DNA from: Nostoc sp. PCC 7120 = FACHB-418
GTDB lineage: Bacteria > Cyanobacteriota > Cyanobacteriia > Cyanobacteriales > Nostocaceae
Assembly (NCBI RefSeq): GCF_000009705.1
Contig: NC_003272.1
Location: forward strand, 1,650,001-1,682,000
Direction: 5' to 3'
Length of the DNA stretch: 32,000 nt
In this document: positions 1 to 32,000 of the stretch, piece by piece
How the letters are laid out: every line of letters begins with the position of its first letter
Position numbering within the stretch: position 1 is the first letter of the stretch
Program-made: the position numbers and the translations under genes
The notes under the pieces: generated by a model
Told to the model about the DNA's origin: nothing
Seen by the model: only the letters and a program-made list of their open reading frames with translations
Databases searched by the model: none

Positions 1-1151
1 TCAATAATATTGATGTGATGTTGTTCTTGCTCAGGTAACGTGGAAGAACGTTGCAAAATTTGCGCGCAACCCAAAATCCCATTTAAAGGCGTTCTCAGTT
101 CATGACTCATGTTAGCTAAAAATTCGCTTTTGGCATGGTTAGCTAAATCAGCCGCCTCTTTAGACTTTTTCAGTTGTGCCTGTTCAAAAGCTTGCACTCG
201 CCACAAAACAGTAATCATGGTGATAGTTAATCCGCCCACAATCAACGCAATTAAATCTAGAAATTGCAGCCGAGATTCAATATTTTCACGGGGAATCACC
301 AAAGCCACAGACCAATTAGCAGCCTTTAATGGTATATAAGCAATATATTTTTGTTTACCGTCAATTGCCATTAACTCAATTCCCTGCTGTTTGTTAACCA
401 TGCGTTGGGCGATCGCTTGTAAACTATGGTCATTAATTTTCAGCAGACTGGGGGCAGGTTTTTCGATAGTGGACATTAAAGTCGAGTCAGGATGAACAAT
501 CACCTCCCCTTGGGAATTGAGGGCGAAAGCGTAGCTATTTTTACCGTAGGTGAGAGAATTGATCACCTTTGTAATATGGTCAACTTTGACGCTACCGTGA
601 AACACTCCTATGGGTGAATTGGAAGTTGATAGAATCGGAGTAGCGATCGCAATCAAGGGTATTCCTGTAGAACGGCTAATAAAAGGATCAGAAACACTGC
701 TTTTTCCTGCTATTCCCTGTTGAAAGTATTCTCTGTCCTTAACATTGTTGTTTGCGCGTCCTGACTTTGTCGTGTAGTAAGAACCATCCGCAATTGACAT
801 TTGGAATAAGAAAAATTCTTTGATTCTCTCAACTTCAGTCTTTAAATAAGGTTCTGCGACAGCCCAATTTAAGGAGCGTACAGTTGAAGTATTTGCTAAA
901 GTTTTTACCTCGACTTTGCGAACACTTAACCACGCCTCTATTTGATCAACTCCTGTTTGTACTTCCAGAAAAGCATTCTGTCGTATATCTGCTAGTGCCA
1001 TATTGCGGGCAGCTAAATAGCTAAAGTAGGCAGAAATACTGACAATCAGAGTTGTACCGCCAAGAATAAATCGAATGAGAAAATTCCGTGATGATTGCTT
1101 TCTAGGGTGAGATTTTAGTGAAATTGAGTCATGGCTTGCCAAAGGTTTCAT
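1..1151 (-). CDS. Sensor histidine kinase, N-terminal part (TM, Cache-like extracytoplasmic sensor, TM, HisKA H-box); the 3' end runs off the window
   Basis: Absent from the supplied ORF track because it is open at the window edge. Reverse-strand translation from the ATG (complement of 1149-1151) reads MKPLASHDS...[21 protein letters not shown] (TM1). A Cache-like segment follows ([32 protein letters not shown]...[18 protein letters not shown]...[19 protein letters not shown]), then [18 protein letters not shown] (TM2), then [23 protein letters not shown] (canonical H-box). The frame stays open to base 3. Confidence 0.85.
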
Positions 1152-1217
1152 ACCCGTGAAAATCAGGATAAGTAGAAAACTATACTTAGATTGCCCAATT
1201 AGCCTTTGATAATCACA

Positions 1218-1392
1218 GGTGACAGGAGGAAGGGGACAGGGGCAATACGGTTCGGTTAAGGGATTTCTGGGTTAAGGCAGGCAAGGGGAAGTAAGGGGAG
1301 AAGAGAAGCAGGGGAAGAGAAAAATTATGAAAATAACCTCCTTTCCTCCCCTGCCTCCTCTGCTTCAAGAGCTTATCCGAACCGTATTGGGG
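1218..1392. repeat. Long imperfect inverted repeat with a G/A-rich left arm and a C/T-rich right arm (MITE-like) in the divergent intergenic region
   Basis: CAATACGGTTCGGTTAAG (about 1243-1260) pairs with CTTATCCGAACCGTATTG (about 1372-1389). The inner arms are partly complementary (AGGCAGG...GGGGA runs versus CCTCCTTTCCTCCCCTGCCTCC). The 1327..1515 ORF lies inside it and looks spurious. Confidence 0.5.
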
Positions 1393-1552
1393 GCAGGGGG
1401 AGAAAGACTCTTGTCATCGTCTTTACCATCAACATTGAATAATTTATTTTCTGGAAGTTCCTTATTTCACACCACCACAAAAGATAGCCTTGAATTCAGG
1501 GAATTATCAATATAGTGCTGTATCTATAATGGACGGTAGGAGGAGTAAACCT

Positions 1553-4321
1553 GTGAAATCGTTTTGGAATGCAAGTTTTGAGGGAATTTTCTGGCTCTGG
1601 AACCTGACATTTTTATCATTAGTTTACTTAGGGATATTACCATTTGTCGGTGTGCCATTAGTTCTGGCAACCGCTAGGGGTGATATACCAATTGAATTTT
1701 CCTTAGCTTTAGTTACTTTAATTGCCGTTCCCACAATTTCCAGTATTATCGGTGGCTGGTGTTTTCTTCAACAACCTGTAAAACTAATCCGCCTATTTTA
1801 TGGTGTAGAAGCCCCACTATTTGTCTTGTGTTTATTGCGCTTGTTTTTGATTCGAGAACTCACCCCTGCTAGTAGCCAAATTTTACTGACGATGGGTGTT
1901 TGTATTGCTGCTTTTGCGGGAGAACTATTTTGGGGTTATGCTTCTCGGCGCAAAATTGGTTTGCAATGGGTACAAATGTTAGCCCATACATTAATGCTGG
2001 TATTCGGCATTTATGCAGGCGCAGTGTTGTTATTTTACGCTTTGCCTTTAGCAGTATTTTTGTTGCAGGAATTGGTGAAATTTGAATGGGTAATTCCATT
2101 ATGGAATATCTTATATCACACAGCCTTTGTGGGTGGTTTGTTCATAATTTCTATGTGGTTAATTGTTCTTGCTTTTAGCGCTACATTATTTATTTTAATG
2201 CCATCGGCATTAACAGCAATGTATGTACACTCAGGAGCAAAAATTTTAAAAGCTTTTGCTTCGGAGCATGGAAATAAAAAGGCATTTGCTGGCGCTAGTG
2301 CAGTTATTGTGGCGTTTGCTGTTACTTTTTTATCCTTGCAACAACAGCCCCAAGTAATGGCTTTTTCACTGTTAGCTAATGCGCCGAAAAATGATAGCGA
2401 TCGCCAAACCCTCATAACTAAATCAGAACAAATCCGCACAGGATTACTTAACGCTTATTTATCTTCTTATCGCTACCTCAGTAGCAGGGAAGAAAATAAT
2501 CATATCAGCGCTATGTATCGTCATGTCTTAGGTTTGGAGAAGACGGCGGCTGATGGATTGCAAGAAACCTATAATTTTTTGATGTCACCATTTTTATATA
2601 ATGGTTCCGACAAAGATGTTGCTAAGGCAGAAAAACTCTACGCGGAATTTTTTGACACACCTCTACAAAAAGCCGAAAAAACAGCCGTTAGTCATGCAGT
2701 ACAATCTACTTTTAACGAGCAGGAAGTTAAAGCAGGTTTATTAAATATCAACGAGAAAAAAGTTTTGTTGGCATCACAACAAGTCACAGTGAAAGAACAT
2801 GGTGATTGGGCTGATGTGGAATTGTACGAAGTTTATAAAAACCAAACACCAGAAGTTCAGGAAGTTTTCTACTCCTTCTCTTTGCCAGAAAGTGCTGTAA
2901 TTACCGGCTTATGGTTGGGAGATACCAATAAATTAGACCAACGCTTTAATTTTGTCGTCTCTCCTCGTGGTGCTGCCCAAAAAGTTTATAATTCTCAAGT
3001 TAGGCGTGAGCGTCCGGTCGATCCAGCTTTATTAGAACAAGTAGGGCCCAGACATTATCGTTTACGGGCTTTTCCCATTCCTCCCAACAACGTACAACAA
3101 ATAGAAGGACAACCACCACTCCCTACAGAAATGAACCTATGGTTAACTTACAAGGTGCTGGGACAAGATAAAGGTTGGGCAATGCCAGATTTAGGGGAAA
3201 GACGTAATATATTCTGGACTAATCAAACCAAGCGTATCCGCAACGGTAAAGAAATAGGTTTTAAAGAAAATGCTTGGTTAGAAGAATTCATCCCCGCCAG
3301 CCAGAAAATTCAGCCTGCACTACATGAGGTGAGTTTAGATGAAGGATACAAAATATTAGCTAAACCCTTATCTAACAAAGATTACACTTTGCCTAAAAAT
3401 CAGCGCGTCGCCTTAGTTCTCGACACTTCCCGTAGTATGGGAGAACATATCAAAGAATTGACACAAACATTATCTTGGTTGAAACAACACGGTTTTGCAG
3501 ATAATGATTTGACAAACAACGATGCTGATTTATATATCAGTGTTTCTCCAGGCGCTACACCCACACGATTAGATAATCTCCAACAATTCCAACCCGAAAA
3601 AGTAGCCTTCTACGGTACAATTCAACCCCAAGAAATGTTGGCACAGTTTAATAATTTGCGTGGAGATACAGCTTATGATGCTGTTTTATTGTTGAGTGAT
3701 GAAGGTAGTTATGAGTTGTCAAAGAACAATAAAACCGTCCCTGCTACACCTGCACCTTTGTGGATGGTGCATTTAGGTGGATTGCCTGGAGCCTATAACG
3801 ATGGCATCATTAAATCATTACAAGATAGCGGTGGTGGAGTTGCTGTTGATATTGCCGAGGTGCTGCAACGAATTGCCACCAAATCAATTTTAGGTGATTC
3901 TGTTGTTACCGTTGTCAATGGTTATGCTTGGTATTTGCAGACATTAGACACAGCAGTTACAACTAATAACCAGCAAGATGATTTATTACCATTAGCCGCC
4001 AGACAATTAATTTTAGGCTTGAGTAAACAAATTAAATTAGACAACCTCAAAAGTTTGGATGCAATTCACGCTGTAGCCAAAAAGTATAAGATTGTCAGCC
4101 CTTATTCTTCGATGTTGGTATTAGTCAACGATGAACAAAGACAGTTACTCAAAGAAGCAGAAGCCGCAAGCGATCGCTTTGATCGTAAAGTTGAAAATGG
4201 TAAAGAAAACCTTTCTAAACCCAATAACCCGTTGAAAGTCAGCGTACCTGAACCATCAGGGGGGTGGCTTTTAGGTGTGAGTGCGATCGCTCTATTCATA
4301 TTTGCGAAGCGTCGGCGCTAA
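1553..4321 (+). CDS. PEP-CTERM family integral membrane protein with a von Willebrand A (vWA) domain
   Basis: Long ORF (track 1490..4321, TTG start). The N-terminal ~290 aa hold many hydrophobic spans (roughly 8-9 by eye). The central part has a vWA MIDAS motif (VALVLDTSRSMGEH, DxSxS). The C-terminus VPEPSGGWLLGVSAIALFIFAKRRR is a PEP motif plus TM helix plus basic tail, i.e. an exosortase sorting signal. Start chosen at GTG 1553, 9 nt after AGGAGG (1538-1543). ATG 1529 and TTG 1490 are in-frame alternatives. Confidence 0.85.
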   Translation: MKSFWNASFEGIFWLWNLTFLSLVYLGILPFVGVPLVLATARGDIPIEFSLALVTLIAVPTISSIIGGWCFLQQPVKLIRLFYGVEAPLFVLCLLRLFLIRELTPASSQILLTMGVCIAAFAGELFWGYASRRKIGLQWVQMLAHTLMLVFGIYAGAVLLFYALPLAVFLLQELVKFEWVIPLWNILYHTAFVGGLFIISMWLIVLAFSATLFILMPSALTAMYVHSGAKILKAFASEHGNKKAFAGASAVIVAFAVTFLSLQQQPQVMAFSLLANAPKNDSDRQTLITKSEQIRTGLLNAYLSSYRYLSSREENNHISAMYRHVLGLEKTAADGLQETYNFLMSPFLYNGSDKDVAKAEKLYAEFFDTPLQKAEKTAVSHAVQSTFNEQEVKAGLLNINEKKVLLASQQVTVKEHGDWADVELYEVYKNQTPEVQEVFYSFSLPESAVITGLWLGDTNKLDQRFNFVVSPRGAAQKVYNSQVRRERPVDPALLEQVGPRHYRLRAFPIPPNNVQQIEGQPPLPTEMNLWLTYKVLGQDKGWAMPDLGERRNIFWTNQTKRIRNGKEIGFKENAWLEEFIPASQKIQPALHEVSLDEGYKILAKPLSNKDYTLPKNQRVALVLDTSRSMGEHIKELTQTLSWLKQHGFADNDLTNNDADLYISVSPGATPTRLDNLQQFQPEKVAFYGTIQPQEMLAQFNNLRGDTAYDAVLLLSDEGSYELSKNNKTVPATPAPLWMVHLGGLPGAYNDGIIKSLQDSGGGVAVDIAEVLQRIATKSILGDSVVTVVNGYAWYLQTLDTAVTTNNQQDDLLPLAARQLILGLSKQIKLDNLKSLDAIHAVAKKYKIVSPYSSMLVLVNDEQRQLLKEAEAASDRFDRKVENGKENLSKPNNPLKVSVPEPSGGWLLGVSAIALFIFAKRRR

Positions 4322-4339
4322 ATCATCAAATTCGTGTGA

Positions 4340-4421
4340 GTAATTGGTAATAACCCATATAGTATTTTCAGGGTGGGCATTGCCCACCAAAAACATATAC
4401 CAATTATCAGTTACCAATTAC
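4340..4421. repeat. Nested palindromic element between convergent genes; probable bidirectional terminator hairpin
   Basis: Outer arms GTAATTGGTAA (4340-4350) and TTACCAATTAC (4411-4421) enclose the perfect 8-1-8 palindrome GGTGGGCA-T-TGCCCACC (4372-4388). The inner hairpin and its flank (TATTTTnAGGGTGGGCATTGCCCA) recur inverted at 6235-6253. Confidence 0.5.
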
Positions 4422-4468
4422 CACAGATATTATCACCATTTATTGCGGATTGCGAATTTGTTTTAATC

Positions 4469-4843
4469 CTACACTTTTTTTTCCAAAGCTTGTTCACGGA
4501 AATATAAAAACAAAGGCAGGGAACAACATAAACCAGATGCTAAAGTAAGCACAAAGTATAGTAATAACCAACGGCGTGAAAATCCCAGTCTTTTTAGTTC
4601 TATAAATGCGAAAAACAAAAAAACGTCTGTAGACAATAATAAATCTACGACAAAAGTAGTCGAGACATTATTAGCAAATGCTTGCTGAAAGAAAAACTGT
4701 GTATACAAACCATGCTGAATGATAAATTCTAACAACAAACTCCAAGGTACAATAAAACCAATAACTGCTAAGAGTAAGTAAATTGATTTTATCGACAGAA
4801 GTTTTTGGGATTTAGACGGTTGTAAATAAGGTTGGTTGTACAT
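4469..4843 (-). CDS. Small multi-pass membrane protein, DUF2834-like
   Basis: ORF 4469..4903 has a GTG start at 4903. The first ATG (4843) gives MYNQPYLQ...IYLLLAVIGFIVPWSLLLEFIIQHGL...FFQQAFANNVSTTFVVDLLLS...LTLASGLCCSLPLFLYFRE. This matches my recollection of DUF2834 proteins, with about 4 hydrophobic spans. Confidence 0.7.
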   Translation of the reverse strand: MYNQPYLQPSKSQKLLSIKSIYLLLAVIGFIVPWSLLLEFIIQHGLYTQFFFQQAFANNVSTTFVVDLLLSTDVFLFFAFIELKRLGFSRRWLLLYFVLTLASGLCCSLPLFLYFREQALEKKV

Positions 4844-4904
4844 AGGTTTACTTGCTTCATCAATCTTGTTGCTTTGATTATGAACAACGCAGATAATAAA
4901 CACA

Positions 4905-4921
4905 ATTACCTGTCAGGTAAT
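4905..4921. promoter_or_regulatory. Perfect 8-1-8 palindrome ATTACCTG-T-CAGGTAAT in the divergent promoter region; candidate operator
   Basis: Read directly from the sequence. It lies 30 nt upstream of the MmyB-type regulator ATG (4951) and 62 nt upstream of the DUF2834 ATG (4843). Confidence 0.35.
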
Positions 4922-4950
4922 CAAAATTATCAGATAAGCGAACGCCACAA

Positions 4951-5823
4951 ATGCAAAGTACTACCAACCGTGATACATCCTTTGGTAATCTGCTAAAACA
5001 CTGGCGGAATCAACGCAGTTTTAGTCAACTCGATTTGGCTGTAGCCAGTGAAGTCTCTCAGAGACACATCAGCTTTCTGGAATCAGGTAGAGCAAAACCA
5101 AGTCGGGATATGATTTTGCAACTCGCTACTGTTTTAGATGTTCCGTTGCGTTACCAAAACATGATGCTGACATCTGCGGGTTTTGCGCCAATTTATTCCG
5201 AAAGTGATTTATCAGCATCAGAAATTGAACCTATCCGCAAAGCTTTAGATTTTATTTTGCGACAACAAGAACCATATCCAGCACTGGTAATGGATAGATA
5301 CTGGAATCTGATTCAAAGTAATACAGCAGCGCAGCGACTAATCAATTGGTTAGTTCCAACCCAACAGCTACAAAATCTGCTTGATAGCAACGGCAAATTT
5401 AATTTGATGCGATTTATGTTTCATCCTCAGGGATTAAAACCTTTTATTGCTAATTGGGAAGAAATCGCTAACCATCTGATTCAACGAGTATATCGGGAAA
5501 CCTTAGCGGAAGGTTGTAGTCAAGACTCTATAAACCTTTTCCAAGAACTACAAACCTATCCAGATATTCCTCGCTTGTGGCAAATATCTCACACCTGCAC
5601 GTGGCAAGTACCATTACTAACATTGCAGTTTGTCAAAAATGGATTGAGCCTGAGCTTCTTTTCGACAATTGCTACCTTAGGAACACCCCATGATATAACC
5701 TTACAAGAATTAAGAATTGAAAGCCTATTTCCGGCAGATGAAGTGACGGAAGAAAATCTACAAAAAATAGCAGTATCCTGTAATGACAACCATCAATCAA
5801 TATTGGTAATAATAGATGATTAA
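4951..5823 (+). CDS. XRE-family HTH transcriptional regulator with an MmyB-like C-terminal domain
   Basis: The N-terminal HTH is FGNLLKHWRNQRSFSQLDLAVASEVSQRHISFLESGRAKPSRDMILQLATVLDVP, followed by EPYPALVMDRYWNLIQSNTAA, both typical of MmyB-family regulators. ATG start. Confidence 0.85.
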   Translation: MQSTTNRDTSFGNLLKHWRNQRSFSQLDLAVASEVSQRHISFLESGRAKPSRDMILQLATVLDVPLRYQNMMLTSAGFAPIYSESDLSASEIEPIRKALDFILRQQEPYPALVMDRYWNLIQSNTAAQRLINWLVPTQQLQNLLDSNGKFNLMRFMFHPQGLKPFIANWEEIANHLIQRVYRETLAEGCSQDSINLFQELQTYPDIPRLWQISHTCTWQVPLLTLQFVKNGLSLSFFSTIATLGTPHDITLQELRIESLFPADEVTEENLQKIAVSCNDNHQSILVIIDD

Positions 5824-5867
5824 TCCGTCAAAAACTCCCCTCTCGTTTCTCAAAAACTAATTATCCT

Positions 5868-6032
5868 ATGGAGATTATAGATTTAACCCTATCGAAACAC
5901 CGTTGGTATCGTCGTCTACGGGGTGGAACGTGGTGGCAAGTCGAAGTTCCCCTATTTGATGATGTTCAAATTCTTTGGGTACATAATTTGCCAGAATGTG
6001 AGTGTTGTATTATCCAAACAGAAAACTACTAG
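5868..6032 (+). CDS. Possible small protein (54 aa), unknown function
   Basis: ATG-to-TAG ORF below the track cutoff: MEIIDLTLSKHRWYRRLRGGTWWQVEVPLFDDVQILWVHNLPECECCIIQTENY. It starts 44 nt after the regulator stop, and a hairpin (CTTGTTTA...TAAACAAG, about 6081-6108) lies downstream. No family recognised. Confidence 0.3.
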   Translation: MEIIDLTLSKHRWYRRLRGGTWWQVEVPLFDDVQILWVHNLPECECCIIQTENY

Positions 6033-6234
6033 TATTTTTCTGTGTTCATGACCATTTTATAGTGTAATCTTAGCGATCGCTCTTGTTTAAGCTATTCTAA
6101 ACAAGACATAGGAGCATTTTTCTAGCTCTTTTTTTCACATAATCTAGCCTAAAACCTTGTTTTTTATCCTGCCTAACCCCAAGAATAAATATTCACATCC
6201 GCCTGCTTATTTATCAGTATTTGAATTAGATATA

Positions 6235-6253
6235 GGATGGGCAATGCCCACCC
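6235..6253. repeat. Second, inverted copy of the GGTGGGCA/TGCCCACC hairpin, between convergent genes
   Basis: GGATGGGCAATGCCCACCC. Its reverse complement plus flank (TATTTTTAGGGTGGGCATTGCCCATCC) matches 4364-4388. It lies 56 nt downstream of the stop of the minus-strand peptide gene. Confidence 0.5.
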
Positions 6254-6308
6254 TAAAAATACCTAAATAGGTTTACCAATCAAACCGGATTCTCATATCA
6301 AAGAATCT

Positions 6309-6569
6309 CTAAAAGATATACGGTAAATTCCAGAAACCAATCATAGGTAGTAATGGCACACCCAGCCCTGACCATTCTTTTGAATAGCTAGTAACCTCAC
6401 TTACGTTGCCTTGAGATTGACTATTACTGCCTTGATTATTGGAGTTTGATGATCCTTGGAAATTCACTTGTCTCTCAGCAGAGTAGCTGCTATTAAATGT
6501 GTAATCACTCCCCCCAGAGACAATTTGTTGTTGTGCTTCAGACATATCAGTAAGGAATTTGTGAGTCAT
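6309..6569 (-). CDS. Double-glycine-leader bacteriocin-like precursor peptide (resembles cyanobacterial CTB-type bacteriocins)
   Basis: MTHKFLTDMSEAQQQIVSGG | SDYTFNSSYSAERQVNFQGSSNSNNQGSNSQSQGN...GLGVPLLPMIGFWNLPYIF. The leader has the L-x-x-[ML]S-x-x-[EQ]-x-x-x-[IV]-x-GG pattern. The core is Cys-free and S/N/Q/G-rich with a hydrophobic tail. The track start at 6602 is TTG; ATGs at 6584 and 6569 are more likely. Confidence 0.6.
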   Translation of the reverse strand: MTHKFLTDMSEAQQQIVSGGSDYTFNSSYSAERQVNFQGSSNSNNQGSNSQSQGNVSEVTSYSKEWSGLGVPLLPMIGFWNLPYIF

Positions 6570-6940
6570 AGTGAAAAGTCTCATTATGTGATTTGTCTGC
6601 AAAGTTGGCTACTTATTTATAATTTTTTGAGGTAATCAACTTTGCTGTTAATGACAAGAATATCTATTTTTCATACATGAATCACTTCCGGTTTCTGCAA
6701 AGTTATTCTCATAATTAAGAAACACGATTTGTATAATCAAGTAATGATAAATTCAGAAAAATACCTATAGTCTGATTCCTCTAAACTTAAGACAGTTATC
6801 TTAACTGGCAACAGGGAACAGGGACTGTCTGTGGTGGGGCTACTGTGTACACATAAGTCTAATAACCTAGCCCTAAAAACTTTTTATCCCCCCTTACACC
6901 CAGTCTCAACAGAAAAACTGGGTGCGTAAGTCCTAATTAA

Positions 6941-7363
6941 TTAGAACTTGACATTATATTTATCGGCAAGCTCAGAAAGCTTTTCGTACTGCTGAATAGC
7001 GGCTTCCAAAATTAATTGTTTCGCTTCTTCTGGTGTATTGCCATTCTCTGGAATTAGATACTTAACATAAAGCGATATAAAATCAACCATAATTGCTGAA
7101 CCTACCAAACCATGACTATCGGCTTCTTGTCCAGCGATCGCTGATACTAGACCTGCTTTAATTGGGTCTGGTTTCGCTTTCATGAACTGGTCAATAATTT
7201 GCCAGATATACTCATTGGGTATTAATTTTTCTAACTTAGTTTTATCAGGGATAAATTCTATACCTGCGGCTCTCGACTGCTCTACAACACACCATTCTGT
7301 AAATTCTTGTAGTGCTGTTTCGGGAAGTTTGGGGAGATATTTGTGCAGTTCTAAATCAGACAC
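6941..7363 (-). CDS. Hypothetical protein (140 aa)
   Basis: Clean ORF with a GTG start (7361-7363) and AGG about 10 nt upstream. The sequence is acidic and helical-looking. No family recognised. Confidence 0.6.
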   Translation of the reverse strand: MSDLELHKYLPKLPETALQEFTEWCVVEQSRAAGIEFIPDKTKLEKLIPNEYIWQIIDQFMKAKPDPIKAGLVSAIAGQEADSHGLVGSAIMVDFISLYVKYLIPENGNTPEEAKQLILEAAIQQYEKLSELADKYNVKF

Positions 7364-7680
7364 AAGCTTACCTATAAATTTCAGTTTTGTTGAAGTGCAT
7401 TAAGGCAAGCCTAACCTACTGTTTCCAGAAGTTTTAGTGTGTTATGCTACGACTCTCAGATAAATATTTCAACAATAAAAGTCTGATATTTAGACTTACC
7501 TATTTTATTGAGAAAATTATTGTAATAACTCCCTAACTTATGGGAACTGTTGCTGAATTTTAGAGGATTAGTATAACAAAAGATTTAAGCCCAGGTTCTG
7601 GCTGACACAGGAAGCAAAGAAATTGTCGATGCGAGGCTAAAATAGTAATCTACGTGTAAATTGCTTGAACTATTGATTTT

Positions 7681-9156
7681 ATGACTTCTGCTACGACCGT
7701 AAAAACTGAGTACGAAGCGATTATCGGTCTAGAAACCCATTGTCAGCTGAGTACGAATACCAAAATTTTCTCTAGTAGCTCAACAGCGTTCGGGGCTGAC
7801 CCTAATACGAACATTGACCCGGTGTGTATGGGCTTACCTGGTGTTTTGCCTGTACTTAACGAAAAAGTCTTAGAATACGCTGTTAAAGCAGGTTTGGCGT
7901 TGAATTGCCAAATTGCTAAATATAGTAAATTTGACCGTAAACAGTATTTTTATCCTGATTTACCGAAAAATTATCAAATTTCTCAATATGACTTACCCAT
8001 AGCTGAACATGGCTGGTTAGAAATTGAGTTATTAGATGCCGATGGTAACCCAAAACGTAAGCGGATAGGGATTACCCGTCTGCACATGGAAGAAGACGCA
8101 GGGAAACTGGTACACGCAGGGAGCGATCGCATCTCTGGTTCTACCTATTCTCTGGTAGACTACAACCGTGCGGGTGTGCCATTGGTAGAAATTGTCTCGG
8201 AACCAGACATCCGCACTGGGCAAGAAGCTGCTGAATATGCCCAAGAATTACGCCGGGTGATGCGTTATCTCGGTGTCAGTGATGGCAATATGCAGGAAGG
8301 TTCTCTGCGCTGTGATGTGAATATATCTGTGCGTCCTGTAGGACAGGAAAAGTTCGGCACGAAGGTAGAAATTAAAAACATGAACTCCTTCAGCGCCATT
8401 CAAAAAGCCATTGAACACGAAATTGAACGGCAAATAGAAGCGATAGAGTCAGGGGAAAAGATTATTCAAGAAACGCGACTGTGGGAAGAAGGTTCACAAC
8501 GCACAATTAGTATGCGAATTAAAGAAGGTTCTAGCGATTATCGCTACTTCCCCGAACCGGATTTAGCACCCATTGAGGTAACAGAAGCACAACTGAGTCA
8601 ATGGCGTAGTGAATTACCAGAACTACCAGCCCAAAAACGCCATCGTTACGAAAACGAATTGGGTTTGTCGGCTTACGATACCCGCGTGCTGACAGAAGAT
8701 GTCATTGTATCTCAATATTTTGAAGTAGCGATCGCATCTGGGGCAAATCCCAAAGCAGCCGCTAACTGGATTACCCAAGATATCGCCGCCTATCTCAACA
8801 AACAAAAACTCAGCATTACAGAAATCGGCTTAACTCCCGCTAACTTAGCCGATGTGATTACCCGGATTGAGACTGGCAAAATTAGCAACGCTCAAGCTAA
8901 ACAAAAGTTACCAGAGTTACTCACGGGATTATCCCCGGAAAAAGCCTTTGCAGGTCAAGAACTCATCAGCGACCCCAGTGTTTTGGAACCCATCGTTGAT
9001 GAAGTGATAGCAGCTAACCCCAAAGAACTGGAAAAGTACCGCAACGGTAACATCAATCTTAAGGGTTTCTTTGTCGGGCAAGTGCTGAAAAAGACAAATA
9101 AACGCGCTGACCCCAAACTCACCAACGAATTGGTAGAAAATAAACTAAATGGCTAA
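7681..9156 (+). CDS. gatB: Asp-tRNA(Asn)/Glu-tRNA(Gln) amidotransferase subunit B
   Basis: YEAIIGLETHCQLSTNTKIF...DPVCMGLPGVLPVLN...KQYFYPDLPKNYQISQ...LRCDVNISVRP...C-terminal GatB/YqeY-like tail. ATG start; length of 491 aa is typical. Confidence 0.97.
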   Translation: MTSATTVKTEYEAIIGLETHCQLSTNTKIFSSSSTAFGADPNTNIDPVCMGLPGVLPVLNEKVLEYAVKAGLALNCQIAKYSKFDRKQYFYPDLPKNYQISQYDLPIAEHGWLEIELLDADGNPKRKRIGITRLHMEEDAGKLVHAGSDRISGSTYSLVDYNRAGVPLVEIVSEPDIRTGQEAAEYAQELRRVMRYLGVSDGNMQEGSLRCDVNISVRPVGQEKFGTKVEIKNMNSFSAIQKAIEHEIERQIEAIESGEKIIQETRLWEEGSQRTISMRIKEGSSDYRYFPEPDLAPIEVTEAQLSQWRSELPELPAQKRHRYENELGLSAYDTRVLTEDVIVSQYFEVAIASGANPKAAANWITQDIAAYLNKQKLSITEIGLTPANLADVITRIETGKISNAQAKQKLPELLTGLSPEKAFAGQELISDPSVLEPIVDEVIAANPKELEKYRNGNINLKGFFVGQVLKKTNKRADPKLTNELVENKLNG

Positions 9157-9408
9157 CACAAGTATTTTGTCAGTCATTTTTTCACAATAGTTTTACATAA
9201 AGTACAAAAAAGTGGGTGTCGATAATTACAACTAAGCGGTTATTATGAATGTATTATATGCACCCTAATAACCAGGAGAGTTACGCAAGTGGCTCTCCTT
9301 ATTTCTTGCCATATCTCCCACTCTTTTTAATTAGTACTAGTTTGTGTAATACTGACGACTACTATGACATGAGGTAAATTCTAGCCTCTAACCCCTAGTC
9401 GCAAAGAG

Positions 9409-12400
9409 ATGTACCCCACTAATACGAGAAACACCATTGGATTAGCCCTTTTGGTAATTGGTTCGGTGATTTTTGCCGGAAACCACGTCCTCGCGGAAAT
9501 AAAAACTGATACCACATTGGGAAGTGAAGCATCCATATTAAACCAAGGCGTTAGTGTTAAAGGGGCGATCGGGGATATTATCGATGGTGGTGCAGTCCGG
9601 GGAACAAAGCTCTTCCATAGCTTTCAAGAATTTAGTATTGGTGAAGGGCAGAGGGTTTACTTCTCCAACCCTGCCGGAATCAAAAACATCCTCACACGCG
9701 TCACGGGGAACAATCGTTCTGATATTTTGGGAACCTTGGGGGTTTTAGGTAATGCCAATTTGTTTCTGATTAATCCCAACGGCATTGTATTTGGACAAAA
9801 TGCCCGATTAGATATAGCAGGTTCCTTTGTAGCCAGTACAGTTGATAGTTTAACGTTGGGTAATGGCTTTGTGTACAGCGCGACCAAACCTGAAATACCG
9901 CCTTTATTAAATATTAATCTCCAACCAGGTTTACAGTTAGGAACAGAAATAGGAACTATTACTAATAGAGGAAATTTGGCAGTAGGGCAGAATCTCATCT
10001 TATCTGCCAACAACCTAGACTTGCAGGGAAGTTTGCAAGCAGGACAAGATTTGACATTAAACGCCAGAAATCAAATTCAGATGCGTGATACCATCGCCAG
10101 TCCGTTGATAGCGGCGGCGAAGGAAAAATTACTGATTCAAGGTAATCAATCGGTAAATATTTTTGCCCTCAATCATCCCGATAGTGGCTTATTTTCGGGT
10201 GGAGATATGATTCTTCGTTCCCTGAGCGACATTGATGGCGATGCCCATTATTGGAGTAGGGGAAATTTTCGCATTGAGAAGTTAGATGGTAATTTGGGGG
10301 GGTTATTTAGTCCCGATGATCCGATAATTAGGTCTAATGGTGATGTTTCCCTGGCGAGCTTTACTGGAGCTTCCCTACACATTCTCGCTGGCGGTAAGGT
10401 AGAAATTCCTGGTAATGTGATAATTTTTCGTCCAGATAACCTCAGCAGTGCGATCGCCGAAACTGTCACCCTATCCGATGGTAACACCGTTAATATTAGT
10501 GGTAGTACTGATTCTACCTTAGACATCCGGGCGGGAATTAATTGGCAGAACCTACCAGGAAATAGCAGCTTGGGACAGCTTTCTTCTCTACCCAGCTTCA
10601 ACAATGCCACAAGTGCCGACATTAATCTTGGCAATATCAGGGTTTTTGATTTTGTTGGAGGTCAGGGCGGGAAGATCTTCTTAACTAATCAATATCAAGC
10701 TAATCCTACTCTAAGCGGAAATATTCGAGTCAACATCATTGATGCCAGAGATTCATTCCAAGGGACTTCCCTATTTATGAACTCGCGCGGTAATATCGCC
10801 GTCAACATCGCCGACACATCTTCCTTTAGGCAAGGTAATGGTGGCGACATCACTATGATCGCTCAGGGTAATATCAGCCCTCAATTGCTACTTTCCAGGG
10901 GCTGGTTGGGTGGTAACATCACACTCAAGAGTAATGCCAATATTTCGGTAGCAACCGGTTTTATTAGCAGTCAAAGCAGGGCTAATACTGAGACAGGTTC
11001 CCCTCTGACTGGAGGTGATATTGAGATTACAGCCGATTCCCTCTTTTTAACTAATGGGGCAAACATCACTGTCATCAATGAAAACATCTCTAATGGTGGC
11101 AATTTAAAAATTACTGCCAACAATATTTTTCTAGAAGGTGTTCCCAGTAATGGATCTGCTGGGGGCATAACTAGCCAGGTTTGGCCAGGAAGTATCGGTA
11201 AAGGGGGCGATATCCAGATTACCACAGGCAAACTCTCAGCAGAAAAAGGCTCTCAGGTAATCGCTATTACTTTTGGTGCAGGGAAAGCAGGAAACGTCAC
11301 CATCCACGCGAGCGATCGCATTTTCTTGAGTGGTATAAGTAATACAGGTATTCCCGGTGGTGTAGCCAGTCGCTCTCAAGACTCAGGTGCTGGAGGAAAT
11401 GTGAATATTACCACGCGATCGCTGACGATTGAGAATTCTGCTCGTGTCAGTACCGCTACTACGGGCAGAGGAACAAGCGGTAATGTGATGATTAATGCCA
11501 GTGATGCAATTGTTCTTGATGGTTATGATACAGCAATTATTAGTCAAGCCTTTCCTGATACCACAGCAGGTGGTAATATTAATGTAACTACAGGTAAATT
11601 GTCTCTATTCAATGGTGCTGCTATCAGTAGCGGCACTAGAGGTATAGGCAATGCAGGTAACATTCAAATCATTGCAGATATGTTTATAGCCGATGGGGTT
11701 AGCCCCATCACTGGCTTTGCTAGTGGAATTACTGCGGCAACGGATGACAACGCTCAAGGCAATGGTGGCAACATTGACATTATTAGCCGGATTATTGCTT
11801 TAACTAATGGTGGGCAAATTACAACTAGCACCGATGCCAGAGGTAACGCTGGTAACATCAAAATTACAACTAATGCGATAAACATTGATGGCTCTAGCCC
11901 ACTGCGAGAAAATTTTCCTAGTGGTATTCTCAGCCTAGTCAGAGCTAATGCTCAAGGTACAGGCGGTAATATTGACATCAATACGGGTCAAATGACATTA
12001 ACTAACGGTGGTTTTTTAGATGCCAGTACTTTTGGACAAGGAAATGCAGGGGATATAAAAATTATTGCCAATGATGCAATGATATTGAACTCAGGAAATA
12101 ACAGTAACGTATCCGGTGATATTAGTAGTCAGGTTTTATCAGGAGCCGTAGGTGATGGGGGTGATATTGAGATCTTTGCTCATAAACTGTTGCTGAGTAA
12201 TGGCTTTCAAATTAAAGCTCAAACATTTGGACAGGGAAATGCAGGTAATATCAAAATAAACACCATTGATTCAGTAGTGCTGAATGGTAGTAGTCCTCGG
12301 ACAAACTCTACAGGTATATTTACTTCTGTTGGCAATGGGGGATTTGGTACTGGTGGTAATATTGATATCCAAACAGGCAAACTAACCCTTGATAATCGAT

Positions 12401-13251
12401 CTATTATCTCTGCGGAAACAGTAAGCAATACTGGTGGTGATATTCGCCTGCAACTCAATGACAGACTGTTACTCAGGCGCAACAGTAGAATTTCCACGAC
12501 TGCGGGAACTGCCCAGGCTGGTGGTGATGGCGGTAACATTATCATTAACACCCCATTTTTGCTGACTGCCCCTCTAGAAAATAACGACATCACCGCCAAC
12601 GCCTTTAGTGGTAGTGGCGGGAAAATAGATATTACAACTCAAGGTATATTAGGCTTTACACCCCGTACTCGTGCAGACTTAGAGGCATCACTAGGAACTA
12701 AAGACCCCAGCCAATTAAATCCGCGATCGCTCCCCACAAGCGATATCACAGCCATTTCCCAAGCTAACGCCTCCTTGGATGGACAGGTAACAATTGACAC
12801 CCCTGATGTAGACCCTGGTAGCGGACTTGTGGCATTACCCACCAATGTAGTGGATGCGTCCCGACTCATTGCCCAAACCTGTCGCAGTGGAGGGGAAACA
12901 ACCGCCAGCCAACAAAGTGAATTTGTCATCACCGGACGAGGAGGTTTACCGCCTAAGCCTAGCGACCCCCTAAGTAGTGATGCCATCTGGCAAGACTTAC
13001 AGCCCTACGCCTTACCCGATGAAAAAGCTGGGGAGCAGGAAGAGAAGTCGCAAGGAGGGTTTCCCTCCGGGCGAACTTCCCTACGGGATGCTACGCGAAT
13101 GGGAGCAAGGGAGCAAGGGGAAAAATCACCCACACCCATAGTTGAAGCCCAAGGCTGGGTAACTAGTACGGATGGTAAGATTACCCTGGTAGCTCAAGCA
13201 CCCACAACAACACCTCATAATTCTTCATTCACGCCAGTTAGTTGTTCTTAA
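9409..13251 (+). CDS. Filamentous-hemagglutinin-type (TPS/haemagg_act N-terminal domain) beta-helical exoprotein
   Basis: Signal peptide MYPTNTRNTIGLALLVIGSVIFAGNHVLA|E. TPS domain: GGAVRGTKLFHSFQEFSIGEGQRVYFSNPAGIKNILTRVTGNNRSDILGTLGVLGNANLFLINPNGIVFGQNARLDIAGSFVAST. This is followed by many degenerate repeats of the type GxGNAGNIxIxxxxxxxLxG / GGNIDIxTGxLxLxNG. Confidence 0.9.
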   Translation: MYPTNTRNTIGLALLVIGSVIFAGNHVLAEIKTDTTLGSEASILNQGVSVKGAIGDIIDGGAVRGTKLFHSFQEFSIGEGQRVYFSNPAGIKNILTRVTGNNRSDILGTLGVLGNANLFLINPNGIVFGQNARLDIAGSFVASTVDSLTLGNGFVYSATKPEIPPLLNINLQPGLQLGTEIGTITNRGNLAVGQNLILSANNLDLQGSLQAGQDLTLNARNQIQMRDTIASPLIAAAKEKLLIQGNQSVNIFALNHPDSGLFSGGDMILRSLSDIDGDAHYWSRGNFRIEKLDGNLGGLFSPDDPIIRSNGDVSLASFTGASLHILAGGKVEIPGNVIIFRPDNLSSAIAETVTLSDGNTVNISGSTDSTLDIRAGINWQNLPGNSSLGQLSSLPSFNNATSADINLGNIRVFDFVGGQGGKIFLTNQYQANPTLSGNIRVNIIDARDSFQGTSLFMNSRGNIAVNIADTSSFRQGNGGDITMIAQGNISPQLLLSRGWLGGNITLKSNANISVATGFISSQSRANTETGSPLTGGDIEITADSLFLTNGANITVINENISNGGNLKITANNIFLEGVPSNGSAGGITSQVWPGSIGKGGDIQITTGKLSAEKGSQVIAITFGAGKAGNVTIHASDRIFLSGISNTGIPGGVASRSQDSGAGGNVNITTRSLTIENSARVSTATTGRGTSGNVMINASDAIVLDGYDTAIISQAFPDTTAGGNINVTTGKLSLFNGAAISSGTRGIGNAGNIQIIADMFIADGVSPITGFASGITAATDDNAQGNGGNIDIISRIIALTNGGQITTSTDARGNAGNIKITTNAINIDGSSPLRENFPSGILSLVRANAQGTGGNIDINTGQMTLTNGGFLDASTFGQGNAGDIKIIANDAMILNSGNNSNVSGDISSQVLSGAVGDGGDIEIFAHKLLLSNGFQIKAQTFGQGNAGNIKINTIDSVVLNGSSPRTNSTGIFTSVGNGGFGTGGNIDIQTGKLTLDNRSIISAETVSNTGGDIRLQLNDRLLLRRNSRISTTAGTAQAGGDGGNIIINTPFLLTAPLENNDITANAFSGSGGKIDITTQGILGFTPRTRADLEASLGTKDPSQLNPRSLPTSDITAISQANASLDGQVTIDTPDVDPGSGLVALPTNVVDASRLIAQTCRSGGETTASQQSEFVITGRGGLPPKPSDPLSSDAIWQDLQPYALPDEKAGEQEEKSQGGFPSGRTSLRDATRMGAREQGEKSPTPIVEAQGWVTSTDGKITLVAQAPTTTPHNSSFTPVSCS
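13029..13120. repeat. Small dispersed repeat embedded in-frame in the 3' part of the TPS-exoprotein gene
   Basis: GGGAGCAGGAAGAG...GGAGGGTTTCCCTCC (hairpin, 13054-13068)...CCCTACGGGATGCTACGCGAA (13079-13099)...GGGAGCAAGGGAGCAAGGGG. It translates as the low-complexity stretch GEQEEKSQGGFPSGRTSLRDATRMGAREQGEK. A related motif in inverse orientation is at 28392-28416. Confidence 0.45.
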
Positions 13252-13254
13252 GTA

Positions 13255-13290
13255 GGGGTTTAGGGGTTTAGGGGTGTGGGGGTGTAGGGG
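13255..13290 (+). repeat. G-tract array (five G4-5 runs) starting 4 nt after the stop codon; potential G-quadruplex
   Basis: GGGGTTTAGGGGTTTAGGGGTGTGGGGGTGTAGGGG, with G runs at 13255-58, 13263-66, 13271-74, 13278-82 and 13287-90 and loops of 3-4 nt. Confidence 0.6.
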
Positions 13291-13303
13291 AAAGACTTAA
13301 TTT

Positions 13304-13354
13304 ATTTTGAATTTTGAATTTTGAATTTTGAATTGTCAACTTTGAATTGTCAAC
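13304..13354 (+). repeat. Tandem repeats: heptamer ATTTTGA x4, then 14-mer TTTGAATTGTCAAC x2 (STRR-like)
   Basis: Four perfect ATTTTGA units span 13304-13331. TTTGAATTGTCAAC is at 13327-13340 and 13341-13354, ending 4 nt before the CHAT gene ATG (13359). Confidence 0.8.
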
Positions 13355-13358
13355 ATTT

Positions 13359-15893
13359 ATGCGGCGAGTTTTTACTTTTCTGCTTTGTGCCTTACTAGGT
13401 ATGGGCTTTACTCTTATACCCCAATGGCATCAAGTCCAAGCTTCAATTTCTCAATCATCCCCACTCCCCACTCCCCAGTTAATTCAACAAGGCAGAGAAC
13501 TATACCAAGCAGAACAATATACTCAAGCTGTGGATGTTTGGCGAGCTGCACTTAAAGCAGAAACCAATATATTGTCCCAGGCAATGTTGTTAAATTACCT
13601 TTCCCTGGCTTATCAAGAATTGGGACAGTGGCAACAGGCAAATGAGACAATTAACTCTAGCCTCAACCTCATACAACAATCAAAACAGACAACTCCACAA
13701 GCCAAGCTTATCCTCGCCCAAGCTCTTAATACTCAAGGAAGTTGGCAGCTAGCGCAAGGTAAAGCCGAACAAGCCCTCAACACTTGGCAACAGGCAACAG
13801 CCATATATACTACAGCAGGAAATGTACAGGGTAAAATTGGCAGCTTAATTAATCAAGCCCAAGCTCAACAAGCTTTAGGGCTTTACCTCCAAGCTCGTAA
13901 AACTCTAGCTGGAGTGGAACAAGGACTACAACAACAGCCAAATCAAAAATTGCAAATTACAGGGCTGCGTAGTCTGGGAAATATCTTCAGATTGGTAGGC
14001 GCTCTAGACGATTCTCGGAGGGTTTTGCAGCAAAGTTTGCAGATAATTAATCAAGGCAATGTATCAAAATCAGAACTAAGTCCAACCTTAATCAGCTTGG
14101 GTAATACAGCTGATGCCCAAGGCGACAAAGAAGGGGCATTAACATATTATGAACAAGCGGCGGCGAATGCGACTGTTACCTTAACGCAGATTCAAGCACA
14201 AATCAATCAACTGAACATATTAATAACAACTGGACAAGCCAAGCAAGCTGAAAATCTAGGGAAACAAATTCAGCCCAAGTTGACTAATTTATCTCCCAGC
14301 CGTCAGACGATTTACGCCAGCATTAACTTGGCAAAAAGTCTGATGAAATTGACTGGTGAGGGAGTAGACGAATCTGCTAAACTACTAGCCACAGCCATTA
14401 AACAAGCCCAAAACTTGAGCGATCGCCAAGCTGAATCTTATGCTTTAGGCTATCTCGCTGGACTCTATGAACAAACTCAACAGTGGTCAAACGCTCAAGA
14501 ATTAACTCAACAGGCTTTGCAACTAGCACAAGCTATTAATGCCCCAGAAATAGCCTATCAGTGGCAATGGCAATTAGGACGTATCTTAAAAGCACAAGGC
14601 GCAATCAAGCCAGCAACATCCGCCTATGAGGTAGCCTTCACCACCTTGAAATCTCTGCGGAGTGATTTGGTAGCAATTAACAGTGATATTCAATTTTCTT
14701 TTCGTGAAGCCGTCGAGCCTGTATATCGTGAATATGTAGAATTACTATTGAATCCAGGCAAAAGCTTAGAACCCAGTCAGCAACAACTCAAACAAGCTAG
14801 GCAAGTCATCGAATCACTACAACTAGCCGAACTTGACAACTTTTTTCGCTCTGCTTGTCTCCAAGGTCAAATAGTTCCAATTGAGCAGATTCAACAGTCA
14901 GAAGCCGCAATCATTTATCCGATTATTCTGCCAGATAGACTGGAAGTAATTGTCAGTTTACCCCAGCAGACCCTACGCCACTACGCCACCAAAATAAGTC
15001 AACACGAAGTAGAAGAAGTTCTAGACCAACTCAGACAAAATTTAGAAAAGCCTTTCACCTCACCAGAGGGTAAGAATTTATCTACGAAAGTTTATGACTG
15101 GTTGATTCGACCTCTAGAAACACAACTGTCTCAAACTCAAGTGCAAACATTAGTGTTCGTCTTAGATGGTTCCCTACGGAACGTGCCAATGGCGGCTTTA
15201 TTTGACGGCAAACAGTATTTAATTGAAAAATACAGTGTGGCACTCACACCTGGGTTAGAGTTATTAGGCCCCCGGCCTTTGCGCCAAGGTCAACTCAAAA
15301 CCTTAGTTGCAGGACTGACAGAAGCACGCCACGGATTTAATTCCCTCCCCAATGTGGGTGATGAATTAAAAGCAATTGAGTCAGAAGTGCCTAGTCAAGT
15401 CCTCTTGAATCAAACCTTTACCAGTGCAGCCTTACGAAAGCAGATAGACTCTCTACCGTTTTCCATCGTGCATTTAGCAACACATGGTCAATTTAGTTCC
15501 AATGTTGATGAAACTTTTGTCCTGGCTTGGGATAAACCAGTCAAAGTTAATGAATTAAAAGACTTACTGTATAACAGAAACCAAAATAGACCTGAGCCGA
15601 TAGAATTACTTGTTCTCAGTGCTTGTGAAACCGCCGACGGAGACAAAAGAGCCGCTTTAGGATTAGCTGGGGTAGCCATTCAAGCAGGCGCGCGCAGTAC
15701 TCTAGCCTCCCTTTGGAGTTTAGACGATGAATCTGGCGCTCGTCTCATTGGTCAATTTTATAAAGAGTTAGCAACTAAACAAGTGACAAAGGCAGAAGCA
15801 CTGCGCCAAGCCCAAATCTCCCTATTAAAAGACCCCGATTACAGGCATCCTATACATTGGGCATCCTATGTATTATTGGGAAATTGGCTTTAA
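13359..15893 (+). CDS. Secreted TPR-repeat CHAT-domain (caspase-like) protease
   Basis: The track start 13347 is TTG. The ATG at 13359 gives the signal peptide MRRVFTFLLCALLGMGFTLIPQWHQVQA|S. The N-terminal ~450 aa are TPR-like (repeated Q/A/L-rich helical units, e.g. AMLLNYLSLAYQELGQWQQA). The C-terminal CHAT domain has the His/Cys dyad context IVHLATHGQF and LLVLSACETADGD, and ends HPIHWASYVLLGNWL. Confidence 0.9.
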   Translation: MRRVFTFLLCALLGMGFTLIPQWHQVQASISQSSPLPTPQLIQQGRELYQAEQYTQAVDVWRAALKAETNILSQAMLLNYLSLAYQELGQWQQANETINSSLNLIQQSKQTTPQAKLILAQALNTQGSWQLAQGKAEQALNTWQQATAIYTTAGNVQGKIGSLINQAQAQQALGLYLQARKTLAGVEQGLQQQPNQKLQITGLRSLGNIFRLVGALDDSRRVLQQSLQIINQGNVSKSELSPTLISLGNTADAQGDKEGALTYYEQAAANATVTLTQIQAQINQLNILITTGQAKQAENLGKQIQPKLTNLSPSRQTIYASINLAKSLMKLTGEGVDESAKLLATAIKQAQNLSDRQAESYALGYLAGLYEQTQQWSNAQELTQQALQLAQAINAPEIAYQWQWQLGRILKAQGAIKPATSAYEVAFTTLKSLRSDLVAINSDIQFSFREAVEPVYREYVELLLNPGKSLEPSQQQLKQARQVIESLQLAELDNFFRSACLQGQIVPIEQIQQSEAAIIYPIILPDRLEVIVSLPQQTLRHYATKISQHEVEEVLDQLRQNLEKPFTSPEGKNLSTKVYDWLIRPLETQLSQTQVQTLVFVLDGSLRNVPMAALFDGKQYLIEKYSVALTPGLELLGPRPLRQGQLKTLVAGLTEARHGFNSLPNVGDELKAIESEVPSQVLLNQTFTSAALRKQIDSLPFSIVHLATHGQFSSNVDETFVLAWDKPVKVNELKDLLYNRNQNRPEPIELLVLSACETADGDKRAALGLAGVAIQAGARSTLASLWSLDDESGARLIGQFYKELATKQVTKAEALRQAQISLLKDPDYRHPIHWASYVLLGNWL

Positions 15894-15997
15894 GTGCGAT
15901 CGCTATTAGACAATTAAAAAAATTTATCAGGCAGTGACTACAATGACGCTAAATTCTTATGACGAAGCAGCTCTTAGAGTCAACTTGATAGCCCCTG

Positions 15998-16271
15998 ATG
16001 AAATTAGCCGATCTCCTCAAAGACTCAAATTATAAGCATTTCTCAACCAGATTGAGCCAATTTGTTAATTCCAATTTTACCAAAACTTCAACAGCAAAAG
16101 TTTGTTGAAAAGATAAATTCATCATTTTCATTAAAACTAAAATCCAAACAACTGCTAGAAATTGCTAAAACAGGAGTAGAACAGGCGATAGAAACTGATG
16201 AAGCAACAGCAACCCATTGGATAAACCAGCAACTTGAAGCATTAGGCATCACCCTAACTGCTACCATTTAA
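15998..16271 (+). pseudogene. hsdS: 3'-terminal relic of a type I restriction-modification specificity subunit gene (hsdS), frameshifted
   Basis: ORF 16062..16271 reads LLIPILPKLQQQKFVEKINSSFSLKLKSKQLLEIAKTGVEQAIETDEATATHWINQQLEALGI. This resembles the conserved IP(L/I)PPLxEQxxIV...coiled-coil...AKxAVExAIE C-terminus of HsdS. An adjacent frame upstream (MKLADLLKDSNYKHFSTRLSQF) would join it through a 1-nt frameshift near 16058. There is no target-recognition domain and no hsdM or hsdR nearby. Tail copy A is at 16155-16247. Confidence 0.5.
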
Positions 16272-16288
16272 ACAATCTGGGAATAATC

Positions 16289-16531
16289 ATGAAAGCACTT
16301 AAAGTTATGGCAACGATTAACGACCAGGGACAACTAACTTTAGATCATCCGCTTTTAACTGATAAAAATAGCCGAGTAGAAGTCATTGTGCTAATCCCTG
16401 AAGAAGAAGAAATTCTGGATGATCAATCTCAAGCAGAAGTCTTAGCAGATTTCCGGCAAGCTTGGCAAGAAGCCATGACTGGGCAGACTATCCCGGTGGC
16501 TCAACTTTGGGAAGGTCTTGAAGATGCTTGA
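16289..16531 (+). CDS. Type II antitoxin-like protein (80 aa)
   Basis: MKALKVMATINDQGQLTLDHPLLTDKNSRVEVIVLIPEEEE...LADFRQAWQEAMTGQTIPVAQLWEGLEDA. It is small and acidic. Its stop overlaps the ATG of the downstream RelE/ParE-like reading frame (GATGCTTGA), the typical TA operon layout. Confidence 0.7.
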   Translation: MKALKVMATINDQGQLTLDHPLLTDKNSRVEVIVLIPEEEEILDDQSQAEVLADFRQAWQEAMTGQTIPVAQLWEGLEDA

Positions 16532-16898
16532 TCAGCCTTTGATTTAAGTTGAAGCTTCGCCAACGTTTAAACGAAATATACGCACTCTTGCTAAGAAATA
16601 TCGCAGTATTCGGAATGACATACAACCTGTTATCGAACAACTTGAGCAAGGAGAATTGCCAGGAGATCAAATACCTGGGATTGGTTATACAGTCTTCAAG
16701 TTGAGAGTCCGAAATAGTGACACTCAAAAAGGTAAAAGCGGTGGCTATCGTTTAATTTACTACGTCAAAACAGCAACAGGAATCATTTTGCTGACCGTTT
16801 ACACAAAATCTGAACAAGTCGATATTGCCGCAGATGACATTCAGAGCATCATTGCAGACTATGAGCAACGGACGCTTACCGAGCAAGACAATAGCTAG
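16524..16898 (+). pseudogene. RelE/ParE-superfamily toxin gene interrupted by an in-frame TAA at codon 8
   Basis: ATG 16524 reads MLDQPLI, then TAA (16545-16547). The same frame continues VEASPTFKRNIRTLAKKYRSIRNDIQPVIEQLEQGELPGDQIPGIGYTVFKLRVRNSDTQKGKSGGYRLIYYVKTATGIILLTVYTKSEQVDI... The track ORF 16656..16898 (TTG) is only the C-terminal two thirds. Confidence 0.7.
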
Positions 16899-16987
16899 AA
16901 ACGGCTAAAACAGCAGTAGAACGAGCGATAGAGATGGATAAAGCGATCGCCATAACTTGGATAAACCAGCAACTAAAAGCCTTGGAG
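16895..16987 (+). repeat. hsdS-tail repeat, copy B
   Basis: An ungapped alignment with copy A (16155-16245) gives about 70/91 identical positions by hand count. It still reads LETAKTAVERAIEMDKAIAITWINQQLKALEVNRS* without stops. It starts on the toxin stop codon, and its own stop overlaps the Uma2 ATG (ATGA). Confidence 0.65.
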
Positions 16988-16998
16988 GTCAACCGATC

Positions 16999-17580
16999 AT
17001 GATTGCTCAACCTGAGACTAAGCGTTACACCATTGATGAGTATTTAGAACTGGAAATCGCTTCAGAAATACGCAACGAATATTGTGATGGAGAAATTATT
17101 CCTATGACTGGTGGGACACCCAACCACAACGATATTGCTGGAAATTTGTATATTTTGCTGAAATCTGCCCTAAAAAGCAAAAACTACCGGATTTTCTATG
17201 TCGATCAGCGACTCTGGATTCCCGATGCAAATCTCTATACTTACCCTGATGTAATGGTTTTGCCCAAACCCTTAGAACTTCAAACCGGATGCAAAGATAC
17301 TGTGCTAAACCCTTGCTTTATTGCTGAAGTCTTGTCTAAGTCCACCCAAAACTATGACCGTGGTGAGAAATTTGTTGCCTATCGTCAAATTCCTATCTTC
17401 CAAGAATATCTGCTGATTGATCAATACCGGATACACGTTGAGCATCATATTAAAACAGCCCCTAATCAGTGGCTATTTTCAGAATACGACGACCCCACTG
17501 TCACCCTTTCTTTAAGCACCTTTGAGTTGCAAATTCAAATTGCCGAACTTTACGAAAATATCGATTTTTCCAACGTTTGA
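16999..17580 (+). CDS. Uma2-family (DUF820, PD-(D/E)xK-like) endonuclease
   Basis: MIAQPETKRYTIDEYLELEIASEIRNEYCDGEIIPMTGGTPNHNDIAGNLY...YVDQRLWIP...YTYPDVMVL...NPCFIAEVLSKST...YDRGEKFVAYRQIPIFQEYLLIDQ. This is the classic Uma2 pattern, abundant in cyanobacteria. The track start 16957 is a TTG inside repeat copy B; the ATG at 16999 is preferred. Confidence 0.9.
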   Translation: MIAQPETKRYTIDEYLELEIASEIRNEYCDGEIIPMTGGTPNHNDIAGNLYILLKSALKSKNYRIFYVDQRLWIPDANLYTYPDVMVLPKPLELQTGCKDTVLNPCFIAEVLSKSTQNYDRGEKFVAYRQIPIFQEYLLIDQYRIHVEHHIKTAPNQWLFSEYDDPTVTLSLSTFELQIQIAELYENIDFSNV

Positions 17581-17582
17581 GT

Positions 17583-17652
17583 GAAATTGCTAAAACAGGA
17601 GATAGAAACTGATGAAGCAACAGCCACAACTTGGATAAAATAGCCACTTGAC
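17583..17652 (+). repeat. hsdS-tail repeat, copy C (degenerate)
   Basis: GAAATTGCTAAAACAGGAG[11-nt deletion]ATAGAAACTGATGAAGCAACAGCCACAACTTGGATAAAATAGCCACTTGA. It is close to copy A apart from the deletion and a few substitutions, and the frame is destroyed. It begins 3 nt after the Uma2 stop. Confidence 0.65.
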
Positions 17653-17833
17653 TATAGGTGCTACTGAACCAGAAAATTTTTTCTCTTTTATTTTTCCAAA
17701 CACTGCATATCACCCAAAACCTCAACGTGTAACTCAGCAAGGAGTTCAAAAGCTAACGCCGAACTCCCTTACACACTGTGATTCCCTGTCTTGGGTTATC
17801 AGTTGAATTTGCAAAATTACAGGAGAAATAACA

Positions 17834-19582
17834 ATGCCTACATATACTGGTGATAATAACAAAAATATTTTCACAGCACCTAATGACGGTCTAGCCTGGA
17901 CAATCTCCGGCATGGGAGGAGATGACATCCTAACTGGTGGAAGTCAAAATGACACGATTGAAGGTGGCGAAGGTAAAGATACCATCAATGGTGGCGCTGG
18001 TTTTGATATCCTCAAAGGCGGTGATGGTGATGACACCTTGATTGATACTGAGGGTAATATCGATGGCGGTGCAGGTACTGATACTCTCCGGGCAGACTAC
18101 AGCAAGTATGACAATGGTGCTGGTGTTCATGTCGGTTATTTAGGACAAGCTCAGATTTTCAGTCGCCAAACTGGTACTGGCATACTTGGTTACAGCAATA
18201 TTGAAAAGTTTGAGATTACCGGGACAAAATACGCAGATATTCTTCAAGGCGGCGTTGGCAATGACGTTCTCAAAGGTGGAGCCGGCAATGATGAACTGAG
18301 TGGTGGTGCTGGTAATGACACCCTTGATGGTGGCACTGGTTTTGATATCCTCAAAGGTGGTGATGGTGATGATACCTTGATTGATACTGAGGGTAATATC
18401 GATGGCGGTGCAGGTACTGATACTCTCCGGGCAGACTACAGCAGGTATGACAATGGTGCTGGTGTTCACGTCGGTTATTTAGGACAAGCTCAAATTTTCA
18501 GTCGCTTGACTGGTACTGGCATACTTGGTTACAGCAATATTGAAAAGTTTGAGATTACTGGGACAAATTACGCAGATATCCTCCAAGGCGGTAGTGGCAA
18601 TGACATCCTCAAAGGTGGAGCCGGCAATGATGAACTGAGTGGTAAAGGTGGTAACGATACTCTTGATGGTGGCTTTGGCTATGACACCGTTGTTTATGAC
18701 GGTAATTATGCAGATTATGGTATCTCTTTCCTGAGCAATGGTGATTTGCAAGTCATTGACAAGAACCTCACCAATGGAAATGACGGTACTGACACCATCA
18801 GGGGTGTAGAAGTCATCAACTTTAGACAAGGCGGAAGTTATGGAGTGGTCACAGGTACTACAGGTAATGATGTATTGACCGCATCAAATATGTGGTCATT
18901 CGTCTTCGGTGGTGGCGGTAACGACATTATTACTGGTGGGACTGGCAACGATACCTTGGATGGTAGTACTGGCAATGATACGTTGATTGGTGGCGCTGGC
19001 AATGATACGTTGATTGGTGGTGCTGGTGTTGATACTGCCGTTTATGCGGGAAATTATGCAGATTATGGTATCTCTTTCCTGAGCAATGGTGATTTGCAAG
19101 TCATTGACAAGAACCTCACCAATGGAAATGACGGTACTGACATCCTCAAGGGTGTAGAAGTCATCAACTTTACACAAGGCGGAAGTTATGGAGTGGTCAC
19201 AGGTACTACTGGTAATAATGTATTGACCGCATCAAATATGTGGTCATTTGTCTTCGGTGGTAATGGTAACGACACTATTACTGGCGGCACTGGCAATGAT
19301 ACTTTAGTCGGAGGGCTTGGTGCTGATACCCTCACAGGTGGACTTGGGGCTGATAAATTTGTCTTTAACTCTCTTTCTGAAGGAATTGATGTGATCAAAG
19401 ACTTTTCTTGGCAACAAGGAGATAAGATTCAAATTCTCGGCTCTAGTTTTGGTGCAACTTCCACTAGTCAGTTCAGCTTTGACCAGAATACAGGTGGTTT
19501 ATTCTTTAACGCCCAGCAATTTGCCACTCTTGAGAACAAACCTGCTGGTTTCTTGACAAATGCTGACATCCAAATTGTTTAG
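17834..19582 (+). CDS. RTX-type (hemolysin-type) calcium-binding repeat protein; probable type I secretion substrate
   Basis: ATG preceded by AGGAG (17821-17825). Many GGxGxDxL nonapeptide repeats (GGAGNDELSGGAGNDTLDGG). No N-terminal signal peptide. The C-terminal non-repeat tail is DKFVFNSLSEGIDVIKDFSWQQGDKIQIL...GGLFFNAQQFATLEN. Confidence 0.9.
   Translation: MPTYTGDNNKNIFTAPNDGLAWTISGMGGDDILTGGSQNDTIEGGEGKDTINGGAGFDILKGGDGDDTLIDTEGNIDGGAGTDTLRADYSKYDNGAGVHVGYLGQAQIFSRQTGTGILGYSNIEKFEITGTKYADILQGGVGNDVLKGGAGNDELSGGAGNDTLDGGTGFDILKGGDGDDTLIDTEGNIDGGAGTDTLRADYSRYDNGAGVHVGYLGQAQIFSRLTGTGILGYSNIEKFEITGTNYADILQGGSGNDILKGGAGNDELSGKGGNDTLDGGFGYDTVVYDGNYADYGISFLSNGDLQVIDKNLTNGNDGTDTIRGVEVINFRQGGSYGVVTGTTGNDVLTASNMWSFVFGGGGNDIITGGTGNDTLDGSTGNDTLIGGAGNDTLIGGAGVDTAVYAGNYADYGISFLSNGDLQVIDKNLTNGNDGTDILKGVEVINFTQGGSYGVVTGTTGNNVLTASNMWSFVFGGNGNDTITGGTGNDTLVGGLGADTLTGGLGADKFVFNSLSEGIDVIKDFSWQQGDKIQILGSSFGATSTSQFSFDQNTGGLFFNAQQFATLENKPAGFLTNADIQIV
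17990..18667 (+). repeat. Intragenic tandem duplication, 2 x 339 bp (113 aa)
   Basis: GGAGFDILKGGDGDDTLIDTEGNIDGGAGTDTLRADYSKYDNGAGVHVGYLGQAQIFSRQTGTGILGYSNIEKFEITGT... is repeated starting at 18329. I count 8 of 113 amino-acid differences; the nucleotide copies are near-identical over long runs. Confidence 0.9.
18683..19378 (+). repeat. Intragenic tandem duplication, 2 x 348 bp (116 aa)
   Basis: DTVVYDGNYADYGISFLSNGDLQVIDKNLTNGNDGTDTIRGVEVINFRQGGSYGVVTGTTGNDVLTASNMWSFVFGG... is repeated from 19031. The core (18704-18905 versus 19052-19253) is almost identical at the nucleotide level. Confidence 0.9.
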
Positions 19583-19613
19583 AACTTTTTACCCGACTTG
19601 AGATCCCCTCTTT

Positions 19614-19646
19614 AGATCCCCGACTTCTTTGAGAATTCGGGGATCT
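19614..19646. repeat. GATCCCCGACTT-type hairpin (family copy 1) downstream of the RTX gene; possible terminator
   Basis: AGATCCCCGACTTCTTTGAGAATTCGGGGATCT: a 10-bp perfect stem, one mismatch, then 3 more bp. A partial extra arm (CCCGACTTGAGATCCCC) lies at 19592-19608. There is no U-tract. Confidence 0.5.
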
Positions 19647-20067
19647 ATAAACAAAATGAAGAATTTGGTTTTTTAAGTGCCAAAATTATAAGATAGTTAT
19701 AGTGACTGGGGATACAGAAAATTTATTTATAGTCCTGTCTACTGTATATTCCAGGGTAGCTGAGTACAGCTTAATATATCGCAAAATATATGGCTCAAAT
19801 CGTATCAAAGTCTTACATATTAAGTTATTTGTAGCGAGTACAAAAATTCTGAACCCCTCGTCTAAAAATACTAGTCCCCTGCACACAAAATACTAGTACC
19901 TATATCCCAAGAGAATTTTTAAGTTTATTGCAATTCTGGTTTGTAGCGGTTGAGTACAAGCTTAATTAATCCAATAAATCCAATCGGCATTTAATGTACT
20001 GTCTGCTTTGGAGCAATCTGATATAAGCAGAAAAATAACACACGGCTCTTTTAACCAGATAGTACTG

Positions 20068-20820
20068 ATGCAACAGTCCTTAGACGGTATCGAGAATCCA
20101 CCTGATTCGACACATACATCCTTGGTGAAAAATCTACTCTCTGGCATTTTTCTAGAGCCATTGTTGAGTGATTTTCAGATTATTTTTGAACGCGACCCGG
20201 CGGCGCGTAATTGGTTGGAGGTAATATTCTGTTACCCCGGACTGCACGCGATTTGTTTGCACCGTTTTGCTCATTGGTTACACCGCCGTGGGGTGGTTTT
20301 CTTCCCACGTTTAATTTCTCACTTGGCTAGGTTTCTCACAGGAATTGAGATTCACCCAGGTGCAGTGATTGGTAAAGGTGTGTTTATCGACCACGGGATG
20401 GGCGTTGTCATTGGTGAAACGGCGATTGTGGGAGATTATGCCCTAATTTATCAAGGGGTGACTCTGGGCGGTACTGGGAAGGAAAGTGGTAAGCGTCATC
20501 CCACCGTCGGGAATCATGTGGTTGTGGGTTCGGGGGCGAAGGTTTTGGGGAATATTCAAATTGGCGATCGCGCGCGGATTGGCGCAGGTTCGGTTGTGTT
20601 GCGTGATGTTCCCCATGATTGCACAGTTGTGGGCATTCCTGGGCGGATTATCACCCACAAGCCTAAGACTGATCTCTCTCCTCTGGAACACGGAAAGTTA
20701 CCTGATGTGGAAGCAGATGTGATTCGTTCTTTGCTGACACGCATCGAACAACTGGAACAAAAACTGCAAACCCTGACAAATCAGGCAAAGGAACCAGAAC
20801 TGTTGACGAAAGATAAGTAA
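20068..20820 (+). CDS. cysE: Serine O-acetyltransferase
   Basis: [37 protein letters not shown]...[70 protein letters not shown] (hexapeptide repeats). The track start 20008 is TTG; the first ATG is at 20068. Confidence 0.9.
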
Positions 20821-20822
20821 TT

Positions 20823-21062
20823 ATGTTACCACCTTGTAGTTCTCAAGTGTTGCAGATACCATTGTGCGATCGCTGGCAGATTTATCACCGATTGCAAGAG
20901 TTGATGATACCCTGTTCCTGTCATGCCGATGGTTCGTTACGGGTGCAAATAAATAGTTGGCTGACTGCAATTTTAGTCCGCAGTACTGTGATGCAATTTC
21001 TAGCTCCTCGTCAAGAATTAATAGACTGGCTAGAGCGTTGCTGGCATTGCAACCATGATTAG
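20823..21062 (+). CDS. Small Cys-containing cyanobacterial protein (Asr1405/Asl0597-family-like)
   Basis: MLPPCSSQVLQIPLCDRWQIYHRLQELMIPCSCHADGSLRVQINSWLTAILVRSTVMQFLAPRQELIDWLERCW matches my recollection of this family. ATG starts 3 nt after the cysE stop. Preferred over the overlapping antisense ORF 20821..21084. Confidence 0.7.
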   Translation: MLPPCSSQVLQIPLCDRWQIYHRLQELMIPCSCHADGSLRVQINSWLTAILVRSTVMQFLAPRQELIDWLERCWHCNHD

Positions 21063-21258
21063 CAAAAGTCATATATTTTTTCATCTATTCTAAAATATTT
21101 AATCAATCGAGTCTCAGGACTAAATTATGATGCAACGATGATTTTTACGAATACACATCAAATAATTGTCCTGAAACCATTGATTATGGAAAAATACAGT
21201 TCACCAAAAACTACAGCTTTATGATTTCCAAAATTTCCTTCATTAGCTATTTGAATAT

Positions 21259-21462
21259 ATGATGATCACCACTGACAGCAAAGATATAGAATTACTCAAT
21301 TTTTTATATAATGAACTTGAGCTATCTGAGAAGGATATGGCTTTGGCATTGAAGCACCGGGAGTTTGATAATGGGCCTCTACCAATGCTCCTCTGGCAAT
21401 ATGGGTTAGTAAACTTAGAGCAGTTAGAGCAAATTCTAGATTGGTTATATAACGAAATTTAG
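21259..21462 (+). CDS. DUF2949-like small cyanobacterial protein
   Basis: LLNFLYNELELSEKDMALALKHREFDNGPLPMLLWQYGLVNLEQLEQILDWLY; the core LPMxLWQYGLVxLEQLxxIxDWL is characteristic of this family. Confidence 0.75.
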   Translation: MMITTDSKDIELLNFLYNELELSEKDMALALKHREFDNGPLPMLLWQYGLVNLEQLEQILDWLYNEI

Positions 21463-21877
21463 ATATATTTTTTCTGGAAAGTAATATATTTATCAACCTT
21501 AAATAGTATTTAATAGTATTTATTTATAAATATAAAGTGGCAGAAAGATTTTTCCAAGATTCAGGAAATATTGTAGATTTTCTGCATACTTGCTAACAAC
21601 TAGGGTGAGCATTCATTAATTATGAAGATTCGCGTACTTTTTCCAAATTTATTCTTAAATGATACATGAATTTAGTTCTCTGTCATACAGATATATTGTT
21701 ATTGTTTAGCTAATATTTAGAAATCATGAAGATGAATTATTAAAGACGAGAGTTTATAGCATTTACCATTCTTCCTGCAAGGTGAAAAACAGGGATTTAT
21801 CACTACTAGTGATTGCAGAAAAACAAACTCTCAACCTAAAAAGAATATTAAGAAAATTCCTAAGAGGGACGCTTGAG

Positions 21878-23011
21878 ATGAATAAAGTTCTCATTAATGA
21901 CACTACATTACGTGATGGCGAACAAGCCGCAGGTGTGGTTTTTACCTTAGAAGAGAAAGTGGCGATCGCTAAATTTCTCGATACCATCGGCGTACCCGAA
22001 TTAGAAGTGGGGATTCCGGCGATGGGTGAGGAAGAAATGCGGGCGATCTGCGCCATTTCTAACTTAGGTTTAAAAGCTAACCTTCTGGCGTGGAACCGCG
22101 CTGTGATCTCAGATATCAAAGCTTCTGTTGCTTGCGGGATGGAGCGAGTGCATATTGCGATCCCCGTTTCGGGGATTCAAATCGCCGCAAAATTCCACGG
22201 ACAATGGCGGGTAAGTCTGCAAAGACTCAAAGATTGTATCAGCTTCGCAGTTGATCAAGGTCTTTGGGTAGCAGTAGGTGGGGAAGATTCCTCTAGGGCT
22301 GATGAAAACTTCCTCTTGGATGTAGCATTATACGCCCAAGAATGGGGTGCATCCCGATTTCGTTTCTGTGACACAGTAGGAGTCCTTGATCCTTTCACCA
22401 CTTACGGGAAAGTTAAGCTACTTGTCTCAGCTTTAACAATTCCTGTAGAAGTCCATACCCACAATGATTTTGGTATGGCGACAGCTAACGCCCTAGCAGG
22501 AATTAAAGCTGGAGCCTCATCTGTCAATACTACCGTGATTGGGTTGGGTGAAAGAGCAGGTAACGCCGCCTTAGAAGAAGTCGTCATGGCTATCAAACGC
22601 ATCTATGGCGTTGATATGGGGATTGACACACCCCGTTTGTTGGAGTTGTCCCAACTGGTAGCAGCAGCCTCCGGTGCTAATGTCCCACCTTGGAAGGCGA
22701 TCGTTGGTGAAAATACCTTTGCTCACGAATCAGGTATTCATGCACATGGTGTACTGCAAAATCCTGATACCTATGAACCATTCGCACCTGAAGAGGTCGG
22801 TTGGGAACGCCGCTTAGTTGTAGGTAAACATTCTGGCAGACATTCAGTCTCCAACTTGCTAGAACAGCATGGTATTTTTTTGAACCCAGAAGAAACCCAG
22901 TCTGTTTTAGATGCAGTGCGCCAACAGTCAATTAAGAAAAAACGCAGTTTGACTACAGAAGAACTGTTGAACTTGGTCAAAGAACAGAGGTATTCTCATG
23001 CAGCGCGATGA
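21878..23011 (+). CDS. nifV: Homocitrate synthase
   Basis: MNKVLINDTTLRDGEQAAGVVFTLEEKVAIAKFLDTIGVPELEVGIPAMGEEE...EVHTHNDFGMATANALAGIKAG...HESGIHAHG (HMGL-like fold), followed by nifZ and nifT. The track start 21782 is GTG and adds 32 non-conserved residues; the ATG at 21878 is preferred. Confidence 0.93.
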   Translation: MNKVLINDTTLRDGEQAAGVVFTLEEKVAIAKFLDTIGVPELEVGIPAMGEEEMRAICAISNLGLKANLLAWNRAVISDIKASVACGMERVHIAIPVSGIQIAAKFHGQWRVSLQRLKDCISFAVDQGLWVAVGGEDSSRADENFLLDVALYAQEWGASRFRFCDTVGVLDPFTTYGKVKLLVSALTIPVEVHTHNDFGMATANALAGIKAGASSVNTTVIGLGERAGNAALEEVVMAIKRIYGVDMGIDTPRLLELSQLVAAASGANVPPWKAIVGENTFAHESGIHAHGVLQNPDTYEPFAPEEVGWERRLVVGKHSGRHSVSNLLEQHGIFLNPEETQSVLDAVRQQSIKKKRSLTTEELLNLVKEQRYSHAAR

Positions 23012-23285
23012 AAACGAGTTAGAGTCAGAACCCGTTTATGAGATTGGCGAAAAAGTCCGGCTTCGTAAACAAATTAAAAATGATGGCACATTTCCAGGCA
23101 GAGACCTTGGGGAAATCTTAGCGAAAAAAGGAGAAATTGGTTACGTATCTAGTATAGGTACTTTCTTACAACGTTCCTATATTTATGCCGTGCATTTCTT
23201 GGAAAAAGGAATCATTGTTGGTTGTCGAGAAAAAGAACTAGAATCTGCCGAGGAAAACCATGAAAGTGATGTTAAGAGTGAATGA
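22998..23285 (+). CDS. nifZ: Nitrogenase maturation protein NifZ
   Basis: PVYEIGEKVRLRKQIKNDGTFPGRDLGEILAKKGEIGYVSSIGTFLQRSYIYAVHF is the NifZ signature. The ATG overlaps the nifV 3' end by 14 nt. Confidence 0.9.
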   Translation: MQRDENELESEPVYEIGEKVRLRKQIKNDGTFPGRDLGEILAKKGEIGYVSSIGTFLQRSYIYAVHFLEKGIIVGCREKELESAEENHESDVKSE

Positions 23286-23463
23286 TGCCGGTAACTTAAC
23301 GGTCTACGTTCCTAAAAAAGATTTAGAAGAAGTAGTAGTCAAACAAACAGATGGTGCTGGAGGTAAAATTCTGACTCTAGCTAATGGTTGGGAATTAGAA
23401 TTTCGGGAAATACCAGATGTAGCTAATTTACCCAAAACATTAGAAGCTAAAAAACTGGAATAA
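23260..23463 (+). CDS. nifT: NifT/FixU protein
   Basis: MKVMLRVNDAGNLTVYVPKKDLEEVVV...GGKILTLANGWELEF is the NifT/FixU pattern. It overlaps the nifZ 3' end by 26 nt. Confidence 0.9.
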   Translation: MKVMLRVNDAGNLTVYVPKKDLEEVVVKQTDGAGGKILTLANGWELEFREIPDVANLPKTLEAKKLE

Positions 23464-23496
23464 ATAATTCGTGATTTTTTCAGCCACATGAAAATC

Positions 23497-23531
23497 TAGA
23501 TTCCCGACTTTTCAAAAAAGTCGGGAATCTA
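23497..23531. repeat. Hairpin of the same family (copy 2) downstream of nifT; possible terminator or stabiliser
   Basis: TAGATTCCCGACTTTT-CAA-AAAAGTCGGGAATCTA: a perfect 16-bp stem with a 3-nt loop, 34 nt after the nifT stop. Confidence 0.55.
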
Positions 23532-23572
23532 TAGCTCAACCCTGCTCGCAATTCTATTTTGAGTAACTAAAA

Positions 23573-24139
23573 ATGGGTGACAAGTTTTTGACGTTATCAG
23601 AGTTTAATCTTGAGGGTAATTTTCTGGGTTTTGTAGGTAAGAAGCCGAGAAAAGTCAAATATTTAAGTTTGGCGATTCCCTCTGGTGATGTGTTAGTTAA
23701 ACTACCGAAAAAATTACGCGGTTGTTTGAGTTCATCCTTGGAAATAGGTGAACCAATTAATATTTATGGAACCTGTAAGTTAAATAGATATACAGGCATA
23801 ATTAAACTGAAAGCTTATCAAGTAATACCATTCACTTCTAACCCAGAGCAAAATTTACCAGCACCACCACCAGCTAAAATTATGGTGTGCCAAAAATCTG
23901 GTTGTGTGAAACGCGGTGGTGATGGGTTATTGTCGGAATTAGAAAAAACTTTGTGCGATCGCGGTTTACTCGACAAGGTGACAATAGAACACACTGGTTG
24001 TCAAAAACGCTGTAGCAGCGCCCCTAACTGTGTTCTCATGTTGGGTAAGAAAAAATACAAGAAAATTCATCCAGAGGCGATCGCTTCTCTGTTAGAAAAT
24101 TATTTAACTGGTGATCATCTCTGTCACGCAGAGGATTAG
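23573..24139 (+). CDS. Thioredoxin-like [2Fe-2S] ferredoxin-domain protein with an unknown N-terminal domain
   Basis: The C-terminal half KIMVCQKSGCVKRGG...EHTGCQKRCSSAPNCVLM has the C-x4-C...C-x3-C ligand spacing of thioredoxin-like 2Fe-2S ferredoxins. No family was recognised for the N-terminal ~90 aa. Confidence 0.8.
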   Translation: MGDKFLTLSEFNLEGNFLGFVGKKPRKVKYLSLAIPSGDVLVKLPKKLRGCLSSSLEIGEPINIYGTCKLNRYTGIIKLKAYQVIPFTSNPEQNLPAPPPAKIMVCQKSGCVKRGGDGLLSELEKTLCDRGLLDKVTIEHTGCQKRCSSAPNCVLMLGKKKYKKIHPEAIASLLENYLTGDHLCHAED

Positions 24140-24170
24140 TAGTCTACAACTGTTAACTATTGACCGTTGA

Positions 24171-24542
24171 CTACAAGCCTACCAATTCTCGTGATTCAAA
24201 ATCAGTGAGTTGTTGGGCAATTTTCAATCTGGCTTCTAGTTTAGCTACACTAAATTGGTTACGCAGATATTCTAAATGAGCGATCGCATTGGCTTTCTCT
24301 CCAGTTAGCTGCATCAGTGTGTCCATCGCCTTTTGATATTCCTGATTCACCAGGAGGACTTCAAAACGACGCGCCCGGCGTTGAGCATCATTTTTTAAAT
24401 CCATCTCAAAGGCGGCGACACGATCTGCGTTACCTTCAAAGCGGTTAATTTGTTGCTGTACAGCCATTAACTGTGAGTCTACTTCATTCACTCTTTGGGC
24501 GGCTTGAGCGATCGCCGATGGATAATGATTTAATTGCATCAT
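24171..24542 (-). CDS. Hypothetical coiled-coil protein (123 aa)
   Basis: The track start 24560 is TTG; the ATG at 24542 gives MMQLNHYPSAIAQAAQRVNEVDSQLMAVQQQINRFEGN... The sequence is helical and heptad-like throughout. No family recognised. Confidence 0.6.
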   Translation of the reverse strand: MMQLNHYPSAIAQAAQRVNEVDSQLMAVQQQINRFEGNADRVAAFEMDLKNDAQRRARRFEVLLVNQEYQKAMDTLMQLTGEKANAIAHLEYLRNQFSVAKLEARLKIAQQLTDFESRELVGL

Positions 24543-24575
24543 CAAAATAATCTTCCTCAAAAAATACTTTTCCCT

Positions 24576-24608
24576 AGATCCCCGACTTATTTCAGAAGTC
24601 GGGGATCT
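24576..24608. repeat. Hairpin of the same family (copy 3) between two co-oriented minus-strand genes
   Basis: AGATCCCCGACTT-ATTTCAG-AAGTCGGGGATCT: a perfect 13-bp stem with a 7-nt loop. Confidence 0.55.
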
Positions 24609-24623
24609 GTGCGCTGTCCTGTC

Positions 24624-24887
24624 CTAAGCCGCTTCTCTCATGGGTGCTGAAATATTCACCTCTGTAAAGGGTAGCGAGAGTTGTTCAGCTTGAGGTACCG
24701 CAGCTTCTTCTAAAACCTGAATTTCAATATTTACACTCACCAAATAACTACCTGTATCAGCACCAACTGCTTCGGCGATTAACTTGGCAAATTCTGGACG
24801 TTTCGCAGTCAGTGGATCACGTAAAATGCAACGATCCCATTCGTGCTTGGCAGTTGGATTTAAGTTAAGAATGTAGTGCTTGATCAT
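24624..24887 (-). CDS. Hypothetical protein (87 aa)
   Basis: The track start 24899 is GTG; the ATG at 24887 gives MIKHYILNLNPTAKHEWDRCILRDPLTAKRPEFAKLIAEAVGADTGSYLVSVNIEIQVLEE... No family recognised. It is preceded by a near-consensus promoter. Confidence 0.6.
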   Translation of the reverse strand: MIKHYILNLNPTAKHEWDRCILRDPLTAKRPEFAKLIAEAVGADTGSYLVSVNIEIQVLEEAAVPQAEQLSLPFTEVNISAPMREAA

Positions 24888-24923
24888 ATTACACTGCACT
24901 AGGCTTTTGGACGCTACATACCC

Positions 24924-24952
24924 ATTATAGTACTATTGTACTATAATGGCAA
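24924..24952 (-). promoter_or_regulatory. Near-consensus sigma-70-type promoter (TTGCCA, 17 nt, TATAAT) embedded in a perfect 12-4-12 palindrome
   Basis: The minus strand reads TTGCCA (complement of 24947-24952), a 17-nt spacer, then TATAAT (complement of 24924-24929). The palindrome CCATTATAGTAC-TATT-GTACTATAATGG spans 24922-24949, covering the spacer and the -10 box, about 35 nt upstream of ATG 24887. Confidence 0.6.
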
Positions 24953-25010
24953 ATTTCAGGGTTGGTGATTGGTAATTGATAGACAATTCTGCTTTATTCC
25001 CCATTCCCCA

Positions 25011-26621
25011 TTACCTAGCCTTACCATTCTCCTGAGGATGGGGTAGCTGATTTTCGTTCACCCAGATGGCTTGTTGAGGTACAGGGATAAAAATGCCGGC
25101 TTTGTCGAAGGCGATTTTGATCCGGCGGCGGTATTCTCTGGCTACATCCCATTGCTTGAGGGGTTGTGTTTTAATCCAGACACGAATAATTAAACCGCGA
25201 TCGCCAAAGTTATCGATCCCTAATACTTGCGGTGTTTCAATAATTTGTCTTTGCCAGAGGGGGTCTTGATCCATTTTTACGGCTACATCATTAATCAACT
25301 TTAAAGCTTGGTCAATATCTGCCTGATAGTCTACAGGAATGGTTAAATCGGCTCTTGACCAGCGACTAGAGAGATTGGCGACAATTTTAATTTCACTGTT
25401 GGGAATTGTAATTAAGCGTCCTTCAGAGTCGCGTACTTGAGTCATTCGCAGATTGAGATTTTCTACTAAGCCGCCAACATTGCCGACATTAATCACGTCA
25501 CCCAAAGCGTACTGGTCTTCTAGAATAATCAAAAAGCCATTAATCGCATCTTTAATTAAGTTCTGGGAAGCTAGGGACACAGCCACACCGACTAAACTTG
25601 CACCAGCTAGCAAAGGAACAATATCTATACCCAAGGCTACCAGCGCCAGCAAAATCCCAACTCCCACACAGACGATAGTGGCAATACTTTTAGTCACACC
25701 GGAAAATGTAGAAACACGCAGTTGCATACGTTCTGAGGCTTCAGGCGTTAGTAAAGCACCACTGCTGATGAGAGTGGTAGTAAAGCGGTCAATTAGCGCA
25801 TAGGTCAAACGAATGGCTACATAAGTTCCCGCACAGACCACAGCTAATCGTAAAGGAATTTGGGCTGCTGTGAAAATAGCTACTTGAAAGGTGCGGGTGT
25901 AGGGAAATAAACCCAAGATAATCAAATTTCCACTTCCCCAAATTCCCACCTGGGTGAACTGAAACAGCCTTCTTTTGACTTCTTGCAAATGTCGATGTTG
26001 CTGTTGATTTAACTGGGTTGTAATCTGTTTGGCGGCTGGTGGCGCGGAAACGTTAGATTGTAAACCATTCCTCAAAGAACGGCGTTGCCACTGTGTTGTA
26101 CCCCAACTGGCGATAATCATCGCCAAGGCGATCGCTCCTGCAATTTTCGCTTGGTCAATAATAAATTGAGTTTGTCGTTCTCGTCTGGCTCGTTGTAAGT
26201 CTTGCTTTAACGACTCTTTAATACTTTCGGCTAATGTGAACGGATCTCCCTCTCCCAAATTAGCATCCTGGGAAGTAATGGTCATTAAGTAGCGATTATT
26301 GACATAAATTACTGGTAATCCGTTGAGTGTGCGGACTTGGATATCTGCTTCTGTGGCAGATGAGCGCACATAATTTTGAGTGATTTCTTGCAAATTCTGC
26401 TCAATATTGTCTCTACGTTCTGCAAGATTGCTTTTGGTTGCTGCTATCTGAAATAAACGGCGACCATCCAAATACACCCAGTCGGATACAACTCTACTAT
26501 CTGACTCGTTGCTGATACTACTTGGTAGTTGTGGGAAAAATGGTATCTGGGCTGTAGCTTTTGGCACAGAGACAACGGTGATAGCCATTGACCCGGCGAT
26601 CGCCAAAATGTGAAATAGCAC
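25011..26621 (-). CDS. Mechanosensitive ion channel family protein (MscS-like) with a large N-terminal extension
   Basis: MscS core: LASQNLIKDAINGFLIILEDQYALGDVINVGNVGGLVENLNLRMTQVRDSEGRLITIPNSEI. N-terminal signal or TM segment. GTG start (26619-26621) lies 7 nt after AAGGAGG. Confidence 0.92.
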   Translation of the reverse strand: MLFHILAIAGSMAITVVSVPKATAQIPFFPQLPSSISNESDSRVVSDWVYLDGRRLFQIAATKSNLAERRDNIEQNLQEITQNYVRSSATEADIQVRTLNGLPVIYVNNRYLMTITSQDANLGEGDPFTLAESIKESLKQDLQRARRERQTQFIIDQAKIAGAIALAMIIASWGTTQWQRRSLRNGLQSNVSAPPAAKQITTQLNQQQHRHLQEVKRRLFQFTQVGIWGSGNLIILGLFPYTRTFQVAIFTAAQIPLRLAVVCAGTYVAIRLTYALIDRFTTTLISSGALLTPEASERMQLRVSTFSGVTKSIATIVCVGVGILLALVALGIDIVPLLAGASLVGVAVSLASQNLIKDAINGFLIILEDQYALGDVINVGNVGGLVENLNLRMTQVRDSEGRLITIPNSEIKIVANLSSRWSRADLTIPVDYQADIDQALKLINDVAVKMDQDPLWQRQIIETPQVLGIDNFGDRGLIIRVWIKTQPLKQWDVAREYRRRIKIAFDKAGIFIPVPQQAIWVNENQLPHPQENGKAR

Positions 26622-26994
26622 TCCAATACCTCCTTTAATTTGTAATTTTGAGCCGTTTCCTTAGCCATCCTCCACAATGAGCGTTAGTACTTGTACCTAT
26701 CTTAAAGTTGAGTTTCTGCTTTTTAGCGCCATAGAAAGGGGGATTTTTTTGTTATTTTTCTATCTTAAGATAGATGACAAATGAGTTCATCTACTCATAG
26801 GGGTAGTTAAATAAAGCATTGATAATACTTTTACCAAAAATAAAGTTAAAAGGGAAAAGCTGGACATAGCGTTGACATTAAGCCTGGTAAACGTCAAGCT
26901 AGTCCAGAGAACCATTGACTAGGTTTTTGGTAATTACCCCCAAAAATTATTAGTCGTGGAATAATTGAATAAAGTGCGTAAAGTATCTACGTAG

Positions 26995-28299
<1,305 letters not shown>

Positions 28300-28323
28300 T
28301 GTTAGTTAATTAAGTGATTTTTT

Positions 28324-28355
28324 GGGATAAGCAAAACTGCTTATCCCTTTTTTTA
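28324..28355 (+). terminator. Rho-independent terminator of ahcY
   Basis: GGGATAAGC-AAAACT-GCTTATCCC (9-bp stem) followed by a T-rich tract TTTTTTTA, 25 nt after the stop. Confidence 0.75.
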
Positions 28356-28379
28356 TTCCTTTTCTGTTAGAGACCATGT

Positions 28380-28425
28380 TCGCAACGCTAACGCGTAGCT
28401 TGCTTCCCCGTAGGGGTAAGGGTTC
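28380..28425. repeat. Small dispersed repeat (CGCGTAGC...CCCCGTAGGGG), related to the one inside the TPS gene
   Basis: The reverse complement of 28392-28416 is CCCCTACGGGGAAGCAAGCTACGCG; compare CCCTACGGGATGCTACGCG at 13079-13097. It contains the CCCC-GTA-GGGG hairpin. Confidence 0.45.
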
Positions 28426-28545
28426 TGCACAGGAGTACAAAATTAAAAATCAAGACAGGTCAAGAGTTTGGGGCTGTATATTTGTCGCATTCTTTTTTCA
28501 AATTGGTATCAATACAGTCCAGTGAAGCCTAAAAATATTACTGCT

Positions 28546-28620
28546 GTAGGTTGGATTGACGCAAGAAAACCCAACATCATCAATACTTTGTTGGGTTGCG
28601 CTATGCTTAACCAAACCTAC
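28546..28620. mobile_element. MITE-like nested palindromic element (GTAGGTTGG...CCAAACCTAC type)
   Basis: The terminal inverted repeats GTAGGTT/AACCTAC plus partial extension enclose an inner 9-bp stem AACCCAACA/TGTTGGGTT (28568-28576 / 28589-28597). The sequence class is familiar from Nostocales intergenic regions. It has no coding capacity. Confidence 0.5.
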
Positions 28621-28652
28621 CTTTTCCTTAACTGAATCCCTTAGGTTTGATC

Positions 28653-29384
28653 CTATCTTTCAGATATATGAATTTTTAGATTAATAGTTTCTTGCAAACT
28701 GCCTAAGTAAGTTAGCAACCCATAGATAAAAGTTACAATTCCTGTCATTTCCAGCAATTCCTCAATCACTATGCCAATTATGGTTATTGTCCCAAGCCGA
28801 CCAAAATATTCTCTTAAAAGCCCTCCTACCATTTCCATACCCAAGGTTCCGCTTATATAAAAAGTTGCGGCAAGGAGAAATAAATATTGAGTCTTCTTGG
28901 GTAAATTGAGGAAAAACTTAAAATATTTAAATATAAAAAATATAACGGCAGGTATTCCAAATATAACCCAGGTTTGAAAAAATATTGGGCTGAAATTGAA
29001 TGCTTCTCGTAGTGATGGGATAATTAATATTTCGTGGAAGCTGAATGCTTCATCTAGACTGAGAAAGAGAAATATTAAAGATAGATTTTTCCAATAAATA
29101 GAATACTTATCTATCTTTTTAATGGTAGCAATTACCGCTAACAATCCCGAAGAAAATAATAACATGAATGATGAATACCAAGCAGGAATATTTAACTCTT
29201 CATCGAGGCTAAAGAGTTTGTAAAACCATTTTGAGCTTGGAAATGGGAAATTGGAAACTAGAAAATAAGCACTAAGAGTGCCAGTTAGGGCAAGACATAA
29301 AATGATAATAATTAAACGTTGAGTAATCTGTTTAGCAGAGAAATCAATTGTTAAATCGACATCACGAGAAGATAGCTGTGGCAT
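28653..29384 (-). CDS. Multi-pass membrane protein, unknown family, markedly AT-rich gene
   Basis: ATG start. About 7 hydrophobic spans (LIIIILCLALTGTLSAYFLV, FMLLFSSGLLAVIATI, LSLIFLFLSL, VIFGIPAVIFFIF, YLFLLAATFYISG, ITIIGIVIEELLEMTGIVTFIYGLL). Spot-checked 60-nt lines have 23-27% G+C, versus about 43% in neighbouring ahcY. Confidence 0.65.
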   Translation of the reverse strand: MPQLSSRDVDLTIDFSAKQITQRLIIIILCLALTGTLSAYFLVSNFPFPSSKWFYKLFSLDEELNIPAWYSSFMLLFSSGLLAVIATIKKIDKYSIYWKNLSLIFLFLSLDEAFSFHEILIIPSLREAFNFSPIFFQTWVIFGIPAVIFFIFKYFKFFLNLPKKTQYLFLLAATFYISGTLGMEMVGGLLREYFGRLGTITIIGIVIEELLEMTGIVTFIYGLLTYLGSLQETINLKIHISER

Positions 29385-29611
29385 ATAAATCTTTTAGCGA
29401 TATTCTGAAAATTTACTAAAAATTTACACCAGAATAATTTTCTTAAATGAGGAATACTAACTCTATAAAGCAGCCTTCATTCTATTTTTCAGACTTGCTT
29501 TATTAAATTAAGATTCGTTGTAGTGATGCGATCGCATCGGATAATATGGCGTAAATACAGCCATGATCCCAAGGACAATTATTTACGCCGATTTACCAAA
29601 ATTTCTGGAGC

Positions 29612-30220
29612 CTAACTCGCAGCCAGCTTACCCCAACTCACATAAGGTAACTTAGCAGCTGTTACCCGCACTTGCTCGGTGTTCGCTACCAACTGACCGC
29701 AAGCATCCCAAGCCCCAGTAATAAAGGTGCTTCTGGTTCCTTCACCAATGGAGATTGGCGCAATGAAATCACCAACTTGTACTTGCAGAGTTTCTAAGTT
29801 GATGCTGACATTAGCTTGAGGATTAGCGGCTACTAACTCTTGCAGTTGTTTAACGATCGCCTCATCAGCCGTTACACAAGGCACACCAATGGCTACGCAA
29901 TTACCGAAGAAGATTTCTGCAAAGCTTTCACCAATAACGGCTTGAATCCCCCATTTAGAGAGGGCTTGCGGTGCGTGTTCCCGTGAGGAACCGCAGCCAA
30001 AGTTGCGGTTAACTATAAGGATATTCGCGTCTTGATACTGCGGTTGGTCAAAAGGATGCGCCCCTTTCAAGGCTGTGCGGTCATCAATAAACGCACCTTC
30101 ACGTAACCCATCAAAGGTAATGGCTTTGAGATAACGAGCCGGAATAATGCGATCGGTATCAATATCATTACCCACTAAAGGTATGGCACGCCCTGTAACT
30201 TCTCTAACTTCACTGACCAT
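29612..30220 (-). CDS. leuD: 3-isopropylmalate dehydratase small subunit
   Basis: [16 protein letters not shown]...[21 protein letters not shown]...[20 protein letters not shown] start; 202 aa. Confidence 0.95.
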
Positions 30221-30264
30221 GATTGTGATTTTTAACTAAGGGACTTCCAGATAAAAAAATAACG

Positions 30265-30393
30265 CCGTGTGCAACTTTCTCTCAAACCTAACCCCCAACC
30301 CCTTCCCTGCGAGGGAAGGGGAGCAAGATTCAAAGCCTCTCTCCGCTTCGGGGAGAGGTTTGGAGAGGGGTTTCAAAAATAAGTTGCACATCG
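30265..30393. mobile_element. MITE-like element with terminal inverted repeats and two internal hairpins, in the leuC-leuD spacer
   Basis: TIRs are TGTGCAACTT (30268-30277) and AAGTTGCACA (30381-30390). Internal hairpins are CCCCTTCCC-TGCGA-GGGAAGGGG (30299-30321) and CCTCTCTCC-GCTTC-GGGGAGAGG (30336-30358). Confidence 0.5.
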
Positions 30394-30411
30394 CGTAAAA
30401 TATTCAAAATG

Positions 30412-30474
30412 TAGGGTGCGTCAGTATGGACAATTTCTGAGTATAGTTAGGTTCTATGGCACTGACGCACCCTA
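30412..30474. repeat. Perfect 14-bp inverted repeat TAGGGTGCGTCAGT...ACTGACGCACCCTA
   Basis: Arms are at 30412-30425 and 30461-30474 with a 35-nt loop. This is the second palindromic element in the same spacer. Confidence 0.5.
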
Positions 30475-30556
30475 AGAAACTAAATAATTGCCTTTAAGTA
30501 AAGAGTGCTGAGTAATGAGTAAGGAGTAATGAGCTTTTTTCATCACCCCTACACCC

Positions 30557-31960
30557 CTACAACAACTCCCGCACGTCCGCAACTTCCCCCTGAATCGCCG
30601 CAGTGGCAACCATCGCCGGACTCATTAACAAAGTACGACCGGAAGCTGATCCTTGTCGTCCTTTAAAGTTGCGGTTGGAGGAAGAAGCGCTAATTTGTCT
30701 CCCTTCTAATTTGTCGGGGTTCATGGCCAAACACATAGAACATCCGGGTTCCCGCCATTCAAAGCCTGCGGCCTCAAAGATTTTATCTAAACCTTCAGCT
30801 TCGGCAGCTTTTTTCACTCGTTCGGAACCAGGAACCACAAAAGCCTTAACTCCTGCGGCCACACGGCGACCTTTGGCAATTTTTGCCGCTTCTTGCAGGT
30901 CGGTGAGTCGTCCGTTTGTGCAGCTACCGATAAAGCAAACATCAATTTTCGTTCCCTTAATCGGTTGACCAGGATATAGATCCATGTAACGGTATGCTTC
31001 TTCAGCTACAAAGCGGTCTTCTTCTAATAGTTCTTCTGGCTGAGGAATCAACTGATTGACACCAATACCCTGACCAGGGGTAATTCCCCAAGTAACGGTC
31101 GGGGGGATATCCGCAGCGTTGAATACTATCACATCATCGTATTCAGCATCAGCATCACTCTTGATCGATTCCCACCAAGTCACGGCTTTTTCCCAATCAG
31201 CACCTTGGGGGGCAAAGTCTCTACCTTGGAGATAATCGTAGGTAACTTGATCAGGATTGACATAACCGCATCTAGCACCACCCTCAATAGCCATATTGCA
31301 GACAGTCATCCGTTCTTCCATGTTCATTTGCTCAAAGGTCGTACCTGCGTATTCGTAGGCGTAACCTACACCACCTTTCACTCCCAGGGTACGGATGATA
31401 TGCAGGATGACATCTTTGGCATAAACCCCAGGGTTGAGTGCGCCGTTAACTTCAATTTTACGGACTTTGAGTTTAGACAGGGATAGGGTTTGGGAGGCGA
31501 GAACATCCCGCACTTGGCTAGTACCAATACCAAAAGCGATCGCCCCAAACGCCCCATGACTAGAAGTGTGGCTATCACCACAGGCGATGGTCATTCCCGG
31601 CTGTGTCAGTCCCAGTTCTGGCGCTATGACGTGGACTATACCTTGGTTACCGGAACCAATGTTATAAAAAGTAATGTTATTTTCTTGACAATTCTGCTCT
31701 AGCGCTTGGATCATTTCCTCAGCCAAGCGATCGACAAAGGGACGCGCCTGATTCTCTGTAGGTACAATGTGATCCACTGTAGCCACAGTCCTCTCAGGAA
31801 ATAGTACCTTTAAACCTCGTTCCCGTAACATAGCAAAGGCTTGTGGACTAGTGACTTCATGGACTAGGTGCAGTCCAATAAATAGCTGTGTTAGCCCTGA
31901 AGGAAGTGTACCAACAGTGTGTAAGTCCCAAACTTTATCAAACAGGGTGCCTTTGCTCAT
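30557..31960 (-). CDS. leuC: 3-isopropylmalate dehydratase large subunit
   Basis: [16 protein letters not shown]...[12 protein letters not shown]...[15 protein letters not shown]...[13 protein letters not shown]...[11 protein letters not shown] (aconitase-family Fe-S cluster ligand motifs). ATG start; 467 aa. Confidence 0.97.
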
Positions 31961-32000
31961 ACGTCTATCGTTAAATAACGAGTCAGAGTTTTTATAGTAT

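Follow-up and report, generated by a model that had tools for sequence, protein, structure and literature searches.

Two-partner secretion is usually regarded as a two-protein pathway, with accessory maturation proteases described in a few pathogens only, as serine proteases encoded elsewhere. In the Bordetella FhaB/FhaC system (type Vb), the C-terminal region of the exoprotein is periplasmic and is removed by SphB1, DegP and CtpA to give the mature or released form, according to published accounts (PMC4542190, PMC8263021, PMC6070651). DdvA of Myxococcus xanthus, reported from Myxococcota and one Comamonas species, contains a solved periplasmic TPR-CHAT domain, so that a periplasmic TPR-CHAT protein is already known; it shows that this caspase-fold architecture works outside the cytoplasm and can feed sigma-factor signalling (PMC11506125). 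Kaur, Iyer, Burroughs and Aravind described EACC2-caspase-CHASE2 proteins encoded with an ECF sigma factor and DUF1822, and modelled them as acting by intracellular caspase autoprocessing (eLife 2021; PMC8195603). A text search of that paper returned no mention of TPS/hemagglutinin or DUF928, and "CHAT" only within an author name. Our literature search likewise found no experimental paper on the Nostoc genes alr1397 and alr1398 or on a link between TPS and CHAT proteins, in agreement with an earlier sequence-only reading of this DNA, which had described the pair as experimentally uncharacterised.

The two genes lie in a 32,000-nucleotide stretch of Nostoc sp. PCC 7120 (the window). alr1397 (BAB73354; 9409..13251, + strand) encodes a TpsA-type exoprotein of 1280 aa, as judged from Pfam TPS, TIGR01901 and homologues that adjoin CHAT genes; after its signal peptide (aa 1-29) come a TPS domain (aa 29-289; nt 9493-10275), a variable and putatively beta-helical body and, at the C-terminus, a conserved module. 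The Sec signal and N-terminal TPS domain claimed by the sequence-only reading are borne out: PF05860 matches aa 29-289 with E=1.2e-51 (profile positions 1-252 of 252), TIGR01901 adhes_NPXG matches with E=4e-25, and NPAG and NPNG occur at aa 87 and aa 122. The sole hydrophobic segment (aa 8-29) comes after Arg7 and is followed by VLA|E, and a hydrophobicity/charge heuristic predicts an N-terminal Sec signal peptide here. The Gly/Asn-rich repeats of the body matched no Pfam repeat family. alr1397 resembles Bordetella FhaB, a Sec-exported TpsA protein with a beta-helical passenger, in its N-terminal TPS domain and predicted Sec export, and its passenger is putatively beta-helical too.

The downstream ORF reads 848 aa from a TTG at 13347 and 844 aa from an ATG at 13359; the latter, the annotated product of alr1398 (BAB73355; 13359..15893, + strand), is the 844-aa CHAT protein that had been placed 107 nt downstream on the same strand. 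Pfam CHAT and TPR matches, AlphaFold2 (AF2) and a conserved hydrophobic N-terminus identify it as an exported TPR-CHAT protein, in which a signal peptide or anchor (aa 1-~28) precedes a TPR superhelix (aa 38-435; nt 13470-14663), and a CHAT domain of predicted caspase fold occupies aa 574-842 (nt 15078-15884). What had been called TPR-like repeats match Pfam TPR_12 and TPR_MalT and form ~20 confident TPR helices in the AF2 model (pLDDT about 90), and this region is long and highly conserved among relatives. There are >6000 homologues of alr1398, and its orthologues share 60-84% identity. The CHAT profile PF12770 matches with E=9e-59 and a score of 199.7 bits (cut-off 24) over profile positions 3-289 of 289. 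The predicted catalytic His709 (HLATHGQF; codon 15483..15485, + strand) and Cys756 (LSACET; codon 15624..15626, + strand) are invariant in three alignments, of 12, 38 and 49 relatives, so the dyad is intact on proper alignment as well; their spacing of 47 residues resembles that of H862/C907 in DdvA. AF2 models the CHAT domain with low confidence (pLDDT below 50 for most of aa 630-790), and sequence-profile searches matched no solved CHAT structure in the PDB; the Pfam match and the dyad are thus the basis for assigning a caspase fold. Foldseek matches to the alr1398 model include separase, craspase (7xc7_D, 7y84_C) and DdvA, at a TM of about 0.2 and mostly over the TPR part. On its sequence, alr1398 is a predicted CHAT peptidase with an intact His/Cys dyad.

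In both DdvA and alr1398 a CHAT domain bearing a His-Cys dyad comes after a TPR superhelix, and both are placed in the periplasm, alr1398 by prediction. They differ at the N-terminus: in DdvA, TPR-CHAT is preceded by a TM helix and, on the cytoplasmic side, a zinc-binding anti-sigma domain, whereas alr1398 has only MRR ahead of its hydrophobic segment. In addition, DdvA pairs with the ECF sigma factor DdvS, controls CBASS/CRISPR genes and has no TPS partner (PMC11506125). We rejected a DdvA-type anti-sigma identity for alr1398, given the three residues before the hydrophobic segment and the lack of a sigma gene in the window. Csx29 of the type III-E CRISPR craspase also combines TPR with a CHAT domain bearing a His/Cys dyad, but it is cytoplasmic, bound to gRAMP/Cas7-11 and RNA-activated, whereas alr1398 has a predicted export signal. 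CRISPR genes were found neither in the window nor among the recurrent families of related loci, and PADLOC returned a generic TPR match and no defence system for the window; with no gRAMP/Cas7-11 or CRISPR genes nearby and an export signal present, a Csx29-type identity was rejected too. HetF and all2170 share PF12770 and the organism with alr1398, but their architectures and contexts differ and they have no TPS neighbour; PMC10811720 reports that hetF and all2170 mutants are affected in heterocyst development.

The sequence-only reading had taken the characterised CHAT proteins to be intracellular, a view that DdvA has made outdated (PMC11506125), and had placed the present one outside the cytoplasm, which our comparison supports as a prediction. 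Like alr1397, alr1398 has just one hydrophobic segment, at its N-terminus; a single N-terminal hydrophobic segment with no other TM segment occurs in 78 of 81 alr1398 relatives (hydrophobicity/charge heuristic), and the CHAT proteins of Burkholderiaceae likewise begin with signal-like segments. alr1398 is thus predicted to be extracytoplasmic (periplasmic), either exported or anchored. The signal prediction is heuristic, the h-region is long (~17-19 aa) and might be an uncleaved anchor, and HetF and all2170 (the latter in PMC10811720), CHAT proteins that have been characterised in cyanobacteria, are presented as regulators inside the cell; one might therefore propose that alr1398 is cytoplasmic or inward-facing, acts as such intracellular regulators do, and neighbours a TPS gene for co-regulation only. 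We consider this very unlikely: with MRR ahead of the segment, most of the protein would lie outside under the positive-inside rule, with a cleaved or an uncleaved signal; the segment is kept in nearly all relatives and in the Burkholderiaceae proteins; and all other conserved partners are envelope proteins (TpsA, TpsB, DUF928 with its signal peptide, and the periplasmic CHASE2 domain).

Linkage was examined in 80 cyanobacterial loci that encode alr1398 relatives. Of these, 64 have a TPS gene at most 10 kb away, usually directly upstream on the same strand; its end is no more than 500 bp upstream of the CHAT gene, on the same strand, in 39 of 72 loci, and no more than 3.5 kb upstream in 51 of 72. 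The window shows the same arrangement with its 107-nt spacer, and elsewhere one CHAT gene has up to four TPS genes ahead of it. No TPS gene is within reach in the remaining 16 loci; six of them are short contigs that also lack DUF928 and CHASE2, and others carry only DUF928/CHASE2, which fits a role of CHAT centred on a sensor arm. Cyanobacterial genomes hold many CHAT and many TPS paralogues, so adjacency could in principle be coincidental and devoid of functional meaning; however, the link spans many cyanobacterial orders, recurs in Burkholderiaceae in a different gene order, and persists although the flanking genes of the window (gatB) and of NIES-3756 differ. Coincidence is extremely improbable, and effectively refuted by the linkage counts together with the plasmid operons and Burkholderiaceae loci described below. 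The neighbourhood comparison that the sequence-only reading had proposed reveals a strongly conserved pair, and we hold it highly probable that alr1397 and alr1398 form a conserved functional module of a TPS protein and an extracytoplasmic CHAT protein, with a TpsB acting in trans.

The absence of a TpsB from the window had been noted before and is upheld by every search: Pfam scans of all large ORFs found no POTRA/ShlB protein, and neither tblastn with three cyanobacterial TpsB proteins nor a TpsB HMM against the six-frame translation found a relic. The absence is not the anomaly it had been taken for; it is the rule for the cyanobacterial module, in which only seven of the 80 loci have TpsB, located between TPS and CHAT. 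The TpsB-less norm of cyanobacterial loci explains the missing TpsB in the window. In Nostocales a conserved TpsB is encoded on its own, away from the pair: stand-alone orthologous TpsB genes occur in Nostoc ATCC 53789 and Calothrix NIES-2100 and, at 70-77% identity, throughout Nostoc, and two TpsB-like proteins serving TpsA substrates are reported in PCC 7120 (supplement of PMC10811720). It is therefore likely that alr1397 uses a TpsB in trans, whereas fhaC lies near fhaB. Plasmid copies and Burkholderiaceae have the full TpsA-TpsB-CHAT set: self-contained plasmid operons read ShlB-CHASE2-TPS-CHAT-DUF928 in Pseudanabaena, TPS-x-ShlB-CHAT-DUF928-CHASE2 in Planktothrix and TPS-ShlB-CHAT in Fischerella, and the order in Caballeronia and Paraburkholderia is CHAT-ShlB-TPS.

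The TPS proteins are constant in their C-terminal module and variable in their body. In alr1397 the module, defined by conservation across 82 TPS proteins and by AF2, covers aa 1027-1280 (12487..13248, + strand); only these last 254 aa were modelled. It begins with the last beta-helix coils (aa 1027-1136; beta-rich, pLDDT 83-91), continues as a linker (~aa 1154-1238) that contains Cys1158 (nt 12880-12882) and the TGRGGLPP motif, and closes with a beta-hairpin (EAQGW...LVA, aa 1249-1261) followed by a tail that carries Cys1279 (nt 13243-13245). From its AF2 confidence and secondary structure the linker is predicted to be disordered, with conserved short motifs; F.xTGRGGLPP.P stands inside a ~100-aa disordered stretch bracketed by two conserved cysteines, and a short beta-hairpin follows. 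Exactly two cysteines occur in 72 of the 82 proteins, both C-terminal, 71-121 residues apart and with the last 1-9 residues from the end. The module belongs to no Pfam family. In Haemophilus HMW1/HMW1B the extreme C-terminus of the TpsA protein, with two conserved cysteines, reportedly stays on the periplasmic side of TpsB and anchors the adhesin; the HMW1 cysteines are only a few residues apart and no protease partner is involved, so this comparison is a lead only.

Distance matrices of the C-terminal module correlate with those of the adjacent CHAT protein at r=0.83 and 0.81; the TPS N-terminus gives 0.55 and the middle 0.44. Physical linkage by itself could account for this co-variation, given that the CHAT gene directly adjoins the 3' end of the TPS gene and that recombination may have had its breakpoints within TPS; in addition, uncertain ORF starts make the TPS N-terminal alignments noisier. 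The two-cysteine module also occurs in a TpsA protein of Nostoc TCL26-01 with no CHAT gene within 7 kb and is therefore not exclusive to CHAT-linked genes. TpsA partners in Burkholderiaceae have a C-terminus that differs from the cyanobacterial module; if the TpsA tail is the substrate, recognition is therefore not universal.

A further candidate is a locus for contact-dependent inhibition, with a toxin delivered at the C-terminus of the exoprotein and the CHAT protein as activator or immunity factor. PMC3482391 describes polymorphic C-terminal toxins as common on TPS proteins and caspase-like domains as releasing peptidases in polymorphic toxins. The loci, however, show a constant C-terminus and a variable body, the reverse of CdiA; the VENN motif is present in none of 101 TPS ORFs; no small immunity-like gene comes after alr1397, the next gene encoding the 844-aa CHAT protein; and Pfam matched no toxin family, nor did PADLOC find anything. 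The chance that this is a CdiA-like locus is negligible, and we rejected a CdiA/CdiB/CdiI identity on the missing VENN motif, the conserved C-terminus and the adjacent CHAT gene.

Taken as a whole, the data are best explained by a periplasmic TPR-CHAT protease that processes the C-terminal tail of TpsA, an explanation to which we give about an even chance; that the tail is the CHAT substrate is a tentative assignment, to which we give a little less than that. Sec would export the TPS protein, and the TPS domain would be passed to a TpsB outer-membrane channel encoded elsewhere, so that the variable beta-helix would fold at the cell surface while the constant two-cysteine module would stay on the periplasmic side. 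alr1398, exported or anchored through its own N-terminal signal, would bind the tail with its TPR superhelix; the His709/Cys756 CHAT domain would then cut the tail, and the exoprotein would be matured or released. In complete modules the cut might also create or remove a periplasmic signal for a DUF928/CHASE2 arm. Maturation or release of the beta-helix protein by CHAT had been proposed by the sequence-only reading; we infer the same, with added circumstantial support from the disordered two-cysteine module that co-varies with CHAT. The parallel with FhaB has limits: the FhaB proteases are serine proteases without TPR-CHAT architecture and are not encoded beside fhaB, and we found no similarity between the cyanobacterial module (two cysteines, TGRGGLPP, EAQGW hairpin) and the FhaB prodomain; cleavage here is a proposal.

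The same arrangement could instead serve quality control, the TPR region acting as a periplasmic holdase for unfolded TpsA before TpsB and the protease making no specific maturation cut but destroying only copies that have stalled or been mis-targeted. FhaB is acted on by DegP and other chaperones and proteases of the periplasm; up to four TPS paralogues precede one CHAT gene; a TpsB shared in trans makes queueing of substrates in the periplasm plausible; and the TPR region is long and highly conserved. We consider a pure holdase quite unlikely: short motifs and a cysteine pair located specifically at the TPS C-terminus point to a defined recognition site rather than to general binding of unfolded chains, and the linkage to DUF928/CHASE2 would be left without a reason.

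Most CHAT-relative loci also contain DUF928 and a CHASE2 membrane sensor (both together in 44 of the 80), often with DUF1822 and a sigma-like protein. Among the 44 loci that are at least 20 kb long, 38 have TPS, 33 DUF928, 30 CHASE2 and 23 all three. DUF928 proteins have a signal peptide and an N-terminal GG(A/G)SRG motif; the output domains of the CHASE2 partners are an N-terminal caspase-like domain, an adenylate/guanylate cyclase or a histidine kinase; and in Nostocales DUF1822 and a sigma70_r4 protein come next. In the closest orthologous loci (L007, L009, L010, L013, L015), a set of the EACC2 type, consisting of a ~780-aa caspase-like and CHASE2 protein, DUF1822 and sigma70_r4, lies a few kb downstream of TPS-CHAT; such genes are absent from the window, and the protease in the model of Kaur et al. 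is intracellular, not periplasmic (PMC8195603). alr1397-alr1398 is the two-gene core of a widespread envelope module, TpsA(s)-[TpsB]-exported TPR-CHAT-DUF928-CHASE2, with DUF1822 and a sigma-like protein in Nostocales. The sequence-only reading was right to take the two genes as a functional unit but missed this larger one. HMMs against the six-frame translation found no DUF928, CHASE2 or TpsB in the window, and DUF1822 and the sigma-like protein are absent from it as well; TPS-CHAT is kept without DUF928/CHASE2 both here and in NIES-3756. The window holds a typical, reduced example of this common module; lacking DUF928, CHASE2 and TpsB, it could be a decaying remnant.

These associations raise the alternative that CHAT acts mainly in trans-envelope signalling, with DUF928 or the CHASE2 receptor rather than the TpsA tail as its substrate or partner, and with TpsA as a surface antenna or regulated output; the window pair would then be an orphan, either in cross-talk with DUF928/CHASE2 sets at other sites or losing function. 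The two explanations overlap and need not exclude each other. The frequent joint occurrence of DUF928 and CHASE2 favours such a role, as do several loci with CHAT and both of these but no TPS (for example L024, L053, L058, L060, L063 and L086), the varied outputs of the CHASE2 partners, the signal peptide and motif of DUF928, the order CHAT-CHASE2-x-ShlB in Sphingobium, the DUF1822 and sigma70_r4 genes of Nostocales, an arrangement matching the one described by Kaur et al. 2021 (PMC8195603), and the precedent of DdvA as a periplasmic TPR-CHAT protein in sigma-factor signalling (PMC11506125). Nevertheless, the tightest and most frequent neighbour of CHAT is TPS, not CHASE2 (38 versus 30 of the 44 large loci); around the CHAT-TpsB-TpsA loci of Burkholderiaceae, no feature annotated up to 8 kb away on either side is a CHASE2 gene; the window and NIES-3756 have the pair without DUF928/CHASE2; and it is the TPS C-terminal module that co-varies with CHAT. 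We judge a signalling role of this kind rather unlikely.

A speculative extension, to which we assign a low probability, is that the full module is a proteolytic relay across the whole envelope, a two-caspase cascade in periplasm and cytoplasm. Surface TpsA would be the antenna for phage, neighbouring cells or surface stress; periplasmic TPR-CHAT would cut the TpsA tail or DUF928, and the product would be the ligand of the CHASE2 receptor, whose cytoplasmic part would switch gene expression, in Nostocales through a second caspase-like domain acting on DUF1822 and the sigma factor, elsewhere through a cyclase or histidine kinase. The window copy would be a receptor-less branch in which the same protease is used for TpsA release.

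Returning to processing of the TpsA tail, our analysis ties a caspase-fold TPR-CHAT protein with its own export signal genetically to TpsA genes in many cyanobacterial orders and in Burkholderiaceae. If the protease does process the tail, type Vb secretion would gain a third dedicated partner, and TpsA tails would become the first class of substrate to be assigned to a CHAT protease outside the cytoplasm. We know of no identified ligand of a CHASE2 sensor domain; the tie of TPS and CHAT to DUF928 and CHASE2 offers a concrete place to seek one, and a genetically tractable one because PCC 7120 and Nostoc punctiforme are both transformable.

The 107-nt spacer between alr1397 and alr1398 (13252..13358) consists mostly of short tandem repeats (GTAGGGGT x4.9, ATTTTGA x6.4 and a 14-mer x3). 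A consensus scan found no terminator-like site between the two genes, which makes their co-transcription plausible. The same scan detected a terminator-like hairpin and T-run (9274..9299, + strand; a pattern match only) between gatB and the TPS gene, which is probably the upstream limit of the TPS-CHAT transcription unit. The Pfam scan places gatB at 7681-9156, upstream of alr1397 as the sequence-only reading had it; the hsdS relic that it had seen downstream is not substantiated, the 69-aa ORF at 16062-16271 having no Pfam match. alr1398 lies near nifV/Z/T genes in the window, a position we attribute to chance, and nothing else ties it to heterocyst development. Further downstream, alr1403 (17834..19582, + strand; Pfam HemolysinCabind) encodes a 582-aa RTX calcium-binding repeat protein, which is a syntenic companion of the TPS-CHAT pair in the closest orthologous loci and an uncertain member of the functional unit: its orthologues (52-54% identity) stand directly downstream of CHAT in loci L008-L013, the order in NIES-3756 is TPS-CHAT-RTX, and RTX proteins occur in 20 of the 80 CHAT-relative loci.

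We find that alr1397, a 1280-aa TpsA-type exoprotein, and alr1398, an 844-aa TPR-CHAT protein, form an ordinary, reduced member of a TPS-CHAT module that, judged by its sequences, is widespread and conserved across phyla. The TPS gene (9409–13251, + strand) and the CHAT gene (13359–15893 from its ATG, + strand) are separated by 107 nt (13252–13358), and our ORF calls agree with the gene structure and spacing given by the sequence-only reading. The two proteins are identical to BAB73354 and BAB73355, from whose consecutive accession numbers we infer the names alr1397 and alr1398, and are also present in Anabaena sp. FACHB-709. alr1397 matches the Pfam TPS family (E=1.2e-51, aa 29–289) and contains an NPXG adhesin domain (NCBIfam), which places it in the TpsA class in all but an adjacent TpsB, the Omp85-type outer-membrane transporter; alr1398 matches Pfam TPR families and CHAT (E=9e-59 over the whole profile, aa 574–842), and belongs by sequence to the CHAT family, with a predicted caspase fold and activity. 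The spacer consists largely of short tandem repeats (GTAGGGGT x4.9, ATTTTGA x6.4 and TTTGAATTGTCAAC x3) that look like the short tandemly repeated sequences of Nostocales; further heptamer/octamer repeats lie barely within the TPS gene (13101–13119) and the CHAT gene (13458–13477). Pattern matching places a hairpin 3' of the upstream neighbor gatB and finds no terminator-like site between the two genes, a result consistent with a two-gene transcript.

The catalytic dyad proposed earlier for alr1398 is intact on proper alignment: His709 (in HLATHG) and Cys756 (in LSACET) show no variation in any of three alignments (12, 38 and 49 relatives), which extend to ~53% identity. The protein begins with MRR, a hydrophobic stretch of ~18 residues and VQA|S, and has no second hydrophobic segment; this N-terminal segment is kept in 78 of 81 related ORFs (78 are without another TM-like segment), and the CHAT relatives of Burkholderiaceae start in the same manner. 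Therefore, the bulk of alr1398 should lie outside the cytoplasmic membrane, with the segment serving as a cleaved signal or as an anchor, a prediction made from hydrophobicity and the positive-inside rule rather than from a trained predictor. It agrees with the earlier view of an extracytoplasmic CHAT partner, and a cytoplasmic location of the protein is unlikely. The accompanying statement that the characterized CHAT proteases are intracellular is out of date, because the structure of a periplasmic TPR-CHAT, that of the Myxococcus xanthus transmembrane anti-sigma factor DdvA, has been solved (PMC11506125). alr1398 differs from DdvA-type anti-sigma factors, as it has no cytoplasmic domain and no sigma gene nearby, and from craspase, the type III-E CRISPR TPR-CHAT, as it has no CRISPR context and is predicted to be exported.

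Structural searches bore mainly on the TPR part of alr1398. AlphaFold2, run with 38 sequences, modeled a TPR superhelix confidently (aa 38–435) and the CHAT domain poorly; Foldseek with this model returned mainly TPR proteins, along with DdvA, separase and type III-E TPR-CHAT, all at low TM-scores. As the CHAT part of the model is poor, the ranking is dominated by TPR and we do not take it as proof of fold. Sequence-profile searches for a solved CHAT structure likewise gave only TPR proteins with the full-length profile, nothing with the CHAT domain alone and only noise with a 49-sequence CHAT profile.

The linkage between TPS and CHAT genes, which the sequence-only reading had supposed, recurs in related genomes. 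The CHAT alignment, used in a single scan of GTDB representative genomes, retrieved 579 relatives, the best 80 of which, all cyanobacterial and 48–79% identical, were fetched as loci, with ORFs called and clustered and the clusters named by Pfam. A TPS-family gene lies within 10 kb of CHAT in 64 of these 80 loci; upstream sequence of 1.5 kb or more was available for 72 CHAT genes, and a same-strand TPS gene ends no more than 500 bp upstream of 39 of them and no more than 3.5 kb upstream of 51. As many as four TPS genes precede a single CHAT gene (locus L079). The six loci without any partner family are all contigs of 13 kb or less. Flanking genes differ among close relatives, with gatB beside the pair in the window vs. 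other genes in Nostoc NIES-3756 (order TPS-CHAT-RTX), which argues that the pair moves as a unit. In the reverse direction, a search from the TPS protein found a CHAT gene adjoining TPS in three of four cyanobacterial plasmids sampled. Chance adjacency of the two genes is thus an unlikely explanation.

Beyond the cyanobacteria, Caballeronia grimmiae and Paraburkholderia PGU19 have an operon of TPR-CHAT (with a signal peptide), ShlB and TPS, and tblastn detected 84–86% identical CHAT proteins in two Burkholderia strains and a second Caballeronia strain (protein matches alone). The plasmid CHAT proteins of Pseudosulfitobacter, Shinella, Flammeovirga, Chondrinema and Azospirillum occupy unrelated gene contexts, and the link to TPS is therefore specific to a subset of the CHAT family. 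A Sphingobium plasmid (locus L093, 5544–16600) carries, in order, genes for CHAT (1028 aa), a CHASE2 adenylate/guanylate cyclase, a 238-aa protein, a ShlB-type TpsB, a 493-aa protein and a large protein (>640 aa) with no Pfam match and no recognizable TPS domain in its available part; here the CHAT-CHASE2-TpsB link recurs in an alphaproteobacterium.

The sequence-only reading was right that gatB lies upstream and that the window has no TpsB, as confirmed by Pfam, tblastn and HMM searches; a 536-aa ORF of suitable size (25011–26621) proved to be an MscS channel. Where that reading saw an anomaly, our results point to the expected state. A ShlB/POTRA_2 protein occurs in only 7 of the 80 loci. 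Six of these have it between TPS and CHAT; L074, the remaining one, has it immediately upstream of CHAT, on a contig that shows no TPS gene. Orthologues of the module's TpsB subfamily, 70–77% identical, are found throughout Nostoc, and in Nostoc ATCC 53789 and Calothrix NIES-2100 the orthologue is a solitary gene, surrounded by housekeeping genes and without a neighboring TpsA or CHAT gene (stand-alone Nostocales orthologues: L088, 10001–11797; L090, 10001–11785). In Nostoc ATCC 53789 its neighbors are a 617-aa protein with a weak SWIM zinc-finger match before it and an FHA-GAF-GGDEF-EAL protein after it. Plasmid copies of the module bring their own TpsB, in Pseudanabaena (ShlB-CHASE2-TPS-CHAT-DUF928, on one strand), Planktothrix (TPS-x-ShlB-CHAT-DUF928-CHASE2, with x an intervening gene) and Fischerella (TPS-ShlB-CHAT). 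The simplest reading is that one or two hub TpsB channels serve many chromosomal TpsA genes in trans, whereas mobile copies carry their own; no TpsB is then expected beside alr1397. For PCC 7120 itself, the PMC10811720 supplement describes two TpsB-like proteins serving TpsA substrates such as alr1906.

The same supplement (PMC10811720) reports a point mutation in alr1906, a paralogous TpsA, in a phage-resistant substrain that also grows more poorly without combined nitrogen, and a mutation in the CHAT protein all2170 that gives a hetF-like phenotype. Neither is a gene of the window; the mutants suggest a role for the TPS and CHAT families at the cell surface and in the development of PCC 7120.

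Our comparison of 82 TPS proteins encoded in the related loci directs attention to the C-terminal end of the exoprotein: the N-terminal TPS domain and the last ~250 residues are conserved, and the body between them is variable. In 72 of the 82 there are exactly two cysteines beyond the signal peptide, both C-terminal and 71–121 residues apart, the last lying 1–9 residues from the end; Cys1158 and Cys1279 are the only ones in alr1397. AlphaFold2 of the last 254 residues of alr1397 predicted beta-rich coils with confidence as far as aa 1136. Disorder follows at ~aa 1154–1238, where Cys1158 and the conserved F.xTGRGGLPP.P motif lie, then a short hairpin (EAQGW...LVA, aa 1249–1261), and the tail that includes Cys1279 is again disordered. 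The module matches no Pfam family, and a homology search with it retrieved nothing but fragments from cyanobacteria, which carry exoprotein or S-layer annotations and no Pfam domains; it is, as far as its homologues indicate, a cyanobacterial module, and they are uninformative on function. A contact-dependent inhibition (CDI) locus, another possible setting for a TpsA gene, is unlikely, since the TPS proteins of related loci contain no VENN motif and their C-terminus is constant.

Distance matrices for 38 adjacent TPS-CHAT pairs showed that the TPS C-terminal module co-varies with the TPR part (r=0.83) and the catalytic part (r=0.81) of the CHAT protein; the TPS N-terminus and middle correlate less with CHAT (r=0.55 and r=0.44, respectively), and within TPS itself the correlation between C-terminal module and N-terminus is only r=0.60. 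These values fit a tail that evolves together with the protease; physical linkage and recombination inside the TPS gene could explain them equally. The C-terminal module also occurs in one TpsA without a nearby CHAT.

Our best reading, a proposal in all its biochemical steps, is that alr1398 binds and cuts the alr1397 tail. Sec would export alr1397, and a TpsB acting in trans would thread it through the outer membrane; the variable beta-helix of alr1397 would fold at the surface, and its constant, disulfide-bracketed, disordered tail would remain periplasmic, where the TPR array of alr1398 would bind it and the CHAT domain would cut it to mature or release the exoprotein. FhaB offers a precedent, in that proteases remove its periplasmic C-terminal prodomain (PMC4542190, PMC8263021 and PMC6070651). 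A dedicated accessory role of the CHAT protein is supported by a TpsB gene placed between those for TPS and CHAT, by the triad in Burkholderiaceae and by the grouping of many TPS genes with one CHAT; that this role is that of a chaperone or quality-control factor seems unlikely.

The two-gene unit of the sequence-only reading holds as a pair, and lies within a larger module that reading did not see. Pfam-named clusters place DUF928 in 51 of the 80 loci, a CHASE2 membrane protein in 47, DUF1822 in 22, a Sigma70_r4 protein in 16 and RTX proteins in 20; among the 44 loci of at least 20 kb, 38 have TPS, 33 DUF928, 30 CHASE2 and 23 all three. In the commonest order, one or more TPS genes and CHAT on the plus strand are followed by DUF928, CHASE2, DUF1822 and sigma genes on the minus strand. 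The Nostocales CHASE2 protein (~780 aa; e.g. 778 aa at L013 18351–20687, − strand) has an N-terminal, cytoplasmic caspase-like domain (His234 kept in 90%, Cys276 in 77%) and a CHASE2 domain flanked by TM segments; outside Nostocales the output domain is a cyclase or histidine kinase. In the 778-aa protein, cysteines 500 and 552 lie within the periplasmic CHASE2 domain, and their conservation in 87–90% of 30 sequences suggests a disulfide. A signal peptide is present in DUF928 (e.g. L013 17487–18269, − strand), and there is no TM segment in DUF1822 or the sigma-like protein. After its signal peptide, DUF928 shows a motif such as PP..G.P..T.GG(A/G)SRG..C, loosely like the TPS-tail TGRGGLPP, a likeness that may reflect a common recognition site or mere chance. 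PADLOC assigned none of TPS, CHAT, caspase-CHASE2, DUF928, DUF1822 or the sigma protein to a defense system.

The main rival to tail cleavage, and not an exclusive one, is that CHAT works chiefly in a DUF928/CHASE2 sensing arm, a view supported by loci that encode CHAT, DUF928 and CHASE2 yet lack TPS; the window copy would then be an orphan. The five closest orthologous loci (L007, L009, L010, L013 and L015) hold the whole module set; the window holds only TPS, CHAT and an orthologous RTX protein, without relics of TpsB, DUF928, CHASE2, DUF1822, the sigma protein or a family termed 'c12'.

The caspase-CHASE2, DUF1822 and ECF sigma part of the module has already been described computationally by Kaur et al. 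2021 (PMC8195603), in whose paper a text search found no mention of hemagglutinin/TPS or DUF928. Within the open-access literature, to which our survey was confined (subscription papers lay outside its scope), only three papers name DUF928 or DUF1822, alr1397, alr1398 and alr1403 have none, and no text links 'CHAT domain' with two-partner secretion, TPS, ShlB or POTRA. There, the pair appears experimentally uncharacterized, as previously supposed, and we did not meet a TpsA coupled to an exported caspase-fold protease of its own, often with TpsB, DUF928 and CHASE2 as further members; module products are routinely annotated under their family names. What makes the finding of interest is the entire module and the access that it gives to CHASE2 sensing and to extracytoplasmic CHAT proteases.

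Downstream of the pair lie small ORFs, a RelE-like fragment, a Uma2 nuclease, the RTX protein, a cysE-like gene, nifV, nifZ and nifT. The RTX protein (17834–19582) clusters at 90% identity with BAB73360, annotated alr1403 (556 aa), and has full-length orthologues of 52–54% identity directly downstream of CHAT in the closest loci (L008–L013; L087 12658–15696); the module may have a type I secretion substrate as a further companion. The interval before it (15894–17580) contains 69-aa and 80-aa ORFs, an 80-aa RelE-like fragment (Pfam RelE E=5e-6, 27.3 bits, barely over the 27-bit cut-off) and the Uma2 nuclease; the 69-aa ORF (16062–16271), previously read as an hsdS relic, has no Pfam match. Because RTX directly follows CHAT in L008, L011, L013 and NIES-3756, this interval looks like inserted toxin-antitoxin and nuclease debris. 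Farther on, 20008–24139 encodes a hexapeptide acetyltransferase (cysE-like), nifV (HMGL-like and HCS_D2), nifZ, nifT and a 2Fe-2S thioredoxin-like ferredoxin, so that in PCC 7120 the pair borders a nif-associated region. At the orthologous loci of other Nostoc strains, DUF928, CHASE2, DUF1822 and sigma genes lie downstream of the pair and RTX. At the other end of the window, 1490–4321 encodes a 943-aa PEP-CTERM integral membrane protein that scores 1829 bits as a member of TIGR02921 and includes a VIT domain; it belongs to an exosortase system and has no connection with the TPS-CHAT finding.

Follow-up and report, generated by a model that had tools for sequence, protein, structure and literature searches.

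The window (the whole stretch analyzed here, 32,000 nucleotides of Nostoc sp. PCC 7120, contig NC_003272.1) carries what decay has left of a modular locus that occurs widely among cyanobacteria. The parent gene of this locus encodes a single-chain nuclease-methylase-specificity protein (RMS), and its last ~36 codons (~100 bases), called the tail here, are repeated between small downstream cassettes. The best explanation, to which we assign a probability of roughly 0.6 from sequence comparison, is a decayed array of an RMS-cassette locus in which modules are reshuffled by homologous recombination within a tail core. This explanation builds on the identity of the tail, the deletion within the RMS gene, the recurrence of the same cassettes elsewhere, the tripartite linkage of the tail, and the chimeric tails, all of which were observed and are described below.

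Tails, cassettes, and the RMS remnant in the window

Three direct copies of the tail were found where the first-pass annotation had placed them, on the forward (+) strand like all window features described here. Repeat search, alignment, and tblastn confirmed the copies, which bracket a toxin-antitoxin pair and a Uma2 gene. Tail A (16143..16271) is the original coding region for the C-terminal helix of the RMS gene, including the stop codon. Tail B (16883..17002) is a degenerate copy between the two cassettes, and tail C (17583..17652) is a terminal relic with an in-frame stop and an 11-nt deletion, which had been noted before and is seen as a gap in the MAFFT alignment of the tails. The common 72-nt core (~16161-16232 in tail A) is 92% identical to the consensus in tail A and 83% in tail B, and 64% of it is retained in tail C. 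Tails A and B (16148-16254 and 16888-16994) match without gaps at 80 of 107 positions, and as they are only 75% identical they do not represent a recent local duplication. A 61-nt repeat family has copies at 16177, 16917, and 17591, the latter two being 74% and 85% identical to the copy in tail A. When the 107 nt of tail A were slid along both strands of the window, tail C matched at 62 of 107 positions (at 17562), against a background in the rest of the window with a mean of 27.3, a standard deviation of 4.7, and a maximum of 48. The consensus tail peptide detected tails A, B, and C by tblastn with E-values of 1.4e-17, 6.5e-11, and 3e-4, respectively. A diversity-generating retroelement was rejected as the source of the repeats, since mismatches between tails A and B were not restricted to adenines.

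The first cassette begins with the gene of an 80-aa RelN-family antitoxin (16289..16531; NCBIfam NF050107, E = 3.6e-33), which is also located 37-39 nt past a tail in many other loci. The ATG of the RelE/ParE-family toxin gene (16524..16898; Pfam PF06296, E = 4.9e-7; also PF05016, E = 2.6e-4) overlaps the end of the antitoxin gene at 16524, which is the layout of a RelN/RelE type II toxin-antitoxin pair. The toxin gene is a pseudogene; no intact reading frame was found for RelE in the window, where codon 8 has changed from CAA to an in-frame TAA (16545-16547), and the intact homologue in locus L011 has Q at this position. In related populations, the RelE gene shows further indels and the locus as a whole more small deletions. 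The second cassette is an intact gene encoding a 193-aa Uma2-family PD-(D/E)XK nuclease-like protein (16999..17580; Pfam PF05685, E = 2.5e-34), with a near full-length match (residues 13-180 on model positions 2-168 of 172) and a second match to PADLOC candidate PDC-S03 (E = 1.5e-22).

The junctions between tails and cassettes are as described in the first-pass annotation. The RelE TAG (16896-16898) is the start point of tail B, the stop of the tail B frame overlaps the Uma2 ATG (ATGA, 16999-17002), and tail C starts 3 nt after the Uma2 TGA. Tail B had also been regarded as an open frame; the open stretch is there, but it lacks a start codon. The 3' end of tail A (ALGITLTATI*) is a variant that always precedes RelN cassettes, and that of tail B (ALEVNRS*, ATGA) always precedes Uma2 or MNT cassettes. 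In 10 of 10 loci compared, including the window, the Uma2 ATG comes 9 nt past the final codon of the 36-residue tail match.

Full-length homologues bear out the earlier claim that the repeat codes for the C-terminal helix of a specificity module of the HsdS type. The parent had been taken for a type I specificity gene, but it is not a type I hsdS with separate hsdM and hsdR genes. Judged by domain matches, the source of the tail is the C-terminal conserved helix of a predicted single-chain RMS enzyme of ~1190 aa rather than classical hsdS. RMS begins with a nuclease of the HSDR_N type, continues with an N6-adenine methylase, and ends in an HsdS-like module with two recognition domains. In 19 loci, the first tail closes an upstream open frame of 1124-1200 aa; nuclease, methylase, and specificity are in one frame there, and the separate hsdR, hsdM, and hsdS genes of a classical type I system were not found. 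Neither the window nor the genes recurring downstream of arrays include an HsdR-like helicase. The full-length tail-bearing homologue in L010 (632-4207) has HSDR_N_2 (residues 55-162), N6_Mtase (304-604), and Methylase_S in two stretches reaching residue 1156, along with an Eco57I-type methylase match, and displays the Methylase_S (PF01420) architecture of two recognition domains and conserved helices. In PADLOC, the RMS protein matched MTase_I with 1120 bits and Specificity_I with E = 3.8e-43. A PDB sequence search returned four matches, among them the HsdS chains 5ybb_D and 3okg_A as well as S.BsaXI, with the tail aligned to the conserved helix located after a recognition domain. On its domains, RMS thus combines nuclease, N6-methylase, and specificity in one polypeptide like a single-chain type IIB/IIG enzyme.

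The sequence upstream of tail A is not merely a frameshifted hsdS stub, as first proposed, but the promoter-proximal region and first 13 codons of RMS, which a clean internal deletion of ~3.3 kb has joined to the last ~70 codons of the gene. The conserved region upstream of RMS (15896..15997) opens with the HIP1 octamer GCGATCGC (15896-15903) and is presumed to contain the RMS promoter and 5' UTR. The first 13 codons (MKLADLLKDSNYK, 15998..16036) match the N-terminus MNLADILKDSNYK of full-length proteins, and window positions 15896-16037 are 87-94% identical over 142 nt to the RMS upstream and start regions of L080, L021, L070, L025, L039, L084, and L019. The deletion junction (16035-16037) sits in an imperfect TTAYAAG/CTATAGT microhomology. 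From there, positions 16035-16251 align to intact RMS 3' ends in L011 (2914-3119, 94%) and L010 (3974-4190, 83%). By this 3'-end alignment, 16037..16142 (..SISQPD*ANLLIPILPKLQQQKFVEKINSSFSLKLK) is a remnant of the terminal part of the second target-recognition domain; it contains an in-frame TGA (16053-16055), and its frame differs from that of the start codon. The 69-aa tail ORF (16062-16271) is a short fragment with no Pfam match and a weak match to the NCBIfam S-subunit model MADS5 (E = 9e-4).

Internal RMS deletions that spare the 5' end occur in several loci with differing end points, including the window and L068, where the window's two-cassette array stands behind an RMS remnant with other end points. 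Such deletions suggest that the cassettes depend on the RMS promoter and may therefore outlive the enzyme. As the enzyme is destroyed, RelE carries a nonsense codon, and tails B and C are degenerate, the array in the window (RelN/RelE, then Uma2) is largely a frozen fossil.

Cassette arrays in other cyanobacteria

The comparative set consisted of 80 loci from 80 other cyanobacterial species (81 loci with the window), covering ~4 kb on each side of the tail and ~0.6 kb upstream of intact genes. In 56 of the 80 loci, the first tail is directly followed by a recognized cassette. About ten cassette types recur, among them RelN/RelE, RelB-like/ParE, MNT/HepT, HicBA, PIN modules, DUF2283, Uma2, and DUF559, and Pfam matches confirmed RelB-like and ParE, DUF2283, NTP_transf_2 and HepT, HicB and HicA, PIN, DUF559, Uma2, and GIY-YIG. 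Most cassettes are type II toxin-antitoxin pairs, and others are single nuclease-like genes such as Uma2. They are small (0.45-1 kb), co-oriented, tightly packed, and promoterless in appearance. Two to six tails were present in 27-31 loci, or about a third. All 129 tails in the 81 loci are direct copies, with no reverse-strand match in any locus. Cassette order varies among loci (e.g., L039, L084, L043, L072, L011, and L019). In L019, a CHAT gene and an RMS remnant are present as in the window, but the array reads Uma2_b / Uma2_a / MNT-HepT.

The variable cassettes in 56 of 80 species and the arrays of 2-6 tails fit the first-pass idea that the tail is a hotspot of recombination or insertion at which small defense-type cassettes accumulate. 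Because the tail resembles HsdS C-termini and precedes variable cassettes in so many species, that idea stands on both points.

Cassette genes begin 9-40 nt past a tail, often with an ATGA overlap, and the region 15800-17900 of the window showed no terminator-like site and no enrichment of promoter-like sites. The cassettes are probably cotranscribed from the RMS promoter, and this reading predicts that the restriction enzyme and the cassettes form one transcription unit. Any addiction or defense role of the cassettes is putative.

A plasmid search for annotated arrays gave only four weak matches. One of them, pAQ6 of Picosynechococcus PCC 7002, a transformable strain, carries an intact RMS gene (WP_012308631.1) followed by RelN/RelE and has no second tail; cassettes can therefore occur there without the bracket. 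In a scan anchored on Uma2, all four relatives with at least 85% identity were located in tail arrays, as was a second Uma2 clade, and none of the 29 relatives with 65-75% identity and enough flank were. The tail was thus rejected as a general vehicle of Uma2 proliferation, as only particular Uma2 clades occur in arrays.

As the first-pass annotation had supposed, no description of tail-bracketed cassettes was found in the literature searched. A toxin-antitoxin module in Microcystis MaOC1 is flanked by direct 152-bp repeats with 16-bp inverted repeats (PMC7935541); these repeats are intergenic and unrelated to the tail.

Tail anatomy and proposed cassette exchange

The first 17 nt of the tail show a strong column-wise association with the type of the upstream cassette (z = 5-7), which is absent from nt 18 onward; the linkage falls from z = 5 at nt 9-17 to 0.4 at nt 18-26. 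Association with the downstream cassette type begins at nt ~90 (z = 5-17), and this right-hand part holds the stop codon, the spacer, and the ribosome-binding site of the next cassette. The 72-nt core in between is linked to neither neighbor. By these linkages, the tail is tripartite, its first ~17 nt belonging to the left cassette and the part from nt ~90 onward to the right one, with a common ~72-nt core. Nearly all cassette 3' junctions are inside the first ~17 nt of the tail, and the PIN cassette keeps about 45 nt more. This clustering, and how each cassette type first gained a 3' tail, are left unexplained by homologous recombination alone.

Compared with the consensus, the core has an identity of 0.89 in tail 1, 0.79 in tail 2, and 0.76 in later tails (Wilcoxon p = 4e-4). 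Many downstream tails have in-frame stops, deletions, or truncations, and a start codon is usually absent. The first tail alone would be maintained in an intact state, as a part of the enzyme; the copies downstream would be untranslated relics undergoing decay. Among later tails, no significant trend with distance from the gene was observed, and since tail 1 alone differs from the rest, a decay gradient was dropped as a pointer to the insertion point. At synonymous sites, the first half of the tail has 0.70 identical codons compared with a typical 0.5-0.6, and other RMS segments reach 0.77-0.80. Synonymous conservation of the tail is thus not distinctive; it gives no independent sign of DNA-level selection as a recombination site and was discarded as such a sign. 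Folded as DNA, with each strand considered, tail A, tail B, and the tail of L010 gave z-scores of -0.52 to +0.58 relative to shuffled sequences, i.e., no signal. There are no inverted repeats or dyad symmetry inside tails, and no Rfam match with E <= 1 was found in 15000-18500. Without a folding signal or Rfam match, structured RNA and attC-like DNA were rejected as well.

Chimeric tails were found in two pairs of loci, each from different species. Tail 2 of L080 resembles tail 2 of L043 in its left part (48 informative sites to 0) and tail 3 of L043 in its right part (56 to 0), with the switch at about nt 45-54. Similarly, tail 4 of L084 is a chimera of tails 4 and 5 of L039 and switches at about nt 60-80. 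Both pairs differ by exactly one DUF2283 cassette, and the shorter array bears the chimeric tail. Switch points that differ within the 72-nt homology fit homologous exchange, and recombination in the tail core would be the most likely mechanism. In this view, an array consists of the RMS gene and then co-oriented cassettes, each closed by another tail copy, and cassettes would be gained, lost, and reshuffled by homologous, presumably RecA-type recombination between cores. The exchange could take place within one genome or with DNA arriving from other cyanobacteria, perhaps together with replacement of the second recognition domain.

A dedicated recombinase with its gene elsewhere in the genome could instead use the tail core as its attachment site and move cassettes as units, like attC or Xer-dif modules. 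Discrete, co-oriented, promoterless-looking cassettes bracketed by one short sequence would be expected from such a system, as would the sharp left boundary of the core and the confinement of cassette 3' junctions to a narrow ~17-nt zone. We nevertheless consider it unlikely. The tail has neither a hairpin nor dyad symmetry, the two chimeric tails switch at different points, and a core of 72 nt exceeds typical core sites while being sufficient for RecA-type exchange. Moreover, recombinase domains were absent from the ten largest other window ORFs, and the 4 kb downstream of the 80 arrays included no recombinase among their recurring gene clusters. It is less likely still that the downstream tails are selected for a function in the cassettes, such as intercistronic RNA processing, stability, translational coupling, or small peptides, with the repeats as a by-product. 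The accumulation of in-frame stops, deletions, and truncations in copies that usually lack a start codon argues against this, as do the absent structure signal and Rfam match and the terminal tail (tail C in the window), which precedes no cassette; chimeric tails would also be left unexplained. What speaks for such a function is that the 3' part of the tail, with its stop, spacer, and ribosome-binding region, co-varies with the next cassette, that the ATGA stop/start overlap is conserved before Uma2 and MNT cassettes, and that downstream cores are still ~79% identical to the consensus across orders.

A purely local event, i.e., paralogous specificity genes with passengers that collapsed by deletion or one local duplication, is very improbable. 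The locus is clearly decayed, with its internal deletion, RelE nonsense codon, and degenerate tails, and related populations show the further small deletions mentioned above. However, the same cassettes occur behind the tail with the same junction distances and sequences in dozens of species from several orders, and L068 combines the same two-cassette array with different RMS deletion end points. As the junctions between cassettes and tails recur across many genera, the first-pass suggestion that several hsdS genes had collapsed locally was not upheld. Nuclease-driven homing, in which Uma2, DUF559, and GIY-YIG proteins would cut cassette-free tails, repair would spread the cassettes, and toxin-antitoxin pairs would hitchhike, has an equally slight chance of being correct. 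It draws on the nuclease folds of several single-gene cassettes and on the restriction of tail arrays to particular Uma2 clades. Most cassettes are toxin-antitoxin pairs without a DNA nuclease, though, and homing splits its target site rather than duplicating 72 nt of it; cutting by Uma2 is itself putative.

Relation to known systems and implications

Integrons consist of small co-oriented, mostly promoterless cassettes that are read from one upstream promoter and depend on the IntI integrase, attI, and attC. A repeated site delimits each cassette, and large chromosomal arrays commonly include toxin-antitoxin cassettes. The tail arrays likewise consist of small co-oriented, promoterless-looking cassettes bounded by a repeated site. 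In contrast, the tail copies the coding 3' end of the gene upstream and neither forms an imperfect palindrome nor folds; exchange points vary inside the 72-nt homology, and no IntI-type integrase was found in the ten largest other window ORFs or among recurring genes within 4 kb downstream. The first-pass description as integron-like without a visible integrase thus applies to the layout but not to the site, which has no attC-type hairpin, and the mechanism of recombination is one that we infer.

In cdiA, rhs, and mafB orphan toxin-immunity arrays, each downstream module is preceded by a copy of a conserved stretch of the main gene, and homologous recombination between these copies presumably reshuffles the modules with no need for a dedicated recombinase. 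A main-gene piece is also repeated before each downstream module in tail arrays. The cdiA, rhs, and mafB systems swap the C-terminal toxin domain of the main protein, whereas RMS cassettes are separate genes after the stop codon. Because the repeat is the extreme C-terminus, the RMS enzyme remains unchanged and only the downstream genes change.

Recognition domains of type I hsdS genes are exchanged by phase-variable shufflons or by recombination at conserved flanks. Conserved helices on either side of the recognition domains are the substrates of such recombination, and the tail corresponds to one of these helices. Shufflons contain partial hsdS copies in inverted orientation, usually next to a recombinase gene. 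In the tail arrays, all copies are direct, and they enclose toxin-antitoxin or nuclease genes instead of recognition domains. Type IIB/IIG enzymes of the AloI/CjeI type are single chains with an HsdS-like C-terminal module, and RMS resembles them in domain order, with a nuclease, a gamma-type N6-methylase, and two recognition domains in a chain of ~1200 aa; BsaXI differs in having a separate S subunit. To our knowledge, no single-chain type IIB/IIG enzyme carries a downstream cassette array.

Genomic islands that insert in the 3' ends of tRNA or tmRNA genes bring a replacement 3' end, and the target gene stays intact. Their insertion leaves a duplicated 3' end at the far side, and tandem accretion gives the order gene, island, repeat, island, repeat, a layout that the tail arrays share. 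Such islands are large and have their own integrase, whereas the tail units of 0.45-1 kb encode none. The pdif modules of Acinetobacter plasmids are bounded by 28-bp XerC/XerD sites in alternating orientation. Like tail cassettes, they are small, include toxin-antitoxin pairs, and have short bounding sites and no adjoining recombinase gene, but the tail lacks dyad symmetry and all its copies are direct.

Taken further, the RMS-cassette locus may be an integrase-free cassette platform of cyanobacteria, a tentative reading to which we give somewhat less than an even chance. The last ~100 nt of a horizontally spreading RMS gene would serve as a portable homology arm by which promoterless toxin-antitoxin and nuclease modules are collected, exchanged between genera, and co-expressed with the enzyme, and the cassettes would lock the locus, or its promoter at the least, in place even after decay of the enzyme. 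It may also be a reason for the many short "restriction enzyme" fragments annotated in cyanobacteria, as 124 of 124 database relatives of the tail ORF are only 39-123 aa long. If true, the conserved coding end of a defense gene would double as an exchange site, and this would constitute a third route to cassette arrays besides those of integrons with their integrase and of contact-dependent inhibition systems with their orphan toxins. It would also offer toxin-antitoxin modules and the very abundant, unexplained Uma2 genes a route between cyanobacteria.

Tail repeats and their parent enzyme

A repeat search of the window placed tail A at 16148-16254 and tail B at 16888-16994 (75% identity, ungapped), and recovered a 61-nt repeat family whose members lie at 16177, 16917 and 17591, while a MAFFT alignment of the tails gave tail C an 11-nt gap. 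Slid over both window strands, tail A agreed with tail B at 80 of 107 positions and with tail C at 62 of 107, against a background elsewhere of mean 27.3, sd 4.7 and maximum 48. The three tail copies noticed in the first-pass annotation are thus borne out and, as it also described, tail B begins on the toxin TAG, the stop of the tail B frame and the Uma2 start share an ATGA, and 3 nt separate the Uma2 stop from tail C. The first bracketed cassette pairs a RelN-family antitoxin gene (NF050107, E = 3.6e-33) with one for a RelE/ParE toxin (PF06296, E = 4.9e-7), and the second encodes a Uma2 protein (PF05685, E = 2.5e-34). The array lies between the gene of a CHAT-TPR protein and that of an RTX repeat protein. 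The RTX gene (17834-19582) carries two long internal duplications in which ~110-aa blocks are repeated almost exactly. Within 9409-15893, the immediate upstream neighbour of the CHAT-TPR protein is one of 1280 aa that carries a two-partner-secretion (TPS) domain.

The ORF of 69 aa that tail A closes had no match in Pfam and only a weak one to an S subunit. Its 124 database relatives are all cyanobacterial and just 39-123 aa long, and one source labels many of them “type I restriction enzyme M protein”; they differ in the upstream part and agree almost completely over the final ~36 residues (SKQLLEIAKTGVERAIETDEATATTWINQQLEALG). Among 80 loci fetched from 80 species, 19 have an open frame of 1124-1200 aa upstream which is ended by the tail. 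The protein of locus L010 contains, in order, an HSDR_N_2 nuclease domain, N6_Mtase and two Methylase_S stretches, and PADLOC identified its first 625 residues as MTase_I (1120 bits) and the remainder as Specificity_I. A PDB sequence search returned HsdS chains and S.BsaXI, with the tail aligned to the conserved helix following a recognition domain. Together, these observations indicate that the tail is HsdS-like, as first proposed, but that its parent is a single-chain nuclease-methylase-specificity enzyme (RMS, ~1190 aa) rather than a type I hsdS. The nuclease-methylase part of RMS is 85-95% identical in amino acids across cyanobacterial orders, unlike both recognition domains, which are variable. 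Locus L086 comes from Gastranaerophilales, a non-photosynthetic group that is sister to cyanobacteria. Its RMS relative (61% identical over the nuclease-methylase part) is disrupted and ends in a recognisable tail, with no recognised cassette behind.

Cassette arrays behind RMS in other cyanobacteria

About one third of the 80 loci contain 2-6 tail copies (tblastn, consensus tail), all on the same strand within a locus and typically spaced 450-750 nt apart. The cassettes between them come from a small repertoire of recurring types, confirmed by Pfam: RelN/RelE, a RelB-like antitoxin with ParE toxin, an 86-aa protein with DUF2283, nucleotidyltransferase (MNT) with HepT, HicB with HicA, several PIN modules, DUF559, and two clades of Uma2. 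A recognised cassette directly follows the first tail in 56 of the 80 loci, and cassette order varies from genome to genome. After the first tail, L039 has RelN, RelB/ParE, Uma2_b, DUF2283 and MNT; L084 has RelB/ParE, RelN/RelE, Uma2_b and MNT/HepT; L043 has Uma2_a, DUF2283 and RelB/ParE; and L072 has five cassettes. L068 repeats the window array behind an RMS remnant with other deletion end points, and the Anabaena locus L019 shares the CHAT homologue and RMS remnant but has Uma2_b, Uma2_a and MNT/HepT instead; the CHAT homologue adjoins the remnant there too. Each cassette type starts at its own constant distance from the tail: Uma2 and MNT cassettes begin 9 nt on, with the ATGA overlap, and those opening with RelN or the RelB-like antitoxin begin 37-40 nt on.

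A rough classification of 81 loci (the 80 and the window) found RMS intact in 19, full length but disrupted in 12, internally deleted with the 5' end kept in 12, reduced to a 3' fragment in 27 and cut by the contig end in 11. Most of RMS is deleted internally, with differing end points, in L008, L019, L025, L039, L066, L068, L084 and the window, which retain the first 13-150 codons and the upstream region. This retention may mean that the downstream toxin-antitoxin cassettes need the RMS promoter. The cassettes are closely packed, with stops that overlap starts, and no terminator-like site lies between 15800 and 17900 of the window, which suggests that they are co-transcribed from the RMS promoter.

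On plasmid pAQ6 of Picosynechococcus PCC 7002, an intact RMS gene is followed by RelN/RelE and no second tail, a layout that may represent a simpler starting state. This copy (L088, NC_010480.1, record 101758-105897), in a transformable model strain, has its enzyme annotated as “N-6 DNA methylase”, and a very large “strawberry notch” helicase gene comes next after RelN/RelE.

A separate scan that started from the Uma2 protein rather than the tail placed 4/4 relatives of at least 85% identity in tail arrays, the second Uma2 clade likewise, and 0/29 of the relatives at 65-75% identity with enough flank. Certain gene lineages have therefore turned into cassettes, and the tail as a general context of Uma2 genes was rejected.

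Chimeric tails and proposed cassette exchange

When tail sequences were sorted by their left and right cassettes, the first ~17 nt varied with the left cassette, overlapping its last codons and stop, and the sequence from nt ~90 on, which includes the tail's own stop, spacer and ribosome-binding region, varied with the right one. In a permutation-scaled scan, association with the upstream label was z = 5-7 up to nt 17 and about 0 thereafter, association with the downstream label was z = 5-17 from nt 90 on, and the 72 nt between were associated with neither. Two genome pairs, each differing by exactly one DUF2283 cassette, contain chimeric tails. Tail 2 of L080 equals L043 tail 2 on its left side (48/48 informative sites) and L043 tail 3 on its right (56/56 sites), switching at ~nt 45-54; tail 4 of L084 is a chimera of L039 tails 4 and 5, switching at ~nt 60-80. 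Such tails are the footprint that would be expected of cassette gain or loss through exchange inside the core, and the exchange point is not fixed, as it differs between the pairs.

Core identity to the consensus is 0.89 in tail 1 versus 0.79 and 0.76 in later tails (p = 4e-4), in which stops are frequent, indicating that the first copy alone is kept as protein and the others are relics. Tails of unrelated genomes (L061 4088-4219, L072 1365-1496, proteins P0097, P0104 and P0115) share 24 inserted nt (..GVERAI-LLQRGxxN-ETDE..) that keep the frame and contain a small hairpin. The insertion, positioned at the site of the 11-nt deletion in tail C, resembles a tiny dispersed repeat.

The arrays resemble integron arrays in layout, but neither defining part of an integron, the integrase or the attC hairpin, was found when sought. 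No recombinase occurs among the window's other large ORFs or the recurring genes downstream of arrays, inverted-repeat search and folding revealed no hairpin or dyad in the tail, the tail region matched no known RNA family, and no locus examined had inverted tail copies. With no sign of site-specific machinery, variable switch points and 72 nt common to all copies, RecA-type homologous recombination between tail cores is the most parsimonious explanation, to which we assign a probability of roughly 0.6. Exchange could take place inside one genome, by loop-out or unequal exchange, and also with DNA taken up from other cyanobacteria bearing the same conserved RMS gene. Homologous exchange does not by itself account for how each cassette type first gained its 3' tail, nor for the clustering of cassette junctions at the very start of the tail. 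Of the earlier proposal that the tail is a hotspot accumulating small cassettes, the pattern and the kind of element hold, and the mechanism is one that we infer.

In logic the tail arrays come closest to orphan toxin-immunity arrays that follow cdiA and rhs genes, and to the exchange of recognition domains at conserved helices of specificity genes. Unlike in either of these, the repeated segment of the tail arrays is the extreme C-terminus of the main protein, and separate toxin-antitoxin or nuclease genes are exchanged. Full-text searches that covered few subscription journals turned up no account of cassettes bracketed by such tails downstream of a restriction gene, and a 2025 review of restriction-modification biology (PMC12707154) does not mention the arrangement.

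Decay of the window locus

Window positions 15896-16037 are 87-94% identical to the RMS upstream region and gene start in several species, and 16035-16251 match the RMS 3' end. The two parts are joined at 16035-16037, in short imperfect microhomology, so that ~3.3 kb of the gene is missing. Still in place are ~100 nt upstream, the ATG (15998), the first 13 codons and the final ~70, with a TGA at 16053. The conserved upstream block starts exactly on a HIP1 octamer (GCGATCGC, 15896-15903), 3 nt past the CHAT gene stop codon, which may be the left edge of a transferable unit.

RelE codon 8 (16545-16547) has changed from CAA to TAA and the antitoxin is intact; gene callers see only an 80-aa C-terminal RelE fragment starting at a TTG (16656). 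The same array occurs in seven metagenome contigs from the same or closely related populations, of which one has an additional 25-nt RelE deletion and another, at 95.5% identity, has gained 5 nt in RelE and lost 49 nt in Uma2; these seven showed no cassette gain or loss within the window lineage. In two of the seven (L003 and L004), the upstream CHAT gene is in fragments and there are extra RelE and Uma2 indels, which fits widespread pseudogenisation of the genome. In the window, the longest exact match of tail A is 18 nt with tail B and 24 nt with tail C, and the window array is probably no longer exchange-competent. The window lineage is losing the RMS-cassette locus piecemeal. The window is a decayed example, and the interest lies in the general system behind its locus.
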